From positions 59,868-123,867 of the forward strand of contig DBYZ01000003.1 in the NCBI GenBank assembly GCA_002311655.1: DNA of 64,000 nucleotides, read 5' to 3'. Position 1 is the stretch's first letter. The number at the start of each line of letters is the position of its first letter. The notes under the pieces were generated by a model. The model searched no databases. It was given only the letters and a program-made list of their open reading frames with translations, and had not been told where the DNA came from. Made by a program: the position numbers and the translations under genes. Origin of the DNA: Bacteroidales bacterium UBA1173. Lineage in GTDB: Bacteria; Bacteroidota; Bacteroidia; Bacteroidales; F082. Below are positions 1 through 64,000 of the stretch, one piece after another.

Positions 1-1
1 C

Positions 2-559
2 TTGAATAAAAGGATCTCTCATTTGAATCTATCTCATAAAGCTATAGCTAGATATGGTGACTATAACAATCCAAATTCTATTTGTGCAGAGCTAAAAATT
101 TTAGGTCCAAATTGCCTTAATCTAATTCTTATAGACCCAACAGATTGTAGCGTTCCATTTTCCCTAATTGAAAAAATAACCGCTACATTAAAACATGTTG
201 ATTTGATAATCAATGTCGCAACAATGACTGATTTCAATCGCAACATACAAATGGCATTTGGAGATCCTAAACGTGCAGAAAAATATATCCGTTTTTTAGG
301 TAATGGCAGTTATTTCTCTTCATCAGAAAACATTGCTTACTGCGCAAATAAAAACTATCCCAAACTAAGAGAGTCTTTTAGAAAACATTATGCACATTCA
401 TTAGAAAATATTGGTTATAAGTATTTTGACTTTACATCAATAAGAAATTATTACGATATATTATTTGCCACTTCTAATCCAAAAGGCATTGAGTTTTGGC
501 AAAAAGCAAGTAAAACCATCGATTCACAAGGACAAAGAAGTTTAGATTTTGGAATATGA
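2..559 (+). CDS. three-Cys-motif partner protein (TcmP-like), 5' end cut by window edge
   Basis: The ORF runs from the window edge. Its stop overlaps the ATG of the downstream DUF5131 gene (ATGA at 556-559). It has a C-terminal 'YDILFATSNPKGIEFW' type ending and an 'LILIDP' motif. The assignment rests mainly on the obligate-neighbour relationship known for TcmP and Gp37/Gp68 proteins. Confidence 0.55.
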   Translation: MNKRISHLNLSHKAIARYGDYNNPNSICAELKILGPNCLNLILIDPTDCSVPFSLIEKITATLKHVDLIINVATMTDFNRNIQMAFGDPKRAEKYIRFLGNGSYFSSSENIAYCANKNYPKLRESFRKHYAHSLENIGYKYFDFTSIRNYYDILFATSNPKGIEFWQKASKTIDSQGQRSLDFGI

Positions 560-1281
560 AGACAACAAAGATAGAATGGACTGACAGAACGTGGAACCCA
601 ATTACAGGGTGCACAAAAATATCGCAAGGCTGTGCACATTGCTATGCAGAAGTGATGTCAAGAAGGCTGAAAGCTATGAATCAGGAAAAATATGCAAATG
701 GTTTTTCGGTCACATTACATGAAGATTGTCTTGACGAGCCATTATTATGGAAACAGCCTCATACCATTTTTGTTTGTTCAATGAGTGATTTATTCCATAA
801 AGATGTCCCCTTTGAGTTCATTGATAAAGTAATGAACACAATTCGTCAAACACCTCAGCATCGTTATCAGTTATTAACCAAACGAGCAGAAAGGATGGCC
901 GAGTACTTCCTTACCAACGATGTACCAGATAATGTTTGGCTTGGTGTAACCGTAGAAGCACAATCATCAAAATCAAGAATAGATTGTTTACGAGTACTTG
1001 ATGCACCTATTAGATTCCTATCGTGCGAGCCATTAATTGAGGATTTAGGAGACTTGAATCTTACAAATATTGATTGGGTCATTGTTGGTGGTGAAAGTGG
1101 CCCTCAAGCCCGTCCGATGAAAGAAGAATGGGTCTTATCAATTCAAGAACAAACCGAAAGACAAGGATCAGCATTTTTCTTTAAGCAATGGGGCACTTGG
1201 GGCAGTGATGGAATTAAACGCAACAAGCATAAAAATGGAAAGTTAATTAATGGCAAAGTGTTCCAAGCGATGCCGGTATAG
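556..1281 (+). CDS. DUF5131 / phage Gp37-Gp68 family protein with N-terminal three-Cys motif
   Basis: The N-terminus 'KIEWTDRTWNPITGCTKISQGCAHCYA' carries C-x7-C-x2-C. 'SCEPL', 'VGGESG' and 'FFKQWG' motifs typical of this family are also present. Confidence 0.8.
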   Translation: MKTTKIEWTDRTWNPITGCTKISQGCAHCYAEVMSRRLKAMNQEKYANGFSVTLHEDCLDEPLLWKQPHTIFVCSMSDLFHKDVPFEFIDKVMNTIRQTPQHRYQLLTKRAERMAEYFLTNDVPDNVWLGVTVEAQSSKSRIDCLRVLDAPIRFLSCEPLIEDLGDLNLTNIDWVIVGGESGPQARPMKEEWVLSIQEQTERQGSAFFFKQWGTWGSDGIKRNKHKNGKLINGKVFQAMPV

Positions 1282-1316
1282 CTTCTTTAGAATCCCATCC
1301 ACTAACACTATATTAC

Positions 1317-1348
1317 CAGCAGTTGTTTATATACAGCTGCTGTTTTTT
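1317..1348 (+). terminator. intrinsic terminator after DUF5131 gene
   Basis: A 9-bp stem (cagcagttg / cagctgctg, one G-T pair) with an 8-nt loop is followed by TTTTTT. Confidence 0.7.
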
Positions 1349-1392
1349 ATTTTAAAGCATAATTGCACTCAAATTGAAAACATTATTGGACT

Positions 1393-1400
1393 TATCTTTG
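1393..1400 (+). promoter_or_regulatory. Bacteroidota -7 promoter box (TATCTTTG) for the XRE-DUF2075-NUDIX unit
   Basis: It matches TAnnTTTG and lies about 30 nt upstream of the ATG at 1431. Confidence 0.6.
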
Positions 1401-1430
1401 CACTCATATTGAGAATAAGGAAAAATAATA

Positions 1431-1724
1431 ATGGAAATCAGCGATTATCAGGATCAGGTTATCATTGAGATAAAAAAGCTTCGCGAGAAGGAAGGTCTCA
1501 GTCAGGCGAAGCTCAGCGAGATATTAGGCATATCGCGCGGTCAGATGAGCAACATAGAGAATCCGAATTACACGCATAAATACACTTTGAAGCAGATTAA
1601 TGCCATCTGTGAGCATTTGAATTATCCTATTGAGAAAGTTTTTCTTCCAAACACAAGGATTAGCGCAGAATGCTCAAAAGCAATTAAAGTGCTGGTGGAT
1701 AGTATTATTAAGTATGAGGAATAA
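1431..1724 (+). CDS. XRE-family helix-turn-helix transcriptional regulator
   Basis: 'LREKEGLSQAKLSEILGISRGQMSNIEN' is a classic HTH_3/XRE signature. The protein is 97 aa. Confidence 0.85.
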   Translation: MEISDYQDQVIIEIKKLREKEGLSQAKLSEILGISRGQMSNIENPNYTHKYTLKQINAICEHLNYPIEKVFLPNTRISAECSKAIKVLVDSIIKYEE

Positions 1725-1801
1725 TTCTATATTAAAAACAAAAACGTTAAATAATTTATTGTTCATCAATAAATAATTAATGCTGCTGTAAATATATTTT
1801 T

Positions 1802-3856
1802 ATGATCAATCGTTTTTTCTATAAATCATCTATAACTAACTTTCTCAAAACTCCTGTTGACACTATTTTTGGTCAAATGTCACGCGCTGATGAGATGGAT
1901 ACTGCTGCCACCCAGAAATATGCATGGGAACAAGAAATAGAGATAATGAAAGAATCTCTTATGCCATATAATGATGAAGATGCGTGGATTTTATTTGAAT
2001 ATACCATACCCCGTCTTGGCAAGCGTGTTGATGTTGTAGTTTTGCTAAGAGAAAGAGTTTTTGTAATAGAGTTTAAGGCTGGTGAATCAGAGTTTTTACA
2101 TAATGATGTTGACCAAGTATTAGATTATGCACTCGATTTAAAAAACTTTCACCAAGGTAGTATTGATCGTTTGATTGTCCCTATATTAGTCGCAACTGAT
2201 AGTAAACAATACTCAACAACTTGCCAACTTTCACATTATGATGATGGAGTATATGAACCATTATTAACAAATGCCACTAATCTTGGCAATATTATTCAAT
2301 TGGTATTATCAGAAAACATACAATATAGAGATTATACTGTTGCTATAAATGATTGGGCTCGTAGTCGTTATTCTCCAACGCCAACAATCATTGAAGCTGC
2401 TCGATCGCTATATTTAAATCACAGTGTAGAGGATATTACTCGTCACGAAGCCGAAGGGGAACAATTAGAACGCACTACAAGCTATGTGCAACAAGTTATT
2501 CGTGAAACAAAAGCAAGAAAAGGTAAAAGTATTTGTTTCGTTACTGGTGTTCCAGGAGCTGGCAAAACATTAGTAGGCCTTAATGTTGCCGTACAGCAAG
2601 AATCAAAAGAGGATTTAGCTGTTTATTTATCTGGTAATGGCCCTCTCGTCGCTGTTCTAACTGAAGCTTTAACACGCGATAAACAAGCACAAGAAAAAGA
2701 TCGTGGTAATAAATTACTAAAAAAAGATGCTGAGCGCGAAGTTAAACGTTTTATTCAGATCATTCATCGTTACCGCGACAATATGCTTGGGAAAGTGAAG
2801 GTGGTTAACGGTAAATTGGAAATAGACCCAACAAAAGAACTAAAAGACCATATTGCAGGGTATGGAGAAGTAGAAAACATCGCAATTTTTGATGAAGCTC
2901 AACGTTCTTGGGACAAAGAACATATCTCAGCTTGGCTTAAACGTAAAAAAGGTTTTGCTGATTTTCCAATGTCAGAAGGAGAATTCCTAATCTGGTCACT
3001 TGATCAGCGAGATGACTGGGCTGTGATAGTATGCCTTGTTGGTGGCGGACAAGAAATCAATACTGGTGAAGCTGGTATTGGTGAGTGGATTCGTGCACTT
3101 AACGAATCATTCCCTGATTGGCAAATTTATATATCAAGTCAACTTACTGCCAAAGAATATGCCGAAGGAAGAGTTAAAGAATTATTGGGAAAAAACAAGC
3201 ATGTAACCTATTCTGATAATCTACATCTTGCTGTTTCTATGCGTAGTTTCCGCGCTGAAAGTTTGTCAAACATGGTACACAATCTACTAGATGGCGAACC
3301 GAATAAAGCAAGAGATGTTTATAAAAACATTGCCGACCGTTATCCAATTGTGCTTACAAGAGATATAGATAAAGCAAAAAATTGGCTTAGAAATAAAGCT
3401 CGTGGAAATGAAAGATATGGATTGGTCGTATCATCAAAAGCTTATCGTTTGAAACCTTTGGCCATAGATGTTCGTTGTAAACCCGATACTGTTCATTGGT
3501 TTTTGGACGACATTAACGATGTGCGTTCTTCATTGTTTTTAGAAGATGCTGCTAGCGAATTTGATATACAGGGACTTGAATTAGATTGGACGTGTCTAAT
3601 TTGGGATGGTGATTTGCGTCACAATGGTATTAATTGGGAGTATTATGAATTTAATGGAGGCAACAAATGGAATAGAATTAACAAAAAAGAACGCAAAGAA
3701 TATCAACTAAACGCTTATCGAGTATTACTGACTCGAGCTCGTCAAGGTATGGTTATTTGTGTTCCTAAAGGAAATCCAAATGATAATACTCGACAACCTG
3801 AATTTTATAATTGTACTTATGATTATTTAAAATCTATTGGTTTTAAAGAAATATGA
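1802..3856 (+). CDS. DUF2075-type ATPase/helicase with N-terminal PD-(D/E)xK-like nuclease module
   Basis: It has 'GKRVDVVVLL...VFVIEFKAG' (a D...E-x-K nuclease-like core), Walker A 'GVPGAGKT', 'IAIFDEAQR' (Walker B/DEAQ) and C-terminal 'YRVLLTRARQGMVICVP' (SF1-like motif VI). Confidence 0.8.
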   Translation: MINRFFYKSSITNFLKTPVDTIFGQMSRADEMDTAATQKYAWEQEIEIMKESLMPYNDEDAWILFEYTIPRLGKRVDVVVLLRERVFVIEFKAGESEFLHNDVDQVLDYALDLKNFHQGSIDRLIVPILVATDSKQYSTTCQLSHYDDGVYEPLLTNATNLGNIIQLVLSENIQYRDYTVAINDWARSRYSPTPTIIEAARSLYLNHSVEDITRHEAEGEQLERTTSYVQQVIRETKARKGKSICFVTGVPGAGKTLVGLNVAVQQESKEDLAVYLSGNGPLVAVLTEALTRDKQAQEKDRGNKLLKKDAEREVKRFIQIIHRYRDNMLGKVKVVNGKLEIDPTKELKDHIAGYGEVENIAIFDEAQRSWDKEHISAWLKRKKGFADFPMSEGEFLIWSLDQRDDWAVIVCLVGGGQEINTGEAGIGEWIRALNESFPDWQIYISSQLTAKEYAEGRVKELLGKNKHVTYSDNLHLAVSMRSFRAESLSNMVHNLLDGEPNKARDVYKNIADRYPIVLTRDIDKAKNWLRNKARGNERYGLVVSSKAYRLKPLAIDVRCKPDTVHWFLDDINDVRSSLFLEDAASEFDIQGLELDWTCLIWDGDLRHNGINWEYYEFNGGNKWNRINKKERKEYQLNAYRVLLTRARQGMVICVPKGNPNDNTRQPEFYNCTYDYLKSIGFKEI

Positions 3857-4239
3857 ACCACATCGAAGTCGTAGCAGCCATCATCCAAAAAGATGATAAA
3901 GTATTCGCCACTCAACGCGGTTATGGTCAATGGAAAGACTGGTGGGAGTTTCCTGGCGGGAAAATTGAGATCGGGGAAACTCCTGAAGAGGCTCTAAAAC
4001 GCGAGATTCGTGAAGAATTATCAACAGAAATCAATATAGATAAGTTCTTTTGCACCGTGAATTACGACTATCCAAAGTTTCATCTTACAATGCATTGCTA
4101 CCTTTGTTCGTTGCAAAATGATGCCATGCATCTGAATGAACACGAAGCGGCAAGATGGCTTACAAAAAATGAGCTACCCAGTGTAAAATGGCTACCAGCA
4201 GATATTGAAATTATTAAAAAATTAAAACAAATATTATGA
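3853..4239 (+). CDS. NUDIX hydrolase (MutT-like nucleoside triphosphate pyrophosphohydrolase)
   Basis: The NUDIX box 'GGKIEIGETPEEALKREIREELS' is present. Its ATG overlaps the DUF2075 stop (ATGA at 3853-3856). Confidence 0.85.
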   Translation: MNHIEVVAAIIQKDDKVFATQRGYGQWKDWWEFPGGKIEIGETPEEALKREIREELSTEINIDKFFCTVNYDYPKFHLTMHCYLCSLQNDAMHLNEHEAARWLTKNELPSVKWLPADIEIIKKLKQIL

Positions 4240-5918
4240 AAAAACTCATATCACTAACCCTACTTCTCGCTTCAGCAGCATACGCCCTCGCCTGCACCAA
4301 CCTCATCGTCGGCAAGAAAGCATCAGCCGATGGAAGCGTGATGTGCACCTATAACTGCGACGGATTCGGATTCTCAGGATCGCTGTTCTACAGCCCCGCA
4401 GGACGACACGACAAAGACGAACTCATCGCCATCCACGGATGGGGACCAGCTCACGAAGGACAATACGTGAAACAAGTGGAATACACCTATAACGTCGTCG
4501 GACTGATGAACGAACGTCAGGTGACTATTGTCGAGACCACCTTCGACGGCAGACTGGAACTCGTAAACAACGACGGACTCCTCGACTATTTCAGCCTCAT
4601 GCGCCTCGCCCTGCAACGCTCGGCAACAGCCCGCGAAGCCATCCGCTGCATGGCGGAACTCGTCGAGGAATACGGCTACAACAGCAGCGGCGAGAGCATC
4701 ACCGTGTGCGACCCCAACGAGGCCTGGATCATGGAGATAATAGGCAAAGGCGAAGGCCGCAAAGGTGCCGTGTGGGTGGCGTTACGCATCCCCGACGACT
4801 GCATCTCGGCACACGCCAACCTCAGCAGAATCAGGCAGTTCCCGCAAGATAAGAAGAAAAGCATCAATAGCAAACAACTTAATAGGATCAACAAACCCGA
4901 AGTCGAATGCGTCTACGCCCACGATGTCATCAGTTTCGCACGCGAACAAGGATTCTACGAAGGCAGCGACAAAGACTTCTCTTTCCGCGACACCTACTGC
5001 CCCATCGACTTCGAGAATGTGCGCTACGCCGACGCCCGCGTGTGGAGCTTCTTCCGCCATCACTGCTCGGATATGGACCAGTATCTGCCTTATATCAACG
5101 GCGAATTCGACGTCTGCGACGGCATGCCTCTGTGGGTAAAACCCGACGCCCCGCTCTCTTTACGCGACCTGCAACACGACATGCGCGACCACTTCGAAGG
5201 CACACCTCTCGACATGACAGCCGACATGACAGCCGGCCCGTGGGGAATGCCGATACGCCCGCTGCCAATGCATTTCCGCTCGACCGACAGCATCGACTAC
5301 TACCGCGAACGCCCAATAGCCACACAACAAAGCGGCTTCACCATGACATGCCAGATGCGCTCATGGCTGCCCGACGACGTGGGAGGCATCACATGGTTCA
5401 ACTGCGACGATGCCGACATGGTGGCATACGTGCCGCTCTACTGCTGCATCACACAGGTGCCCGACTGCTTCCGTCCCGAAAACAATCCGCGCAACGAATT
5501 CAGCTTCGAGTCGGCATTCTGGATGAACAACTGGGTGGCAAACATGATATACCCACGATATTCGATGATGATCGGCGACCTCCGCATAGCCCAAAACGAG
5601 CTCGAAGATTATTATTTCGCCGACCAAAACGAAGTGCTGAAATCCATAGAAAAGATGACACCCGCCGACCGACGCGACTATCTCAACAAGAAAAGCATAG
5701 CCTACGCCGACCGCATGATGCAACGCTGGGATAAATTAGCCAAATACCTGATTGTCAGATACAACGACCAGATCAAACGCCGTGTCGACGAGAACGGCAA
5801 CTTCCAACGTTGGGGTCACGAGACGCCAGGCTACGACCAGCAGTTCATCGATGCCATCGGACCAGCCACCGGCGACCGTTACAAATTAAATAATGTGATT
5901 GAACGTAGAGAACGTTAG
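4236..5918 (+). CDS. C69-family dipeptidase, secreted
   Basis: A signal peptide ends 'AYALA|CTNLIVGKKASADGSVM', giving the N-terminal nucleophile Cys typical of peptidase C69. The gene has GC-rich codon usage. Confidence 0.85.
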   Translation: MKKLISLTLLLASAAYALACTNLIVGKKASADGSVMCTYNCDGFGFSGSLFYSPAGRHDKDELIAIHGWGPAHEGQYVKQVEYTYNVVGLMNERQVTIVETTFDGRLELVNNDGLLDYFSLMRLALQRSATAREAIRCMAELVEEYGYNSSGESITVCDPNEAWIMEIIGKGEGRKGAVWVALRIPDDCISAHANLSRIRQFPQDKKKSINSKQLNRINKPEVECVYAHDVISFAREQGFYEGSDKDFSFRDTYCPIDFENVRYADARVWSFFRHHCSDMDQYLPYINGEFDVCDGMPLWVKPDAPLSLRDLQHDMRDHFEGTPLDMTADMTAGPWGMPIRPLPMHFRSTDSIDYYRERPIATQQSGFTMTCQMRSWLPDDVGGITWFNCDDADMVAYVPLYCCITQVPDCFRPENNPRNEFSFESAFWMNNWVANMIYPRYSMMIGDLRIAQNELEDYYFADQNEVLKSIEKMTPADRRDYLNKKSIAYADRMMQRWDKLAKYLIVRYNDQIKRRVDENGNFQRWGHETPGYDQQFIDAIGPATGDRYKLNNVIERRER

Positions 5919-7417
5919 TGGAGAAGCACCTTCACCGTCTTCACGTCTCTTTCGTCAGAAATCTTTACGAAATAAACGCCTTGAGTGAGCTCACTAAGGT
6001 CAAACTCGGCGATTCCGTCAATGATTTTATCTGTCATGACTTGTTTGCCCAACATATCGAAAACGGCGACGTTTCCTTCTGAAATATTAGCGTTTACAGT
6101 GATTTTGCCACTTGTAGGATTTGGCATTACTGCCACTTCTATTGCCTGTTGCTCAACAACGCCGTCAGCATTGTTGCCAACCCACACATCGTCGACATAA
6201 ACGCCTTCAGCGTCGTGACCGATGCCGTTAAAAACTATCTGGTATGTCGCCGAAGGATTAGGCAGCGCTACTGTCACGGTTTCCCAGTCGCCAGTGGCTT
6301 CGGTGAAATTCAGGAGAGTGTGCCAAACGTCGTTTTTATCGGTGCGATACCCGACAATCAGCTGGTCGACAGTGCCGTAGCTCAAGCCCACCATCTGCTT
6401 GTGGTTGAATGTCAAGGTTGGATATGAAACAGCCGTCAGATCCAACGGAGTGGAGATGAGCATGGCCTCGCCACCCATCCAGATGAAAAACGCGGTGTTG
6501 TTCAAGATAAGATATCCGGGATCAATCACCCAGTCGTCAATGCCGGAAACTATCTCGGTCTGCCAACAGACAAAATTCTCTGATGCCTCAAAATCATCGA
6601 AATACGGCTCATCGTCGGTGACAACGATGACATCGCAATGTGTCTTGAACGTCGCCGGAGTCGCCCATTCCGACTCTTCGCCTCCACCACAAATCGCCTT
6701 CACAGTGAAAGTATAATTGGTCTGAGGCTCCAAACCGCCAACAGTAAACGGTTGAGTATCAGCGCTTATCATGGTACCATCCAAGTCTATGATCCAGCTT
6801 TCCTCATTGCCTGTCGTCGACCATCCGAGAGTGGCAGAAACAGCCGAAATATCAGTAGCGTGAAGGCTTATAGGACGAGCGCATCCGCCTTCACCGGCAA
6901 TCTCGATGTTGTCGACAAAAATCATGTATCCGCCAAGGCCACGGCCTAAAAACGACACCTGATAAGTCGCCGAGAGGTCGGTCAAAGTGAACGTCTCCTC
7001 AAAGAAATTCTGGTAATCGCTGATGCTGTATGTTCCCAAAGTGTGCCAGCTGTCAGTCTCCGACGAGCGGTAACTCACCACAAGTTCATCCATGTCGTAA
7101 AAACCCATCATGGCATAAGAGAAGCTGAATGTGGCTCCGTTGACACCCGAGATGTCCAAAACCGGCGAGATAAGCCGCGCCTCATCGCCTGAGTTGGTGA
7201 ATGTAAACGCCGCTAAAGTGGTGCCTGAGCCAGCCATCGTGGTCCAGTTGCCGCCTCCAACGGCCTCAACAGTCCAGCATTCGAAGGTGGTTCCTTCAAA
7301 ATCTTCGATAAAAGGCTGGCCGTCGGTGACAGTGAAATCGCATTGAGCAAATGATTTATTTAACGCGAAAACTAAGGCAATCACAGTAAAAATGGTGATT
7401 AGTAATCTCTTTTTCAT
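5915..7417 (-). CDS. T9SS C-terminal-target protein with choice-of-anchor-J-like modules and an FN3 domain
   Basis: It has a signal peptide 'MKKRLLITIFTVIALVFA' and two 'FxEDFE...CW' modules. The FN3-like segment is 'LHATDISAVSATLGWS...YTFTVKA'. The CTD is 'VMPNPTSGKITV...GVYFVKI'. I moved the start to M9 because a TATCTTTG box (7439-7446, minus) lies inside the longer ORF. Confidence 0.8.
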   Translation of the reverse strand: MKKRLLITIFTVIALVFALNKSFAQCDFTVTDGQPFIEDFEGTTFECWTVEAVGGGNWTTMAGSGTTLAAFTFTNSGDEARLISPVLDISGVNGATFSFSYAMMGFYDMDELVVSYRSSETDSWHTLGTYSISDYQNFFEETFTLTDLSATYQVSFLGRGLGGYMIFVDNIEIAGEGGCARPISLHATDISAVSATLGWSTTGNEESWIIDLDGTMISADTQPFTVGGLEPQTNYTFTVKAICGGGEESEWATPATFKTHCDVIVVTDDEPYFDDFEASENFVCWQTEIVSGIDDWVIDPGYLILNNTAFFIWMGGEAMLISTPLDLTAVSYPTLTFNHKQMVGLSYGTVDQLIVGYRTDKNDVWHTLLNFTEATGDWETVTVALPNPSATYQIVFNGIGHDAEGVYVDDVWVGNNADGVVEQQAIEVAVMPNPTSGKITVNANISEGNVAVFDMLGKQVMTDKIIDGIAEFDLSELTQGVYFVKISDERDVKTVKVLLH

Positions 7418-7438
7418 ATTGTTAAGTTTAATTATCCG

Positions 7439-7485
7439 CAAAGATAAAAATAATTTTCAAATTTCAATGTCTTTTTCTATTTTTG
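7439..7485. promoter_or_regulatory. divergent -7 promoter boxes (minus TATCTTTG 7439-7446; plus TATTTTTG 7478-7485)
   Basis: Both match TAnnTTTG. They lie about 20 nt and 12 nt upstream of the ATGs at 7417 (minus) and 7497 (plus). Confidence 0.6.
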
Positions 7486-7496
7486 CAAAAAAAATT

Positions 7497-9293
7497 ATGC
7501 GAAAGATTTCTTTATACATCTTATTTCTATTGCTTTTAGCCTCTTGTGCTCGCAATCCGATGGCGGAATGGACCGAAGGACAGGCTGAAGCCGACGGTCG
7601 CGCACTGAACACCCTTGTGCTTCAAAACGTTACAAAAGGTTCAAGAGTGTGGTTTCAAGAACTTTTCGACAGCAAAACCATGGTCGAAGGACCGAAAATC
7701 AACCATTATCAAGGCACTTCGTGGTATATCGACATCCCGACAAACGGCACCGTGACAATAAAATATTACGGTCGCCCGCTTCCTCGTCAGTCGTGGGCTC
7801 CGGAAGGCTTCGTGATGCAGCAGAAAGGCAAGTCCGACAAGCCGATGCAGGTGAAATATAACTTCATCAAACATCCGAACAACGAGACTGTCGACGACGA
7901 TTTCGTCTGCCGCTATGAGTCGCAGCCTGGCGACATCATCCCGCAGGTGAAACGTGTAAAATACGGCACCGAAGCGATGGAGCCTACCGAGAACCTCCCC
8001 CACGGATGGTATCGCATCATCATCGATGAAGACGGCGAGCCGACAGTGGAATCGGATGATGAAGACGGCGCATTTTATGCCCAGATAACCCTCGACAAGC
8101 TGCCGAAGCCGCTGCAGCCGATGACTATCGAAGACTGGCCCGACAACCAATATCGCGGTTTCATGCTCGACGTGGCACGCGACTTCCGTCCAGTAGATGA
8201 AGTACTGAAAGTCATCGACCTGATGGCACAGTATAAGTTCAACGTCTTTCATTTCCACATCGGAGACGACGAAGCTTGGTGTCTGGAAATCAAAGACTTA
8301 CCCGATTTAACCGACTTCAGTGGACATCATGCATTGCCAGATTGGAATCTTCAGGAGACAGAAGCGCTGAAGCCTACTGCAAACGGTCGCGTCGACAACG
8401 TAACTTATTATACCTCAGAGGAATATAAACAAATTTTGCGTTACGCTTGGGAACGCCACATTGCGGTGATTCCAGAATTCGACGCTCCCGGACATTCGAG
8501 AGCTTCTATTAAAGCCATGCAGGCATACGAACGTCGCACCGGTGACGCCTCTTACCGTCTGCAAGACCCCGCCGACACCTCACATTACTGGTCGGCGCAG
8601 GATTTCACAGATAACGTGTTAAGTGTATATCTGCCAAGCGTTTACACATTCTACGGCATGGTTTTCGATGAGGTCATACGTCTGCATGACGAGGCTGAGG
8701 TGCCGCTTCTCGCCATACATATCGGAGGCGACGAGGTCCCTGGCGGCGCATGGGCAAATCAAGACCGCAAGGCAATGAAAGACCTGTTTACCAACAACAT
8801 GCTGGAACTCGCCGAGCAACGCGGCATCAAACTTGCAGGATGGGAAGACATCGCAAAAGGCATTGAGCCTGAGACACTTGATCGTCTTAAGAACTCGCTT
8901 TATTTCGTCAACATCTGGACAGGCAAAGGCATGGAGGGATTGCCCTGTGTGCTCTCACCAGCCACCAATAACTACGTTGACCTCGCCTACAGCGCTGATC
9001 CTGAGGAACTTGGACTCTTCTGGGCAGGCTTCGTCGACGAGCGTAAGACCTTCTCGATGAATCCGAAAGAATACACCGGCGACATCGTGGGAGTGTCGGC
9101 ACATCTGTGGTCGGAGCAGCTCCGTAAATTCGATGACGTCACCTTCCAGATGCTCCCGAAGGCTCTCGGCGTAGCCGAACGCGCCTGGAACACTACCTCG
9201 CCCGGCAATTTCAACCAGTTCTACAGCATCATCGTCGATCGCGAGATGCCTGTCTGGGAAAAAACGGGTTACAAATTCAAGAAAAGAAATTAA
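7497..9293 (+). CDS. GH20 beta-N-acetylhexosaminidase, probable lipoprotein
   Basis: It has 'RGFMLDVARDF', 'FNVFHFHIGDDEAW' and 'HIGGDEVPGGAW'. The signal peptide is 'MRKISLYILFLLLLASC'. The ORF-track start at 7392 was rejected because the promoter box lies inside that extension. Confidence 0.88.
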   Translation: MRKISLYILFLLLLASCARNPMAEWTEGQAEADGRALNTLVLQNVTKGSRVWFQELFDSKTMVEGPKINHYQGTSWYIDIPTNGTVTIKYYGRPLPRQSWAPEGFVMQQKGKSDKPMQVKYNFIKHPNNETVDDDFVCRYESQPGDIIPQVKRVKYGTEAMEPTENLPHGWYRIIIDEDGEPTVESDDEDGAFYAQITLDKLPKPLQPMTIEDWPDNQYRGFMLDVARDFRPVDEVLKVIDLMAQYKFNVFHFHIGDDEAWCLEIKDLPDLTDFSGHHALPDWNLQETEALKPTANGRVDNVTYYTSEEYKQILRYAWERHIAVIPEFDAPGHSRASIKAMQAYERRTGDASYRLQDPADTSHYWSAQDFTDNVLSVYLPSVYTFYGMVFDEVIRLHDEAEVPLLAIHIGGDEVPGGAWANQDRKAMKDLFTNNMLELAEQRGIKLAGWEDIAKGIEPETLDRLKNSLYFVNIWTGKGMEGLPCVLSPATNNYVDLAYSADPEELGLFWAGFVDERKTFSMNPKEYTGDIVGVSAHLWSEQLRKFDDVTFQMLPKALGVAERAWNTTSPGNFNQFYSIIVDREMPVWEKTGYKFKKRN

Positions 9294-9304
9294 ATTTTAA
9301 TGAT

Positions 9305-9775
9305 ATGAAAGCAACTTATTCACAACGCCTTATCAAATTGGCAGACCTCAACCATCATCAGACATTTTTCGCGGGTCGCTGCTCGGAATATTTCTTGGAA
9401 AGCTCGTATTTCGCTGTGGCTCAATATGTTGACACCAAAGACACAGTGCTTCTCGTGCTTCACGGCATCGACTTCAAGTTCCCTATTTTCGCCGGCGACA
9501 TCGTCACCTTCGAGAGCAAAGTCATCTCAGCGGGACGCTCCACTTTGACCGTTTACACCAAGATGTACCGCAGCCGCGAGCCTGAGAAAGTGGCAGCCGA
9601 CGGATTCGCCACCTTCTCATATCTCGATGAGAATCATCATTCCAAGCCACACGGCGTAGTGATAACTCCTGAGACCGAAGAAGAGAGATGGCTCAACCAG
9701 CAAGCCGTCGAGGTTCTCGAAGAGTCGAAAAAACGCGCCAAGGCAATGAACTCGTCCGTTTCTTCAAACAAATAA
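9305..9775 (+). CDS. acyl-CoA thioesterase (hotdog fold)
   Basis: The size (156 aa) and the 'FFAGRC...LHGIDFKFPIFAGDIVTFESKVISAGRSTLTV' pattern fit 4HBT/Acot-type thioesterases. Confidence 0.7.
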   Translation: MKATYSQRLIKLADLNHHQTFFAGRCSEYFLESSYFAVAQYVDTKDTVLLVLHGIDFKFPIFAGDIVTFESKVISAGRSTLTVYTKMYRSREPEKVAADGFATFSYLDENHHSKPHGVVITPETEEERWLNQQAVEVLEESKKRAKAMNSSVSSNK

Positions 9776-12700
9776 TCATCTGAGACTCACTTTCTTGCTG
9801 AAGCTGCCTTTTGGGGTGCTTATCTTGACGATGTAAAGTCCCGCGACTTGTTGGCTCAGGTCGATGCTGAATGATTCGCCGTCAGGCAAATGACGAACAT
9901 TCTTTGTGATTATTATTTCGCCTAACATGTTGAATACCTCCACCAAGGCGGCGTCTCGTATCGTCTCATCACAACAGATGTTGATGATTCCGTTGGTCGG
10001 GTTCGGGAAGACACGGAACGGCGACGCGACTTGTTCTTCGATGTCAAGACTGCCGAGTTCTATGGTTTTGGTGAGCGACTGGCTGCAACCGGCATCGGCT
10101 GTGACCGTCAGAGTGGCTTCCGTGATGCCTGGGGCAAAACTCCACACAACGTCGGCTTCGTTGCCATGAGCGAAGACATGACCGACTTCTTCTGGCTCCA
10201 ACATCCATAAATAGTCGATTCCGCTTTGTGAATCAACTGAATAATGGCTTGAAACCGTCGTCACCGGGTTAATGTAATCGTCACCAGTGATGGCATCGCC
10301 CAAAGTTATCTCGTCAGTGAAGATGAGCTGCAATGGACTGACAATGGCATCAACATTCAATTGCAAAGTGGTGCCGCCATCATTCACGTCATTCAAACCA
10401 GGGAAATACTCCGGATGAAGTGCGTGCGGGTCGTCGAAATAGCCGTCACCGCTGGTGGTCCATTCCAGATTTTGGTAATTATAAGCATAACTGTTATCTA
10501 TAAACACGCTTTCGTTTCGGCAAACCATCAGAGAACCGCCTGAATATGCGATGGTTATCTGCTTTGGAGCGATATTCACGTCATCAATCCAAGCGCAGTC
10601 ATAAGTCAAACTCACCGAATTGTCCTTGGCGTAAGTCCATTTGAAAGTGTGGCTTCCCGCTGTCAAAGCGAAACGCTCCTCGCCCCAAGGTCTGGAGCCC
10701 GACCACTCGCCCATGTCCATATTGTCAATGGAAAACTGTAGCTTGTCGTAGTTATACTCCGACGACACTTTTTTGAAGAAACTTATCTCCGTAGCTTGAG
10801 TCTCCCGCGTAATGGAAATCACACTTGACTGGCTGTTGCCGATTTCACCTGATTTCATGCAATAGCCGTCAGAATGCGCTTCGTCATCCGACAAAACCCA
10901 TGGCGCGGTGCCATAAAACTGCCAATTCTGCGCATTGAAATGGTCGGGGTCGAAAGTCTCGTTGAATCCGCCGTAAGGCAGCAAAGTGTCGATGATGGTT
11001 GGACTGACTCCGTCATCAACTGTAATCCTTGTCATAAGCCAACCTTCGTCGCTAACGATGTTATGGTTGCTGATGCGGAAAACCACGTCCTGAACGCTTT
11101 CTTTCTCGATGGTGTTGATGATTCGCGACGGAGAATCGACGGTGATGAATGGTGCCATTATCTCCAAATAAACATTGACAGGATTACTGTCGAAATGTCC
11201 ATTGTTGGCTATTTGGACATGCATATCTGTATTGCCTGTGCCCTCGAGTTGAAGCACCGCCTGATGATTGCTGTTTTCGTAAGTGATTTCAGGCTTTATT
11301 TCGAGCGCTGGCGCGACGATATTCTGTGCGATAACGCATTCTTTTGCACCGTTGCCATCATTGACAATTACTGTGAATAAAACCTCTGTCATGTCGGGTA
11401 TGTCGTCGGCGATTTTGATACGGAAAGCGTTGTTGATGGTGACCGTCTGAGCCGGCGCTACGTTCTGTGTTTGACACGTGGCTTGGGTGATTTCCACGAA
11501 AGGCGACGCGCAAGAAAGACTCAGCGTGACATTTCCAGCCACGTTGTTCCCGTAATTATGCAGCTTGATGCCGATATTCACGTTTTCACCATTGTGGAGA
11601 ATGTTTTGATTATTTCCGGTCAGCCATCCGTCGTTGTCAACAACCACATAGGCGCCATGGTCGGAAATCACCGGCACCGCACGCTCATAGCGGAAATGGT
11701 TCTGTTTTGTGGCAGTGACGATGACCCTCTCCCCTTCTGCCAAATCCGGCAAAGCGAAAGTGCATGCTTGTCCGTGGCTTTGCTGCACGCCGATAATCTC
11801 GCCATCTTTCGAAAGACAAATTATGGCGCCTTCTTCGGCAGTCACCGTAAACTCATCAGCGTTTGACGTAAGATATTGTCCATGTGTGATTTGCAGCGGC
11901 TGAGGCACATCTGTAAACAGGTTGAGATATGTCTCACCTGTATAGCAGAATATATGTCTGGTGGAGTTTTCCTTGTTAACCCACCAATCGGGCAGGAAAT
12001 AATGATAGTCGAAGTAAAACTTGGCATCCGCAAGCACAAATGACGGTCTGATGAACTCAGGAGGAGTATCGCTGCCGACGTTGGGCTGGAAATTTGGCCA
12101 GATGCAGTCGTAGATGCCCCATTCGAGAATATCGTTGAAATAAGAATATGTGAGCGGAACCGCTCCTATGCCACCGACAGCACCTCCATTAGGTTTGATG
12201 CAGAAAGCGTCGATAAGTCCTCTGGTTGACGAGGTGAAAGAGGCAGTGCTGCAGCTGATGGAAATAACAAAAGTCATAGGCTCACCGACAAGGCAGCTCA
12301 AGCTTCCAGTAGTGAAAGACGGATACCACCATCCGTAAGGATAGGAATGTCCTCTGTATAATGTCAAAAACGCTCCTTCGTTGAGTGCGGAATGCAATGG
12401 CACCGTGTCGCTCTTTGTCAGCCATTCGTGCATCTCGCTGATCGACTCCGGAAGATAACCCTGTCCGTTTGGACCGAAATAGTCGAGCAAGACGGGGATG
12501 TTATATCCTGTCGACCAGATGGAATCAGGCGGGTCGACAGAAGTGGCGTGGAGCATGTATAAGTTGGTTGGGTTTTTCCCGAGCATGTTTCTGTAGAATC
12601 CGTTGATGCTCTGCGAGCTTATGATAAACCATCTGTTTTCGTCGTGTCCCGACGAGATTATCGGTTGGTTGTAATATGCCGCCTCAATTGGCGGATTGCA

Positions 12701-13678
12701 TTCATATTCTATGGTTTTCTTCACAAAAGCCTGATACTCTGCCATGTTTCGCGCCGTGATTCGGCTGATTGACAAGTCTGGCAGACTGTCGCCGTTCATG
12801 TCGCAATAGGGATAGTCGGTGGCATAACGTTGGGAGGCGTAATCGCCTTCGATGGTGTAATGGTAAAACGGAACGATGCCAGAGTTGTTGTAATAGCCAC
12901 CAAACAGAAGCACTGCCGCAGGCGGGATAGCCCAGTTGTTATAGGCATTGAGGATGTAGTTGCGGATACTGGTGGTTGTGTTGCCTCCACATTCCGAGAG
13001 ACTCACCACCTTGGTCAGGATGCCTTGTTTTTGGCGGAAAGCTTTCAGAGTGTCAGCCAAAGCCAAGACTTCCGTGTTATCCGGAGCGATGATAAGATAC
13101 TCACAGCCTTCACCGTCTTTATCAAAATTCGACTTAAGCAAACTGTAATAGTCTGATTCCGGAAGCATCTCCTTATTGAGAACTATGCTGCGCAGTATGT
13201 GTTTCCAATCAGGGTTGAGGTAGCGCGCTTCACCGAATTGACCGTTGCCGCCTTCAAAACGGATGTCGATATTTATGTCTTGAATGAGTTCCAAAGTTTT
13301 TTGTTTCGGATTGTACCGATAAGGCGTAACTTTAAGCAGAACCACATCGAGACCACGTATTGTCGTCGGTTTTATTTCGACAACATCCCTTTCCGAAATG
13401 TCGGCGCCTTCAATCATCTTGGCAATGGGCGACAAATCGATGTTGCCAAGCGTTCTGCCACCATGCTCTTGCACCTCCAAACATACTGTCGCCCCTTTTG
13501 GCACAGCGATATAATGGCTTTCGGATGGCAAGTTGGGCACACCACCTCTGACACTGACTTTCGGCAGTGAATAATGTAAACTGAGACCCTTTTCAGTGCT
13601 GCTTTCCACTCGAAGACCCTGGGCGTTCATAACACCCGTCACAAGCAAAATGACTGCAAGCAATAAATATCGTTTCAT
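9776..13678 (-). CDS. C25 (gingipain-like) family cysteine peptidase, T9SS cargo, 1300 aa
   Basis: It has a signal peptide and a propeptide-like N-terminus. 'CEYLIIAPDN' is present. The catalytic-type motifs are 'LYRGHSYPYGWW' and 'ISISCSTASF'. The CTD is 'FRVFPNPTNGII...GLYIVKI'. Confidence 0.8.
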   Translation of the reverse strand: MKRYLLLAVILLVTGVMNAQGLRVESSTEKGLSLHYSLPKVSVRGGVPNLPSESHYIAVPKGATVCLEVQEHGGRTLGNIDLSPIAKMIEGADISERDVVEIKPTTIRGLDVVLLKVTPYRYNPKQKTLELIQDINIDIRFEGGNGQFGEARYLNPDWKHILRSIVLNKEMLPESDYYSLLKSNFDKDGEGCEYLIIAPDNTEVLALADTLKAFRQKQGILTKVVSLSECGGNTTTSIRNYILNAYNNWAIPPAAVLLFGGYYNNSGIVPFYHYTIEGDYASQRYATDYPYCDMNGDSLPDLSISRITARNMAEYQAFVKKTIEYECNPPIEAAYYNQPIISSGHDENRWFIISSQSINGFYRNMLGKNPTNLYMLHATSVDPPDSIWSTGYNIPVLLDYFGPNGQGYLPESISEMHEWLTKSDTVPLHSALNEGAFLTLYRGHSYPYGWWYPSFTTGSLSCLVGEPMTFVISISCSTASFTSSTRGLIDAFCIKPNGGAVGGIGAVPLTYSYFNDILEWGIYDCIWPNFQPNVGSDTPPEFIRPSFVLADAKFYFDYHYFLPDWWVNKENSTRHIFCYTGETYLNLFTDVPQPLQITHGQYLTSNADEFTVTAEEGAIICLSKDGEIIGVQQSHGQACTFALPDLAEGERVIVTATKQNHFRYERAVPVISDHGAYVVVDNDGWLTGNNQNILHNGENVNIGIKLHNYGNNVAGNVTLSLSCASPFVEITQATCQTQNVAPAQTVTINNAFRIKIADDIPDMTEVLFTVIVNDGNGAKECVIAQNIVAPALEIKPEITYENSNHQAVLQLEGTGNTDMHVQIANNGHFDSNPVNVYLEIMAPFITVDSPSRIINTIEKESVQDVVFRISNHNIVSDEGWLMTRITVDDGVSPTIIDTLLPYGGFNETFDPDHFNAQNWQFYGTAPWVLSDDEAHSDGYCMKSGEIGNSQSSVISITRETQATEISFFKKVSSEYNYDKLQFSIDNMDMGEWSGSRPWGEERFALTAGSHTFKWTYAKDNSVSLTYDCAWIDDVNIAPKQITIAYSGGSLMVCRNESVFIDNSYAYNYQNLEWTTSGDGYFDDPHALHPEYFPGLNDVNDGGTTLQLNVDAIVSPLQLIFTDEITLGDAITGDDYINPVTTVSSHYSVDSQSGIDYLWMLEPEEVGHVFAHGNEADVVWSFAPGITEATLTVTADAGCSQSLTKTIELGSLDIEEQVASPFRVFPNPTNGIINICCDETIRDAALVEVFNMLGEIIITKNVRHLPDGESFSIDLSQQVAGLYIVKISTPKGSFSKKVSLR

Positions 13679-13696
13679 AGGCAGAAAGTTTTATTA

Positions 13697-15718
13697 TTAG
13701 TGCTGAATTGTTAATTTTCGAATACAAGAGGCATTGTCTCCCACAATTTTCACGAAATAGATTCCGGTCAGGAAATCACTGGTTGATATCTCGTATCTGT
13801 CGCCTTGCATCCTGCAATTGTAACAGAGCTTTCCTTGAATATCATAGACGGTCAGTTCGGCATTGCGTAATGGCTCGCTGACAGTTATGGTAACGAACGT
13901 TGAAGCAGGGTTTGGCGCAACTGTCAGCGTGACTTCATCAGATTCGCCAACAAAGTCTGGCATTGTGGGCAGTTCGGCAAACCAGATGCCACCAGCCATT
14001 GGCGAAGCGTAAATACGCTCTCCGTCGATGTAGATGTCGAGTATTGGTCCAACGACTGGAATATTGTCCATCTGCAGCCATTTGTTGCAATGGTCGTATT
14101 TCAGGTAAATGGAGCCGTCTTCGCAACCCACGGCAACGATGGTGTCGGTGGTGGTGATGCGCCTGATGGTGGCATCGCCAGGCAGCGCGTCGACAGCGTA
14201 CCAAGTCGATCCCATGTCGCCAGTGAAGTGAAGGCCGTGCTCGCGAGTGCCTAAATACAAACCGTTGTCATGGTAGCGCAATGTTGTGTAGTTGACTCCC
14301 TCAAACGGGGAGTTGAGGACTTGCCAATTGCTGCCTTGTTCACGGCTGTGGCGCAACACGCCGTCGTAGGAGACATGAAACATAGTGGCTCCGTCCCATG
14401 CAAGGTCAACGACATCGATTTCATAAGGAAGACAAGTCGGCACATACCAATGCTGGCCCAGACCGAAGGAGACATACATCCTGTCTTTGCTTCCCACAAT
14501 GATTTGCGAACCGCAGCGCACGAGGCTTTGAAGCCATTGTGCCTCTGGCAATCCTGAACCTGCAGCAGTGAACGATGTGCCTCTGTTGGTGGAGAGGAAG
14601 CTGCCAAGCATGTCGGTGCCGATAAACACATTGTTGTTTTCAACCATCATGCCGCGGATTTCCACCGTCCCGATGCCAGTGCTCTGTGTCCAAGTGATGC
14701 CATCGTCGGTGTAAAACATATCGGAGCCGTGGGTAGCTGCCAGCATACGTCCGTTGCTGATACCCATGTTGCCCACAGATGCGAGAAACGTAGGTGTGTT
14801 GGTACGAATCCATCCTGTGCCGTCGCTGTTGCCACGGAAGATGCGACCTTGTGTGTCGCCCACGAAGAGATACCCGTCGCGAGCTTCCATGCACCATAGG
14901 TTCTTCGACGAAAGGTTGGAGTTGAAATCATGCCAGGTTGTGCCGTTGTCGTATGAGGCAAAGACTCCTTCGCCGATGCAGGCGGCATAAAGGGTGTCGC
15001 CTAAATGGGCATAGCCTTTCGCTTGCTTGTTGAGACCGCTGCTCGTCCACGTGGTGCCGTTGTCGCTTGAAACCATCACTCCTTGACCGAGCACAGTGGC
15101 GAAAACTTTTCCATTGTGGCAGTAGATGCCGAGGACATCGCTGTTCAGACCATTATTGCACGACTCCCATGAGGCTCCATCATCGAAAGAACGGTAGATG
15201 CCGCGCTTATATGTGGCAATGAACATGGCATCTTCGTTGGCGGCCATGAAATATGGATAACGCACGTCGCTGGGGAAAAGACCTGTGACGTATTCGCCCT
15301 GAGTGCCTTCAGTGGATTGGAAAACACCTTGTACATAAGTTGAGGCGAGTAGCGAGCCGTTGTGTACCAATATGTGCTTGATGTAATGGTTGTGCAAATA
15401 AGGGTCCGGTGTCCAGTGAACGCCGCCGTCAGTGCTGCGGAAAATGTTCTCGTCGGTGGAGAGAAAGACTGTGTCATTATACGCGGCAAGGCATTTTGTG
15501 TCGCATGAAGTGAGTCCGTTGTTGCGGAACTCCCAGTTTAAGCCTCGGTCACTGCTCACCATGACGCCGCCTCCTGTGGCGGCATAATACAGACTGTCGG
15601 TGCAGAGAATACTCCTGACGTAGCGACCCTGAGGACCGTCCATCGACTGCCATTGTGCTTGTGCATTATGAGCAAGCAATGTGAAAACAAAGAGAAATAA
15701 TAAAGCAGTGTTTTTCAT
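13697..15718 (-). CDS. BNR/sortilin-type (Ycf48-like) beta-propeller repeat protein, T9SS cargo
   Basis: S-x-D-x-G-x-x-W motifs recur (SSDRGLNW, STDGGVHW, SFDDGASW, SSDNGTTW, SYDNGTTW). The CTD is 'VAPNPASTFVTI...GIYFVKI'. Confidence 0.8.
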   Translation of the reverse strand: MKNTALLFLFVFTLLAHNAQAQWQSMDGPQGRYVRSILCTDSLYYAATGGGVMVSSDRGLNWEFRNNGLTSCDTKCLAAYNDTVFLSTDENIFRSTDGGVHWTPDPYLHNHYIKHILVHNGSLLASTYVQGVFQSTEGTQGEYVTGLFPSDVRYPYFMAANEDAMFIATYKRGIYRSFDDGASWESCNNGLNSDVLGIYCHNGKVFATVLGQGVMVSSDNGTTWTSSGLNKQAKGYAHLGDTLYAACIGEGVFASYDNGTTWHDFNSNLSSKNLWCMEARDGYLFVGDTQGRIFRGNSDGTGWIRTNTPTFLASVGNMGISNGRMLAATHGSDMFYTDDGITWTQSTGIGTVEIRGMMVENNNVFIGTDMLGSFLSTNRGTSFTAAGSGLPEAQWLQSLVRCGSQIIVGSKDRMYVSFGLGQHWYVPTCLPYEIDVVDLAWDGATMFHVSYDGVLRHSREQGSNWQVLNSPFEGVNYTTLRYHDNGLYLGTREHGLHFTGDMGSTWYAVDALPGDATIRRITTTDTIVAVGCEDGSIYLKYDHCNKWLQMDNIPVVGPILDIYIDGERIYASPMAGGIWFAELPTMPDFVGESDEVTLTVAPNPASTFVTITVSEPLRNAELTVYDIQGKLCYNCRMQGDRYEISTSDFLTGIYFVKIVGDNASCIRKLTIQH

Positions 15719-15805
15719 ATTTCTGTCACCATCTTCATAGAATTAGATTGCAAAGTTAAACAATAATTTGTATACTATGACAAATAACATTCGATTTTTG
15801 AACAC

Positions 15806-15840
15806 AAAAAAGGCTGTTAGGTTAACCTAACAGCCTTTTT
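15806..15840. terminator. bidirectional intrinsic terminator
   Basis: aaaaa-aggctgttagg-ttaa-cctaacagcct-tttt forms a perfect 11-bp stem flanked by A and T runs, downstream of the DUF2795 gene. Confidence 0.8.
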
Positions 15841-15869
15841 AATCTTTTGATAATCAGTTGGTTAACTGA

Positions 15870-16091
15870 TTAGTATTCGTCTTCGTGGAAGAAGAAATCA
15901 TCCTTTGTAGGATAATCTGGCCAAAGGTCCTCGATGCGTTCGTAGACATCACCCTCGTCCTCAATCTCCTGAAGATTCTCTATAACTTCCTGTGGAGCGC
16001 CTGTTCTCATTGCCCACTCAAGAAGCTCGTCTCTCGTTGCCGGCCATGGAGCATCCTCCATTTTCGATGCTAATTCTAGTGTCCAATACAT
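15870..16091 (-). CDS. DUF2795 domain protein
   Basis: 'DAPWPATRDELLEWAMRTGAPQEVIENLQEIE' matches the DUF2795 signature. The protein is 73 aa. Confidence 0.7.
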   Translation of the reverse strand: MYWTLELASKMEDAPWPATRDELLEWAMRTGAPQEVIENLQEIEDEGDVYERIEDLWPDYPTKDDFFFHEDEY

Positions 16092-16166
16092 ATTCTTATC
16101 TTTTTATTTTGGGGTGCAAAAATACTACAATTTTTTATTTTGTCAAGAATTTTTTATAAAAAAATA

Positions 16167-16249
16167 AGTCTTTAGTTTTTAGTCGTTAGTCTTTAGTTAT
16201 AAATGCTCATAATCTAATTCTAAAGTCTAAAGACTAATGACTAAAGACT
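16167..16249. repeat. imperfect inverted repeat built from AGTCTTTAG / CTAAAGACT units
   Basis: The left arm (16167-16196, agtctttagtttttagtcgttagtctttag) is close to the reverse complement of the right arm (16220-16249). The repeat abuts the stop codon of the adenosyltransferase gene. Confidence 0.7.
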
Positions 16250-16779
16250 TATTTCGGCTGCCACTTCGTATCGCCTTCCGAAAACACTCTCGACATCACG
16301 AAAAACATGTCCGACAAACGATTTAAATATCTCATTATCACAGGGTTAACATCGTGTTGCCTACTCATCCTGACAACGGCTCTCTCCGCTCTTCTGCACA
16401 CCGTCCTGCACACATGACACTTCGATGCGAGCAGGTTTCCGCCCGGAATGATGAGGCTGTTCAACGGTTTCAATGTGGCGTTCATCTCGTCGATAAACTT
16501 CTCTATGCCTTCCACGTCGCTTTCCTCCATCTGAGGCAGCTGTTTTCTTAACTCACTGGTCTCGTCGGTGGCAAGCAGACACTCCGCCACGAGCAATCGC
16601 TCCTGAATACGCTTGAAAACATCGTTATATCTCTCTGTCGAGTCCATCAGCACCGCGATGAACGCACTCAGCTCGTCGAGGGTGCCGTAAGCCTCCAACC
16701 GCACATCGTCCTTGCCTACTCTTGTGCCGTTGACCAACGATGTCGTGCCTTTGTCGCCTGTTTTCGTGTAAACTTTCAT
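16249..16779 (-). CDS. PduO-type ATP:cob(I)alamin adenosyltransferase
   Basis: The N-terminus 'MKVYTKTGDKGTTSL' and the 'EAYGTLDELSAFI' motif are diagnostic. Confidence 0.9.
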   Translation of the reverse strand: MKVYTKTGDKGTTSLVNGTRVGKDDVRLEAYGTLDELSAFIAVLMDSTERYNDVFKRIQERLLVAECLLATDETSELRKQLPQMEESDVEGIEKFIDEMNATLKPLNSLIIPGGNLLASKCHVCRTVCRRAERAVVRMSRQHDVNPVIMRYLNRLSDMFFVMSRVFSEGDTKWQPK

Positions 16780-17225
16780 ACCTTTAATATATAATGTTCT
16801 TTTTTAATCCTGTCCATCATAAAAACCATGCCGAAACGCCAACAGTCGATGCTCAATCGCACCTTCCCGTCATTTTTCAGCCTTTCCCAATCCGCCTCGT
16901 TCTGTTTGTTGCGATGAATGTCCTTCACAATCATCACAGTGTCGTCATCTTTGAAAATCAAAGGATTATCGTTAATGAAAGCCTTCAGATTTTTTTCCAA
17001 CTCTTCATACAACAGATCGTCATTTCGACTGAAGCGGAGCGGAATGGAGAAATCACCGCCATTTGAATTGGTCTGAATTGTACGCCGGTGATTTCTCGAC
17101 TTCGCTCGAAATGACGAGGTGAATGTTTTTTCAAGCACCTCCTCATAAAGGGAAAATACCATCGGCGAATGCAGATGATATTTCCCTTTAGCTTTAAGCC
17201 GATATTTTAAATAACTGATAATCAA
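16776..17225 (-). pseudogene. degenerate class I SAM-methyltransferase-like gene whose core is replaced by a palindromic repeat element (ORF still open)
   Basis: The N-terminus 'YLKYRLKAKGKYHLHSPMVFSLYEEVL' and the C-terminus 'DTVMIVKDIHRNKQNEADWERLKNDGKVRLSIDCWRFGMVFMMDRIKKEHYILKV' resemble the two ends of a roughly 230-aa Bacteroidota methyltransferase family. The middle is the translated repeat (17027-17125), read as 'FRAKSRNHRR...GDFSIPLRFSRNDD'. Confidence 0.5.
17027..17125 (+). repeat. REP/MITE-like palindromic element, copy 1 (inside the ORF)
   Basis: The terminal inverted arms are cgtcatttcga...gagaaatcaccg and cggtgatttctcgac...tcgaaatgacg. By manual alignment, the first 53 nt match copy 2 (45075-) at 50 positions. 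Confidence 0.8.
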
Positions 17226-17232
17226 CTATTTA

Positions 17233-18858
17233 TTATCTCTTAACAAATTTCACGACAGCGACGTTCATTCTCACGAAATAAATGCCGGCGTTGAGGTCTG
17301 CCACGTTGATAGCATTCTCGCCTTCAACAACATTAACAGCCATCACCATGCGGCCTGTCATGTCGATAATCTGAACCTGAGCATCTTTTTCTGCAACGAT
17401 GTTGATGTTGTCGTTTGCCGGGTTAGGATAGAGGTCAAATTTCACAGCCTCGTTCTCTTCCACATCCAACATAACACTTGCGATTCTCACATAGTCAATC
17501 TCCCATGAAGATGCATTCTCGTCGGTGCTTGTGTAGACAAATGCCACACAGAATGAATCGGCTCCACCTAAACTGAGAATGTTTTCTGTAATGTCAACCA
17601 ATCCTGATTCAACCCATTCGTAGTTGCCTGTTGAGTATGCGAAAAGACCTGTGATATCTGCCCATGCAGCCTCTTCAGGAGCCATTCCAATTTCATAATT
17701 GACAGAAACCATAACTCTAAGTGGGTTGCCGTTGAATTTCATTGCTGTGCTGAACTCAAGATTGATGTTTTCAGCCATTTCGATATTCGGGCTGATAAGC
17801 CAGTCTTCGTTAGCATGTGCTGAACCATCGGCATAACCGTTCATGTAAGCGTAGGTGTTGTCGTTATGTGTAGCCCAGACCCACTCTTGCTCGCCTTCGA
17901 CATTGTATGTTGTGAATGCGCCGAGATCTTCATTAAATCCTTCGAAGAACAAGTCATAAGTCATTGGCATTGTCGCACCACAAACAGGATATGTGCCGTC
18001 GGTCTTGTAGTCGATGTTAGCACCGCTGTTGGTGTATGGGAAAATAGCGAAATGATATGCCTCGCCGCCTGCCAGATAAACAAATGTCACGTGCTGGACA
18101 CCGTAATTCACGTTATAAGCCAAATCATTGTTCGGCACAGGCTCGCCGTCAACTGGAACCTCAATCGCGCCAGGAGAAGCCACGACAAGGTATTTCTGAG
18201 GAAGCTGCTCACCTGTTGCATCTGTCCAATGGAGAGTGATACCATCACCATTTACCGTAGCGTAGAATATTTCAGGATAGTTGCTTGGCTCAGGATAAAT
18301 GATTGAACCGCCGCCTGCCTTGAAGATGTAAACCAAACCATTGACGTTTGATGACTCTTTGTAGCATCCGAACAATGTGCTTGTCACGTTGTAGCGCATA
18401 ATATTCTGCTCCACACCGCCAATTGATGTAGGGACAAAACCAATGCCATCTTCGCCAACTGCCATGTTCCACTTTCCTTTCTCATCGAGAGCTGACTGTG
18501 TCTTGAGGTAGTTGCCGCCGCCTGCTGCATACAGATAGCCACCTTTCACCTCGTCGAAGAATGTCCAGTTGCCGCCATCCTGACCTAAAGTGATCTCATA
18601 AGGATCTGTCTGGTTGTTCGGATCTGTAGCGACATCTGTCACAATGGCGTCGTCGTTGACTGCAATCTCAACAGCATGACGGTTGTTTGATTTCTGATAT
18701 GACATCACAAAAGCCTGTCCGTCATTATCATAACCGACGAGAAGCACCTTGTCACCGGCGTTCAACTCCGACAACGATGTCACTTTTGTGTATGTGGTCT
18801 GAGCCATCATGCTCAATCCCATCAACACTAATGCAAAGAATAGTAAAGTTTTTTTCAT
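17233..18858 (-). CDS. T9SS cargo protein of unknown function
   Basis: It has a signal peptide 'MKKTLLFFALVLMGLSMMAQ'. The CTD is 'LYPNPANDNINI...GIYFVRM'. The N-terminal module resembles an internal module of the 1554-aa protein. Confidence 0.75.
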   Translation of the reverse strand: MKKTLLFFALVLMGLSMMAQTTYTKVTSLSELNAGDKVLLVGYDNDGQAFVMSYQKSNNRHAVEIAVNDDAIVTDVATDPNNQTDPYEITLGQDGGNWTFFDEVKGGYLYAAGGGNYLKTQSALDEKGKWNMAVGEDGIGFVPTSIGGVEQNIMRYNVTSTLFGCYKESSNVNGLVYIFKAGGGSIIYPEPSNYPEIFYATVNGDGITLHWTDATGEQLPQKYLVVASPGAIEVPVDGEPVPNNDLAYNVNYGVQHVTFVYLAGGEAYHFAIFPYTNSGANIDYKTDGTYPVCGATMPMTYDLFFEGFNEDLGAFTTYNVEGEQEWVWATHNDNTYAYMNGYADGSAHANEDWLISPNIEMAENINLEFSTAMKFNGNPLRVMVSVNYEIGMAPEEAAWADITGLFAYSTGNYEWVESGLVDITENILSLGGADSFCVAFVYTSTDENASSWEIDYVRIASVMLDVEENEAVKFDLYPNPANDNINIVAEKDAQVQIIDMTGRMVMAVNVVEGENAINVADLNAGIYFVRMNVAVVKFVKR

Positions 18859-18882
18859 GTTTTTGTTAATTTTAATTTGACA

Positions 18883-19119
18883 TTATATTTTTTCCACTGA
18901 TTTTACTTCAGGAATCACGCTCTTCATCGTCTTCTCGATTCCGTTTTTCAGCGTCTGCGAGCTGTGTGGGCAGTTGGCGCAATGTCCGGTGAGCTTCACC
19001 CAGACCGTCATGTCGTCGTCCAAACGGATAAACTCCACGCCGCCGCCGTCAGCCTTCAGATAAGGCTCTATCTGCGTCAAAATATTCTTGACTTTTCTTT
19101 CAATTACTTCTTTTTCCAT
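18883..19119 (-). CDS. NifU-like Fe-S cluster assembly domain protein
   Basis: It contains 'DGGGVEFIRLDDDMTVWVKLTGHCANCPHS'. The start was set to the second Met (19119), 1 nt after the Mrp stop, but the longer form to 19134 is possible. Confidence 0.8.
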   Translation of the reverse strand: MEKEVIERKVKNILTQIEPYLKADGGGVEFIRLDDDMTVWVKLTGHCANCPHSSQTLKNGIEKTMKSVIPEVKSVEKI

Positions 19120-19120
19120 C

Positions 19121-20143
19121 TTAAACCAATTCAATAACTTTACGTGCCACTTTCTCGAATGCCGCCGTCACCGGACCGAAGTTGCCGAAGGTGTATGGCG
19201 TGCCCTTGTCGCCTGCGCTTGCGATGTTCTCATCCATCGGGATAGCGCCGAGGAACGGGATTCCGAGCTCTTCAGCGAATTCCTTGCCGTGACCCTGACC
19301 GAAGATGTAATATTTTTTGTCAGGCATATCCGTAGGCGTGAAATATGCCATATTCTCAACCAATCCGAGAATCGGGATGCTGACGCCTTTGTGTTTGAAC
19401 ATGTTAGCGGCACGACGTACATCGGCGAAAGCCACCTTCTGAGGTGTCGTCACGATGACAGAGCCCGAAACTTTGAAGTTCTGAGCCAGACAGAGCTGGA
19501 TGTCACCTGTTCCCGGAGGCATGTCGACGACCAGAAAGTCGATCTCACCCCAGTCGGTCTCGGTCATGAGCTGAGTGAGGGCACTCGTCGCCATAGGTCC
19601 ACGCCAGATGAGCGGAGTCTCAGGATTCACCATCATGCCGATACTCATGAGCTTGATGCCGTATTTCTGCAGCGGCACCATATATGTCTTGCCGTCTTTG
19701 TCGTAACACTGCGGCTGCTCGCCTTCCGTTCCGAACATTATCGGCACCGAAGGACCGTAGATATCAGCGTCGAGAATACCTACCTTGAAGCCCTGAACCG
19801 CCAATGCCACCGCAAGATTCACGGCGACCGTCGACTTACCGACGCCACCTTTTCCGGAAGCCACAGCGATGATGTGCTTCACCTTCGAAAGCATAGTCAC
19901 TGGCGCCGTCGGAATGATGTCAACGTCAATATCTCCAAAATTATCGTTCAAAATTTTCTTCGCATTCTCGATAACGAACTTGTTTTTTTCGTCATCAACA
20001 TCGTCAAGAACGAGTTTGAAACGAACTAAATTCTCTCCAACCTCAACGTCCTTAACCATCTCAGCATCAACGATGTTACTTCCTTTCGGGAAATAAACAA
20101 CGTCTTTCAAAATCTCCAAAACCTTCTGTTTTGCTGGTATCAT
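19121..20143 (-). CDS. apbC: Mrp/NBP35-family iron-sulfur cluster carrier ATPase
   Basis: It has the deviant Walker A 'ASGKGGVGKSTVAVNLA' and 'VVDMPPGTGD'. Confidence 0.9.
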   Translation of the reverse strand: MIPAKQKVLEILKDVVYFPKGSNIVDAEMVKDVEVGENLVRFKLVLDDVDDEKNKFVIENAKKILNDNFGDIDVDIIPTAPVTMLSKVKHIIAVASGKGGVGKSTVAVNLAVALAVQGFKVGILDADIYGPSVPIMFGTEGEQPQCYDKDGKTYMVPLQKYGIKLMSIGMMVNPETPLIWRGPMATSALTQLMTETDWGEIDFLVVDMPPGTGDIQLCLAQNFKVSGSVIVTTPQKVAFADVRRAANMFKHKGVSIPILGLVENMAYFTPTDMPDKKYYIFGQGHGKEFAEELGIPFLGAIPMDENIASAGDKGTPYTFGNFGPVTAAFEKVARKVIELV

Positions 20144-20189
20144 CTCTTAAAATTTTTAAATTGAATAAGTCTACAAAGATACAACTTTT

Positions 20190-20972
20190 TTAATTACCAA
20201 GTAAAAACTTTTCTGTTTCTCGCATAAAGCCAACCGGGTCGTCAACATGAATCCAATGCCCTGATTCCGGCAATGTAACAAGCTGATAATCACTGAATTG
20301 CAACTTTATTTGTTCAACATCTTTCTCCAAGATATAATCCGACTGGCCGCCTCTGATGAACAATGTTGGACCATTGTAAACACCTTGATTTTCAAGTCCT
20401 TTGCCAATCTCAGTGATGTTGTTGTAAATCGCTTTGAGATATGGCTTCCACCTGAAACCGTGCTCATGGCTGTACGAAAGGTTCTTCATCAGGAAGAGCA
20501 GCACACGTTTCTCGAAGTTGTATTTCGCCAGCTGTTCCTCAACGTCGCTGCGACGTTTCACAGGCTTCAAATCGACGTTGCCCATCGCTTCGAGAAATGC
20601 CAGATGCTGTAGCGGATGGTCGAATTTCCGTGGACTGATGTCCAAAACCTCCAGACGCTCAACGAGTTGCGGATTCTCAAAGGCGAGCATCATTGCAATC
20701 TTGCCGCCCATGCTGTGCCCGATGACGTAACATTTCTTAATATGTTCATATTCAAGCACTTTCTTCACGTCACGAGCCATCACCTTGTAGTTAAACGTCT
20801 CATAATGTGGCGACTGCCCATGGTTGCGCATGTCAGGAATGATGACGTAAAAACCCAGTTCGGCAAAACGTTTGCCGAAATAGTCCCAGTTGTCGGAAAG
20901 CCCAAGCACGCCGTGCAAAACCACTATCGGCTTGTTCTTCGGGTCACCGTATTTTCTATAAAAAAGCAGCAT
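20190..20972 (-). CDS. alpha/beta hydrolase
   Basis: It has the nucleophile elbow 'GHSMGG', an 'HG' oxyanion region 'VVLHGVLG' and C-terminal 'GHWIHVD'. Confidence 0.8.
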   Translation of the reverse strand: MLLFYRKYGDPKNKPIVVLHGVLGLSDNWDYFGKRFAELGFYVIIPDMRNHGQSPHYETFNYKVMARDVKKVLEYEHIKKCYVIGHSMGGKIAMMLAFENPQLVERLEVLDISPRKFDHPLQHLAFLEAMGNVDLKPVKRRSDVEEQLAKYNFEKRVLLFLMKNLSYSHEHGFRWKPYLKAIYNNITEIGKGLENQGVYNGPTLFIRGGQSDYILEKDVEQIKLQFSDYQLVTLPESGHWIHVDDPVGFMRETEKFLLGN

Positions 20973-21670
20973 CAGTCTTCAAGGAAATATGTCACGTTGG
21001 TAACCACTCTCACATGTTTGATAAATGGAGTGTTTTCGTCGATATTTTCAATCGAGAACTGGCCTTGTGTGGCTGTTTTTATCTTTCCGAGCTTGCTGTT
21101 CGAGTCGTTGGCAAACTTCTCAGCCGCCGCTCTTGCGTTGCGTGTCGCCTCTTCAATCATCTGTGGCTTAATGCTGTTCAGCTCGGTGTATTCGTATACG
21201 ATGCTGGTGCCGTATTCCTGGTCGGTGACGGCCACGCCTTGTTTCATCAGCTCGCCCTGACGGCTCATCAGGCTTCTCACGAGAGCCACTTTCTTTGATG
21301 TCACAACGATTTTTGCAATCGCATTGTAACGCTGTTTCCAGTCGTTGTCGTACATGTTTGCTGCGCGGTCGACAACCAACGGGGCGTTGACACTGATTTC
21401 TTCGTCAGTTAAACCATTGTCTTTCAAAAACTTGACAACAGCTTCATTGCTTTCGTTGATTTTTGAGTAAATGGTGTTCATGTCGTTGCTGACAAGTTTC
21501 ACCTGGATAGGCCAGATCACCTTTGTGGCGTCGACATTCATCTCGGCGAGGCCTTTCACATTAACTGTCCTCGGGCTCTGGTTCACTCTGCCAAGACCAA
21601 GCATCACAAAAAATCCCATGACAATCAATCCGATCATCAAAAGGAAAGCTTCAAATTTGTAGTTTTTCAT
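20972..21670 (-). CDS. SIMPL (DUF541) domain protein
   Basis: It has a TM/signal 'MKNYKFEAFLLMIGLIVMGFFVMLGL' and SIMPL-like 'VVTSKKV...QGQFSIEN' features. The upstream 22 codons of the ORF track translate a repeat element and were trimmed. Confidence 0.65.
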   Translation of the reverse strand: MKNYKFEAFLLMIGLIVMGFFVMLGLGRVNQSPRTVNVKGLAEMNVDATKVIWPIQVKLVSNDMNTIYSKINESNEAVVKFLKDNGLTDEEISVNAPLVVDRAANMYDNDWKQRYNAIAKIVVTSKKVALVRSLMSRQGELMKQGVAVTDQEYGTSIVYEYTELNSIKPQMIEEATRNARAAAEKFANDSNSKLGKIKTATQGQFSIENIDENTPFIKHVRVVTNVTYFLED

Positions 21671-21698
21671 ATTTCCAAAAATTAATTTTTTCTTTATA

Positions 21699-21830
21699 CT
21701 CTCGCTGATTTCGCAGATCTCACAGATTTTTTCCATTCTTTCTCTGCGGGATTGCTCGCGTCGCGAGCTGCAGATTATCGCAGATCGGACTGTGATAGTA
21801 TTTCTGCGGTATCTGCGGTATCTGCGAGAG
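21699..21830. repeat. long imperfect palindrome made of CGCAGAT / ATCTGCG units
   Basis: ctctcgctgatttcgcagat (left) corresponds to atctgcggtatctgcgagag (right). Extra gcagat copies sit at about 21769 and 21780. The element lies in the dtd - SIMPL intergenic region. Confidence 0.7.
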
Positions 21831-21831
21831 A

Positions 21832-22281
21832 CTATTTTTCTTTGGTGTCAATTATTATTGTCACCGGACCATCGTTGATGAGTTCGACTTGCATGTCGGC
21901 ACCGAACTCACCGCATTCCACCTTTCGTCCCGACACTTCCGCCAACCTCTTGAGAAACAGCTCATAAAGCGGTATCGCATGCTCAGGTCGCGCTGCCCGG
22001 ATGAAACTCGGACGATTGCCTTTCTTCGTCATCGCATGAAGCGTAAACTGGCTCACGACAAGGAAATCGCCCTCAATTTGGTTAACGTCGAGATTCATAG
22101 CGTTATTGTCATCGGCGAAAATTCTCAACTTCGTCAGCTTCTGGCAAAGATATTCCACATCTTCCTGATTATCAGCGTCTTCGATACCAAGAAGCACCAT
22201 CATCCCCTTCCCTATCTGCGATTTCAAAACGCCATCGATGGTGACGGAAGCGCGACTGACTCTTTGTGCAACTATTCTCAT
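21832..22281 (-). CDS. dtd: D-aminoacyl-tRNA deacylase
   Basis: It has 'MRIVAQRVSRASV...', 'SQFTLHA' and a C-terminal 'NDGPVTIIID'. Confidence 0.9.
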   Translation of the reverse strand: MRIVAQRVSRASVTIDGVLKSQIGKGMMVLLGIEDADNQEDVEYLCQKLTKLRIFADDNNAMNLDVNQIEGDFLVVSQFTLHAMTKKGNRPSFIRAARPEHAIPLYELFLKRLAEVSGRKVECGEFGADMQVELINDGPVTIIIDTKEK

Positions 22282-22478
22282 ATTTTTCTTCTTTTAACAC
22301 TAATTATCACAAATTAACCATAAATCCTCATTAATATTTGATAATTCGTGGTTAATTGATGTTAATTCATGTTATAATTGTCGTTGTCCTTTTTCCAGAT
22401 TTTTATTTGCAAAATTATGAAAATAATATCAATAAATGGCAGTCCCGAATTAAAAATTTATGTAATTTTGCAATCACT

Positions 22479-22820
22479 ATGGAAACAAAAAGACAACAGA
22501 AAATCTCTAAGCTGATTCAGAAGGAACTCAGCGAAATATTCCAGCGGGAGATCAAGACCCAAGGAAACATCATGATTACTGTGACGAAGGTAAACGTGAC
22601 CAGCGACATGTCATACGCCCGCGTCTACCTCAGCGTGTTCGGTCCCGACAAAGAGGCGAAATCGGCCGTGGTGAAGGAAGTCAACAGCATGACGAAAAAC
22701 ATCCGGTTCATGCTCGGCGAACGCATCCGTCTGCAAATCCGAGTCATCCCTGAGCTTCAGTTCTTCGAGGACGACTCGTTGGATTATATCGAAAACATTG
22801 ACAATCTGCTCAAATCTTGA
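22479..22820 (+). CDS. rbfA: ribosome-binding factor A
   Basis: It has 'RQQKISKLIQKELSEIF' and 'VTKVNVTSDMSYARVYLSV'. A TAATTTTG box lies just upstream, so the longer ORF-track start was rejected. Confidence 0.88.
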   Translation: METKRQQKISKLIQKELSEIFQREIKTQGNIMITVTKVNVTSDMSYARVYLSVFGPDKEAKSAVVKEVNSMTKNIRFMLGERIRLQIRVIPELQFFEDDSLDYIENIDNLLKS

Positions 22821-24034
22821 AGCTGCCGTTATTCATAGCGCAACGTTATCTTCTCGCCAAGAAGAGCCACAACCTCATCAACATCGTGACATGGATTTCG
22901 ATTGTGAGCGTGGGTGTAGCCGCCTTCGCCATGATTTTCGTGCTGTCGGTGTTCAATGGCTTCAACGTGGTTATCAGCGACTCAATCCATAAGTTATCTG
23001 CCGATTTACAGATCACTTCAGTCAATGGTAAAACATTGAATATCAACAATTTTCCTTTTGAAGAAATCAAAAAGATAAAGAACGTGGAGCTGGTTTTGCC
23101 CACGATAACCGAGGATGCGCTTTTCAGAAACGGCGACAAGCAGCAGATCGGGCAGATCAAAGGAGTTCCGGAGGAGTTCTATACAGTGGAGCGAATCGAC
23201 AAATCCATAATAAAATCTGGGCGTTTCAATAATAATCCAGAAGTCGGTTATGCGATTCCAGGCATAGGCATGGCATATTTTTTAGGCATCAACTCGAACA
23301 GTCCCTTCTCGATGATTCAGGTTTATGTCCCACGCCGCGGAAACGCCTCGTCTTTTAATCTAGAAAACAGTTTCAACACCGGACAACTCGCTGTGAATCA
23401 GACATTTGAAACCAATCAGGAAATTGATGAGACAACGATTCTCGCTCCATACGAATGGTTATCGGAACTTGTTGGTTATCAGGGACTTGCCTCTGATGTG
23501 GAGATTTTTGTAAATCAGTCATCCAACCTCAATAAGATAAAAAAGGAAATCAAAAAAATCGTGGGCGATGACTACCACGTTTACGACCAATACGAGCAGC
23601 AGTCGACGCTTTACAAGATGATGAAATCAGAGAAACTCGCTGTGTATCTGATACTTGTGTTCATTTTGGTGATGGCGACGTTCAACGTCATCGGATCGCT
23701 CAGCATGCTCATCATAGAGAAGAAGAAAGACACATCCACCTTGCGCTCGATGGGAGCCGACAACTCCTTGATTCGCAGCATCTTCACCAACGAAGGGATG
23801 ATTATTTCTGTTGTCGGCGGCATCATCGGCTTGATTTTGGGCATCATCGCGGTGCTATTACAGCAATATGTCGGAATCATCCGCCTCGGCGACGGCACCG
23901 GCAGCTATATCGTTGAGTATTATCCCGTTGCGCTGCAATTAAAAGATGTCTTGATTGTCCTTGCCACCATCACGATAATCGGTGGTATTGCCGCATTTAG
24001 CACAGTGAAGGTGTCAATGAGGAAGCAATTCTAA
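22817..24034 (+). CDS. FtsX-like ABC transporter permease (LolE-like)
   Basis: The N-terminus is 'FIAQRYLLAKKSHNLINIVTWISIVSV'. It has a C-terminal FtsX 4-TM domain and the conserved rbfA-adjacent synteny. Confidence 0.85.
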   Translation: MKLPLFIAQRYLLAKKSHNLINIVTWISIVSVGVAAFAMIFVLSVFNGFNVVISDSIHKLSADLQITSVNGKTLNINNFPFEEIKKIKNVELVLPTITEDALFRNGDKQQIGQIKGVPEEFYTVERIDKSIIKSGRFNNNPEVGYAIPGIGMAYFLGINSNSPFSMIQVYVPRRGNASSFNLENSFNTGQLAVNQTFETNQEIDETTILAPYEWLSELVGYQGLASDVEIFVNQSSNLNKIKKEIKKIVGDDYHVYDQYEQQSTLYKMMKSEKLAVYLILVFILVMATFNVIGSLSMLIIEKKKDTSTLRSMGADNSLIRSIFTNEGMIISVVGGIIGLILGIIAVLLQQYVGIIRLGDGTGSYIVEYYPVALQLKDVLIVLATITIIGGIAAFSTVKVSMRKQF

Positions 24035-24802
24035 TTGCTTGACTAGATCCACAAATTCCGCTACCGACAGCTGTTCCGGCCTTTTATTAAATATCTCGTT
24101 ATCAATAATTTCCGCTGGTATCATCGAGCGCAAGGAGTTGCGTAAGGTCTTGCGGCGCTGGTTGAAGGCTTGTTTCACAACCGTCACGAACATCTTCTCA
24201 TCGCATCCTAACTCCTTGACATTGTTACGTTTAAGACGTATAACGGCAGATTTCACCTTTGGTGGCGGGTTGAAAACGTTCTCATGCACCGTGAAAAGGT
24301 ATTCGATATCGTACCACGCCTGCAGAAGCACGCTCAAGATGCCGTAGGTCTTGCTTCCCGGACCAGCCGCGATGCGCTCCGCCACCTCCTTCTGAATCAT
24401 GCCGACGCACTCCGAGACGTTGTTGCGGTATTTCAAAATCTGGAAAAAGATCTGAGAACTGATGTTGTATGGGAAGTTGCCAATGACGGCTGCGTTCTCG
24501 CCATTAATGTCATATTTCAAAAAGTCGCCGTGAATCAAGTGTCCTTCAAGCATCGGAAACTTGTTCTTCAGGAACTCCACCGACTCAGTGTCGATCTCCA
24601 CCACTTGCAACTTATCTAATTGGTCTTCAATAAGATACTGCGTCAAAACTCCCATTCCGGCGCCGACTTCAATTACCACGTCGTGGTCGCCCGACAAAGC
24701 ATTCACAATATTTCTTGCGATGTTCAAATCGACCAGGAAATGCTGTCCGAGAGCCTTCTTCGGCCTCACCAAACCGTTATTGTTATAGTCTTTCATAATC
24801 AT
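24014..24802 (-). CDS. rsmA: 16S rRNA (adenine1518/1519-N6)-dimethyltransferase
   Basis: It has 'PKKALGQHFL', 'VIEVGAGMGVLT' and 'VIGNFPYNISS'. Confidence 0.92.
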   Translation of the reverse strand: MIMKDYNNNGLVRPKKALGQHFLVDLNIARNIVNALSGDHDVVIEVGAGMGVLTQYLIEDQLDKLQVVEIDTESVEFLKNKFPMLEGHLIHGDFLKYDINGENAAVIGNFPYNISSQIFFQILKYRNNVSECVGMIQKEVAERIAAGPGSKTYGILSVLLQAWYDIEYLFTVHENVFNPPPKVKSAVIRLKRNNVKELGCDEKMFVTVVKQAFNQRRKTLRNSLRSMIPAEIIDNEIFNKRPEQLSVAEFVDLVKQLELLPH

Positions 24803-26652
24803 TTGTTTAATTCATCACGCAGTCGGCGGTAGCTCTTTCGGGCTTGCGCCACATAAACGCTAGCAGTATAATAATCGAAGAGCTTTGAATAACATTCCAT
24901 AGCATCTTCTTTTCTATTTAACTGATTTTCAAGCAGTAACGCATCTTCCACCAAAGCCTCGTCGGCGATATAGCTGTCGGCATAGCCTTCGTAAACGCGT
25001 TTGTAAAGACTGTCGGCAAGCTCGTAATTGCCTTCATTCATTGCGATTTTAGCCTTTCTGTAAAACGCATTCGGCAGACTCACCTCATTGGGATTATAAG
25101 CCACCACCGAGTCAAGTATTTGATTTGCAACGTAATAATTGCGTTTATAAATGTTATAATCAGCTTTTGCGAGGCGTTTCAAACCGATGGTGTCGTATTC
25201 CAAATTGTCGTTTATGGTCAGCGAGAGCGTCATAGCGTCGTTCGCCACCAGCTTCGACGTAGCAGCTGTCAACACCTTCAAAGCCGCCTGTGCCCACTCG
25301 AATTCGCCAATAAAATAACGCAGCTGCGCGTTTTTAAACCTCGCCTCGTGTGCTATCGGCTCGTTTTTCAATGCTTTCTCGATCTGCGAATAAAGCAGCG
25401 TCGCCTCCCAGACTTCATCTGTCAACAAATAAACATCGGCGAGTTTCATCTTCAAAACGGCCTTGTCTTTAGGTGAGAGATTCATCTCTAACGCATTGTT
25501 TAGCAATACCTTGGCATCATCATAACGCTTAAGTTCAAACGCGAAAATGTCAGCCTGCACTGAAGCCAGCGGCAAGGTCTCTTTCGAGTATCCAATTGTC
25601 TCAATAGCATCGTCGATTTTTTTCGACAGACTCTCGTAAAACTCCTTGTCGTGACTGCCTTCCGCCACTGCCTTTTTATACTCTGCCTGAATCAGTCCGA
25701 TGGTCGCGTCAACGTAAAAAACGCCTTCTCCCGACTTATTCAAAATGTAATTATAAGCCTCTATTGAAATATCGTATTGCCTGTTGTCATTGGCAATCTG
25801 GGCAACTGTGATGATATCGTTTTCATAGTCGCCCTTGCCTCGTTTGTCGAGTGCCTTAAGCTGCATCAGCGCCAACTCATAATCTTGCTGCTGCAGCGAA
25901 TACCACATCAGCAGCGATGCAAACTCTTCATTTTCAGGGTCTTCCTGCGTCTTGCGAAGCAGCGCCATTCGTATCACATCGTCAACATTTCCGTTCAAGT
26001 CGTACATCAGCATCACACGAAAACGGTTTTTCACCATGTCGTATTGCTCCGGATGTTCCTTCAAATACAGGAGATAGCACTCGGTGGCATTCTCAAAATC
26101 GAGCATGTTGTTATATGTGTATGCCTTCTCTAGATTAAAACTGTAGTTGATGTTCGGATTTTTCGCTCCTCTGTCGAACAATGCTATCGCCAAATCATTA
26201 AAGTTTCTGTTTCTCAATAAGTTAGCCACTTCATTTATCGCATTTCTCGTGTCAGGAACGTCTTTTAAAACTTTGTTGAGATACTTCAACGCCTTCGGGT
26301 TGTCGCCTTGCTGCTGATACACATACGCCAGGTCGACATGCGATTTCCAGTTTTTGGGATTTTGTTTCAGAAAAGATTTATATGCCTTCTCCGCCGTCTC
26401 ATAATCGCTCGTAAGTATCAGACAATCAGCGTATTGGGTAAAATAACCCACCTGATTGTAATTATCGTAAAGGTTTTTGTAGATGTCGCGCGCTTTCTCG
26501 TAGTCTTTTTTGTAATAAAACTCACGTGCCAGCCTCTCATCGATTTGTCGCTGATTACTAACATTCTGAGCGTCAATGCTTTGCAAAGCAACAACAAAGC
26601 AAATGAAAATCATTGCGAAAAACCTGAACCAGCGCGACGACCTCATCATCAC
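24799..26652 (-). CDS. tetratricopeptide-repeat protein, secreted
   Basis: It has a signal peptide and many A/Y/K-rich 34-aa TPR-like repeats. Confidence 0.7.
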   Translation of the reverse strand: MMMRSSRWFRFFAMIFICFVVALQSIDAQNVSNQRQIDERLAREFYYKKDYEKARDIYKNLYDNYNQVGYFTQYADCLILTSDYETAEKAYKSFLKQNPKNWKSHVDLAYVYQQQGDNPKALKYLNKVLKDVPDTRNAINEVANLLRNRNFNDLAIALFDRGAKNPNINYSFNLEKAYTYNNMLDFENATECYLLYLKEHPEQYDMVKNRFRVMLMYDLNGNVDDVIRMALLRKTQEDPENEEFASLLMWYSLQQQDYELALMQLKALDKRGKGDYENDIITVAQIANDNRQYDISIEAYNYILNKSGEGVFYVDATIGLIQAEYKKAVAEGSHDKEFYESLSKKIDDAIETIGYSKETLPLASVQADIFAFELKRYDDAKVLLNNALEMNLSPKDKAVLKMKLADVYLLTDEVWEATLLYSQIEKALKNEPIAHEARFKNAQLRYFIGEFEWAQAALKVLTAATSKLVANDAMTLSLTINDNLEYDTIGLKRLAKADYNIYKRNYYVANQILDSVVAYNPNEVSLPNAFYRKAKIAMNEGNYELADSLYKRVYEGYADSYIADEALVEDALLLENQLNRKEDAMECYSKLFDYYTASVYVAQARKSYRRLRDELNK

Positions 26653-27122
26653 TCCTTCCTCAGTTGTTTCACGACTTTTTTCTGTGCGTCAAACTTTTCC
26701 TGAAAATACTTGACTTGAGCCTCCATCATGCGGAGCTCGTTTTCTTCGTCTTGGATGTATTTCGACACCGTCTCGTCATCGTAGAGATTGTTTTCGATGT
26801 CGTCCTTCAAATCGGAGAGCTGTTTTCTTGATAACTCAACTCCATTTTTCATCACAACACTCTGATCTTCAAACTGTTGAAGATAAGCCTGAAGCAGTTC
26901 CATCTCCTTTCTGATGTCTTTGGTTCTTGCGATAGTGGTGTCGAGAGCCTTATATTCGCCAACAAGATCGTTAAAGTCTTGATTATAAAGCGTTTCCACG
27001 TTACGCTCCACCACATCCACGCGTTTCTGCATCGCGTTGATTGTTCCTGACGGTGACTTGGAAGTGCAAGCCACCATCAAGAATAATCCTATGATTGTCA
27101 ATATTTTACTTGATAATTTCAA
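26649..27122 (-). CDS. probable lipoprotein, coiled-coil
   Basis: The signal peptide ends 'FLMVAC'. The rest is rich in E/K/Q heptads. No family was recognised. Confidence 0.55.
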   Translation of the reverse strand: MKLSSKILTIIGLFLMVACTSKSPSGTINAMQKRVDVVERNVETLYNQDFNDLVGEYKALDTTIARTKDIRKEMELLQAYLQQFEDQSVVMKNGVELSRKQLSDLKDDIENNLYDDETVSKYIQDEENELRMMEAQVKYFQEKFDAQKKVVKQLRKE

Positions 27123-28377
27123 AGCCTGTGTATGGTTGAAGTGCCTTAGGAATCAAAATACCATCTTCTGTCTGGTTGTTTTCGAGCAATGCTGCCACGA
27201 TTCTCGGGAGTGCCAAAGCGCTGCCGTTGAGTGTGTGTGCCAACTTGATGTTACCGTCTTTGTCCTTGAATCTCAGCTTCATACGGTTAGCCTGGAATGT
27301 CTCGAAGCATGACACCGAGCTCACCTCGAGCCACAGTCCCTGTGCTGCTGACCACACCTCGTAGTCGTAAGTCATTGCTGATGTCCAGCTCATGTCGCCG
27401 CCGCAGAGACGCAACACATGGAATGGCAGCTCGAGCTTACGGAGCAAACCTGCCACATGTTCCTTCATCGCCTCAAGACGCTCATATGAGTTGTCAGGAT
27501 GTGCAATCTCGACGATTTCCACCTTGTCGAACTGGTGCAGACGGTTCAAGCCGCGCACGTTCTTGCCCCATGAGCCAGCCTCACGACGGAAGCAGTTGGA
27601 GTAAGCCACGCGTTTTATCGGGAGATCGCTTTCCTGCACGATCTGGTCGCGGAAGATGTTTGTCACCGGCACCTCGGCGGTCGGGATCATGTACATCTTA
27701 TCAAGCGGCACTGCATACATCTGAGCTTCCTTGTCAGGCAGCTGACCTGTTGCGTAAGCTGATGCCTCATTGACCACGATAGGCGGCTGCACCTCGTAGT
27801 ATCCGTCTTTCACCGCCTCATCCAAGAAGAAGTTGATAAGAGCGCGCTGCAGACGTGCGCCTTGACCAGTGTAGAATGGGAATCCGGCACCTGTCACCTT
27901 GTTACCGAGCTCGAAGTCGGCGAGTTTGTATTTGTTGAGCAGCTCCCAGTGCGGAAGAGCGTTCTTCGGAAGGTTAGGCATTGTGCCTTCCTCGCTCACC
28001 ACGAGGTTGTCGGCTGCTGTCTTTCCACGAGGTACCATCAGATTCGGAGTGTTTGGAATCTCCACCAACTTACTCTGAATCAATGTCTTAAGCTCTTCAA
28101 GGCGGTCGCCTTTCACCTTTGTAAATTCTTTCAGTTCAGCAACGCGAGCCTTGAGAGGTGCCGCTTCAGCAGCTTTTCCCTGCTTGCAGAGGTCACCAAC
28201 CTGGCGTGCTATATTGTTAGCTTCGGCGAGAGCCTCGTCGTTTTCCTGTTGTGTCTTACGGCGTTCGTCGTCGAGCGCTAAAATCTCGTCAAGGAGCTCA
28301 AACCGAGTGAAGTTCTTGATACTCAGTCTGTTAATACACTCCTCTTTATGTTCTCTAATATAAGGTATTGTTAACAT
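27106..28377 (-). CDS. serS: serine--tRNA ligase
   Basis: It has an N-terminal coiled-coil arm and class II motifs 'FRREAGS' and 'TLNGSALALPR'. Confidence 0.93.
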   Translation of the reverse strand: MLTIPYIREHKEECINRLSIKNFTRFELLDEILALDDERRKTQQENDEALAEANNIARQVGDLCKQGKAAEAAPLKARVAELKEFTKVKGDRLEELKTLIQSKLVEIPNTPNLMVPRGKTAADNLVVSEEGTMPNLPKNALPHWELLNKYKLADFELGNKVTGAGFPFYTGQGARLQRALINFFLDEAVKDGYYEVQPPIVVNEASAYATGQLPDKEAQMYAVPLDKMYMIPTAEVPVTNIFRDQIVQESDLPIKRVAYSNCFRREAGSWGKNVRGLNRLHQFDKVEIVEIAHPDNSYERLEAMKEHVAGLLRKLELPFHVLRLCGGDMSWTSAMTYDYEVWSAAQGLWLEVSSVSCFETFQANRMKLRFKDKDGNIKLAHTLNGSALALPRIVAALLENNQTEDGILIPKALQPYTGFEIIK

Positions 28378-28412
28378 TTTAGTAAAAATTTACCTTGCAA
28401 AAATATAAAAAA

Positions 28413-28447
28413 ACTTTAAACTTCAAACTTTAAACTTCAAACTTTAA
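28413..28447. repeat. 14-nt tandem repeat (actttaaacttcaa) x about 2.5
   Basis: This was read directly from the sequence. It lies between the serS promoter and the stop of the upstream gene. Confidence 0.75.
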
Positions 28448-30261
28448 TTAAATCTCACATCGCTCATATTCATCAATTTTTCCAAATCGACTTTATCCGG
28501 CTGCCATGCCCTCACGTGAATCAGAGGCTGGGCGCCACGCAGGTCGACAAGCAGGAAAAGGTAGCCGACATCGCCATACGACGACGAGAAATATTCCTGT
28601 CGCACACGGACACCGTAAACGTCATTCCTGTTGTTTGCCTTGGTGAAATCAGTCTCGGTGAATCTCAGCCTGATGTATTCGTTGTTGCCGAAGCACATCG
28701 CGAGGTTTTTCATGTAGGTGTCCTTGTCGTATTTTGTCAGCTCAACCTCTTCTGCGGTGAGTTTCAACGTCATACGGTCCGGAATCTCGGTCTTTTTAAC
28801 CATTCGTCCCACGATGATAAGCGCGTCGTCGGAGTAGATGCTTTCGAGGTATCTGTGACGTTTCAGAGCGTATGCCGTCTGGTAGTCTTCCAGGAAATTG
28901 ACTAAAATCAGTCGCGACTCCTCGGGCCATTTCGTCTTCGAGATGATGTCGTATTCTGCCTGATCCGACAAGCGGAATGCCAGCGATGTCACCACTTTGT
29001 TGATGGTGTCGAAACGGAACACCACCTCCTGCGAGAAGCCGACAGTGTTTCTGAACTCAAACTGCATCAGTATGCTGCGGCAAAGCACTTCGTCTTTGTA
29101 TTTCAACAACTTATAGTCAGGTTTACCTATCACCGTCATCTTGCCGTAACGCGACAGGGTGTCGATCATATTAAAGCCTTCTGTAGAGAAACAATCGCGT
29201 GCCGCGAAGATGTTGCCCGAGCGTAAAGCGTTCTCTATCAACGACATCTTGGCGAGATACACATCTTCTTCCACTGCGCGGTGGTCTTCAACCTTCGCCC
29301 AGCCTTCCACCTCCTCGTCTTTCTTCAGACTCTTCGTTTTCTCGAGGTCGACGGTGTATATATTATTCGAGAAACGTGGCACTTTTATCATCTCTATGGA
29401 GTTCGACACGGCGGTGTTCATCTTTTTCGCGTCATCTTTGAAATCATAGTTCACTTTTATCTTGAAACTCTTGATTTCCTTGTTGCGGAGCTGAACAATA
29501 AGTTTGCCGTCGCGCACTGTGTTTGGCATGTATTTCCTGCCGTCGTGGCACTCGCAGCGGAGGTTCACCACATCGTCGCCGCTATCCGTCATCACTTTAA
29601 GCTTCACTATAACCTCGTCGCCGGTCTCCTCTATTCCGTTTTCTTTCGGAACAATGAAGTTGAATGATTCCAAAATGCCGTCACTTCCGTTGATTCTTTC
29701 TATAATCCATTCATAATCAATAGTTTCACTATCTCCATGAAAACGCAGTTTCTTACCTTGAGGATGGGCGTAAGTGAGCATCAGAGCCCAGTAATACGAC
29801 TTCAGAGCGTCCTCATAACACGCCTTTTCCTCCATTCTAACGCCTTTTGAGATATAACGCTGTATGTCGTCACGGCGGTCGTCGCACATCGTCCTGAACT
29901 CGCTGCGTTTCAGACACATAACATATTGATACTCTTCATCTTTATCATCTTCAACGACAGCTCTGTCAGATGCTTTCTCTTCGATTCTCTCCTTAAATGT
30001 GCGGATTATTGTCTCCAGCTGTTTGTTCACGTCGCCGTTTTCCGCCAGATAAATCGCGTGAGAGTTGCAGTTTTTGGCTATGTTGGAATAAAGCTCATTT
30101 TTAGCGGTCTCCATTGCCTCATCCGGCGAGTCGCACACGTTGCCGACGCCATAAAACAGTGTGGTGTCGTTTTTTATAGCCTCCAGTTCTTTCGGCTTCA
30201 TCTGCGCGAAGGAGACATTGGCTAAGATGGTGATTATCAATAAGAGATAAAATCTTTTCAT
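28444..30261 (-). CDS. secreted hypothetical protein (about 605 aa)
   Basis: It has a signal peptide 'MKRFYLLLIITILANVSFAQ'. A TATCTTTG box at 30285-30292 (minus) supports the start at 30261 rather than 30297. Confidence 0.6.
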   Translation of the reverse strand: MKRFYLLLIITILANVSFAQMKPKELEAIKNDTTLFYGVGNVCDSPDEAMETAKNELYSNIAKNCNSHAIYLAENGDVNKQLETIIRTFKERIEEKASDRAVVEDDKDEEYQYVMCLKRSEFRTMCDDRRDDIQRYISKGVRMEEKACYEDALKSYYWALMLTYAHPQGKKLRFHGDSETIDYEWIIERINGSDGILESFNFIVPKENGIEETGDEVIVKLKVMTDSGDDVVNLRCECHDGRKYMPNTVRDGKLIVQLRNKEIKSFKIKVNYDFKDDAKKMNTAVSNSIEMIKVPRFSNNIYTVDLEKTKSLKKDEEVEGWAKVEDHRAVEEDVYLAKMSLIENALRSGNIFAARDCFSTEGFNMIDTLSRYGKMTVIGKPDYKLLKYKDEVLCRSILMQFEFRNTVGFSQEVVFRFDTINKVVTSLAFRLSDQAEYDIISKTKWPEESRLILVNFLEDYQTAYALKRHRYLESIYSDDALIIVGRMVKKTEIPDRMTLKLTAEEVELTKYDKDTYMKNLAMCFGNNEYIRLRFTETDFTKANNRNDVYGVRVRQEYFSSSYGDVGYLFLLVDLRGAQPLIHVRAWQPDKVDLEKLMNMSDVRFN

Positions 30262-30333
30262 AAAAATCATTTTGCAGTAAGGTGCAAAGATATGCAATTT
30301 TTATTGGTTTTTGATATTTTTTTATAAAAAAAC

Positions 30334-30361
30334 GTAGGGACGCGGCATGCCACGTCCCTAC
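30334..30361. terminator. near-perfect 28-bp palindrome, terminator of rplU-rpmA
   Basis: gtagggacg-c-ggca|tgcc-a-cgtccctac is followed on the minus strand by a T-run. Confidence 0.75.
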
Positions 30362-30390
30362 ATTATTTTCTGTTCGTTTCCAAACTACGC

Positions 30391-30663
30391 TTATTCTGTC
30401 ACTTCGCCGTTGACCGGGATGACATTCACGTATGAACGGTCTTCTCTTTTTCTTGTGAATTCCACGATGCCGTCTGTAAGAGCGAACAAAGTATGATCTT
30501 TGCCCATTCCGACATTGTCACCTGGATAATGCTGTGTACCACGCTGACGAACGATGATGTTGCCTGCGATGACTGCCTGTCCACCGAAAACTTTCACTCC
30601 GAGTCGTTTGCTATGTGATTCACGACCGTTTTCGGAACTACCAACGCCTTTCTTGTGTGCCAT
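30391..30663 (-). CDS. rpmA: 50S ribosomal protein L27
   Basis: '[24 protein letters not shown]' is present. Confidence 0.95.
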
Positions 30664-30686
30664 AATTCTTTAATTTTTTCGGTTTA

Positions 30687-30998
30687 TTATTCAGTTATGC
30701 CTTCAATGCGGATTTTGCTGAGATCCTGACGGTGACCGTTGAGGGTCTGATAGCCTTTTCTGCGTTTTTTCTTGAAAACAAGAACTTTGTCTGCTCTGAG
30801 ATGCTTGATAATCTTAGCATCAACCTTAGCACCTTCGAGGACGGGGGTGCCAACCCTTGTGTTGCCGTCATTGTCGATCAACAACACCTTGTCGAAGCTG
30901 ATAGCGCTGTCGACATCGCCATTCAAGCGGTTGCAGAAGATTTCGTCTCCCTTGCTCACTTTGAACTGCTGCCCTGCTATTTCAACGATTGCGTACAT
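30687..30998 (-). CDS. rplU: 50S ribosomal protein L21
   Basis: It has 'MYAIVEIAGQQFKV' and 'KKKRRKGY'. Confidence 0.95.
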   Translation of the reverse strand: MYAIVEIAGQQFKVSKGDEIFCNRLNGDVDSAISFDKVLLIDNDGNTRVGTPVLEGAKVDAKIIKHLRADKVLVFKKKRRKGYQTLNGHRQDLSKIRIEGITE

Positions 30999-31089
30999 TA
31001 ATTTGTATTTAATATTTTTTCAAATTTTTCGGACTGCAAAAATACAACTTTTATTAATACGTGCGACATTTTTCTGAAAAAATTAATTT

Positions 31090-32694
31090 TCATCTCAAAA
31101 CGATGCGGAATCCTACTGTGGCGTTGCGGCCGTTGTGTTCAATTTCTCGGCCGTGGTAAGCTGATGTGCAGGTGTAAGATTCGCTTTCGTAGCAGCCGCC
31201 GCAGCCCACAATAACTTCGCCTGACTCTGGACCGGTATAGTCGAGACCCTGTTCGGCAGGAAGGTCGACCAGATCAGCATACCAGTCGTTGCAATATTCC
31301 CAGACATTACCGCTCAGGTCGTAGATGCCGAGTTCGTTGGGCTGCTTGGAAGCGACAAAGTGAGAGGCTTGTCCGCCATTGTCGTTATACCAAGCCACAT
31401 CGCCTATTGTGTTTGAACCGGCGTAGGTGTATCCCTCCGACTTGCGTCCGCCGTTGGCGGCGTAATGCCATTCGGCCTCAGTGGCGAGGGCAAACTGCAT
31501 CCCGGCGGGCAACTGGTCGGCACACATGGCGTTCAACCTGTCGAGGAAGCCGCCAGGTCCGGTGATATCCTCATAGTTGACCATCGTAACGGGATAAAGA
31601 CCATCGCTCTCGGTTTGGCCTTCGGGTATCGAGCCCATGACGGTTTCCCAGATGTAGTTCATCGTTTCAGTTTGACAGATATAGAAATCGGAAAGCGTTC
31701 CAGTGAAGGTTTTCTGTTCGCCGACGCGCTCGTAAACCAGCTCATAGTCGCCGCCCTTCACTTCAACCATCGGGAGGTAATAGCCGACTGTGCCGTTGTT
31801 CACGGTGATGGAAAGGAAGTTGTCGGGTTGCGCAGGTTCCACAATTTTTTCTTCGTCGAAGTCTTTCACGAGGGCGAGGCGCAGACCACGGTTTATATAG
31901 GACTGGTGCATTCCCAGCCATGTGTGGTAGGCTGTCTCGAGACCTTGCTGTCTGGTGCCGTAGCTGCCGCCGCGGGTGACGCGGTAGTTGTTTTCGGCGG
32001 TGCAGACATAGTCGAGTCCTTGTACGAGCGGGAGTTTGTCGAAATATAGGAAGTTGTCGCGGGTCCATTCCCAGACATTGCCGGTCATGTCGTAGAGACC
32101 AAGCTCATTGGGTTGCTTCAGGCCGACGGGGTGTGTCGTGCCTTCCGAGTTGCCAGCGTACCAAGCTATTTCGTCTAAGGTGTTAGATCCTGAATATGTG
32201 TAACCCATCGACATCTGTCCGCCGCAGGCTGCGTATTCCCACTGTGCTTCAGTTGGCAGTGCGAATCGCATGCCAGATGGCAGCTGGCTGGCGCACATCG
32301 TGTTCAACTTGTCGATGAAACCGCCTTCCTTGACGATGTCGTAGTAATTCAGATTGCTGACTGGGTACGAGTCGCCATTATTTAACTGTCCTTCGGGTCT
32401 CCAGCCCATAACATCGTCCCAAAGCTTGTTGGTCACCTCGACGGGACAGATATAAAAACTGGAGAGCGTTCCTGTGACGGTTTTCACTTGGTCATCGTAC
32501 ATATACTCCATTGAGTAATCGCCACCTTCCACCCTTTTCATAATAAACTCGTCAGAAGAATTGTTCACTTTGAAGGCAAGCGTCTCTGCGACCCACTGGT
32601 TGTTGTTAGTTGGAATTTCCTTCTTGCAGCCGGTGAATGTCACTGTGCTGAAGACGATGATGGCGGCAATCGCCCATGATAAAATAGTTCTCAT
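31090..32694 (-). CDS. lipoprotein with two tandem formylglycine-generating-enzyme (SUMF1/FGE-sulfatase) domains
   Basis: The lipobox is 'FTGC'. 'NELGLYDMTGNVWEWTRD' and 'NELGIYDLSGNVWEYCND' are both present. The two halves of about 260 aa are clearly homologous. Confidence 0.8.
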   Translation of the reverse strand: MRTILSWAIAAIIVFSTVTFTGCKKEIPTNNNQWVAETLAFKVNNSSDEFIMKRVEGGDYSMEYMYDDQVKTVTGTLSSFYICPVEVTNKLWDDVMGWRPEGQLNNGDSYPVSNLNYYDIVKEGGFIDKLNTMCASQLPSGMRFALPTEAQWEYAACGGQMSMGYTYSGSNTLDEIAWYAGNSEGTTHPVGLKQPNELGLYDMTGNVWEWTRDNFLYFDKLPLVQGLDYVCTAENNYRVTRGGSYGTRQQGLETAYHTWLGMHQSYINRGLRLALVKDFDEEKIVEPAQPDNFLSITVNNGTVGYYLPMVEVKGGDYELVYERVGEQKTFTGTLSDFYICQTETMNYIWETVMGSIPEGQTESDGLYPVTMVNYEDITGPGGFLDRLNAMCADQLPAGMQFALATEAEWHYAANGGRKSEGYTYAGSNTIGDVAWYNDNGGQASHFVASKQPNELGIYDLSGNVWEYCNDWYADLVDLPAEQGLDYTGPESGEVIVGCGGCYESESYTCTSAYHGREIEHNGRNATVGFRIVLR

Positions 32695-32802
32695 TGTGAT
32701 AAATTTTTGACAAATCAGCGCAAAGATACAAATTTTTAATTACGCGACAAAATTGCAATGATTTTTTCATTTTTCAGATTACAAAATTAATTTTGAGGAA
32801 TC

Positions 32803-33276
32803 TCATTCTATCAATTTCGTTGAAGTCCCTTCCAATATCCGCATTTGCTGGATTGCTATATTCAAAACATCAGCTTCGCTGGCATAAATGTAATTGATTT
32901 GATTGCGGGTCAATTTAGGTGGAACAAGATTTCTACTAATAGCTGAAGTGTGGATGTGATAATTTATCTTAGCTAGTTCGCGTTTGGCGGTCCAGCTAAC
33001 TTCTTCATGTTCTCTAGCTTTGTAGTGCAGATATTCATTTATCATATAGAACTTAAACTCTGAACTAAGCCATGTTGCAAATTCGAATGCGATGACATGA
33101 TGGGCATATGTTCCTCCATAACGACCTCTTTTTGCTATAATACCAATGGCATTTGTCGATTCTATCCATCTTTGTGGGGTTAAAGAAAACGAATTAGAGC
33201 CGCTCATGGTTTTAAACCCATCGAATTCGATGGGTTTAAAACTTGGATTGTTAAAAATTTCCCACGAAGTAAATTT
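32803..33276 (-). pseudogene. KilA-N domain protein remnant, N-terminally truncated with internal C-terminal decay
   Basis: 'WIESTNAIGIIAKRGRYGGTYAHHVIAFEFATWLSSEFKFYMINEY' is the KilA-N core. The frame stays open 69 nt upstream of the only ATG (33207), reading 'KFTSWEIFNNPSFKPIEFDGFKT', and is then closed by a TAA. The first roughly 50 aa of typical homologues are absent. Confidence 0.7.
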
Positions 33277-33323
33277 TTAACATAAAATTCAGAAATTCGG
33301 AATAAATCTTAAAAAATTTTAAC
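33274..33323 (+). repeat. 50-bp direct repeat, left copy
   Basis: tttttaacataaaattcagaaattcggaataaatcttaaaaaattttaac matches 39329-39378 at 47 of 50 positions (manual alignment). Confidence 0.85.
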
Positions 33324-33334
33324 ATTTTGCTGGC

Positions 33335-33368
33335 AAAAAAAGACCCCCTAACCGTCACGGCGGGGGCC
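33335..33368 (-). terminator. intrinsic terminator of the adhesin operon
   Basis: On the minus strand, GGCCCCCGCCGUGACGGUUAGGGGGUC is followed by U7. Confidence 0.75.
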
Positions 33369-33421
33369 TACTAACAAAACTAAAACAAAATAATGTAAAA
33401 AGATTTACATTTTATCTGATC

Positions 33422-33670
33422 TTATTTCTTCTTACGGGCAACAGCGTAGCCTGCACCAAGAGCGGTGAGGATGAGAAGGCCGGAGCCGAGAGGAAGATTA
33501 TCGGTTTGTAAACCGTGACCTGGCGTAATGCTATTCATATCACCAAATGCATCTCCTGTTTCTCTTACATTATTTTCATAATTTGTAAAGAGACCGTCGG
33601 TGCCATGCTGTGCGTTTGCATTCAAACCAAGTGTCAAAACTATTGCGATTGCGAATAATATCTTTTTCAT
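33422..33670 (-). CDS. small secreted protein with tripartite C-terminal sorting-signal-like tail
   Basis: It has a signal peptide 'MKKILFAIAIVLTLGLNANA'. The C-terminus is 'LPLGSG-LLILTALGAGYAV-ARKKK' (motif, TM helix, basic tail). The start was taken at the Met after an 'AGGAGATATTAAA' spacer; the ORF-track start is 33688. Confidence 0.65.
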   Translation of the reverse strand: MKKILFAIAIVLTLGLNANAQHGTDGLFTNYENNVRETGDAFGDMNSITPGHGLQTDNLPLGSGLLILTALGAGYAVARKKK

Positions 33671-33691
33671 TTTAATATCTCCTTTCATAAT

Positions 33692-36600
33692 TTAACGAAC
33701 AACAATTTTTTGAGTTTTTCCTTCCATTCTGAAGATGTAAACACCTTGCGCGATACCGCTGATGGTTTCAACACCGTAGATATTCATTGTCGAAACCTTG
33801 CGACCCATCACGTCGAAGATCTGCAATTCACCTTCACCACTCACGACAATGTCGTTGCCACTCTGGTAAGCGAAGATATCCTCGCCATTGTCTTCGTAGT
33901 TAGGCAGATATCCGAGGCGCACAATGAATCTCTGGGCGTTGTCCATAGGACTGCCGATGAAGCTGTATGAGCCTTCGAGGAGCATATCGATATCCTCGCC
34001 AGTCGTCCTGTCGATGACATGGAGATAATTGAACTCTCCGTTAACTTTGTAGCTCAATTTGTATTGACCCATTGTCTTTGCCTCAAAGTTGAGGTTGAAT
34101 GATTTCGTGTCGTCGTCCATCGTTGCCGAAGCATAATTCGCATCATTCTGTGAGATGTAAATCATAGGAGCTTCCGTATTGCGGTGATTGATCTTGCGAA
34201 GACCTTCGCCTTTCTGGAACAAGGCAAATGTCGCATCCTCATATTCACTATTTGACACAGCAAAGCGAATGTAATCGTTATTGGCTTTTGAGCTACCAGG
34301 AGCACTAGCATTGTTGGTAAATGTCAATGTTGTGTTATTTGTTGTTACTTTAACAAGGAATCCCTGACCAGGACCAATTGGAGTGTCATCAGATTCAACA
34401 ACCCACAAATTGTTACCATCAAGGCGATAATAGGTTTCAGCCATACCACCAGCAGTAGCGGTTAATGCGACACCTTTATAAATATTATGTGTATATGGGT
34501 TGCCGATTAAGTGGATACCCTGAAGGTTTACGTTGGCTGTATTATTTGCAGTAAGACCTGTCAATGTAACATCGGTATGGTTGACATTGCCAGTAAAGCT
34601 AACTGTAGCACCATCTTTGCGTGCATACAGGTAACCCTGACCATTGACCAAGCCGCCGAAAGTTGATGTTTGAGCAGGATTGTTATAGTTGATCCAGCCA
34701 TAACCTACATTCGAACTTTCTACATATTTATAGAGATCGAATGTTTGATTGGCGAAATTGCTAACACTGGTTATATCACTAATCGTGCCAACTGTTGAGC
34801 TGATAGCATACCAGCCAGTTTTATTATCTTGAGTCCATGCTGATGGAGCTGTAATGTTTTTCTTCACTGTAGCTTTAACATTAGCACTTGAAGTGATAAG
34901 CTGACCGCCGTCTTCGATGATGAGGTTGGCAGCGGTGCCTGTACCTTCTCCTTCAACCGTTAATACACCATTACTCTTCACTGTGATGAGATATGTAGAC
35001 TCAATGCTTGGCAAAGTTACCGGTGTTGATGTCACTTCCTCAATCAATGTATATGATGTTGGAATTACCTCTTTGTAAAGATAAATCTTGCCACCATCAC
35101 GATAATATTCTGAATTAGCTGTGGTATAACTTCTCCAATCATTATTATTTGTAGTTGCACAATAACGGTTATTATTACTCTTCATTGCAAAGCCGACATC
35201 ATTTATTTCAAAAGTCCAAGTGCCTTGAGTGTCTCCAACTCTCACACTGTTATTCGTATTATTGGTGTATAGATATTTGTTTTCACCATTCTTAATTGTC
35301 ATGGCATCATTTGTTCCCGTAAAATACCATAAAGTCCCATTAATAGGTGTATTGTAGGTGTCTGATAATGATGCTCCAATGATGTATTTATCGCTCATTA
35401 CAGGTGCAGATGATGTAGTTGCACTTGGCAATACGTAGAAATCGCTAACAATAAAATATGTACCAGTCGTAATATCGGATAATTTAGTTACTTTTTCATA
35501 GCTTGTTGCCGCACCAGAAGGCAGCAAAACCGCATATAAAGTAGTGTTTGCACTTACGATTAAACTACTGATAATATTTGTGTTGCCAGCTTCAGTGCTC
35601 CAACCAGCGAATGCGTATCCTGTTGGCAAAGCAATGCTTGCTGCGGATATATCAGAAGCAGTCTTCAATGTGACAGCATCTCCGCAATCAATACCTGTTT
35701 GATTCAAAGCTGTTTTGATTTCTCCGTTAACTGAATACTGAACTGTGAAAGTCTTTAGTGTGAAGATGCCTTCAACCTCAACAGCACTAGCAGGCATTGT
35801 GAATTGATTGTTGGTGACAGGCACCTCGTTTGCATTTCCATCAAGTACCGTCCAGCCCGTTAATGTGTAGCAGTCATCTAAGTTAGAATAGCTCAAAGTG
35901 ATGGTCTGACCCGCCTCAGCGACAGCATAATCTGCCGCAATTGTGGCCTCTGAAGATTGATTTAACGTAATAGCATAGGTGGCATTTGCACTTACTGTGC
36001 CTGCCAAAGCCGAGGTTTTTGTGGTAAGATAATTTCCCGAAGTAAAGGTAAGGTCGCCATTGTATATGCCAACCTTAAGACCGCCAACAAGACGCACGTA
36101 AAGTGTTCCACTAACATTTCCTGATGACTGTGCAAAAGTTGTAGTTGTACCCCATGTTGAATTGTCGTTACTCACTTGGTAGTTTTCTGGAGCTGTAACC
36201 GTAAGGGCTTCGGTAAAGTCTGTACCACTGATAGCCACGTTCTGTGTTGCAGGACCTCCATCTGGATAAAGGTAAGAGAAAGGTTCAAACGATGGGGCTG
36301 TCATTTGAGCAGCCAAACATATTTCATATGATGAGCGAGGTAAAATTTCCTTAGTGGTTGTATTATATTGCCAATAGACACCTGTGACATTATATTTTTT
36401 ACCACTTGTCAATGAACTATAGGAATATAATGTAGAATATGGTTTAATCGATGTAGTACCATCTGATAACATATAATTACTATATGTTAAATCGTGATAT
36501 GAGACAACGGCACCCGTGTTGACACCCGCAAGGTTTGCCATTGGAATATCTGCTACTTCTACATTGCCGCCAGAATTGACTTCTAAGCCAGTAGTAGAAC

Positions 36601-38356
36601 TAGTAATAACCAACCTTGCGCTTCCGTTATTTAAATACAAAGGACAATTCGCCGTTCCGCTCAACACATCTCCTTGATTAAAGCCATGACCGCTATAGTT
36701 ATTAATATAAAATCCTTTTGTACCATCAGTAACAAAAGCATATGTCGTTGAAGCACCACTTACGACCCAGTTATCAAAAGTAATATACACATTGGTTGTA
36801 GTACTACCAACCTGTACCGCTTTATCATAAATCTCTTGCATTGTCGTGAGAGGAGTTGTAATTGTATATTCTGCAGTTGCTACAGAACTGCTTTCGTCTT
36901 CTTTAATAGCAATAGCTTTTATTGTTGTATTGCTTGTAATGTTAATAGCTCCTGAATATAAAGTGCTACTTTCTGTAGGTGTTGTTCCGTCTAAAGTATA
37001 GTAAATAGCTGCACCTGTTGTCTGGCAAGCTATGGTTATATTCTGTGCACCAATATAATTGCCAGCTGCAGGGCTAAATGTAGGTGTTGCAACAGATGAA
37101 GGCAAACCAATGGTAATAGTAAACTTGGTAATCTGAGCATAATTTGAGGCATTTGATGGACGTGACATAGTAACGGCGTTTGCAGCTCCCGTCCATGTAC
37201 CAGTAGTTCCACTTAATGTGTAACCTGTTGGAGAAAATGTTATATCGGATTGTGTGGTAGAAAACGTAATCACAATACTTTTAATCTCATATCCTGTTGG
37301 AGCCGTAAAGGTCAAAGTGTTGTCCTTGTAGAAACGCATAGATGTTGTATTTGCGTAAGTTGAGCCAGTTCCTTTCGTCCAATTCAAAGAAACGTTATCC
37401 TTTTCTCCAGAAAGCTCAGAAAAATCGTTTCCGCTGAATTGGGCTGTTTTACCCCAGAATGAATAGTTAGGAGTGATTTCAATCTCTGTTGGTTGCACGT
37501 AAGGTGTATTGTCAACGACAGTCATCTCGTAAGTGTCGGAGGAGCCTTGATATGTCCCACTAACACCAGCATATGTGGCGGTGAAGGTCACGGTTCCTGC
37601 AGCAACTAGAGTAACAGCACCTGTGCTGGCATTGATGGTGGCAACATCATCATCGCTGCCACTCCAGGTGACGGTTGCACCATCGACAGCATTACCGCCA
37701 GAGGTTACTGTTGCGCTCAACGAACCGGCTGCCGTACCAGAATAAACATCATTGTTAGTAATGCCATCGGCACTGATAGTGGTTGTTGTGGCCGCTGCTT
37801 GAGAACCAGAAGAATATGTAATTGTAATTGACTTAATATAGCAATACTTGCCGGTTTCAACAGTTAATGTCGATAATGAGGCAATATTTAAATCGGTAAT
37901 ATTCATATTCTCAAAAGATGAACTATTTGGAGTGCTTATAGCATTTGCCAATATAGTGTTTCCATTTTTCACAGTTATAGTTGTAGTTTTGTCACTTGCA
38001 TATGATGCTCTATTTAATGTAATTTGTGTCACATTTGTTAACGCTGTAAATGATATTGTAAATGAACCAGCACTTGATGACGCTCCTGCTTTCAAGCCGT
38101 AATTAGGTTTTCCTTTATAACATTTAGAAGTAGCACTACATGTTATTGTTCCGAAAGCAGCATCACTACTAGCTATACCAGTTGAAACAAAATTAGATGT
38201 TGTATAAGCGGTACTGCTATCGCCTCCTGATGATTGATTAGCAAACGTTATTGTTGCAGTAGTATTTGCATTATTCTGCCCCCACATCCTTCCCGTTGAG
38301 GCAATAATTGTCAGCAGCATCAACGCTGCCATTAAAAATGTAAATTTTTTCTTCAT
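33692..38356 (-). CDS. giant multidomain surface protein or adhesin (1554 aa), T9SS cargo
   Basis: It has a signal peptide. The Big_2-like segment is 'VTWSGSDDDVATINASTGAVT'. The CHB_HEX_C-like segment is 'IYYTLDGTTPTESSTLYSGAINI'. The Listeria-Bacteroides (Flg_new) repeats include 'YTLTGWTV' and 'YAFAGWST'. The CTD is 'LQIFDVMGRKV...GVYIFRM'. The gene is visibly AT-richer than core genes. Confidence 0.85.
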   Translation of the reverse strand: MKKKFTFLMAALMLLTIIASTGRMWGQNNANTTATITFANQSSGGDSSTAYTTSNFVSTGIASSDAAFGTITCSATSKCYKGKPNYGLKAGASSSAGSFTISFTALTNVTQITLNRASYASDKTTTITVKNGNTILANAISTPNSSSFENMNITDLNIASLSTLTVETGKYCYIKSITITYSSGSQAAATTTTISADGITNNDVYSGTAAGSLSATVTSGGNAVDGATVTWSGSDDDVATINASTGAVTLVAAGTVTFTATYAGVSGTYQGSSDTYEMTVVDNTPYVQPTEIEITPNYSFWGKTAQFSGNDFSELSGEKDNVSLNWTKGTGSTYANTTSMRFYKDNTLTFTAPTGYEIKSIVITFSTTQSDITFSPTGYTLSGTTGTWTGAANAVTMSRPSNASNYAQITKFTITIGLPSSVATPTFSPAAGNYIGAQNITIACQTTGAAIYYTLDGTTPTESSTLYSGAINITSNTTIKAIAIKEDESSSVATAEYTITTPLTTMQEIYDKAVQVGSTTTNVYITFDNWVVSGASTTYAFVTDGTKGFYINNYSGHGFNQGDVLSGTANCPLYLNNGSARLVITSSTTGLEVNSGGNVEVADIPMANLAGVNTGAVVSYHDLTYSNYMLSDGTTSIKPYSTLYSYSSLTSGKKYNVTGVYWQYNTTTKEILPRSSYEICLAAQMTAPSFEPFSYLYPDGGPATQNVAISGTDFTEALTVTAPENYQVSNDNSTWGTTTTFAQSSGNVSGTLYVRLVGGLKVGIYNGDLTFTSGNYLTTKTSALAGTVSANATYAITLNQSSEATIAADYAVAEAGQTITLSYSNLDDCYTLTGWTVLDGNANEVPVTNNQFTMPASAVEVEGIFTLKTFTVQYSVNGEIKTALNQTGIDCGDAVTLKTASDISAASIALPTGYAFAGWSTEAGNTNIISSLIVSANTTLYAVLLPSGAATSYEKVTKLSDITTGTYFIVSDFYVLPSATTSSAPVMSDKYIIGASLSDTYNTPINGTLWYFTGTNDAMTIKNGENKYLYTNNTNNSVRVGDTQGTWTFEINDVGFAMKSNNNRYCATTNNNDWRSYTTANSEYYRDGGKIYLYKEVIPTSYTLIEEVTSTPVTLPSIESTYLITVKSNGVLTVEGEGTGTAANLIIEDGGQLITSSANVKATVKKNITAPSAWTQDNKTGWYAISSTVGTISDITSVSNFANQTFDLYKYVESSNVGYGWINYNNPAQTSTFGGLVNGQGYLYARKDGATVSFTGNVNHTDVTLTGLTANNTANVNLQGIHLIGNPYTHNIYKGVALTATAGGMAETYYRLDGNNLWVVESDDTPIGPGQGFLVKVTTNNTTLTFTNNASAPGSSKANNDYIRFAVSNSEYEDATFALFQKGEGLRKINHRNTEAPMIYISQNDANYASATMDDDTKSFNLNFEAKTMGQYKLSYKVNGEFNYLHVIDRTTGEDIDMLLEGSYSFIGSPMDNAQRFIVRLGYLPNYEDNGEDIFAYQSGNDIVVSGEGELQIFDVMGRKVSTMNIYGVETISGIAQGVYIFRMEGKTQKIVVR

Positions 38357-38423
38357 TTTGTAGTTGTGTTTAATTTGTTATTATTTTTTCAATTTTTCCT
38401 AATTTTTCATTTTGCGCCAGCAA

Positions 38424-38718
38424 TAAAAAAAGAGCCTCAAAATCTCTTCAGATCTTAAAGCTCTTATTCCTGTATGTATGAAAAAAGGCGTTTGCCATTT
38501 CTTTCCATATCGTTTCGTTAGGCTCTGGTAAACCTGTGCATCCGATAAGGGGAAACAACTCACGCCAAAACGACGTGAGCTTTTCGCCTACTTATTCCCG
38601 ATGCTTTGTAAAATTTACCAGATTTTAACGAAAGGGAACAAGAGCGTAAAGCTCTGAGTATTATTTGTTTACAATTTTATTTTACATAACCATTATTGTT
38701 TTCACTATGCTTTTTTTT
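38424..38718 (-). ncRNA. candidate structured leader RNA or sRNA (about 290 nt) upstream of the giant adhesin gene
   Basis: It starts after the TATTTTTG box at 38726-38733. It contains a roughly 138-nt rod-like hairpin (38501-38638), a weak GGCAAACGCC-U6 element, and a strong terminator (38424-38465). The terminator stem is AGAGC..AAGAUCU/AGAUUUU..GCUCU followed by U7. I could not match it to a known RNA family by eye. Confidence 0.45.
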
Positions 38719-38725
38719 CGCGGTG

Positions 38726-38733
38726 CAAAAATA
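38726..38733 (-). promoter_or_regulatory. -7 promoter box (TATTTTTG on minus strand)
   Basis: The plus strand reads caaaaata. This is the only canonical TAnnTTTG box I found between the YhcG remnant and the ATG at 38356. Confidence 0.55.
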
Positions 38734-38813
38734 CAAACTTTTTTAATTGAATTGACGGTTTCTTGAAAAAAGTTTACAACACACGTGATAATACTCTAAC
38801 AAACCATCAAGTT

Positions 38814-39338
38814 ACTATGCTTTTACCATCTTCTTCACCTCGTCAACTTCCTTTATCAACTGATCTGATGTCGGAAGATACAACTTATATTCACTGGCTA
38901 AAATGGTCTTGTTATCTTCAGGCAATGTCATTTTCACAACGGTCATAATAATTCACATACATCTGCAATTGTCCCAAATCCTGATGAGTTAGTTTATCTG
39001 TTTTGATTTCAACAACAACAAAACAACGCAACAGCCGATTATAAAGCACAAGGTCAACAAAAAATTCATCATCTTCAAGCATTATTCTCTTCTGGCGAGC
39101 TACATTTATCGTTTGACATCAATAATCTTTCATACAAAAGAGAATTGATTTGACGTTCTGTTTCTCGTGCCGTCCATGCATTGTTGTTCTTCCTCAAATA
39201 TCCGTTTTCCAAGATTCCAGTACATTTGAACTCTGCAGAAGTCAACACTATGCACGGCATTCTTTCTAGCCGTTTCAATTATTTGACGTACGTCCTGATA
39301 AAGCATAGAAAATGATGTCCTTTCTGCTTTTTTAACAT
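38814..39338 (-). pseudogene. YhcG/DUF1016 PD-(D/E)xK nuclease pseudogene with multiple frameshifts and internal deletions
   Basis: Family-like segments appear in three different frames. These are 'LYQDVRQIIETARKNAVHSVDFCRVQMYWNLGKRIFEEEQQ', 'WTARETERQINSLLYERLLMSNDK', 'FFVDLVLYNRLLRCFVVVEIKTDKLTHQDLGQLQMYVNYYD' and 'ILASEYKLYLPTSDQLIKEV'. Confidence 0.75.
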
Positions 39339-39378
39339 TTAATTCAGAAATTTGGAATAAATCTTAAAAAATTTTAAC
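39329..39378 (+). repeat. 50-bp direct repeat, right copy
   Basis: It matches 33274-33323 at 47 of 50 positions. On the minus strand it contains the ATG (39338) of the YhcG remnant plus about 40 nt upstream. Confidence 0.85.
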
Positions 39379-39518
39379 TTCAAATCGTCTTCATCGTAAA
39401 TTATCAATTCGTTATCTGCCATAGCTAAATTTTAAAAAATCGACAAAGAATTTTTTTCGTGTTTTTCGTGATTTTAGATGTAAAAAATATTATTTTTGCA
39501 CTCGAAAAAATTAACACC

Positions 39519-42500
39519 ATGATACTCTTTTTCGAGACCCTTCAGAAAAACATCATCGCTGTAGAAAGCGCTGAGAATCATTCAGATAACGATATCAAAA
39601 AGTTTAACTGGCTCTTCGGCGACGCCAAAAAAATCGAAGGAGAAACAGTCAAAGGCTACTTCTTCGGACCACGCCGCGAGATGATCACTCCTTGGAGCAC
39701 CAACGCCGTCGAAATAACTCAAAACATGGGCATTCGCGGCGTTTCTCGTATCGAGGAGTTCCATCCCGTCGAGGAAAACGACAACAGCTTCGACCCGATG
39801 CTGCAGAACAAATACCACGACCTCGACCAGAACGTGTTTTTCGTCGACCGCAAGCCTGAGCCGCTGAAATATATCACCGACATCGACGCCTACAACAACG
39901 AGGAAGGTCTCGCACTCAGCCAGGAAGAGATTGATTATCTTAAAGGTATAAGCAAGAAGATAGGCCGCGCCCTTACCGACAGCGAGGTGTACGGCTTCGC
40001 ACAGGTCAACTCGGAGCACTGCCGCCACAAAATCTTCAACGGCACCTTTATTATTAATGGTAAAGAGATGCCCGACACGCTGTTCGCACTCATCAAAAAG
40101 ACCTCAAAAACTAACACCAACCGTCTCGTTTCGGCTTACAAAGACAACGTCGCCTTCATCCTCGGACCGAAGGTCGAGCAGTTCGCGCCGGCGACCCAGC
40201 ATAAGGCTGACTTCTTCAAAATCAAAGATATAGACACCGTCATCTCTGTCAAGGCAGAGACACATAACTTCCCGACCACTGTCGAGCCGTTCAACGGAGC
40301 CGCGACAGGCACCGGCGGTGAGATCCGCGACCGTCTCGCAGGCGGTAGAGGCTCTATCCCGTTGGCAGGAACAGCCGTTTACATGACGCCATATCCTCGT
40401 AATAACGAAGACTCGAAATGGGAAGACAACTTCAAGGCGCGTCCGTGGCTCTATCAGACCCCTGAAGAGCTGCTCATCAAGGCATCGAACGGAGCATCGG
40501 ACTTCGGAAACAAGTTCGGACAGCCGCTAATCAACGGCTCGCTCCTCACCTTCGAACATACTGAAGGCGCTGGCAAAGGCGAAGACTTCGGCTACGACAA
40601 GGTCATCATGCTCGCTGGCGGCATCGGGTTCGCTCCTGCCGACGACAGCATGAAGGAAGACCCTGAGCCGGGCGACCTCATCATCGTTCTGGGCGGCGAC
40701 AACTATCGCATCGGAATGGGCGGCGCAGCAGTGTCGAGCGTAGGAACAGGCCAATATTCCAACGCCATCGAGCTCAACGCCGTGCAGCGTGCCAACCCAG
40801 AGATGCAGAAACGTGTTGCTAACGTCATCCGCGCCATGGTGGAGAACGACAGCAACCCTGTCCGCTCCATCCACGACCACGGCGCAGGCGGCCACCTCAA
40901 CTGCCTCAGCGAGCTAATAGACAAGAGCGGCGGCACAGTGTATGTCGATAACCTGCCAGTCGGCGACCCGACACTTTCCGACAAGGAGATTATCGGAAAC
41001 GAGTCGCAGGAACGCATGGGACTCCTTGTTAATAAACAAGATACCGAGATTATCCGCCAGACAGCCGAACGCGAGCGCGCACCTTATTATATGGTAGGCG
41101 AGTCGACCGACGACCAGCGTCTGCGCTTCGTCCGCAAAAACGGCGTCAACCCGATTGACTTGAGTTTGTCAGACTTCTTCGGAAGCGCTCCTAAGACCGT
41201 TTTGACAGATAAAACGAAAGATTATCATTTCCAAGATATTGATTATAAACAAGATAAGTTTGAGGATTACCTCAAGAGCGTGCTTCAGCTCGAAGGCGTG
41301 GCATGTAAGGACTGGCTCACCAACAAGGTGGACCGCTCCGTGACAGGCCGTGTGGCGTTGCAGCAGTGCGCCGGCGAGGTGCAGCTTCCACTCACCGACC
41401 TCGGCATCATGGCTCTTGACTATCAAGGTGTTAGAGGCATAGGAACAGCACTCGGACATGCCCCGGCAGCGGCATTGGTAAGCCCTGAAGCAGGCTCGAG
41501 ACTGTCAGTGGCTGAGTCACTTACAAACTTGGTGTGGGCACCTATCGAGGAGAACCTCAAAGGCGTGTCATTGAGCGCCAACTGGATGTGGCCAGCCAAG
41601 AACCCGGGCGAGAACGCACGACTCTACCGCGCTGTCAAGGCATTGAGCGACTTCGTGTTAGCACTCGGAATCAACGTCCCGACAGGTAAAGATTCACTGT
41701 CGATGACGCAGAAATACAAGAACGGACAGAAGGTCCTTGCCCCTGGCACCGTCATCGTGACAGCAGCGGGCGAAGTGACAGACATCAGAAAAGCCATTAA
41801 ACCAGTGGTTGTCAACGACAAAGACACTGAGATTCTGTACATCGACTTCTCAAAAGACGCCTTCAAACTCGGCGGCAGCAGCTTCGCGCAAATCATCAAC
41901 AGAGTCGGTGACAACACACCAGATATCGTTGATACTGAATACTTTAAGAAGTGTTTCAACACTTTACAGAAGCTCATCGAACAGAAGCTCGTCCTTGCAG
42001 GTCACGATGTGTCGGCTGGCGGCTTGATCACAACCTTATTAGAGATGTGCTTCGCCAACAACGAAGGCGGCTTGGACATCGACCTCAGCGCATTCGACAA
42101 GAACGACCTCATCAGCGTGGCGTTCAGCGAGCAACCAAGCGTGGTGATTCAGGTTAAAGACAAGAAAGTCAAGGAGTTACTAGACAAAGAAGGCATCAAA
42201 TACACCGTCATCGGTAAGGTTTCAGATAAGAGAAATATCGCTTTGAAGAAAGGTGGCGAGTCTTACACCTTGGATATCAACGCATTACGCGACCTTTGGT
42301 ATAAGAGCTCATATCTCCTCGACAGAAAACAGAGCGGCGAAGTCAAAGCCAAAGAACGTTTCGAAAACTATAAGAATCAGGCACTTAAGTTTGATTTCGG
42401 AAGCTTCACCGGCAAGGCTAAAGACCTGGGCATCGACATGCACCGTCGCACTCCGTCGGGCGTGAAGGCCGCCATCATCCGTGAGAAAGGCTGCCAATGT

Positions 42501-43211
42501 GACCGTGAAATGGCTTACGCGCTCTACACGGCCGGTTTCGACGTCAAAGATGTTCACATGACCGACCTCGTGAGCGGGCGCGAAGACCTCAGCGACGTGA
42601 ATATGATAGTGTTTGTTGGCGGTTTCAGCAACTCCGACGTTCTCGGTTCGGCGAAGGGCTGGGCTGGAGCGTTCCTCTTCAACGAGAAGGCACGCACCGC
42701 TCTCGAGAACTTCTACAAACGTCCGGATACCATGAGTCTTGGGGTGTGCAACGGCTGCCAGCTCATGACGGAGCTCAACCTCATCTATCCTGAGCACGAC
42801 AAGCATCCGCGCATGATCCACAACGACTCACACAAGTTCGAGTCAGGCTTCGTGAACGTGAACATCGAAGACACCAACAGCATCATGCTCTCGACACTCA
42901 AAGGACGCCGTCTCGGTGTCTGGATCGCACACGGCGAGGGCAAGTTCAACTTCCCATACGGCAAGGAGAAATACAACATCGCATTGACATACAGCTACGA
43001 CAGTTACCCGGCAAATCCTAACGGTTCACCATGGTTAGTGGCCGGTATCTGCTCAGCCGACGGACGTCATCTCGCGATGATGCCGCACCTCGAGAGAGCG
43101 TTCCTCCCATGGCAGTGGGCGTTCTATCCGCAGAATCGCAAAAACGATGAAGTTGCGCCGTGGATTGAGGCATTTGTGAATGCTCTGAATTGGATAAAGA
43201 AAAATAAGTAA
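39519..43211 (+). CDS. purL: phosphoribosylformylglycinamidine synthase (single-chain large form)
   Basis: It has '[10 protein letters not shown]', '[28 protein letters not shown]' and the C-terminal glutaminase 'LGVCNGCQL'. A TATTTTTG box at 39491-39498 supports the start at 39519. Confidence 0.93.
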
Positions 43212-43218
43212 TAACAAC

Positions 43219-43249
43219 AAAAAAGGTGGTTTCAAAACCACCTTTTTTT
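43219..43249. terminator. bidirectional terminator between convergent purL and holA
   Basis: aaaaaa-ggtggtt-tcaa-aaccacc-ttttttt. Confidence 0.8.
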
Positions 43250-44249
43250 ATTTCATGAGTTTGTAAATCATCTCTCGGTACAAGTCTTTCTGGCTCACGT
43301 CGCTGCTGGTGTTGTAACCTTTTGATTTCAAATCAAATTCACGCAAAATGGCGATGTTTTCTACACATTTTTTGATGTTGTAGCGGCGAGAGGCCTCGAA
43401 GTAGTCTTCGACGAAGAACGGGCTCACGCCGATGACGGCTGCGACGCTGTTTTTACTCTTGTCGGTAGCGTAATGCAGCTTCAAAACCTTGCAATAATAA
43501 GCATAAAGCATTATCACTGTTGCGATTAGCGGATTTTCCTTGGTGTTGTCGCCGAAATAGTTGATGATTTGAACTGCCTTCGGGAAATCGCCGTAACTGA
43601 TGGCTTTCTGAAGCTCAAAGATATTGAAATCCTTGGAGATTCCGATGTTATACTCAACATCGAAGTCAGTGATTTCCTTGTTGTTAGGTACCGCCACCAT
43701 CAGCTTGTCAAGCTCGTTGCGCACTTTCTGCAGGTCGGTGCCGAGGTAATCGGCGAGCATCTGACAAGCCTTCTGCTGAATCTTGTAGTTTTTGCTGCCC
43801 AAATAGTTGACTATCCACTTCGGGATGTCGCGGTCGTACAGCTTCTTTGACTCGAACAAGACATAGTCTTTGTCGAGCGTTTTCGCGAACTTCAGACGTT
43901 TGTCGAGCTTCTTGTATTTGTAATTCAGGACGAGGATGGTCGTCTCGGGAATCATCTCCAGGAACGGTTCCATCGACTCGATATTTTTCACGTCTTGAGC
44001 TTCTTTCACTATGATTACCAAGTAGTTACCCATCATCGGGAAGTTACGCGCCTGCGTCACGATGTCGTGCACGTTGACATCTTTTCCGTAAAGGATGATC
44101 TGGTTGAAAGCCTTGTCGGCCTCATCCAGCACGGTGCTCTCGATGGCGTCGCTGATAGAGTCGATGAAATACGGCTCCTCGCCCATCAGGAAATACACCG
44201 GATGGTAAATCTTGTTTTTTATCTCGGAAAGAATCTGCTCGTACGTCAT
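43248..44249 (-). CDS. holA: DNA polymerase III subunit delta
   Basis: It has 'YHPVYFLMGEEPYFID' and the size and pattern typical of HolA. Confidence 0.85.
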   Translation of the reverse strand: MTYEQILSEIKNKIYHPVYFLMGEEPYFIDSISDAIESTVLDEADKAFNQIILYGKDVNVHDIVTQARNFPMMGNYLVIIVKEAQDVKNIESMEPFLEMIPETTILVLNYKYKKLDKRLKFAKTLDKDYVLFESKKLYDRDIPKWIVNYLGSKNYKIQQKACQMLADYLGTDLQKVRNELDKLMVAVPNNKEITDFDVEYNIGISKDFNIFELQKAISYGDFPKAVQIINYFGDNTKENPLIATVIMLYAYYCKVLKLHYATDKSKNSVAAVIGVSPFFVEDYFEASRRYNIKKCVENIAILREFDLKSKGYNTSSDVSQKDLYREMIYKLMK

Positions 44250-45019
44250 CAGAAACGCAAATGTTTGACTGTCATCTTGTTGTCGATAATCTGATGCAAT
44301 GCGTCGATGCCAATTTTAATATGTTCGTCGACGAACATGGAGCTCACTTTCTTGTCGCTCTCCTCTGTCTTGACGCCTTCCGGAATCATCGGCTGGTCGG
44401 AGACGAGAAGCAAAGCGCCAGTAGGAATCTCGTTGGCGAAGCCTGCCGCGAAGATGGTTGCCGTCTCCATATCCACTGCCATGCAGCGTGTCTTGTGCAG
44501 ATATTCCTTAAAATCCTCGTCATGTTCCCACACTCGGCGGTTGGTGGTATATACGGTACCTGTCCAGTAGTCGTGACCGTGGTCGCGGATTGACGTCGAG
44601 ATAGCTTTTTGCATCGAGAAGGCTGGCAAAGCCGGGACTTCAGGCAAAAGATAATTGTCCGACGTTCCCTCGCCACGGATAGCGGCGATAGGCAGGATAA
44701 GGTCACCGACCTGATTTTTCTTTTTCACGCCACCGCATTTTCCGAGGAATAGCACAGCTTTCGGATGAATGGCCGTCAAAAGGTCCATGATAGTTGCAGC
44801 ATTAGGACTTCCCATTCCGAAATTTATCATCGTGATGTCACCGGAAGTGGCACAAGGCATCGAGCGGTCTTCGCCGATAATCCTGACATTGTTATACTCT
44901 GAAAAGAAATCCAGATAATGTTTGAAATTGGTCAGAATTATATATTTCCCAAACTTTTCGAGTTTCATGCCAGTGTAACGTGGCAGCCAGTTTTCAGTGA
45001 TTTCTTGTTTTGTCTTCAT
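44249..45019 (-). CDS. amn: AMP nucleosidase-type phosphorylase (PNP_UDP_1 family)
   Basis: 'MKTKQEITENWLPRYTG', 'ILLTNF' and 'MAVDMETATIF' match the short Bacteroidota AMP nucleosidase as I remember it. Confidence 0.65.
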   Translation of the reverse strand: MKTKQEITENWLPRYTGMKLEKFGKYIILTNFKHYLDFFSEYNNVRIIGEDRSMPCATSGDITMINFGMGSPNAATIMDLLTAIHPKAVLFLGKCGGVKKKNQVGDLILPIAAIRGEGTSDNYLLPEVPALPAFSMQKAISTSIRDHGHDYWTGTVYTTNRRVWEHDEDFKEYLHKTRCMAVDMETATIFAAGFANEIPTGALLLVSDQPMIPEGVKTEESDKKVSSMFVDEHIKIGIDALHQIIDNKMTVKHLRF

Positions 45020-45074
45020 GATACAATTTTTTGCAAAAATAATATTTTTTTTTCACACAAAACATTTTTTATTC

Positions 45075-45187
45075 CGTCATTTCGACTGAAGCGAAGCGGA
45101 ATGGAGAAATCACCGCCATCTGGATTGTTACGTAACATTCAATTGTTTGAGATTTCTCGACTACACTTCGTTTCGCTCGAAATAACG
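45075..45187 (+). repeat. REP/MITE-like palindromic element, copy 2 (intergenic)
   Basis: The element begins cgtcatttcgactgaagcgaagcggaatggagaaatcaccg and ends gatttctcgactacacttcgtttcgctcgaaataacg. It is the same family and orientation as 17027-17125. Confidence 0.8.
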
Positions 45188-45233
45188 ATGGAACGTAACG
45201 TATTTTTTACTACTTTTGCAAAAAATTTTGGAA

Positions 45234-46010
45234 ATGGCATTTTTAACAGAAGATTTGGTTTTCGGTCCGATTCGCAGCAGAAGACTCGGTAATTCGCTGG
45301 GTGTCAATTTGTTGCCAAAGTTCGGAAAGATCTGCACCTTCAACTGCGTTTATTGCGAATGCGGATGGAACCCGGAGCACAGAGACGAGAAAGCGCGACT
45401 GGCGACACCTCAAGAATACGAGCAAACACTGGAAATTGCGTTGAAATCGCTCGTCGGGACAGACAGAGAACCAGACAGCATCACGTTTTCGGGCAACGGT
45501 GAGCCGACCTTGCATCCGAATTTCCCGGAAATCATCGACATAACCATCAGATTACGAGACAAATACGTTCCGAAAGCAGTCATCAGCGTGCTGACAAACG
45601 GCACCAACATCCATAACGAAAAGATTTTCAAGACCTTGCAGAAAGTCGACAACAACATCTGCAAACTTGACGGCGGCACGCTCGATGTTATTAATAAGGT
45701 AAATCTCCCAAACGTAAAAATCAACCTCGAGCAATACATCGCGGATCTGCAACGCTTTGAGGGTCAGGTGATTATCCAGACTTTGTTCCTTCGCGGCGAG
45801 CATAACGGACAAAAATTCGACAACACGACAGACGAGGAAGTCAATCTCTGGCTTGAACATCTTAAAAAGATAAATCCAAGAAAGACAATGATTTACGTCA
45901 TCGACAGGGAGACTCCTGAGAAAAATCTGGAAAAAATCTCAAAGGATGAATTGAGCCGCATCGCCGAGAAAGTTAAAGCATTGGGACTCAACGTGGAATT
46001 TTATTCATAA
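45234..46010 (+). CDS. radical SAM protein
   Basis: 'CTFNCVYCECGW' carries CxxxCxxC. A TACTTTTG box lies immediately upstream, so the start was set at the second Met. Confidence 0.75.
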   Translation: MAFLTEDLVFGPIRSRRLGNSLGVNLLPKFGKICTFNCVYCECGWNPEHRDEKARLATPQEYEQTLEIALKSLVGTDREPDSITFSGNGEPTLHPNFPEIIDITIRLRDKYVPKAVISVLTNGTNIHNEKIFKTLQKVDNNICKLDGGTLDVINKVNLPNVKINLEQYIADLQRFEGQVIIQTLFLRGEHNGQKFDNTTDEEVNLWLEHLKKINPRKTMIYVIDRETPEKNLEKISKDELSRIAEKVKALGLNVEFYS

Positions 46011-46090
46011 AATATTTTTAAAATTTTTCACTCCTATTAAAAAAAATAGCTAAATTTGCAACGCAAAAAATGTAAATAAATTTAAAAATC

Positions 46091-46705
46091 ATGAATAATA
46101 AGAATTTACCTATCATCAACATCGCATTGACACTTGTCGCATGCTTATTGGCTTACTTGGTATTCGACAGCATCAGACAGCCTGTGGCTTTCGAAAACAC
46201 CCGTAAAGAAAGAGAAATCAAGGTCGTCCAGAGTTTGAAAGACATCAGAAGCACACAGACTCTTTTCAAACAGACCTACAACAGATACACCGCAAACTTC
46301 GACTCACTCATCGAGTACATCAGAACAGGCGAGCTTCCTATCGTTAACATGATTCCGGACCCTGAAGACACAACATTTACAAAGACCATCAACGATACAG
46401 TTGGTTACATCAAGGTCATCGACTCATTGTTCAACAGCAGAGAAAACTTCGACGTCAACAGTCTGCGCATCGTTCCGTTCTCACAGAACGTGGCATTCGA
46501 GATGCAAGCAGGTTATATCATGCGTGGTGGTTTGAAAGTCGCTGTGTTTGAAGCAAAGACTCCATACAGCTCATATCTTTGGGACCTCGACCCACAGCGC
46601 GTCAACAACTTGAGAGCTGAGCAGGAAGACCTCGACAAATACGCAGGTTTGAAAGTCGGTTCGATGGACGAGCCTTCAACAAGCGGTAACTGGGAATCAT
46701 TATAA
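46091..46705 (+). CDS. membrane-anchored hypothetical protein
   Basis: It has an N-terminal TM 'LPIINIALTLVACLLAYLVF'. A TAAATTTG box lies upstream. No family was recognised. Confidence 0.55.
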   Translation: MNNKNLPIINIALTLVACLLAYLVFDSIRQPVAFENTRKEREIKVVQSLKDIRSTQTLFKQTYNRYTANFDSLIEYIRTGELPIVNMIPDPEDTTFTKTINDTVGYIKVIDSLFNSRENFDVNSLRIVPFSQNVAFEMQAGYIMRGGLKVAVFEAKTPYSSYLWDLDPQRVNNLRAEQEDLDKYAGLKVGSMDEPSTSGNWESL

Positions 46706-46707
46706 TC

Positions 46708-47346
46708 ATGACCCCGACAACCGGCAGTTTGAACAAACACGATACAACCATCCAGCATCCGTTGGATGGTTTTTCGTATTACATAGTCGACAACGACCTG
46801 AACACCTTTGTTCCAAACGAGGTGTATCAAGACAAAAACAAGAAGCAATATCTTGATATTCTGGGACTTACAGACGAAGACAGCGTGGTTTGCGCCGATT
46901 TCGTTAAGCTCGCCGATGCATACAACGTGTTCGCGATGCCGAAAAAAGACTTCGAAAGCATTCGGAATCAAGATGAAAACGCCGAGTTTCATCACGCCTC
47001 GAGCGTACTCGTGGCAAGCTTGATAAAAGACAACATGGAGCGTACCGACGATGTCCGTGTGTATCTCAATATCAAGAATCAGGTTTTTGAAGTGACAGTC
47101 TTAAAAGGATGCAACTTATTGTTTAACAATAATTTCCGTTTTAAGACAAAAGAAGATTTTTTATATTTTCTGCTTTTCACCATCGAGCAGCTGCATCTTG
47201 ACGCAGGCTCCGTGCCGGTATATTTCCTCGGCATGATTGAGGAGAAATCGACGATTGTGGAAGTCACGTCGAGATACATGCGCGACATCCGCTTCATGGG
47301 GAAAGACTATAACGCAATAAACAAAGCGAAGACATGCGAATTATAA
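46708..47346 (+). CDS. DUF3822-like protein
   Basis: The position immediately upstream of, and overlapping, rsmD is conserved Bacteroidota synteny. The assignment rests on context and size. Confidence 0.5.
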   Translation: MTPTTGSLNKHDTTIQHPLDGFSYYIVDNDLNTFVPNEVYQDKNKKQYLDILGLTDEDSVVCADFVKLADAYNVFAMPKKDFESIRNQDENAEFHHASSVLVASLIKDNMERTDDVRVYLNIKNQVFEVTVLKGCNLLFNNNFRFKTKEDFLYFLLFTIEQLHLDAGSVPVYFLGMIEEKSTIVEVTSRYMRDIRFMGKDYNAINKAKTCEL

Positions 47347-47891
47347 GAGGACGACATCAGAGACGGCAGATTGTGGCGCCCGACAACCTCCCGACGCGCC
47401 CGACGACCGACATGGCAAAGGAGAGTCTGTTCAACATCCTTGAAAATCAGATAGATTTGGAGGAGACGACAGCTTTAGACCTCTTCGCCGGAACAGGAAA
47501 CATCTCCTACGAACTCGTTTCGAGAGGCTGCCCGCACGTGACCGCCGTCGATGAGAACAACAACTGCGTAAGATTCATCAGAGAGACGGCTAACAAATTG
47601 GAGATGAACGAGTTATCGGTGGTAAAATCAGACGTATTCCGTTTCTTGCCGATGCACAAAGCCAAGTACGACCTCATCTTCGCTGACCCGCCTTACGACT
47701 GCAAACATTACGAGCTGCTCGTGAACCTCATTTTTGAAAACGCATTATTGAAAGACGACGGCATTTTCGTGTTGGAACACGACAGAACGATAGATTTCTC
47801 GGAGCATCCGAACTATTACGACCATCGCAAATACGGAAAAGTGAACTTCACGTTTTTTGCATCCAAACCTGTTGAAAAAGAAACTATCTAA
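47334..47891 (+). CDS. rsmD: 16S rRNA (guanine966-N2)-methyltransferase
   Basis: It has 'RPTTDMAKESLFNIL', 'LDLFAGTGN' and 'IFADPPY'. Confidence 0.9.
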   Translation: MRIIRGRHQRRQIVAPDNLPTRPTTDMAKESLFNILENQIDLEETTALDLFAGTGNISYELVSRGCPHVTAVDENNNCVRFIRETANKLEMNELSVVKSDVFRFLPMHKAKYDLIFADPPYDCKHYELLVNLIFENALLKDDGIFVLEHDRTIDFSEHPNYYDHRKYGKVNFTFFASKPVEKETI

Positions 47892-47903
47892 AACTACAGT
47901 AAT

Positions 47904-49490
47904 ATGAAAAAGCACCTTAACTTATTGATTGTTTTGTTATTATCGACAATGGCTCTGAGCGCTCAGGTCAATGTCGACGAATATGAATTTGACGGTGCCA
48001 ACTGCACCAGTATCATGGTTGGCAAGAAAGCATCTGCCGACGGCTCTGTCATGACATCACACACCTGCGACAGCTGGTACCGCACCTGGATGCGCTGGGA
48101 GCCAGCCGCCGACTATGAAGACAACGCCTGGACACCAGTCTACAAAGGCACCATGCACACCATGAGTCCTAGCGAGACAAAGGGTCTGGAAGTGGCAGCC
48201 GAGATTCCGTTGCCGAACCACACCTACGCATATCTCAACACCGCATATCCTTGCTTCAACGAGAAGCAGCTGGCTATAGGCGAGACTACGTTCTCTGGTC
48301 CTGACACCCTACGCAATAATGAGGGAGCCTTCCTCATTGATGAACTCGAGCGTTTGGCATTGCAACGCTGCGACAACGCCCGCGACGCCATCAAAACCAT
48401 AGCTGAATTCATCAAAGAATATGGATACGGTGACGGCGGCGAGGCTATCACCATCGCCGACACGAAAGAAGTGTGGCTCATGGAAATCATGGGCGAAGGT
48501 CCTGACAAGATCGGAGGCATCTGGGCAGCACAACGCGTTCCTGACGGAGAAGTCAGCGTTTCGGCTAACATTCCGAGAATCAAATACTTAAACAGAAAAG
48601 ACGAGAAAAACTTCATGTGCTCTGACAACGTTGAAGAGGTGGCGAAGAAATACGGCCTCTGGGACGGCGAAGGCGAACTCATTTGGTACAAGGCATTTGC
48701 CAGCAGCTACTCCAACGGAAAGAACTTCCGTGAACGTGAATGGTTTATATTCAACGAGTTAGCCCCGTCATTGAAACTCGACAGAGACGCTGAAGACATC
48801 CCGTTCTCGGTGAAACCGGAAAAGAAAGTCGACGTCCGCGACGTGATGCGCCTCCTGCGCAGCTACTATGAAGGCACCGACATGGACATCACACGCAATC
48901 TCAAAATAGTGACACGCGACGGCGACACCATCGTCTCTCCTACCGCAAATCCTTGGATGGGCGGCAACGAGCAGAAAGTTTACAACATGCTGAAACCTGG
49001 AACCATCGAGTTCAAACGCGGCGTGGCAATGTCGTGGTGCTCATATTCATTCGTGGCACAGCTCCGCGACTGGATGCCTGACGAGATCGGCGGAATCTGC
49101 TGGATCGGCGTCGAGAATCCTGGACAAAGCCCGAGAATCCCTGTCTACAGCGGCTGCACCAAGATGCCGTCATGCTTCGACAGATGCGGACACGGTCACT
49201 ACGACGAGCAGACAGCTTTGTGGCGTTACAGAAAAGCCAACAAACTCGCTCAGGTCAACTGGGGATACGCAAAGGATATAATGTACAGCAATATCCAGCG
49301 TTATGAAGACAAGGCTTTCGAAGAGATGCCAGAGTTAGAGAAAAAAGTCGAGAAACTTCTCAAGAAAGGCGAAAAAGACGAAGCCATCAAGATGCTCAAC
49401 AGATACACTGCCGACTTCGAGGCAGCAACAGCTGAGACATGGAAAGAGATGGAACATCATTTCTGGGAAAAGTTCTGGACAGGATTCTGA
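47904..49490 (+). CDS. C69-family dipeptidase, secreted (paralogue of 4236-5918)
   Basis: It has a signal peptide followed by 'CTSIMVGKKASADGSVMTSHTCD'. Confidence 0.85.
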   Translation: MKKHLNLLIVLLLSTMALSAQVNVDEYEFDGANCTSIMVGKKASADGSVMTSHTCDSWYRTWMRWEPAADYEDNAWTPVYKGTMHTMSPSETKGLEVAAEIPLPNHTYAYLNTAYPCFNEKQLAIGETTFSGPDTLRNNEGAFLIDELERLALQRCDNARDAIKTIAEFIKEYGYGDGGEAITIADTKEVWLMEIMGEGPDKIGGIWAAQRVPDGEVSVSANIPRIKYLNRKDEKNFMCSDNVEEVAKKYGLWDGEGELIWYKAFASSYSNGKNFREREWFIFNELAPSLKLDRDAEDIPFSVKPEKKVDVRDVMRLLRSYYEGTDMDITRNLKIVTRDGDTIVSPTANPWMGGNEQKVYNMLKPGTIEFKRGVAMSWCSYSFVAQLRDWMPDEIGGICWIGVENPGQSPRIPVYSGCTKMPSCFDRCGHGHYDEQTALWRYRKANKLAQVNWGYAKDIMYSNIQRYEDKAFEEMPELEKKVEKLLKKGEKDEAIKMLNRYTADFEAATAETWKEMEHHFWEKFWTGF

Positions 49491-49502
49491 TAACACTTGA
49501 AA

Positions 49503-50138
49503 ATGAAGAAATCCACATTATTAGCGATTACCGCCACCGTGCTGGTGTTGCTCATGACATACATGCCGGCGAATGCTCAATATGTCGTCTCCGACAAATA
49601 CGACCTGTGGTTTGAAGATACCGACAACGAGATGACAACACGCAAGGCGGAATGGTGCACCGAAGATTATCAGGACCTCAGAAACGGATGCTATGTCCGA
49701 ATCAATAGCTCTTACGTGTACATATATAATAATGGCAGATCCATCCTCTATGGAGATGAAATCAACCTGATTTACAACGGCTATTATCGTGTAAAACGCA
49801 ACGGGACATGGTATCTGGCTGATCCGGACGGTGATTTGGTAGATGGAATTTACGGAAAGGAAATTCTTTATTATCCTTGGAATCATGTGGCAGTTCAGCG
49901 CAGCTCAGGCTATTGGGATGTCTATAACTGCAACGGATACAAACTCGATTTCTATTCCGACGAGTCACCTTTAATCTTTGCAAACGGCTGCTGGGGTGTC
50001 AAGCACGGCAGATATTGGTATGGGTACGATCAGGACGGCGATCAGATTAGCGGAGTGTATGGCGATGAGCTCATTTTGCTTAATGACGGCCGCTGGAAAT
50101 GCATCCAAGGCAGTTACATCTCCTATGTAAGACCATAA
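49503..50138 (+). CDS. WG-repeat (KWG) protein, secreted
   Basis: It has a signal peptide 'MKKSTLLAITATVLVLL'. Motifs such as 'NGTWYLADPDGDLV' and 'HGRYWYGYDQDGDQI' recur. The ATG at 49503 was preferred over the TTG at 49497. Confidence 0.7.
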   Translation: MKKSTLLAITATVLVLLMTYMPANAQYVVSDKYDLWFEDTDNEMTTRKAEWCTEDYQDLRNGCYVRINSSYVYIYNNGRSILYGDEINLIYNGYYRVKRNGTWYLADPDGDLVDGIYGKEILYYPWNHVAVQRSSGYWDVYNCNGYKLDFYSDESPLIFANGCWGVKHGRYWYGYDQDGDQISGVYGDELILLNDGRWKCIQGSYISYVRP

Positions 50139-50324
50139 TTGTCTATTCATATCTTATTGTTTATCAATGTTTTATAAAAAATCTTAAAAATTTTTTAAAA
50201 ATATTTTAATTTTTTTGTAGTTTATATTATAAACTTGTTTATCTTTGCATCGTCGTTTAAGACATAAAGTGCACTTAAAAAAGTTTAAATTAAAAGTCAA
50301 AAATTAACAATTAAAATTAAAACT

Positions 50325-50912
50325 ATGGAAAACATTGAACAAAAAAATGAAATGACAGCTCAGCAGAGTTTGAACATCATCAGTGAAATGATCAACGAGA
50401 GCCGTCGCACAATCCTTCAAAGCAGCGCAAAACACTTCATGTTATGGGGCAGTTTGCTGATCGTTGTATCGTTAGTGATTTATTGGTTATGGCAATATTC
50501 GGGCAGTCCGGTTTGGAATGTCGTGTGGTTTGTAATGCCTGCCTTAGGATTCCCGATGGTAAGAATCCTCGAGAGAAAAGAGTCCGACATCCCGCAGAGC
50601 AAAATCAACATGAACATCGGTCTGATCTGGCTCACCTATTGTATTTTCGCGGTCTGCATCAGTGTCATCGCAATGCTGTGGATATCGATGAACATCACGT
50701 TGATTCTTGTGGTTTTGGTAGGCTTTGCAGAGGCTATCTCGGGCTTTCTTTTGAAAAACTGGGCTATCACCATCAGCGGTTTCATCATCGGCATCGGTGG
50801 CGCAGTGATGGCTTCATTACTTGCTGCTGGTGCTGAGCAGTTGCTCATTTTCACCGTATGCGGCATCATGCTCGTTATAACCGGACTTATTATCAAATCT
50901 CAATACAAGTAG
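50325..50912 (+). CDS. polytopic membrane protein of unknown function
   Basis: It has about five hydrophobic helices. A TATCTTTG box lies upstream. It is paired with a winged-helix regulator. Confidence 0.6.
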   Translation: MENIEQKNEMTAQQSLNIISEMINESRRTILQSSAKHFMLWGSLLIVVSLVIYWLWQYSGSPVWNVVWFVMPALGFPMVRILERKESDIPQSKINMNIGLIWLTYCIFAVCISVIAMLWISMNITLILVVLVGFAEAISGFLLKNWAITISGFIIGIGGAVMASLLAAGAEQLLIFTVCGIMLVITGLIIKSQYK

Positions 50913-50914
50913 CC

Positions 50915-51196
50915 ATGTTACCGAAACTTGACCCAATAATGCATTCCGAGCTGCGGCTGGCGGTGATGTCGATCCTTGCCGGCGTTGAGGATGCTGATTT
51001 CAGTTACCTCAAGAAGCAGACTGGAGCCACATCGGGCAACCTCAGCGTGCAAATCGACAAGCTCAGCGCGGCAGGCTACATCTCTGTGGAGAAAGGCTTC
51101 AAGGGAAAGGTGCCTTGCACTACCTGCAAAATCACTTCAGCGGGCCTTACAGCCTTCGAAAACTATGTTAACTCATTGAAAGAGTATCTCATTTAA
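50915..51196 (+). CDS. winged-helix (HTH_34/ArsR-like) transcriptional regulator
   Basis: It has 'IMHSELRLAVMSILAGVEDADFSYLKKQTGATSGNLSVQIDKLSAAGYISVEK'. The start at 50915 lies 2 nt after the upstream stop. Confidence 0.75.
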   Translation: MLPKLDPIMHSELRLAVMSILAGVEDADFSYLKKQTGATSGNLSVQIDKLSAAGYISVEKGFKGKVPCTTCKITSAGLTAFENYVNSLKEYLI

Positions 51197-51220
51197 AACT
51201 AATACTATTTGAATTTTTCA

Positions 51221-51249
51221 GGGGACAATTGGGGAGTTGTCCCCTTTTT
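51221..51249 (+). terminator. intrinsic terminator
   Basis: ggggacaa-ttggggag-ttgtcccc followed by ttttt. Confidence 0.75.
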
Positions 51250-51302
51250 CATTTTTTATTTGATTTTTCAGCCGTTGACGATGAAATTTTTTGTACCTTT
51301 GC

Positions 51303-51442
51303 CGCCGCTTTGGAAAAGGGAATGCCGTGAAAATCGGCAACAGTACCCGCTGCTGTAAGTCCGGCGTAAAGGCCTGTCAATCAAGCCACTGTCGAGAGAT
51401 GGGAAGGCGACAGGCTCGGATGAGTCAGAAGACCTTGCCAAG
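51303..51442 (+). promoter_or_regulatory. cobalamin (B12) riboswitch
   Basis: Four conserved elements are present: 'AAGGGAAUGCCGUGAAAAUCGGC', 'ACCCGCUGCUGUAAG', the B12-box core 'AAGCCACUG...GGGAAGGC', and 'GAGUCAGAAGACCUUGCC'. A TACCTTTG -7 box sits at 51294-51301. Confidence 0.85.
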
Positions 51443-51482
51443 CAACATAGTAAATTTATTTCGGGATTAAAATTAAATTATC

Positions 51483-54400
51483 ATGAAAAAGTGTTTCTTT
51501 TTAGCACTGTCGCTTTTCTTTGCGACTATCGTAAACGCCCAATTGTCAGGCACTTACACAATCAGCAGTAACTCTTCCTCAAACCCTGACTACACCTCGT
51601 TGAGCGCGGCTGCCTCGGCATTGTCGGCTGGCGTGTCGGGTCAGGTGGTATTTGAAATCGCTCCTGGAACGTATGAGGAGTACGTCACCATCAACCAAAT
51701 CAACGGAGCATCGGCGACAAACCGTGTCATTTTCAGAGGCATGGGTGGCGACAACCAACAAGTCGTGATCACCAGCAACGCCGGATACACCGACAACAGC
51801 ACCATCAAGCTCAACGGCACCGACTACATCACCTTTGAGAACATGACGGTTACAACATCATCAACGGCAAAGGCACGCTTACTGGTATTTGACGGCCAGT
51901 GTGACTACGACAGATTCGAAAACGTGCGTTTCGTAGGCATAGAGGTGCCTACAAATTCATCCGACAACGACAAAAACCTTGTTCACATGAACAACGGCGA
52001 CGGCATTGTCAACCACGACACACAATTCGTAGGCTGCCAGTTCATCAACGGATGTATAGCCCTTTATCTGCAAGGAAAAAACATGACATTGTTCAATGAA
52101 AATGTGCTTGTTGAAAACTGTAACTTTGAAAATCAACAGTTTAAGTCGATTTACATCACTTTCTACAACAATGTTGTACTTCGTGGAAATACCGTCGTCA
52201 ACGCCAACGATTTCAAGACAGATTACAATGCCATTGATATTTTCCAGTGCTATAACGGCGCCATCATTGAGAAAAACGTGATGAATATTACTCGTACGAC
52301 AAGTTATTCTACCGTTTTCAGAATCCGTCCGTTGGTTGGAACAGCTGAAAATCACGTCATCATCAGAAACAACATTGTAAATCTTCAGGCTAATTCAAGT
52401 AGTTATGCATTCGCCATCGACTACAATGAATGCGCTTACATTGATTTTGCGCATAATACCCTAAAATGCACCGGAACAGGCGAAAATATCAACATTTTCG
52501 TACAGAAAAACGGTACAAACTTCAACTTTTACAACAATTTGCTTGTGAATACAACCAACGGCTACGTTTTCCGCTTCAACAACAGTGTCGATAGCCGCGT
52601 TTGCGACTACAATCGCATACAATATACAGGAGCTAACATCGGAAGGTTCACAACAACAGATTGCGCCACGTTAAGCGACTGGACTGCAGCCACAGGCTTC
52701 GACGCACAATCGGCTCTTTGCACACCTAACTTTGTAGGCACCAACGACTTACACATCACCGATGCAACAGGTTTGACAGTTGCAAATCCACTTTCATACG
52801 TCACAAAAGACATCGACGACCAGAACCGTTCAACCACAGCACCATGTGCAGGAGCAGATGAGTTTACAAGTGGCACCAACCTGCCTCCAGTCGTGGCAAA
52901 CCCAATAAGTAACATCACTTTTGAAAACTATCCGGCAAGCCAGTCAATCAACTTGAGCAACACCTTCAACGACCCTGACGATCCGAATACCGGTATAGTT
53001 ATCACGGTAGCTTCAAACAGCAACCCATCGCTCGTCTCAACATCGTTGAGCAACAACATTTTGACTGTCACACGTCTTGTTGCGACAGGTGGAATAGCCA
53101 CTATCACTTTGAATGCAGAAAGCGCCGGACAGTCGGTGCAGACCTCGTTCACGGTGGAGTGTCTCGCTGAAGACCTGCCGCCTGTCGTGGCTAACCCATT
53201 GGCTCCAATCAGCTTCACCGACTACCCACAGACGCTGAATTTCGACCTCAGCAATGTTTTCGACGATCCTGACAACAACAACGAATTCATCGAAATCACA
53301 ATTCAGAGCTGTCCGTCGGAAATCACCGCCACAATCGATTACAGCGACATGCTTTGGGTTACAAGAACCACTTCTAACGCATTCACCAACAAGACTTTAG
53401 TGATTCGCGCAACAAGCAACGGCAAACATGTGGATATGAACGTGAGCGTTTCTGGCGTTGAAGTCGTAATCACTGTCGGAACAGCCACTTTCGATGACGT
53501 CGCTTTAGGTGCAAACGGCTACTGGCAAGGTGAATCTGGCGACAATGAGATGTTCAGCGGCGGCTGGATTTTCACCAACTATTACATGCCGGAATATTCA
53601 TTCTGGGGTGGTTTCACAGCCTCTAACCACACCGATATGTCGCAGTCGGGATTGAATGCACAATACACAGCGGCTACCGGTGCCGGCTACGATGGCTCGA
53701 CACAATACGGCGTGGCATACTGCATGGGCGTTCAAACTGATGTCTACGCTTCTGACAATCAGTCTCATACAGTTACAGGATGCTACGTCACAAACAACCT
53801 CTGGGCTTATCAGAACATGCATGACGGCGACGCTACCGCCACACCATTCGGAGGCACATCGGGCAACGACCCTGACTGGTTTAAGCTCACCGCCACGGGC
53901 AAAAACGCCAGCGGTCAGACAGTAGGAACAGCCGAGTTTTATCTCGCCGACTATCGTTTCACAAACAACGACGAAGACTATATTTTGAACACCTGGGAAT
54001 GGTTCGACCTCAGCACTCTCGGTGCGGTTCATACCATCTCGTTCAGCCTCTCTTCATCGAAAAACAACAGCGGCGGCATGATTACCCCGGCTTACTTCTG
54101 TATTGAAAACTTCAACGGAACAGCTCCTACACCGCCGCAAGACCTTCCACCTTACGTAGTCAACCCTGTAGGTGACGTAGATTTTACAAGTTTCCCAGAA
54201 ATAGTATATGTTAATCTTGATGGTGTTGTAACCGACGATGATGACCCAGATGAAAATATCGATTTTAATATCCTTTCCATATCAAATACTGAATATCTTT
54301 ACGCTGTCATGCAAGGCAAGAGATTGAAAATGACTCGTGTATCAAGGGAGGAATCAATTGTAACCATTACCATGCGAGCCTACAGTGATGGTCAATATGT

Positions 54401-54683
54401 TGATTTTGATGTGCATGCAATATTGCATTATGTACCAGATGGAATTGAAGATAATGAAGTTACAACAATATCAGTATATCCAAATCCCGCACATGATTTC
54501 GTAACCGTAGAGACGTGCCATGGCGCGTCTGTACAAAGCATTATTGTAAGTGACGTTACAGGAAAAACAATTCTATCATCATCAGAATCAAGAATTGATG
54601 TCAGCGCATTATCGGAAGGTATGTATTTCATCACGATTATCACTGAAAATCAAAAATTTGTTGAAAAAATCATTAAAAAATAG
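51483..54683 (+). CDS. T9SS cargo with an N-terminal beta-helix region, three Ig/cadherin-like modules and a DUF4465-like domain (1066 aa)
   Basis: It has a signal peptide. N/V/I-rich beta-helix repeats run to about aa 450. Three modules start 'LPP(V/Y)V(A/V)NP'. A DUF4465-like block lies at about nt 53480-54120, running 'ATFDDVALGANGYWQGE...FWGGFTASNHTD...DWFKLTATG...FYLADYR...ITPAYFCIENF'. The CTD is 'VYPNPAHDFVTV...GMYFITI'. Confidence 0.8.
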   Translation: MKKCFFLALSLFFATIVNAQLSGTYTISSNSSSNPDYTSLSAAASALSAGVSGQVVFEIAPGTYEEYVTINQINGASATNRVIFRGMGGDNQQVVITSNAGYTDNSTIKLNGTDYITFENMTVTTSSTAKARLLVFDGQCDYDRFENVRFVGIEVPTNSSDNDKNLVHMNNGDGIVNHDTQFVGCQFINGCIALYLQGKNMTLFNENVLVENCNFENQQFKSIYITFYNNVVLRGNTVVNANDFKTDYNAIDIFQCYNGAIIEKNVMNITRTTSYSTVFRIRPLVGTAENHVIIRNNIVNLQANSSSYAFAIDYNECAYIDFAHNTLKCTGTGENINIFVQKNGTNFNFYNNLLVNTTNGYVFRFNNSVDSRVCDYNRIQYTGANIGRFTTTDCATLSDWTAATGFDAQSALCTPNFVGTNDLHITDATGLTVANPLSYVTKDIDDQNRSTTAPCAGADEFTSGTNLPPVVANPISNITFENYPASQSINLSNTFNDPDDPNTGIVITVASNSNPSLVSTSLSNNILTVTRLVATGGIATITLNAESAGQSVQTSFTVECLAEDLPPVVANPLAPISFTDYPQTLNFDLSNVFDDPDNNNEFIEITIQSCPSEITATIDYSDMLWVTRTTSNAFTNKTLVIRATSNGKHVDMNVSVSGVEVVITVGTATFDDVALGANGYWQGESGDNEMFSGGWIFTNYYMPEYSFWGGFTASNHTDMSQSGLNAQYTAATGAGYDGSTQYGVAYCMGVQTDVYASDNQSHTVTGCYVTNNLWAYQNMHDGDATATPFGGTSGNDPDWFKLTATGKNASGQTVGTAEFYLADYRFTNNDEDYILNTWEWFDLSTLGAVHTISFSLSSSKNNSGGMITPAYFCIENFNGTAPTPPQDLPPYVVNPVGDVDFTSFPEIVYVNLDGVVTDDDDPDENIDFNILSISNTEYLYAVMQGKRLKMTRVSREESIVTITMRAYSDGQYVDFDVHAILHYVPDGIEDNEVTTISVYPNPAHDFVTVETCHGASVQSIIVSDVTGKTILSSSESRIDVSALSEGMYFITIITENQKFVEKIIKK

Positions 54684-54689
54684 GTCGTC

Positions 54690-56009
54690 ATGAGAAAGCA
54701 ATATCAACCAGTATCAGCAGCCGAGGCTGTAAAAGTCATAAAATCCGGCGACCACGTCCATATCAGCTCAGTGTCGAGTGTGCCGCAATGTCTTGTGAAA
54801 GCCCTGTGCGACCGCGGTCGTGCCGGTGAGTTGAAAAATGTTTACATCCACCATCTCCACACCGAGGGTGCGGCTCCATACGTCAACCCGGAATTCGAAG
54901 GCATCTTCCAGCACAACGCTTTCTTCGTAGGCGCCAACGTCCGCGAGAGCGTGCAGAAAGGCTTGGCCGACTATATCCCGGTGTTTCTTGGCGAGACCTC
55001 GAAGCTTTATCGCGAAAAATACATAAAATGCAACGTGGCGATGATTCAGGTTTGTCCGCCCGACAAGTTCGGATACGTTTCTTTAGGCTCATCTGTCGAC
55101 GCCACCTTGGCAGCAATGGAGAGCGCCGAGTTCGTCATCGCGGTGGTCAACAAACACGTGCCACGCACCTTTGGCGACGCCCTGGTCCACATCAGCAGAA
55201 TCAATGTCTTTGTTGAGGACGACACTCCTTTGCTCACCGTCGATATGCCTGAGCCGAATCAGGTGGAGAAGACCATAGGACGTTATTGCGCTGAGCTCAT
55301 CGAAGACGGCGCCTGCCTCCAGATGGGTATCGGCTCAATCCCGAATGCGATTTTATCGTGCCTCCACAACCACAAAAACATCGGCATTCATACCGAGATG
55401 TTCTCTGACGGCATCCTTCCTCTGGTGAAAAAAGGTGTCATCACTGGCGACAACAAGAAACTCGACAAAGGTAAGATTGTCTCCACTTTTGTGATGGGTT
55501 CGAAAAAAATCTATGACTTCATAGACGGCAACCACGAGGTTTTGCTGAAAGATGTGGAATACACCAACGATCCGTTCATCATCGCTCAGCAGCCTAAGAT
55601 GACTTCCATCAACTCGGCAATCCAGATTGATTTGTCGGGTCAGGTGTGCGCCGACTCGCTTGGCGATAAGATTTATTCTGGCGTGGGCGGTCAGATTGAC
55701 TATGTTTACGGCTCATCGCGTGCAAAAGGAGGCAAGGCCATCATCGCTATGCCTTCGACCACGAGAAAAGGCATCAACAAGATTGTGCCGGCGTTGGATT
55801 TGGGCTCAGGCGCTGTCACCACGCGCAACCACATCCATTGGTTTATCACGGAATATGGCGCTGTGAACCTCTACGGTCGCTCGTTGCAGGAGCGCGCAAA
55901 GCTCATCATCTCCGTCGCTCATCCGAAATATCAGGAAGAACTCGACGAGGCGGCATTCAAACGCTTCGGACCTCACTATCATTATATTTGTCGAAATAAT
56001 TTGATTTAA
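54690..56009 (+). CDS. acetyl-CoA hydrolase/transferase family protein (4-hydroxybutyrate/succinate CoA-transferase-like)
   Basis: It has 'GDHVHISSVSSVPQ', 'LQMGIGSIPNA', 'HTEMFSDG' and 'SGVGGQIDYVYG'. Confidence 0.85.
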   Translation: MRKQYQPVSAAEAVKVIKSGDHVHISSVSSVPQCLVKALCDRGRAGELKNVYIHHLHTEGAAPYVNPEFEGIFQHNAFFVGANVRESVQKGLADYIPVFLGETSKLYREKYIKCNVAMIQVCPPDKFGYVSLGSSVDATLAAMESAEFVIAVVNKHVPRTFGDALVHISRINVFVEDDTPLLTVDMPEPNQVEKTIGRYCAELIEDGACLQMGIGSIPNAILSCLHNHKNIGIHTEMFSDGILPLVKKGVITGDNKKLDKGKIVSTFVMGSKKIYDFIDGNHEVLLKDVEYTNDPFIIAQQPKMTSINSAIQIDLSGQVCADSLGDKIYSGVGGQIDYVYGSSRAKGGKAIIAMPSTTRKGINKIVPALDLGSGAVTTRNHIHWFITEYGAVNLYGRSLQERAKLIISVAHPKYQEELDEAAFKRFGPHYHYICRNNLI

Positions 56010-56051
56010 AATTGAATTTAATTTTATATTTGCAAAAAATTTGAATATAAA

Positions 56052-56639
56052 ATGAACATCAATTTTGTAGAGATATTCGGTGCCTTCTTCGTGATGGCAG
56101 CCATCATCGACATCTTCGGCTCCATCCCGATTTTTGTCAGCATGAAAGAACAGAACAAGGTCATCAAGGCAGGCCAGGCCTGCCTTGTGGCTTTGGCATT
56201 GTTTTTAGCGTTTTTCTTCGCCGGTGACGGATTGTTGAAACTGTTCGGCATCGACAAGGAGTCGTTCGCCGTGGCAGGCTCGTTTGTGCTGTTTGTGCTT
56301 GCCGTCGAGATGATTCTCGGTCGCGAAATCATCAAAAACGAGAACAACAACGGCGGTGCAAGCATCGTACCTGTGGCATTTCCGCTGATAGCAGGTCCGG
56401 GCGCCCTCACAGGTCTCCTCTCACTGCGCGCCGACTACGCCATCATCAACATACTCATCGGATTGCTGCTCAACATCGCCCTCGATTACGTAGTGATTCG
56501 TTATCTTGATAAAATCCAAAAGTTTTTAGGAAAAAACCTGGTTTTCATCCTCAGAAAATTCTTCGGCGTGATTTTGCTGGCGATTGCCGTCAACATGTTC
56601 GTCAACAACATCATGGTGATTATCGCGAAAGTTAATTAA
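56052..56639 (+). CDS. MarC-family (UPF0056) integral membrane protein
   Basis: It has 'IDIFGSIPIFV', 'VPVAFPLIAGPGALT' and six hydrophobic segments. Confidence 0.8.
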   Translation: MNINFVEIFGAFFVMAAIIDIFGSIPIFVSMKEQNKVIKAGQACLVALALFLAFFFAGDGLLKLFGIDKESFAVAGSFVLFVLAVEMILGREIIKNENNNGGASIVPVAFPLIAGPGALTGLLSLRADYAIINILIGLLLNIALDYVVIRYLDKIQKFLGKNLVFILRKFFGVILLAIAVNMFVNNIMVIIAKVN

Positions 56640-56698
56640 ATAAAACTTTGTTTTTTGTTCAGTTTTTTGTATTTTTGCAAAGTTAAAAATAAAAAAAC

Positions 56699-57523
56699 AT
56701 GAACAACAACGCAGAGTTTTGGGCTTCGGTCAACGGCATTATAACTGACGGCTTCACGTCTGAAGGTCTGCAAAAATTGGATAGTTATGCAGAGCAATTC
56801 ATCAGCGGGCGGTTGGTATATCAACGATTTTCACCGCGCGAACAGCATGGCTGCGCAGCGGGAGGTGCAACAAATGTCATTGCATCCTTACTCGCGGGAG
56901 CAAAAACTGGAACAGATAGCGAGCATCAGGCAGCAATCAGCGACTTCAAAAGAGAATGTCAACTTGGAGCGCAGCAGGAAGCAGTAATTGAAAAATGGGC
57001 GAAACGGGTATATTGCTGGTATGAAAATGTCGAGCAATTTCTTGAGGTCTCATTTGGATATCGCTTAGCCGAAGGAGGCGAAGCCATTGTTTATGACCAT
57101 GGCTCAACACTTATCAAGTCCATCGGATTGGATTATTTCATACAGCCTATTTTTGCCCTCGACCGTATATCTTTGCACAACACCTACTTCCCGGAAACAA
57201 CAATGACTGTGCTTGGATTTGGTCGAACTGCAGAAGGTGATTTTAAAGTAATCGTTGAACAACCTTTTATAGAGGGTTCACATGTATCAGACGAAGAAAT
57301 AGCTGTTTTTGCTCAAAAAATGGGATTTGATTTGATAAATCCTAAAAACTGGACTTTTGCCACCCCTGAAATCTATCTTAGTGACCTTCACGATGAAAAC
57401 GTGATTCGCTCGAAAGAAGGAAATATTTTTGTTGTTGATTGCGATATTAGGATCAACACGCCGGAGTTGAAATGCGGTGGAAAAAGATTTTTGAATACAG
57501 AAGTTGAGTTTTGTAATTATTGA
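56699..57523 (+). CDS. stand-alone atypical protein-kinase-fold protein (polyvalent-protein kinase-like)
   Basis: The candidate Gly-rich loop and Lys are in 'LAEGGEAIVYDHGSTLIKS'. The catalytic-loop-like segment is 'YLSDLHDENVI'. 'IFVVDCD' is DFG-equivalent. The N-terminal roughly 110 aa are unassigned. Confidence 0.55.
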   Translation: MNNNAEFWASVNGIITDGFTSEGLQKLDSYAEQFISGRLVYQRFSPREQHGCAAGGATNVIASLLAGAKTGTDSEHQAAISDFKRECQLGAQQEAVIEKWAKRVYCWYENVEQFLEVSFGYRLAEGGEAIVYDHGSTLIKSIGLDYFIQPIFALDRISLHNTYFPETTMTVLGFGRTAEGDFKVIVEQPFIEGSHVSDEEIAVFAQKMGFDLINPKNWTFATPEIYLSDLHDENVIRSKEGNIFVVDCDIRINTPELKCGGKRFLNTEVEFCNY

Positions 57524-57552
57524 AACTATTACAACATGGAGATAAATATATA

Positions 57553-57578
57553 AAAGAGGACGGCTAGCCGTCCTCTTT
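57553..57578. terminator. bidirectional terminator
   Basis: aaagaggacgg-ctag-ccgtcctcttt is a perfect 11-bp stem. It lies between the kinase-like gene (+) and the 46-aa ORF (-). Confidence 0.8.
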
Positions 57579-57590
57579 AGTGTTGCAAAA

Positions 57591-57731
57591 TTAAACATCG
57601 ATTTCAACTGCCAAATTCCTTTTGCAAACACTCTTTAAAGTCCAAAAACCTTGGATTGCTACAAAGAAATACTCATTGATTTGAAGGTAACAACCATCAT
57701 AAGGATTAATTGTTTTAAAAAATTTGTTCAT
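57591..57731 (-). CDS. unannotated small ORF, 46 aa (MNKFFKTINPYDGCYLQINEYFFVAIQGFWTLKSVCKRNLAVEIDV)
   Basis: It is below the ORF-track cutoff. A TATCTTTG box (57754-57761, minus) lies 22 nt upstream of the ATG, and the terminator hairpin begins 13 nt after the stop. Confidence 0.45.
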   Translation of the reverse strand: MNKFFKTINPYDGCYLQINEYFFVAIQGFWTLKSVCKRNLAVEIDV

Positions 57732-57887
57732 CTTTTTATTATTAAGATTTTTACAAAGATAACAATTCTTATGGAATTAATCAAGTGATTAATTGCCATT
57801 GTTAGACAATCTTAATTAAACCACTAAATAAGCATTAAACTTTTCCTTAAAGATTTTAATTTTTTTATTAATTTTGCATTCAAAGAA

Positions 57888-58463
57888 ATGATTCATAATA
57901 GTATGCGAGTATCACAATTGTTAAAGCATCTAAACATTAGTCTTGATACATTAAATCAAGAATTGATTCACATGCATTATCCACAAGTTAACTTGAATTC
58001 AAAGGTTTCCGATAATGATTATGTATTTCTTTCCGCCTATTTTGCATCAGAAGAAATGAATGCGCTAACAAATGCATATCTAGAAGCAGCCAAATGCAGA
58101 CATAAACTCGATGTATTCTTTCTGAAAGATTTTAAACCAATTGATCAATTGGGCAACATTGAAAAAATGTTGTATTTTAGATGGATCATTAATTATGGAC
58201 ACCAATTCTTGTCATTTCAAATGTTATTTCCAAATGCAGTTTCATTAGCTTTTTCAGAAGATGTTTTTGAGAAATTATATAAATGGTATGAAAGCTGGAA
58301 ATCAAAAGGGGAAAACGAAAGGGAAAAAGAAGAAAATGATGCTTTAATCAGGTTGGTTGACAATAACACAGAGCATAAACGCCCAATAAAAACATCCATT
58401 GACGAAGAAACTGCAATCATGAGCGCTCTTAAACACGGATATGGCGATGTTTACGGTTTCTAA
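57888..58463 (+). CDS. hypothetical protein with IF2_N-like N-terminal helix-turn-helix
   Basis: 'MRVSQLLKHLNISLDTLNQELI' resembles the IF-2 N-terminal region type HTH. It has an acidic/basic linker and a C-terminal 'IMSALKHGYGDVYGF'. A TAATTTTG box sits at 57869-57876. Confidence 0.5.
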   Translation: MIHNSMRVSQLLKHLNISLDTLNQELIHMHYPQVNLNSKVSDNDYVFLSAYFASEEMNALTNAYLEAAKCRHKLDVFFLKDFKPIDQLGNIEKMLYFRWIINYGHQFLSFQMLFPNAVSLAFSEDVFEKLYKWYESWKSKGENEREKEENDALIRLVDNNTEHKRPIKTSIDEETAIMSALKHGYGDVYGF

Positions 58464-58498
58464 GCAATCTCGTAAATCATATAGAAAAACACAAAACA

Positions 58499-59500
58499 AT
58501 GCTCACGCCCGAAGAATACGAAAAAAAGAAAAATGAAGCCAAGGAAGCTGCTTTGGCAGGCGATATTACAGCCCAATGGAAATATTCAAAGTACCTGATG
58601 GGATCTAACAGCACCTATGAGGAGTATCGCCAAGGATTGGTGTTTCTATTATTAGCAGCTTCACATGGACAATGTTTTGCACAAATCGACCTCGCTTATA
58701 CAGAGTTCTATGGCAAAGGAGGTCAGAAAGACATTGATGATGCTTTGTTGTTATGTAAACGGGCTATATCGACCTTTCAAGAAGCAATTCAAAAGCATAA
58801 TAGAGATGATAAAGCTAATCTTTCTTTTTTAATGCGCAATCAGAACAAGGCTATTAGGCTTCGTGATACAATTTTAAAGCTACGATCAATAACAGAACCA
58901 GTATCCGACGCACAATTAACTCTGTGTCAAGCCTTCGAGCGTCACGATATAAGTATATTAGAACCTATGCTTGACGACCAGGCCACATTCTCTTTGATGT
59001 GTCGTCCACATTATACTGGCAAAACTGAAGTGTTAAATTGTTTTGAGAAATTGTTAACAAAAGATTATCATGTTTCTTTTGTGCCAACAGAACGATATGG
59101 CATGGTCGTGGAGCTTTATATTCCAAATGACATACACAATTTAATACGTTCTTTGCTAATTGTGAGAACCAATGACAAAGGGAAGATTCATCGTATAGCC
59201 CATCAAGCTTATAACGGAGGAGATTACTGCTTTCCGCCAGGATGCGAGCCTTTCGATTGGAAAGAGATAGAACCTTGCTTAAACGATATAGATACAGCTC
59301 GTCATCCTCAAAGTGCAATAGTTAGAGGACGCATGTTCTGCATGAATTGTGGCAAACTGAGCCACGAATTAAAATGGATTCATTTCCATTCCAACCCCAA
59401 ATTACACAACGGCTTTTCATACATAGGTCGCCTGTCTGTTTGTCCTGACTGTCATCAGCAAGTAGAGTTTATCTGTGAAGATTGTAAAATAGAAATTTAA
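58499..59500 (+). CDS. Sel1-like repeat protein with a C-terminal double CxxC zinc ribbon
   Basis: The Sel1-like segment is 'AGDITAQWKYSKYL...AASHGQCFAQIDLAYTEFYGKGGQKDIDDALLLCKRA'. The C-terminal zinc-ribbon segment is 'CMNCGK...CPDCHQQVEFICEDC'. Confidence 0.55.
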   Translation: MLTPEEYEKKKNEAKEAALAGDITAQWKYSKYLMGSNSTYEEYRQGLVFLLLAASHGQCFAQIDLAYTEFYGKGGQKDIDDALLLCKRAISTFQEAIQKHNRDDKANLSFLMRNQNKAIRLRDTILKLRSITEPVSDAQLTLCQAFERHDISILEPMLDDQATFSLMCRPHYTGKTEVLNCFEKLLTKDYHVSFVPTERYGMVVELYIPNDIHNLIRSLLIVRTNDKGKIHRIAHQAYNGGDYCFPPGCEPFDWKEIEPCLNDIDTARHPQSAIVRGRMFCMNCGKLSHELKWIHFHSNPKLHNGFSYIGRLSVCPDCHQQVEFICEDCKIEI

Positions 59501-59505
59501 CTATT

Positions 59506-60228
59506 ATGAAAGCATTGCTGATAACAATTTTATGCTTGTCATTTAATTCAATAGGCAACATTCATAATGATTCTTTAATTTCTACTTGGCTTAAATACAA
59601 CACTCCAGTTAACGGATACGAAGTTATTATACACTGCACCCAAGAAAAGCCTGAAAGTTCATATTTTGTCACAGAAATATATCTTACAAAAGCAAGCAAA
59701 ACGGATACCATTCATCAGACTATTAGTTTTGACAACTGGGATCCGTGGCAATTACAAGGATTATCTGAAAAAGACACCGTCATCATTCAAAACACACACA
59801 TATCACAACATATTGAGTGGACAAATATCGTGTATTTTGAGGATATGAATTTTGATGGTGAGAAAGAATTGGTGGTTTGTGGGCATCCACGACCCGATCG
59901 TTCATTGGAAGAAGACTATATTGATTGCGAAGACTTCACTGTTTATCAAAAAACAGATTCCGGCTATAGCAAATTACATAACTTAGTGTTTGATGAGTTG
60001 TCAGAAGGCGTGTGCCGCACAGGTTTTTTGTTTGATACAACACAAAAGACCATAACATTAACTGGTTTCTTAGGTGCTGGCGGTTTTGAAAAGGAGACTT
60101 TCTATTTCAGTAACGGAGAACCTTTCAAGGTAACTTATTCTTATCTTGATCATGATGGAGCTAAACAATACGATTATAAGTTTGTTATACCTGATGAAGT
60201 TGAAGAATATTTGAACACAAAACTTTAA
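59506..60228 (+). CDS. secreted hypothetical protein with an FG-GAP/VCBS-like Ca-binding motif
   Basis: It has a signal peptide 'MKALLITILCLSFNS' and 'DMNFDGEKELVV'. Confidence 0.5.
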   Translation: MKALLITILCLSFNSIGNIHNDSLISTWLKYNTPVNGYEVIIHCTQEKPESSYFVTEIYLTKASKTDTIHQTISFDNWDPWQLQGLSEKDTVIIQNTHISQHIEWTNIVYFEDMNFDGEKELVVCGHPRPDRSLEEDYIDCEDFTVYQKTDSGYSKLHNLVFDELSEGVCRTGFLFDTTQKTITLTGFLGAGGFEKETFYFSNGEPFKVTYSYLDHDGAKQYDYKFVIPDEVEEYLNTKL

Positions 60229-60254
60229 ATTTGCACCGATAAAAACTTTGTTTT

Positions 60255-61970
60255 ATGTCAAAAACTAACGAATCCTCACCAAACCGCACCATCCGCAAAG
60301 CTTCTCTTCCAAAAGATAGCGAGAAACTGATGGAAGTCTTCACCGCAGCTAAAAACATCATGGCGGCTGACGGCAATGTAAACCAATGGGTTGACGGCTA
60401 TCCATCGCTGAATGTTGTGCAGTCTGACATTGAAAAAGACGGCGGTTTTGTGGTCGAAGACGATGGAAAAATCGTGGCATATTTCGCTTTTCTGCCATCA
60501 CCGGAACCTACCTACGATAAGATTTATGATGGCAAATGGCTTAACACAAAGCCTTACTACGTGATACATCGCATCGCAAGCTTTCCTGAAGTGCACGGAA
60601 TATTCCAGAGTATCATGGAATTCTGCTTCGCCAAAGAGCGAAACATCCGCATTGATACGCATCGCGATAACCGTATTATGCAGCATAATATCGAGAAACA
60701 CGGATTCAAATATTGCGGCATCATACATCTCGCCAACGGCGATGAACGTATGGCTTACCAAAAAGATACGGATAAGAAAAAACTTTCACTTACTGCACAA
60801 ATCGGTATCGCTCTCGTGCTGGCAGTGATAGCAGGCGTCATATTACGCAACCAAGCTACCTTTGTCAACGAATACATAAAACCCATCGGAACAATATTCC
60901 TTAACTTACTGAAATTCATAGTCGTTCCGCTTGTGCTGTTTTCCATCATGGCAGGCATACTTTCGATGAACGATGTCTCAAAAGTTGGCAGGCTTGGACT
61001 CCGCACATTACTATATTTTATTGTTACAACTATATTCGCAGTAACGCTTGGACTGGTGGTGCCGAGTCTGGTAAAAGGCTTTTTGCCGACCATAAAAATA
61101 AGCACTGAATCCATATCACAGACAATCGAAACGCCGAAACTATCGGTTATAGATCAGATAGTCGCAATGTTTCCCGATAACCTTCTCACGCCTGTAAGTT
61201 CTATGGCCATGATGCAAGTCATAGTGATTGCTCTGTTTTTTGGCATTGCCATGGTTCATATAGGCGAAAAAGGCGAGATGGCACGTAAGGTAACGCTCAG
61301 CTTCAACGACGTGGTGGGCAAGATTCTGGAATACATCATGGCACTGGCGCCTATCGGTGTGTTCTGCATGCTGACACCTGTGGTCGTGGAAAACGGCCCG
61401 TCAGTTCTTGGCTCTTATGCGGCACTGCTGGCATTGGCATATTTCTGCTTCGTCGTACATGCAGGACTGGTTTATTCATCTGCTGTGTGGATTTTAGGTG
61501 GCCTCTCCCCTATAAAGTTCTTCAGGGGCATGCAGCCTGCCATGCTATTCGCCTTCTCAAGCGATTCGTCGGTCGCTACTTTGCCATATTCGATGCAATG
61601 TACCGAAAAACTTGGTGTTAGCAAAAACATCGGGCGTTTCGTGCTTTCGTTGGGCGCCACCATCAACATGGATGGTGTAGCCATATATCTTGGCGTTGCA
61701 TCGGTGTTCATGGCAAACTGCTGTGGCATCGACCTTACCATGAGTCAATATATGGCAATAGCCTTTGCATCAACAATAGCTTCCATTGGCACTCCCGGAA
61801 TCCCAGGCGGCAGTTTGGCATTGATGGCTATGGTGTTTGCTTCGGCAGGCATTCCTGTCGAATGTGTAGCGGTAGCCGCAGGTATCGACCGTATCATCGA
61901 TATGGGCCGCACCGTGATGTCTATCACCGGCGACGCATCTTGCGCCGTCGTGATGCAAAAACTATACTAG
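60255..61970 (+). CDS. in-frame fusion of a GNAT N-acetyltransferase domain and a dicarboxylate/amino acid:cation symporter (DAACS)
   Basis: Residues 1 to about 170 look like a GNAT ('VAYFAFLP...IHRIAS...IRIDTHRDNRIMQHNIEKHGFKYCG'). Residues from about 175 to 571 look like a DAACS ('KKKLSLTAQIGIALVLAVIAG', 'AFSSDSSVATLP', 'GATINMDG', 'PGIPGGS', 'IDRIIDMGRT'). There is no stop or start codon at the junction. Confidence 0.7.
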   Translation: MSKTNESSPNRTIRKASLPKDSEKLMEVFTAAKNIMAADGNVNQWVDGYPSLNVVQSDIEKDGGFVVEDDGKIVAYFAFLPSPEPTYDKIYDGKWLNTKPYYVIHRIASFPEVHGIFQSIMEFCFAKERNIRIDTHRDNRIMQHNIEKHGFKYCGIIHLANGDERMAYQKDTDKKKLSLTAQIGIALVLAVIAGVILRNQATFVNEYIKPIGTIFLNLLKFIVVPLVLFSIMAGILSMNDVSKVGRLGLRTLLYFIVTTIFAVTLGLVVPSLVKGFLPTIKISTESISQTIETPKLSVIDQIVAMFPDNLLTPVSSMAMMQVIVIALFFGIAMVHIGEKGEMARKVTLSFNDVVGKILEYIMALAPIGVFCMLTPVVVENGPSVLGSYAALLALAYFCFVVHAGLVYSSAVWILGGLSPIKFFRGMQPAMLFAFSSDSSVATLPYSMQCTEKLGVSKNIGRFVLSLGATINMDGVAIYLGVASVFMANCCGIDLTMSQYMAIAFASTIASIGTPGIPGGSLALMAMVFASAGIPVECVAVAAGIDRIIDMGRTVMSITGDASCAVVMQKLY

Positions 61971-61983
61971 ATGACAATAAATC

Positions 61984-63021
61984 TTATCGCACCATGAATT
62001 TTGTCGTTTCAAGGATTTTTTCGCCCTTGATCTGCAAAATATAGAGTCCCTTTTCCAATTCGGCAACTGAAATACTACCCTCAGACTGCCCTGAAGCTAC
62101 TTTTTGTCCCATCACATTGAAAATGGAATATTCCACCATTTCGCAAGGAATGTTCATATAAATGACATCGGAAGCCGGATTCGGATAAACATCAAGCGAC
62201 TGCTTACTTGCGAGTTCATTGACAGAAGTGTGATCTGTCGGGATGATGTTCAAGATGATGCCTTCAATCTTTGTCCATCCGTAATTAAATCCACCGAAAT
62301 CAGGGATGTCGAACCAGTTATCCATGGTACCGCCCCAGCCAAAGTTGATATGGAACTTGCCGTCAGATTCGCGATAGCCATCGACAACCACATTATGGCC
62401 GGAGGTTCCCGCATTGTTTTCAACCGCCAGATGAGCAGGATAACCGTCTTGTAAATTGGAAATCAAAGTGGCATACATCTCATCGCTGGCTTCACGATAC
62501 AGCACACAGTCGGTGAAACCGAAACGCTGGTAGGCGGCATACGCCTGATTCACAGCAAAGGTGCCTGAGCCATAGTTAGGCGAAGCGGTAAAGACCTCTG
62601 TGCATGCCACGCCGCAAGCGAAAATCACAGCGGCAACCAACGAATCGGAAAGCTCCTCGCCACGCTGGAAGGTGGCGTCGACGGAATCCAACAACACATT
62701 AAGCTGCGGAAATGAAGGGAACATATAAGTCTCCCAATCGTCGTCGATATGGAATTGGCGACCTGCGTAATTGGCGGTGTAGTCGTCACCATCGTCGAAA
62801 CGAGTTTCTTGCGTCGTCCCCAAATAATTGATAATCTGACCCATAGCTGTTGCCGGACATCCGGTATAACAGCGGGCGTAATTCTCGAATGGATCTGCCG
62901 GACAAAGCATGTTGTACGGATAAGTCTGGTTCCATTTAGTAGTTAAGAGAGCTTTTTGCGCCATTCCCGTCAAAGCGCAAGACAATAGCATCAAGCAAAT
63001 AAAAATAGACTTTTTATTCAT
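61984..63021 (-). CDS. C10-family (streptopain-like) cysteine peptidase, T9SS cargo
   Basis: It has 'TKWNQTYPYNMLCP', 'CYTGCPATAMGQIINY' and 'GHNVVVDGY'. The CTD is 'VYPNPASDVIYM...GLYILQI'. Confidence 0.8.
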   Translation of the reverse strand: MNKKSIFICLMLLSCALTGMAQKALLTTKWNQTYPYNMLCPADPFENYARCYTGCPATAMGQIINYLGTTQETRFDDGDDYTANYAGRQFHIDDDWETYMFPSFPQLNVLLDSVDATFQRGEELSDSLVAAVIFACGVACTEVFTASPNYGSGTFAVNQAYAAYQRFGFTDCVLYREASDEMYATLISNLQDGYPAHLAVENNAGTSGHNVVVDGYRESDGKFHINFGWGGTMDNWFDIPDFGGFNYGWTKIEGIILNIIPTDHTSVNELASKQSLDVYPNPASDVIYMNIPCEMVEYSIFNVMGQKVASGQSEGSISVAELEKGLYILQIKGEKILETTKFMVR

Positions 63022-63083
63022 AATAAGGTTAATTATAGGATTAAGGCTGCAAAGATAGGATTTTTTTTAATTATTAGTAGTTT

Positions 63084-63437
63084 TTATCCAATATATTTTA
63101 ATCCGACAATAGACAAATTCTTCTTCGCTTCTTTATTATTGGCATGTATCGCTTCCACCTTCGGGCAATGCTCCATCTCAGGGCAGTCGCCACAAGTCTC
63201 ATGATTTTTGCTTAGAGCACATTTGCGAATCTCACACAGATTGTTACAGAAAACAGTCTTAGCTCCGTCCATGCGACAGCCTTCACAATTAATTTGCTCT
63301 GGTAAAATAGATGTTTTGTTCAACTCCGACCAAAGTTTTGCGGTCTTCTCGCGTAGGGCCTGATCATTGTTCTTGGTGGCGATAAAAGCATCGCATTTCT
63401 CACAGTTAAGCCCGCAGATGGCAATCATTTTATTCAT
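63084..63437 (-). CDS. DUF3795-like Cys-rich protein
   Basis: It has 'CGLNCEKCDAF', 'CEGCR', 'CEIRKC' and 'CGDCPEMEHC'. Confidence 0.7.
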   Translation of the reverse strand: MNKMIAICGLNCEKCDAFIATKNNDQALREKTAKLWSELNKTSILPEQINCEGCRMDGAKTVFCNNLCEIRKCALSKNHETCGDCPEMEHCPKVEAIHANNKEAKKNLSIVGLKYIG

Positions 63438-63685
63438 TTTTGTAATGCTTTTTCATTTAACATTTCGCAAATCCTATCTTCCCTGATGATTTTAGGAGCC
63501 GATTTTCCTGCAAGCACCAATATTTTCTTGCCGTTACGATAGATATGAAGCTGGCGTGAGCGAACCATAGCGGTCAGTTCCGGGTCATCTTGTATAGCCA
63601 GCCACAGACGATGATATATGCCGTCATCTTCAAACAACTTCTTCTGCAAGTGCGAGCAAAGGTTTGTGGTGTCGAGGGTTGTCAT
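63434..63685 (-). CDS. hypothetical protein (83 aa)
   Basis: It is coupled to both neighbours by overlapping stop/start codons. No family was recognised. Confidence 0.45.
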   Translation of the reverse strand: MTTLDTTNLCSHLQKKLFEDDGIYHRLWLAIQDDPELTAMVRSRQLHIYRNGKKILVLAGKSAPKIIREDRICEMLNEKALQK

Positions 63686-63870
63686 TATTGATACTTGTTA
63701 AATTGATACTTTTCTCTCAATTCAGCCTTTTTCTCTGGTGGCAATGATTTGAAGTATGATTTCCATCCGGGACAGAAATTGATGTGCCAACGCCAGAAAC
63801 GCCCCATAAATGATTTGGGCTTGGCATCATAATGAGCACGAATTTTACAGTTTTCGCAAGGGTGTGCCAT
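63685..63870 (-). CDS. small Cys-containing protein (61 aa)
   Basis: 'HPCENCKIRAHYDAKPKSFMGRFWRWHINFCPGWKSY' is present. A TAATTTTG box (minus) lies upstream. Confidence 0.55.
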   Translation of the reverse strand: MAHPCENCKIRAHYDAKPKSFMGRFWRWHINFCPGWKSYFKSLPPEKKAELREKYQFNKYQ

Positions 63871-63930
63871 AGTGTTTATTTTTTGAATGATGCAAAATTA
63901 CTTGTTTTTTCCTATCTTTGCAAAAAAATT

Positions 63931-64000
63931 ATGATAATCCGAGATGCTATACCTTCAGATGCTACGTTTCTGGCCAAGTGTGTGATGGCCGGGATGCATT
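63931..64000 (+). CDS. 5' end of a probable GNAT acetyltransferase, cut by the window end
   Basis: A TATCTTTG box lies 12 nt upstream of the ATG. 'MIIRDAIPSDATFLAKCVMAGMH' resembles GNAT N-termini. Only 23 codons are visible. Confidence 0.35.
   Translation, partial: MIIRDAIPSDATFLAKCVMAGMH

Follow-up and report, generated by a model that had tools for sequence, protein, structure and literature searches.

Among defence architectures, the fusion of a nuclease to a helicase is one of the most frequent. As a sequence-only reading of the locus described here had suggested, the S. epidermidis protein SERP2475, named Nhi (Bari et al. 2022), and Nhi-like (Millman et al. 2022) are PD-(D/E)xK plus DUF2075 proteins; both are experimentally anti-phage, and phages escape Nhi-like through loss of a DNA methylase. 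No mention of a NUDIX partner was found in the Nhi and Nhi-like literature that we searched. The literature on bacterial Schlafen defence treats the RNase domain and not the DUF2075 helicase family. DUF2075 NTPases have been reported to adjoin DUF3427 modification-dependent enzymes, and the linkage of the restriction enzyme SauUSI to a MutT gene was noted in 2011, its function being left unexplained (Xu et al. 2011). For the E. coli enzyme NudG, the best known substrate is 5-methyl-dCTP.

Here we describe a locus within a window of 64,000 nucleotides from Bacteroidales bacterium UBA1173, a rumen member of its order (contig DBYZ01000003.1), in which a DUF2075 nuclease-helicase gene is followed by a gene for a small NUDIX hydrolase.

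Results

Open reading frames and motif checks confirmed three plus-strand genes, encoding an XRE-family protein, a nuclease-helicase of 684 residues, and a NUDIX hydrolase (Table 1). Together with a TcmP gene and a DUF5131 gene, they form a low-G+C insert of ~4.8 kb, flanked by a cytidylate-kinase-like gene on one side and a C69 peptidase gene on the other. The AT-rich block noted earlier is real, with a G+C content of 0.36 over positions 1-4239 compared with 0.46 in the remaining window and 0.52-0.59 directly downstream. The right-hand junction of this islet is the ATGA shared by the NUDIX stop codon and the peptidase start codon, and the peptidase gene is resident.

The TcmP and DUF5131 genes match PADLOC PDC-M30B/M41B (about 1e-117) and are a neighbouring module of the same islet, outside the nuclease-helicase unit. 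A terminator-like hairpin, the best such site within positions 1-6200, stands between them and the XRE gene; it closes the TcmP/DUF5131 unit and delimits the XRE-helicase-NUDIX unit on its 5′ side. Of 80 related loci, only 6 have DUF5131 close to the DUF2075 gene.

The sequence-only reading had placed the three genes under a single promoter with no internal terminator. The second part stands, as we found no convincing plus-strand terminator within positions 1393-4239, nor one 3′ of the NUDIX gene. The promoter fares less well. The Bacteroidota −7 motif TAnnTTTG is present at 1393, but the full −33/−7 pattern has no match there and the motif recurs on the plus strand at 1864, 2037, and 4099. 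It is enriched in the window (70 matches against 46 expected), and a match to it alone is weak evidence of a promoter.

Table 1 Coordinates of the features of the islet in the window
Feature	Position	Strand	Evidence
TcmP partner (partial)	2-559	+	TIGR04474, 1.9e-14
DUF5131	556-1281	+	PF07505, 4.6e-107
Intrinsic-terminator-like hairpin and T-run	1317..1352 (hairpin 1317-1342)	+	10-bp stem with 5 G-C pairs, then TTTTTTATTT
TATCTTTG, match to the Bacteroidota −7 motif TAnnTTTG	1393..1400	+	Motif match only; 31 nt before the XRE ATG
XRE-family HTH protein, 97 aa	1431-1724	+	HTH_19, 3.9e-12; PADLOC HTH_VI, 2.5e-10; Control_protein, 1.2e-5
Nuclease-helicase gene, 684 aa	1802-3856	+	ORF; PF09848; PADLOC PDC-S41
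PD-(D/E)xK nuclease core, aa 1-132	1802..2197	+	E66, D77, E90-x-K92, Q105xxxY109
Conserved middle region, aa 133-241	2198..2524	+	Invariant W185; Y190-x-PTPTIIEAA motif
SF1B helicase/NTPase (DUF2075 / Schlafen group-3 helicase), aa 242-684	2525..3856	+	PF09848 (DUF2075/SLFN-g3_helicase), 2.1e-72, HMM search, aa 242-655
ATGA stop/start overlap, nuclease-helicase / NUDIX	3853-3856	+	Sequence
MutT/NudG-like NUDIX hydrolase, 128 aa	3853-4239	+	PF00293, 4.9e-21; PF14815, 4.4e-19; PADLOC PDC-S07, 1e-52
ATGA overlap, NUDIX stop / C69 peptidase ATG	4236-4239	+	Step in G+C from 0.36 to 0.56

In the large protein, a RecB/McrC-like PD-(D/E)xK nuclease is joined to a Schlafen-type SF1B helicase. All the protein motifs quoted in the sequence-only reading are present in the genes to which they were assigned: RVDVVVLL...VFVIEFK lies at residues 75-92, GVPGAGKT (Walker A) at 249-256, IFDEAQR (which includes the Walker B motif FDEAQR) at 362-368, and LLTRARQGMVI (which includes the arginine-finger motif LLTRARQG) at 642-652. 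Among 48 sequences that share 39-89% identity, each nuclease residue listed in Table 1 is either invariant or conserved to 90% or more. The AF2 model of the N-terminal domain (pLDDT 86.7) has an alpha-beta-beta-beta-alpha-beta topology, and its top Foldseek matches were McrC (5.1e-4), Cdn1, Can2, Card1, and AdnAB; a weak Cas4 HMM match covers residues 71-122. The full-length protein was modelled with a pLDDT of 86.1 and a pTM of 0.80, and the top Foldseek matches of the helicase were SLFN11 (2.4e-7), Upf1, SLFN14, Dna2, and Dda. Fold, conserved nuclease residues, and Walker A/B motifs agree on the assignment proposed earlier. Residues 133-241 gave no family match, and no recognisable modified-base reader domain was found in the 684-residue protein.

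The NUDIX protein carries the Nudix box GX5EX7REUXEEXGU with its catalytic Glu residues. Across 12 diverse partners, G36, E42, R50, E51, E54, and E55 of the box are invariant; the box glycine is a Ser in the window protein. The MutT equivalog model TIGR00586 was matched at threshold only (98.2 bits, cut-off 97.9), while the scores for the E. coli-type MutT model NF008044 (85.3, cut-off 148) and the NudG model NF007834 (81, cut-off 156) fell below theirs. The best solved relatives were 3gwy, a "putative CTP pyrophosphohydrolase" (7e-27), NudG 2rrk (7.5e-16), and MutT (1e-14). Substrate specificity cannot be read from the sequence.

The XRE protein is probably a local transcriptional regulator. 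Its gene is lineage-specific and is not a conserved component, no homologue having been detected by tblastn in 80 related loci. HTH genes of differing families lie upstream in about 11-15 of 75 related loci. The three genes are therefore not co-conserved as an operon across relatives.

The module had been described as an uncharacterised candidate; its nuclease-helicase and NUDIX genes both proved to be catalogued already as single-gene candidates by PADLOC. The nuclease-helicase matches PDC-S41 (HMM PDLC05014; 1.3e-268) over residues 3-684 against positions 2-653 of the 657 in the profile, and relatives at 26-56% identity match it too; the NUDIX protein matches PDC-S07 (1e-52). Our literature search for PDC-S41 found no paper, and both are candidate defence families rather than validated systems. 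The nuclease-helicase family is large, with more than 8000 homologues as a lower bound, and a search with the N-terminal domain alone gave 1267 cluster representatives at E ≤ 1e-10. It has spread horizontally: relatives at 55-86% identity occur in Bacteroidales, Fibrobacter, Spirochaetales, Clostridia, and one Methanobrevibacter MAG, and further relatives are present on plasmids and (pro)viral contigs. Their neighbours include Vsr, McrBC-like, Fic, YhcG, DdmD-like, and Mokosh-like genes. The defence-like, mobile context suggested for this locus is borne out by these neighbours, by the range of bacterial phyla and the archaeal MAG, and by the foreign composition of the insert.

The ATGA overlap between the nuclease-helicase and NUDIX genes is real, and an ATGA-coupled NUDIX gene recurs in distant relatives. 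Out of 80 nuclease-helicase relatives, 21 have a NUDIX gene directly 3′, 11 of these with the same ATGA overlap; Firmicutes pairs share the junction although their NUDIX proteins are only 34-38% identical to that of the window. In a further 15 loci the NUDIX gene lies 1.5-9 kb away, either downstream beyond variable cargo (13 loci, 1.5-6 kb) or upstream (two loci, 6-9 kb), and in 44 none was detected within the flanks examined. None of 13 relatives on viral contigs has one, nor does either of the two plasmid neighbourhoods that we read. The partner is thus not "hard-wired", and the fixed stoichiometry read from the overlap was only inferred. Even so, NUDIX is the commonest downstream neighbour (18-19 of 79 loci), and the identities of the DUF2075 and NUDIX proteins co-vary (Mantel r = 0.62, p about 5e-4). 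Nevertheless, behind helicases as similar as 77-81% the NUDIX genes can be only 31-39% identical, indicative of replacement in place, and such swapping behind near-identical helicases argues that selection acts on the pairing. Since the NUDIX gene is missing from the adjacent position in most relatives, it is not essential to the core activity of the enzyme; it is an optional, exchangeable accessory.

Seen from the NUDIX side, a DUF2075 gene is a minor partner. Only 2 of 80 NUDIX relatives sit behind one, and about 30 of 80 flank SauUSI-like type IV methyl-directed restriction enzymes. DUF3427/SauUSI-like enzymes account for 29 of 125 immediate neighbours, a representative of which matched mREase_IV at 1.6e-226. 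Further partners are a Mokosh-II-like MkoC and an AAA_11/12-DUF2726 helicase, and with the SauUSI-like, MkoC, and AAA_11/12 partners the polarity is the same, the NUDIX gene lying 3′ of the large nuclease-helicase. The NUDIX genes that we tested from all partner types belong to PDC-S07, and those linked to DUF2075 fall into at least five clades interleaved with SauUSI-linked ones. Some PDC-S07 relatives adjoin genes for an arabinofuranosidase, FeoB, an AMP-binding enzyme, or SpoIIE, and because these contexts are housekeeping-like, the family may include ordinary MutT-type enzymes.

Discussion

We favour, with roughly even confidence, a reading in which this unit is the second module of a horizontally acquired islet and pairs an Nhi-like DNA-degrading effector with an exchangeable MutT/NudG-like hydrolase of the dNTP pool. 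The nuclease-helicase would be the effector, most likely finding and degrading invading or replicating phage DNA by ATP-driven translocation or unwinding, and we infer an anti-phage function for the module as a whole. The NUDIX protein is predicted to be an active (d)NTP pyrophosphohydrolase of the MutT/NudG type, a translationally coupled accessory that travels with several classes of ATP-dependent nuclease-helicase (SauUSI-type type IV enzymes, MkoC, AAA_11/12-DUF2726, and PDC-S41). More speculatively, its substrates may be non-canonical dNTPs, in particular those with a modified pyrimidine such as 5-methyl- or 5-hydroxymethyl-dCTP. Such hydrolysis would keep modified bases out of host DNA and so spare the host its own modification-sensitive nuclease, deny those bases to the phage, or both. 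The XRE protein would act as a lineage-specific local regulator.

The nuclease-helicase might instead be a stand-alone defence protein and the NUDIX gene a passenger, a MutT-type house-cleaning gene gathered in defence islands and mobile elements. We think this unlikely. Immediate 3′ placement and the 4-nt overlap recur in at least five NUDIX clades and across phyla, divergent NUDIX genes have been substituted at the same site behind near-identical helicases, and the 3′ polarity is shared with the SauUSI-like, MkoC, and AAA_11/12 partners. What speaks for a passenger is the lack of adjacency in most relatives, the lack of any NUDIX gene in those on viral contigs, the loci in which variable cargo separates the genes or the NUDIX gene lies upstream, the housekeeping-like contexts of some PDC-S07 members, and the treatment of both genes as single-gene candidates by PADLOC.

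It is distinctly improbable that the pair lies outside immunity, as a DNA repair or replication-restart helicase-nuclease with a MutT-type pool sanitiser that maintains the carrier element or the host. Dna2 and Upf1, helicases of repair and RNA surveillance, are indeed among the closest folds, as are the nuclease domains of AdnAB; MutT is itself a repair-pathway enzyme, and relatives reside on plasmids and (pro)viral contigs. Against this, the distribution is patchy and horizontally transferred, the insert here is of foreign composition, genes of restriction and abortive-infection type abound nearby, other proteins built in this way are validated as anti-phage, and the NUDIX family has restriction enzymes as its chief partners. 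Very unlikely, finally, is a NUDIX effector with the helicase as sensor, in which infection would lead to depletion of (d)NTPs or a nucleotide cofactor and to abortive infection, as in the dCTP deaminase and dGTPase systems. In its favour, the Nudix box is intact, and in the literature depletion of nucleotides is well established as a means of defence, cassettes with a NUDIX domain (Brc167) reportedly give phage resistance, and NUDIX enzymes complete the ITP pathway in CAAD systems. Against it, this protein is a minimal single domain of 128 residues without a regulatory module, it is most closely related to MutT/NudG house-cleaning enzymes, which act only weakly on canonical NTPs, the invariant nuclease residues make the large protein an effector itself, and most relatives function without a NUDIX.

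PDC-S07 NUDIX proteins could be dedicated factors for modification-sensitive nuclease-helicases, conferring immunity by pool sanitation; we offer this as a tentative and unlikely idea. Such a NUDIX would destroy modified dNTPs, for instance 5-methyl- or 5-hydroxymethyl-dCTP, made by the phage or salvaged from degraded modified DNA. The mark attacked by the host's own enzyme would then never enter the host chromosome, and the phage would have to build unprotected or mis-modified DNA. If true, it would explain the SauUSI-MutT linkage, open since 2011, and PDC-S41 enzymes would be a large unrecognised type IV-like restriction class without a classical reader domain. Nuclease-helicases of four or more unrelated classes have PDC-S07 directly on their 3′ side, swapped in place, and this recurrence turns the old observation of a SauUSI-linked MutT into a general, testable rule. 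Should the NUDIX shield the host or counter the modification of nucleotides by phages, restriction biology would gain a layer at the level of the nucleotide pool, and PADLOC and similar tools would have to score single-gene "candidate" systems differently. PDC-S41 itself is very large and abundant in gut and rumen metagenomes, and is still a candidate family.

Among known systems, Nhi and Nhi-like share the domain order of the window protein, a single polypeptide with the PD-(D/E)xK nuclease at its N-terminus and the DUF2075 (PF09848) SF1 helicase at its C-terminus. The PADLOC Nhi HMM matches the window protein only at the P-loop (46 residues, 230-275; 1.4e-5), and the kinship with Nhi rests on architecture and not on demonstrable sequence homology. 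The window proteins are full-length members of PDC-S41 and PDC-S07, which distant relatives and the NUDIX proteins of all partner types match as well; PADLOC lists the two as independent candidates, whereas the pair is adjacent in about a quarter of PDC-S41 loci. SauUSI (Xu et al. 2011) is likewise a large nuclease-helicase that depends on ATP, and a small MutT-like NUDIX gene of the same PDC-S07 family mostly lies directly downstream. It is a 5mC/5hmC-dependent type IV enzyme that combines a PLD nuclease with an SF2 helicase and a DUF3427 reader, whereas in the window protein the nuclease is of PD-(D/E)xK type, the helicase is SF1B, and no reader is recognisable; HMM searches found no PLD nuclease, SF2 helicase, or DUF3427 in it, so that only the NUDIX accessory family is held in common. 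The human Schlafen group III proteins SLFN11 and SLFN14, which are antiviral or genome-guardian proteins, share PF09848 and are the best structural matches to the window helicase. Their N-terminus is an AlbA_2-type tRNase, whereas that of the window protein has a PD-(D/E)xK DNase-type fold, and an HMM search gave no match to PF04326 (AlbA_2). E. coli NudG (Orf135) and MutT have the same fold, size, and Nudix box as the window NUDIX; they are chromosomal housekeeping enzymes, whereas the window NUDIX gene is mobile and defence-linked.

Gene content and boundaries of the low-G+C islet

The sequence-only reading had proposed that an XRE gene, a DUF2075 nuclease/helicase gene, and a NUDIX gene form a three-gene anti-phage module. 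The three co-oriented open reading frames, the quoted motifs, and the ATGA at 3853-3856 are all present in the window sequence, and no convincing terminator was found within the unit or after the NUDIX gene. The low G+C content of the block was also confirmed, at 0.36 for positions 1-4239 vs 0.52-0.59 directly downstream and 0.46 in the remaining window. As for the promoter placed at 1393, TATCTTTG fits the -7 motif, but it is a motif match only and other forward-strand copies of TAnnTTTG lie at 1864, 2037, and 4099; the motif is over-represented in the window, with 70 matches vs 46 expected.

Genes and signals of the islet in the window
Feature	Position	Strand	Remarks
XRE gene	1431-1724	+	97 aa; Pfam HTH_19 3.9e-12
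Nuclease-helicase gene	1802-3856	+	684 aa; PF09848 DUF2075/SLFN-g3_helicase 2.1e-72, aa 242-655
NUDIX gene	3853-4239	+	128 aa; Pfam NUDIX 4.9e-21
ATGA overlap, nuclease-helicase stop/NUDIX start	3853-3856	+	
ATGA overlap, NUDIX stop/C69 peptidase ATG	4236-4239	+	exactly at the G+C jump
Terminator-like hairpin and T-run	hairpin 1317-1342		strong; between DUF5131 and XRE gene
TATCTTTG	1393-1400	+	fits Bacteroidota -7 motif; motif match only
TACCTTTG, TAnnTTTG match	4099-4106	+	inside NUDIX gene

A contig from another sample that carries the same protein (L002) shows the entire insert as ~4.8 kb of low-G+C DNA containing the TcmP, DUF5131, XRE, DUF2075, and NUDIX genes, with a cytidylate-kinase-like gene on one side and the C69 peptidase gene on the other. 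The search of L002 for direct and inverted repeats returned short, chance-like matches only, no integrase or tRNA was found there, and an exact look-up of the C69 peptidase for an island-free site matched solely the contig of the window. The peptidase gene is resident and high in G+C, and its start is overlapped by the NUDIX stop codon. Given this overlap and the lack of a terminator after the NUDIX gene, read-through from the islet may now drive transcription of the peptidase, or the TAnnTTTG match TACCTTTG within the NUDIX gene may do so.

The possibility that the NUDIX gene is a resident core gene beside an insertion hotspot was rejected for the window: its G+C content is island-like (0.36), the G+C boundary coincides with its stop codon, and the partner swapping described below contradicts this reading as well. 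The TcmP partner and DUF5131 pair (2-1281) lies in the same low-G+C islet and has its own terminator at its end; it corresponds to PADLOC PDC-M30B/M41B and weakly matches the radical-SAM 'mobile pair protein A'. We rejected this pair as part of the same system on the basis of the intervening terminator and of the presence of DUF5131 nearby in only 6 of 80 loci. Elsewhere in the window, we observed a cobalamin riboswitch (RF00174; 51283-51455, forward strand, 77.9 bits) and two other low-G+C stretches, 32000-40000 and 56000-60000 (0.36-0.42 vs about 0.47), which may be other acquired segments.

Predicted fold and catalytic residues of the large protein

A sequence search of the PDB with the family profile of the 684-aa protein returned nothing significant, and folds had to be compared instead. 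An alignment of 48 homologues (39-89% identity) was used to assess residue conservation and to build a full-length AlphaFold2 model (pLDDT 86.1, pTM 0.80). Foldseek matched this model to the SF1B helicases human SLFN11 (2.4e-7), Upf1, SLFN14, Dna2, and T4 Dda in the PDB. Residues that are invariant or nearly so in the helicase part comprise G249/G252/G254-K255-T256, D364-E365-x-Q367-R368, and R640/R645/R647. The N-domain, modelled separately (pLDDT 86.7), adopts the alpha-beta-beta-beta-alpha-beta core of PD-(D/E)xK nucleases and matches the folds of McrC (5.1e-4), Cdn1, Can2, Card1, VC1899, AdnAB, and Hjc. In this model, strand 2 (75-82) contains D77, strand 3 (85-92) contains E90-x-K92, and the next helix contains Q105xxxY109; D77, E90, K92, Q105, and Y109, together with E66, are invariant or nearly so among the 48 homologues. 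The assignment of nuclease and helicase domains made from the sequence is therefore supported by the predicted fold and the conserved catalytic residues. As modelled, the large protein appears as an active-looking PD-(D/E)xK nuclease fused to an SF1B helicase. The middle region between the two (aa 133-241) is also conserved and contains an invariant YxPTPTIIEAA (aa 190-200; window 2369-2401) with W185 alongside; it matched no known family.

Distribution and neighbourhoods of the helicase family

PADLOC matches the large protein end to end to the candidate family PDC-S41 (1.3e-268). This family is very large: more than 8000 homologues were found (a lower bound), and the N-domain alone retrieved 1267 cluster representatives at E ≤ 1e-10. 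The full-length proteins among the N-domain matches listed are about 645-830 aa long and carry the domain N-terminally. Species-representative genomes were scanned and gave 215 relatives, of which the best 80 (55-86% identity) underlie the helicase counts. These 80 are mostly of gut or rumen origin, and their hosts are Bacteroidales, Paludibacteraceae, Prevotella, Fibrobacter, Spirochaetales, many Clostridia, and one Methanobrevibacter MAG. Host distribution and anomalous composition together indicate horizontal transfer of the helicase family.

The 55%-identical gene on the contig binned as the Methanobrevibacter MAG (L075, JAFRFD010000059.1) is explained either by transfer between domains or by an error in binning. 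Distant PDC-S41 members (26-27% identity) are carried by Bacillus megaplasmids and by one Exiguobacterium plasmid, where the copy adjoins McrBC. A further 13 loci lie on IMG/VR (pro)viral contigs, none of the 13 with a NUDIX gene. In an unverified 'Bacteriophage sp.' record from human faeces (L166, MT836127.1), a PDC-S07-like NUDIX gene (50% identity) begins 12 nt past a PDC-S41 gene (45% identity), and a Vsr homologue lies 3 kb off.

The helicase neighbourhoods are highly variable, and their genes include Vsr, YhcG/DUF1016, Fic, RhuM, AlbA_2, AAA_14/DUF4143 (PDC-S01), and McrBC-like genes as well as DdmD-like, Mokosh-like, and DpdF/GajB-like helicases, showing a context that is mobile and defence-like.

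The NUDIX gene as a partner of the helicase

Among the best 80 of the 215 relatives, a homologous NUDIX gene directly follows the helicase gene in 21 loci, is found on the same strand 1.5-6 kb downstream in 13 further loci and 6-9 kb upstream in 2 more, and was not detected in 44, 2 of which have too little downstream sequence to tell. These counts do not agree with the hard-wired NUDIX first proposed. It is by far the commonest downstream neighbour of the helicase (18-19 of 79). The literal ATGA overlap recurs in 11 of the 21 adjacent pairs, including pairs from Firmicutes that share 55-56% identity with the window in the helicase but only 34-38% in the NUDIX. The pairwise identities of helicases and adjacent NUDIX proteins co-vary (Mantel r = 0.62, p about 5e-4). 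Sharp discordances were also found, helicases 77-81% identical being followed by NUDIX genes only 31-39% identical, and the NUDIX has thus been replaced in place behind similar helicases.

In the Bacteroidales loci L003-L006, L014, L016, L017, L026, L031, L039, and L043, 2-6 kb of DNA separates the two genes, both on one strand, which gives the impression that insertions later broke up the pair. The cargo between separated genes varies, being Vsr, YhcG/DUF1016, Fic, AlbA_2, AAA_14/DUF4143, or a 1558-aa RecQ-UvrD fusion. Other genes that recur directly beside the helicase gene encode a Dna2-like AAA_11/12 + MTES_1575/DUF559 protein (4-nt overlap), TSCPD, a peptide-deformylase-like protein, and HNH. 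Two of these are small alternative partners: in L013-L015 (Bacteroidales), the DUF2075 gene is overlapped or followed by the 88-aa TSCPD-domain gene, and in L067, L072, and L076, also in L054 and L079 (Firmicutes), the 137-aa peptide-deformylase-like gene starts 10-11 nt past it. The comparisons show the NUDIX to be a recurrent, apparently selected and translationally coupled, optional partner of the helicase.

The three-gene system with a hard-wired NUDIX was not supported as stated. None of the other loci (best 80 of 215 relatives) contains a homologue of the window's XRE gene. XRE-type HTH genes of several families occur upstream of about 11-15 of 75 relatives, and XRE was rejected as a conserved component on both counts.

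The NUDIX family and its other partners

The NUDIX protein matches the PADLOC candidate family PDC-S07 (1e-52), and the catalytic residues of the Nudix box do not vary between partners. Its closest solved relatives are 3gwy, a Bacteroides-type 'putative CTP pyrophosphohydrolase' (7e-27), MutT proteins, and E. coli NudG (2rrk, 7.5e-16). The NudG model did not recognize the protein, and the TIGR00586 MutT model did so at threshold only. The best reported substrate of NudG is 5-methyl-dCTP, on which MutT is weakly active too.

A metagenome scan with the NUDIX alignment gave 80 loci (38-78% identity), only 2 of which (L083 and L136) have a DUF2075 gene upstream. In about 30 of these 80, the NUDIX gene is adjoined, mostly immediately upstream and on the same strand, by a gene for a ~1000-aa PLD-ResIII/Helicase_C-DUF3427 protein, and DUF3427 was found in 29 of 125 immediate neighbours of NUDIX relatives. 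This is the architecture of SauUSI, and a representative protein matches PADLOC mREase_IV (1.6e-226). The NUDIX family and its SauUSI linkage are already noted: Xu et al. (2011) reported a linked MutT/NUDIX gene, conserved in at least 60 genomes and with its function unexamined, and Bell et al. (2020) gave the linkage in a figure legend. Further partners are an AAA_11/12 helicase with a DUF2726/MTES_1575 nuclease domain (11-nt gap) and a Mokosh type II MkoC homologue (1.4e-294; L096:1648-6384), 3 nt past which a 402-aa fusion of a metallo-beta-lactamase fold and a PDC-S07 NUDIX is encoded. NUDIX genes of all partner types match PDC-S07 (1e-45 to 1e-52), and neighbour-joining ordering of 112 NUDIX sequences puts the DUF2075-linked ones in at least 5 places, interleaved with SauUSI-linked ones. 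Some relatives occupy housekeeping-like contexts, with arabinofuranosidase, FeoB, AMP-binding enzyme, or SpoIIE neighbours.

The counts from the two sides therefore make the association asymmetric: this NUDIX accompanies about one in four close PDC-S41 genes, but PDC-S41 accompanies only a few per cent of NUDIX family members. The NUDIX best fits the description of an accessory shared among ATP-dependent nuclease-helicases. The literature searched, including that on DUF2075 and phage defence, held no description of the DUF2075-NUDIX pairing, or of one NUDIX family as a swappable 3′ accessory to at least 4 nuclease-helicase classes, and no NUDIX was mentioned in the texts searched on Nhi-like, nuclease-NTPase systems, and bacterial Schlafens.

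Proposed mechanism

By analogy, we infer that the large protein would be an Nhi-like effector responsible for the ATP-dependent degradation of invading DNA. The NUDIX might, speculatively, remove modified or non-canonical dNTPs. The circumstantial evidence for this role is that the NUDIX family partners chiefly with 5mC/5hmC-dependent enzymes, that Vsr is frequently and McrBC(-like) genes are occasionally nearby, and that NudG prefers 5-methyl-dCTP; from published work, it is also that DUF2075 NTPases adjoin DUF3427 modification-dependent enzymes and that loss of a DNA methylase is a route of phage escape from Nhi-like. Against it count the lack of a recognizable reader domain in the window protein and the lack of a NUDIX gene in most helicase relatives.

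Comparison with known defence families

The module had been thought uncharacterized; both of its genes are in fact already PADLOC candidates, and no paper on PDC-S41 was found in the literature searched. Nuclease-helicase immunity proteins do exist among DUF2075-type helicases: Nhi (Bari 2022) and Nhi-like (Millman 2022) combine PD-(D/E)xK with DUF2075 and have proven anti-phage activity. The window protein has this domain architecture in common with both, but no sequence homology to Nhi beyond the P-loop, the sole part matched by the PADLOC Nhi HMM (1.4e-5). The effector adds one more member to a candidate family that was already catalogued and whose architecture is known.

Follow-up and report, generated by a model that had tools for sequence, protein, structure and literature searches.

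The locus and its riboswitch

The locus lies within the window (the whole 64-kb stretch of DNA that was analysed) and consists of a cobalamin riboswitch followed, on the same strand, by a large gene and two smaller ones. Its elements, together with the structure that closes the upstream gene, are:

51220..51250 (+), intrinsic-terminator-like hairpin and T-run at the end of the upstream HTH_34 gene (11-bp stem AGGGGACAATTGGGGAGTTGTCCCCT, then TTTTT)
51283..51455 (+), cobalamin riboswitch aptamer (RF00174), with the B12 box GCCACTG...GGGAAGGC and AGTCAGAAGACCT, and CCCG in the L5 loop
51294..51301 (+), candidate Bacteroidota -7 promoter box TACCTTTG, proposed from sequence and TTTG conservation
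51460..51482 (+), short expression platform with the motif TTCGGGA (CGGG at 51462-51465)
51483..54683 (+), ORF encoding a protein of 1066 aa
54690..56009 (+), 4-hydroxybutyrate-CoA-transferase-like gene (acetyl-CoA hydrolase/transferase family; Pfam; PDB 2oas, 432 bits)
56052..56639 (+), MarC/NAAT-family membrane protein gene (Pfam, NCBIfam and synteny)

The riboswitch is the sole Rfam match in the window. RF00174 covers it with the full model (1-189 of 189) at 77.9 bits and an E-value of 1.7e-17, the gathering score being 31.5, and a second check with model R1, built in this analysis, gave 162.6 bits. The ATG of the large ORF lies 28 nt downstream of the aptamer end. A preliminary description of this DNA had placed a well-formed B12 riboswitch, with a promoter box of its own, upstream of a type IX secretion system (T9SS) cargo gene, and both elements were recovered here. 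The Bacteroidota -7 promoter consensus is TAnnTTTG; 13 related aptamers are all preceded by TTTG, and the box TACCTTTG would set the transcription start approximately 5 nt 5' of P1, the helix that begins at 51307 in the predicted fold. The hairpin at the end of the HTH_34 gene would shield the riboswitch unit from upstream transcription.

The CGGG of the expression platform is complementary to the CCCG in L5, and the TTCGGGA motif, invariant among 9 orthologous leaders, is a candidate L13 kissing-loop partner of this loop. Of 15 leaders compared, 14 have CGGG 7-10 nt past the end of the aptamer (in L085 it lies further downstream), and here an A/U-rich leader of 17 nt separates it from the ATG. 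The predicted P13 hairpin is weak (-2.7 kcal/mol), and translational occlusion is the output that we infer for this riboswitch.

The CoA-transferase gene starts 6 nt past the stop codon of the large ORF; the NCBIfam scores of its product are below every equivalog cut-off. Synteny analysis revealed that the MarC gene is always paired with it, that at least 9 sister genomes have a separate cobalamin riboswitch for the pair and that in five other genomes the pair follows the riboswitch and precedes the DUF4465 gene (see below). The CoA-transferase gene is therefore probably co-transcribed with the large ORF as a part of the B12 regulon, to which the MarC gene would also belong. The initial picture of one riboswitch controlling one gene holds in that the riboswitch precedes the cargo gene, but the unit is an operon.

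Architecture of the 1066-aa protein

The protein is composed, from the N- to the C-terminus, of a signal peptide, a beta-helix of 447 aa, two Ig/cadherin-like modules, a DUF4465 domain, a third module and a T9SS type A C-terminal sorting domain (CTD):

51483..51539 (+), Sec signal peptide MKKCFFLALSLFFATIVNA/Q, read from the translation
51540..52880 (+), right-handed parallel beta-helix domain, aa 20-466 (AlphaFold2 and Foldseek; outside all Pfam families)
52881..53462 (+), two tandem Ig/cadherin-like beta-sandwich modules, aa 467-563 and 565-660 (sequence, model and cross-matches)
53463..54137 (+), DUF4465/BtuJ-type augmented beta-jellyroll with a predicted corrinoid-binding site (PF14717; core aa 704-877, nt 53592-54113)
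54144..54437 (+), third Ig/cadherin-like module, aa 888-985, opening with LPPYVVNP (sequence, model and cross-matches)
54474..54683 (+), T9SS type A CTD, aa 998-1066, and stop codon (PF18962, TIGR04183)

PF14717 matches the DUF4465 core over profile positions 2-176 of 176 with 176.7 bits (gathering 25; E-value 7.5e-52), and PDB sequence matches of the domain include 9qpm (5.1e-27), 9fct (BtuJ1; 6.8e-27) and 9hmu (D5EK51-B12 complex; 4.5e-23). DUF4465 is an experimentally established B12-binding fold (PMC13398666; bioRxiv 10.1101/2025.07.01.662609): eight divergent members bind B12 experimentally, and the HI-loop motif (G/N)TPAYF contains a B12-binding tyrosine that is kept in 97% of the family (PMC13398666). 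In the studied protein this motif reads ITPAYF (aa 867-872), its Y871 aligns with BtuJ1 Y245, and the TPAYF tyrosine is invariant in the clade. Y146 of the BtuJ1 DE-helix is replaced by W774, so that an aromatic residue, not tyrosine, is kept at this position, and Y776, two residues on, aligns with BtuJ1 Y148. AlphaFold2 confidence is low for this part of the model (pLDDT of ~30). A DUF4465-like block had been suggested at about 53480-54120, in good agreement with the profile match, whereas its assignment to the BtuH-type domain has to be corrected, as the literature assigns DUF4465 to BtuJ1/BtuJ2 (BT1491/BT1957). Homology to BtuH was considered and rejected, since BtuH is treated in the literature as a lipoprotein family separate from DUF4465/BtuJ; no BtuH-named chains occurred among the PDB sequence matches of the domain.

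The beta-helix was modelled with high confidence (pLDDT 91.7, pTM 0.92), and all 42 Foldseek matches at E <= 0.001 are right-handed parallel beta-helix proteins. The best of these are the GH136 enzyme LnbX (TM 0.62), PL6 lyases, pectin methylesterases and the adhesin PfbA, with an identity of 9-16%. A Pfam scan of aa 20-466 gave no match, and weak PF13229 matches were found in orthologues. Across 30 homologues the sole invariant feature is a structural asparagine ladder, with no sign of conserved catalytic residues, acidic or basic. Membership of GH136, PL6, CE8 or a similar enzyme family was rejected on the grounds of the low identity, the lack of a Pfam match and the lack of invariant catalytic-type residues.

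The modules starting at aa 467 and 565 both open with LPPVVANP and contain F-x-D-P-D-D/N; with the module at aa 888 they form a set of three LPP(V/Y)V modules. They were modelled as beta-sandwiches (pLDDT 75-90) and are mutually homologous, with between-module cross-matches in orthologues at E-values of 1e-12 to 1e-15; a Pfam search of the modules gave no significant match. The signal peptide is of the signal peptidase I type (N-terminus MKKCFFLALSLFFATIVNA/QLSG), and it lacks the lipobox cysteine which, followed by an acidic lipoprotein export signal, marks surface lipoproteins of the BtuJ type. At the other end, PF18962 (Por_Secre_tail) scores 50.4 bits on aa 998-1064 and TIGR04183 (type A) 46.9 bits, the cut-off being 23. 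The roughly 450-aa parallel beta-helix, the three LPPVVANP-type modules and the giant T9SS cargo of the preliminary description thus all reappear in this analysis. Five other CTD proteins are encoded in the window, while no T9SS machinery genes (PorK/L/M/N, Sov, PorU/V) were found there above cut-off; an FGE-sulfatase protein reached 92.8 bits against the 350-bit PorK/GldK cut-off.

Conservation of the riboswitch-gene link and the position of transporter genes

A survey of riboswitch-gene co-occurrence, proposed in the preliminary description, covered species-level Bacteroidales genomes from rumen and gut. Of the 46 that could be evaluated, 45 have a cobalamin riboswitch directly in front of the homologue; one related locus, L042, lacks it. 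The link holds down to 44% protein identity and with differing upstream genes. Moreover, DUF4465 genes and beta-helix genes split from the CoA-transferase/MarC pair keep their own riboswitch (L020, L028, L031, L046, L085 and L089). This observation bears on the reading in which the riboswitch serves mainly a B12-independent bypass run by the CoA-transferase and MarC proteins, the large gene having been inserted between, with only incidental B12 regulation. The pair's own riboswitches in sister genomes, its location ahead of the DUF4465 gene in five others and the 6-nt gap would fit such a history, but loci in which the cargo gene alone follows the riboswitch already largely refute it. As the separated cargo genes retain a riboswitch and the DUF4465 family binds B12 in its own right, B12 control of the large gene is selected for and not incidental, and the bypass reading is highly improbable.

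No TonB-dependent receptor (Plug/TonB barrel), BtuG (PF16819, DUF5074) or BtuFCD was found by Pfam scans of all large ORFs in the window, and phmmer searches of the same 64 kb with BtuB and BtuG queries revealed no similar ORFs, which bears out the earlier statement that these genes are missing nearby. Likewise, BtuB- or BtuG-like genes are absent within 10 kb in 50 related loci, and the lack of transporter genes nearby extends over ~45 related species. In distant non-rumen Bacteroidales (L060, L064, L067 and L081), DUF4465 proteins are encoded inside riboswitch-btuB-btuG operons, which ties the family to B12 uptake. These proteins share with the studied one a DUF4465 domain under a cobalamin riboswitch and Ig-like modules, and a Por_Secre_tail was identified in the one tested, L064 (853 aa); unlike here, they are co-transcribed with BtuB (Plug and TonB barrel) and BtuG (DUF5074), and the tblastn match begins at approximately aa 460, that is, without the beta-helix region. 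As far as could be found, proteins of this type have not been described in the literature. The claim that the riboswitch controls the large protein "instead of a BtuB-type transporter" was therefore right in that no transporter gene is nearby, but overstated, and the most probable role of the 1066-aa protein is to complement a BtuBG transporter whose genes lie elsewhere.

DUF4465 and the beta-helix module are found either fused in one protein or encoded side by side in an operon. A new finding is that the beta-helix module is also under riboswitch control when it occurs by itself as a T9SS cargo: beta-helix-only T9SS proteins (547 aa, or 749-843 aa with Ig modules and without DUF4465) have their own cobalamin riboswitch. 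In giant surface proteins the module is repeated 4-15 times, and a distant homologue outside the clade is found without a riboswitch. It may be asked whether the beta-helix is the business end of the protein, i.e. a B12-starvation-induced adhesin or glycan-active enzyme that docks onto or opens corrinoid-rich material (producer cells or feed particles), with DUF4465 collecting what is freed. Its separate riboswitch control, its association with DUF4465 by fusion or in one operon, its multiplication in giant proteins and its structural neighbours (glycosidases, lyases, esterases and PfbA) are in line with this idea. However, the asparagine ladder as the only invariant feature of 30 homologues, the 9-16% identity to any enzyme and the riboswitch-free distant homologue make it unlikely; it would also be compatible with, and not exclusive of, a role of the whole protein in B12 capture.

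As a separate observation, fn3-rich giant T9SS proteins were found under the same cobalamin riboswitch control.

A putative T9SS-displayed corrinoid catcher

Taken together, we consider it likely that the locus, from an uncultured Bacteroidales bacterium of the rumen, is a B12-repressed operon and that it codes for a T9SS-displayed protein catching corrinoids for a transporter encoded elsewhere. According to this model, a promoter would directly abut a class-typical cobalamin riboswitch, and, when an intracellular corrinoid is bound, the CCCG of L5 would kiss the CGGG located 17 nt before the start codon, so that the folded aptamer would cover the A/U-rich leader and translation could not start. 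Under B12 limitation three products would be made: the 1066-aa protein, the 4-hydroxybutyrate-CoA-transferase-like enzyme and the MarC-family protein. The first would cross the inner membrane by the Sec pathway, be exported over the outer membrane by the T9SS, which would read the type A CTD, and most likely be anchored covalently at the cell surface, where the Ig-like modules and the beta-helix would hold the DUF4465 domain off the cell. This domain is expected to be a high-affinity binder of corrinoids, cobalamin among them, and could hand them to a BtuG/BtuB transporter whose genes are located elsewhere in the genome, while the other two products would probably adjust metabolism to B12 scarcity. 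Several points count against the model: the receiving transporter is unseen (no btuB, btuG or btuFCD in the window or, for btuB and btuG, around the related loci), tryptophan stands in place of Y146, the DUF4465 model has a low pLDDT, no T9SS machinery genes were identified in the window, P13 is weak and L042 has no riboswitch.

Some T9SS type A cargo, as in the Flavobacterium T9SS, is released and not anchored. The protein might thus be secreted to the medium as a "corrinophore", binding corrinoids at a distance and being recaptured by its producer like a hemophore or siderophore. Besides the release of such cargo, the absence of a docking partner or transporter encoded nearby would agree with this, as would the situation in B. 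thetaiotaomicron, in which vesicles extend BtuJ capture beyond the cell (PMC13616437). Nevertheless, no recapture receptor is evident, a long, stalk-like build such as this one, with its three Ig-like modules and beta-helix, is typically seen in proteins displayed at the surface, and a free high-affinity binder would be an easily lost public good in the dense rumen community. Sequence alone cannot tell release from tethering, but on these grounds release appears quite unlikely. Of the earlier proposal of a secreted or surface-tethered corrinophore, the riboswitch, the T9SS cargo and the B12-binding family stand, whereas the free form is possible but not favoured over a tethered catcher.

The closest known counterparts of the proposed catcher are BtuJ1 (BT1491) and BtuJ2 (BT1957) of B. 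thetaiotaomicron (DUF4465/PF14717; PDB 9FCT, 9I2L and 9HMU), which share with it the augmented beta-jellyroll, the HI-loop TPAYF tyrosine, the extracytoplasmic location and the cobalamin riboswitch linkage. BtuJ1 likewise serves transporters from another locus: it is surface-exposed, riboswitch-linked and passes B12 to BtuG2/BtuH2 encoded at a different site (10.1101/2025.07.01.662609). In contrast, BtuJ proteins are single-domain lipoproteins of ~250 aa with a lipoprotein export signal, encoded inside btuB/btuG loci, whereas the studied protein has 1066 aa, a beta-helix, three Ig-like modules, a signal peptidase I signal, a T9SS CTD, a tryptophan at the position of BtuJ1 Y146 and a stand-alone operon without a transporter gene. 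BtuH, a surface B12-binding lipoprotein of B. thetaiotaomicron, belongs to a different family, but its mode is similar, being a surface-exposed accessory binder with an Ig-like stalk and without a tight association with BtuBG. With gingipains and other type A cargo of Bacteroidota the protein shares the N-terminal Sec signal and the C-terminal PF18962/TIGR04183 domain. In full-text literature searches, neither a T9SS cargo with a vitamin-binding domain or riboswitch control nor a link between T9SS and DUF4465/BtuJ or B12 capture came up; therefore the architecture, for which novelty in B12 piracy had been claimed, appears undescribed in the searched literature.

The current model of B12 capture in Bacteroidota derives wholly from Bacteroides of the human gut and their surface lipoproteins (BtuG, BtuH, BtuJ and BtuK). 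Widespread uncultured Bacteroidales, mostly from the ruminant gut, appear to display the BtuJ-type fold by means of the T9SS, in large modular proteins and from operons that are separate from the transporter. In gut and rumen communities B12 serves as a currency, and the B12 supply of ruminants comes wholly from rumen microbes, so it is of practical interest which of them sequester rumen corrinoids. Tentatively, this ruminant-gut-centred clade could run a modular T9SS-based system of corrinoid acquisition separate from the Bacteroides lipoprotein relay, in which the BtuJ-type module would be joined by the ~447-aa beta-helix as a second, unrecognised component of the B12 regulon (for docking, glycan opening or corrinoid handling), by fn3-rich giant T9SS proteins and by a B12-repressed CoA-transferase/MarC pair rerouting metabolism at B12 scarcity. 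The leads that the locus offers are the beta-helix, which tracks the B12 regulon whether fused or not, the putatively B12-repressed CoA-transferase/MarC pair, and the fn3-rich giants with the same riboswitch.

The cargo gene, its leader and the encoded protein

The features of the leader and of the T9SS cargo gene are listed below.

Features of the cobalamin riboswitch leader and the cargo gene in the window
51283-51455 (+): cobalamin riboswitch aptamer (Rfam RF00174, full length, 77.9 bits against a gathering score of 31.5, E 1.7e-17)
51294-51301: candidate promoter box TACCTTTG, a few bases 5' of helix P1
51483-54683 (+): cargo ORF, 1066 aa
N-terminus: signal peptide MKKCFFLALSLFFATIVNA followed by Q, of signal peptidase I type, without a lipobox
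aa 20-466: right-handed parallel beta-helix, covered by no Pfam family
aa 467, 565 and 888 (starts): three homologous LPP(V/Y)V modules of ~97 aa each, modelled as beta-sandwiches
aa 704-877: DUF4465 (PF14717), 176.7 bits, whole profile covered
aa 998-1066: T9SS type A C-terminal sorting domain (PF18962, 50.4 bits; TIGR04183, 46.9 bits)

The preliminary description had proposed, from the sequence alone, a B12 riboswitch ahead of a 1066-aa T9SS cargo that combines a parallel beta-helix of about 450 aa, three LPPVVANP-type modules and a DUF4465-like block, with no TonB-dependent receptor, BtuG or BtuFCD genes nearby, and as a description of the sequence it was correct on every point. Its assignment of DUF4465 to the BtuH type is ruled out by the literature, which places this domain in BtuJ1 (BT1491) and BtuJ2 (BT1957) from Bacteroides thetaiotaomicron (10.1101/2025.07.01.662609; PMC13616437). 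Both are surface-exposed lipoproteins of ~250 aa from btu loci under riboswitch control; their affinities for B12 and cobinamide are nanomolar to sub-nanomolar, and BtuJ1 delivers B12 to BtuG2 and BtuH2, which belong to a different locus (10.1101/2025.07.01.662609; PMC13616437). Moreover, B12 binding was reported for eight divergent DUF4465 proteins, and the structure of the D5EK51-B12 complex was solved (PMC13398666).

In a PDB sequence search, the window protein matched the solved BtuJ1-type chains (E 5e-27 to 7e-27) and D5EK51 (E 4.5e-23). Among the B12-contacting elements of DUF4465, the HI loop (G/N)TPAYF is the most conserved, with its tyrosine present in 97% of members (PMC13398666). 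In the window protein this loop reads ITPAYF, with Y871 aligned to BtuJ1 Y245, while the second named tyrosine of BtuJ1, Y146, is replaced by W774, with Y776 two residues further; neither W774 nor Y871 varies within the clade. The characterized BtuJ proteins and the window protein share a binding domain of the BtuJ/DUF4465 family, but the former are exported as lipoproteins and reside in btu loci, whereas the latter is not a lipoprotein and its gene lies outside any btu locus. The core function is, as far as sequence can indicate, predictable from the DUF4465 domain; the delivery route, modular build, uncoupling from transporter genes and B12-regulated beta-helix partner are not. The public annotation reads "DUF4465 domain-containing protein" and nothing further, and no paper in the searchable literature was found to link the T9SS to DUF4465, to BtuJ or to B12 capture; a search on T9SS and B12 gave only unrelated papers.

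By analogy with other type A cargo, the window protein would pass the inner membrane via Sec and the outer membrane via the T9SS, after which PorU would trim it and it would be joined to anionic LPS. At the cell surface, its DUF4465 domain would capture corrinoids and, like BtuJ1, hand them to BtuG/BtuB encoded elsewhere. The preliminary description proposed a secreted or surface-tethered "corrinophore"-like protein; a released form appears less probable than the surface-attached one. A search of the window for T9SS machinery gave an FGE-sulfatase protein scoring far below the PorK/GldK and GldJ cut-offs. Five further T9SS type A cargo genes are present in the window, i.e. 5915-7441 (-), 9776-13678 (-), 13697-15718 (-), 17233-18858 (-) and 61984-63021 (-), including those for a 1300-aa gingipain-like C25 peptidase and a C10 (streptopain-like) peptidase, which indicates that the organism depends heavily on this system.

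The cobalamin riboswitch was the single Rfam family found in the 64-kb window. The HTH_34 gene located 5' of it ends with a strong terminator-like hairpin (51220-51245) and a T-run, and a single-sequence fold places helix P1 (GCUUUGG/CCAAGC) at 51307. The TTTG of the promoter box is invariant ahead of 13 related aptamers, and the box presumably corresponds to the Bacteroidota -7 promoter consensus TAnnTTTG; a sigma-70 promoter scan was uninformative for Bacteroidota (12 sites against 10.9 expected). A TTCGGGA motif, located 7-10 nt past the aptamer and invariant among the orthologous leaders examined, is the complement of the invariant CCCG in L5, and a pairing of the two would match the L5-L13 kissing loop of solved cobalamin riboswitches. 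Almost all cobalamin riboswitches are OFF switches and, by analogy, the one in the window is probably one as well. Since only 17 A/U-rich nt separate the motif from the ATG, the B12-bound aptamer, with L5 kissed to the motif, would occupy the ribosome landing zone. In more distant orthologues the expression platform is longer (~100 nt) and contains a GCCUU-CGGGAAC-AAGGGC hairpin.

Conservation of the riboswitch and separation from transporter genes

Rumen and gut metagenomes commonly contain the window protein: more than 120 clusters of at least 73% identity were found, all with PF14717 and PF18962, and bovine rumen contigs carry identical copies. A homologue survey, in which one genome per GTDB species was scanned, yielded 78 loci. 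About 50 of these belong to uncultured Bacteroidales (including Candidatus Limimorpha, "bacterium F082", UBA1184 and one Lentimicrobiaceae) from cattle, yak, buffalo, sheep, deer and some human or other animal guts, with identity down to 44%. A cobalamin riboswitch lies directly upstream in every Rfam-scanned homologue locus with sequence 5' of the gene. A covariance model of our own, built on 13 Rfam-verified aptamers (its E-values are rough, and all key cases were cross-checked with Rfam), placed a same-strand riboswitch upstream in 45 of the 46 clade loci with enough upstream sequence. Given this conservation across relatives, a chance match and a remnant that serves only the downstream genes were both rejected. 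The genes 5' of the riboswitch vary by species (HTH_34, Na/H antiporter, ResB), and therefore the riboswitch travels with the cargo gene.

The single real exception among the 46 evaluable loci is L042 (10001-12853), whose orthologue (950 aa, 65% identity) has no cobalamin riboswitch anywhere within 10 kb; B12 control may have been lost or replaced there. This orthologue is preceded by three other same-strand genes.

Pfam searches of all large ORFs detected no TonB-dependent receptor, BtuG (PF16819) or BtuFCD in the window, phmmer with BtuB and BtuG queries from related operons revealed no similar ORF in it, and in the clade loci no BtuB- or BtuG-like ORF was present within 10 kb of the homologue. 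In more distant, non-rumen Bacteroidales (L059-L062, L064, L067, L072 and L081), DUF4465 genes are found in classical operons, in the order riboswitch, DUF4465 gene(s), TonB-dependent receptor and DUF5074/BtuG, and the 853-aa DUF4465 protein of L064 carries a Por_Secre_tail. These operons tie T9SS-tailed DUF4465 proteins to B12 uptake, and they mark the separation from the transporter locus as a derived feature specific to the clade.

Several other arrangements were observed in the survey. In the more distant L062 (6116-8641), the first gene behind the riboswitch that heads the DUF4465-btuB-btuG cluster encodes the anaerobic ribonucleotide reductase NrdD, a B12-independent isozyme. In a related genome the gene of a TonB-dependent receptor, a thiamine-regulated outer-membrane transporter, stands behind a TPP riboswitch (L004 1154-1245 (-); L005 108-199 (-)) at a distance of ~9 kb from the DUF4465 gene. 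The 2569-aa protein P0170 combines DUF4465 domains, five in tandem, with a dockerin and a Planctomycete extracellular motif, and judged by these domains would bind B12 multivalently in Planctomycetota.

Shuffled modules and the beta-helix

The window protein is one arrangement among shuffled modules, of which four types were distinguished (Ig, LPP(V/Y)V module; CTD, sorting domain).

Module arrangements of the related proteins
Type A: beta-helix, Ig, Ig, DUF4465, Ig, CTD (window protein)
Type B: DUF4465, Ig x3-4, CTD (616-715 aa)
Type C: beta-helix, CTD (547 aa)
Type D: beta-helix, Ig x2-3, CTD, without DUF4465 (749-843 aa)

Types C and D have a cobalamin riboswitch of their own: L085 (5659-7644), L091 (4658-6644), L087 (5812-8250) and L056 (1905-4707) contain beta-helix T9SS genes without DUF4465 directly behind such a riboswitch. 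In L089 (adjacent genes, 2875-6644) and L044, a type C gene lies 3' of a type B gene in one operon, and this pair is the split form of the window fusion protein. The fusion of beta-helix and B12 binder in some genomes and their adjacency in others point to a functional link between them. A 33%-identical beta-helix homologue from outside the clade has no riboswitch.

The beta-helix (aa 20-466), modelled alone by AF2 with a 30-sequence alignment, reached a pLDDT of 91.7 and a pTM of 0.92, and all 42 Foldseek matches with E ≤ 0.001 were right-handed parallel beta-helices, the top one being the GH136 lacto-N-biosidase LnbX (TM 0.62, 12% identity). Pfam searches with the beta-helix and the three LPPVVANP modules at E up to 10 gave nothing significant (He_PIG, E 0.11). 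The whole-protein AF2 model (mean pLDDT 58, DUF4465 part unusable) was set aside; its Foldseek matches were generic multi-Ig arrays only (TM < 0.2). Among 30 beta-helix homologues the asparagine ladder is the only invariant feature, which speaks, weakly, against catalysis and in favour of a role in binding or structure.

Giant proteins of 2000-7800 aa (P0124-P0270) contain 4-15 copies of the 447-aa module at 27-31% identity, and of the three scanned with Pfam (P0176, P0188 and P0193) one has a T9SS tail and another PKD-like repeats. The module thus looks like a building block, so far uncatalogued, from which giant surface proteins of Bacteroidota are assembled. The same neighbourhoods encode fn3-rich proteins of 1341-1909 aa directly behind cobalamin riboswitches of their own: L020 13721-18448 (-), L031 15053-20782 (+), L053 5192-9328 (-), L056 5300-9910 (-) and L089 6806-10831 (-). 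They are Pur_ac_phosph_N-like, with large unannotated N- and C-terminal regions, and at least one has a weak Por_Secre_tail match; a PDB sequence search for a B12-binding domain in them gave fibronectin-type matches only.

The downstream CoA-transferase and MarC genes

The riboswitch heads an operon, not a lone gene. A gene of the acetyl-CoA hydrolase/transferase family (439 aa) starts 6 nt past the cargo stop codon and is followed by a MarC/NAAT membrane protein gene (together 54690-56639), with no terminator-like site between these genes. The transferase is nearest to 4-hydroxybutyrate CoA-transferases (PDB 2oas, 432 bits) and scores under every NCBIfam equivalog cut-off. The pair is fixed across relatives (437-439 aa and 195-217 aa, respectively), occurring in the window and in L010, L017-L022, L025, L028, L050, L055, L056 and L065. 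In close relatives it lies 3' of the cargo gene, in five species it is placed between riboswitch and cargo gene, and at least nine other species have a separate cobalamin riboswitch for it; it is therefore an independent member of the B12 regulon. We infer that the pair may provide a B12-independent succinate/4-hydroxybutyrate carbon route when the B12-dependent mutase route stalls, and it may in this way bypass methylmalonyl-CoA mutase. No B12-regulated CoA-transferase was found in the literature searched.

Just past the MarC gene, a Kinase-PolyVal domain protein is encoded (56699-57523 (+)), whose gene is not conserved beside the operon in relatives, and a Schlafen group 3 helicase-domain protein is encoded near the window start (1802-3856 (+)). 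Both domains are frequent in mobile or defence contexts.
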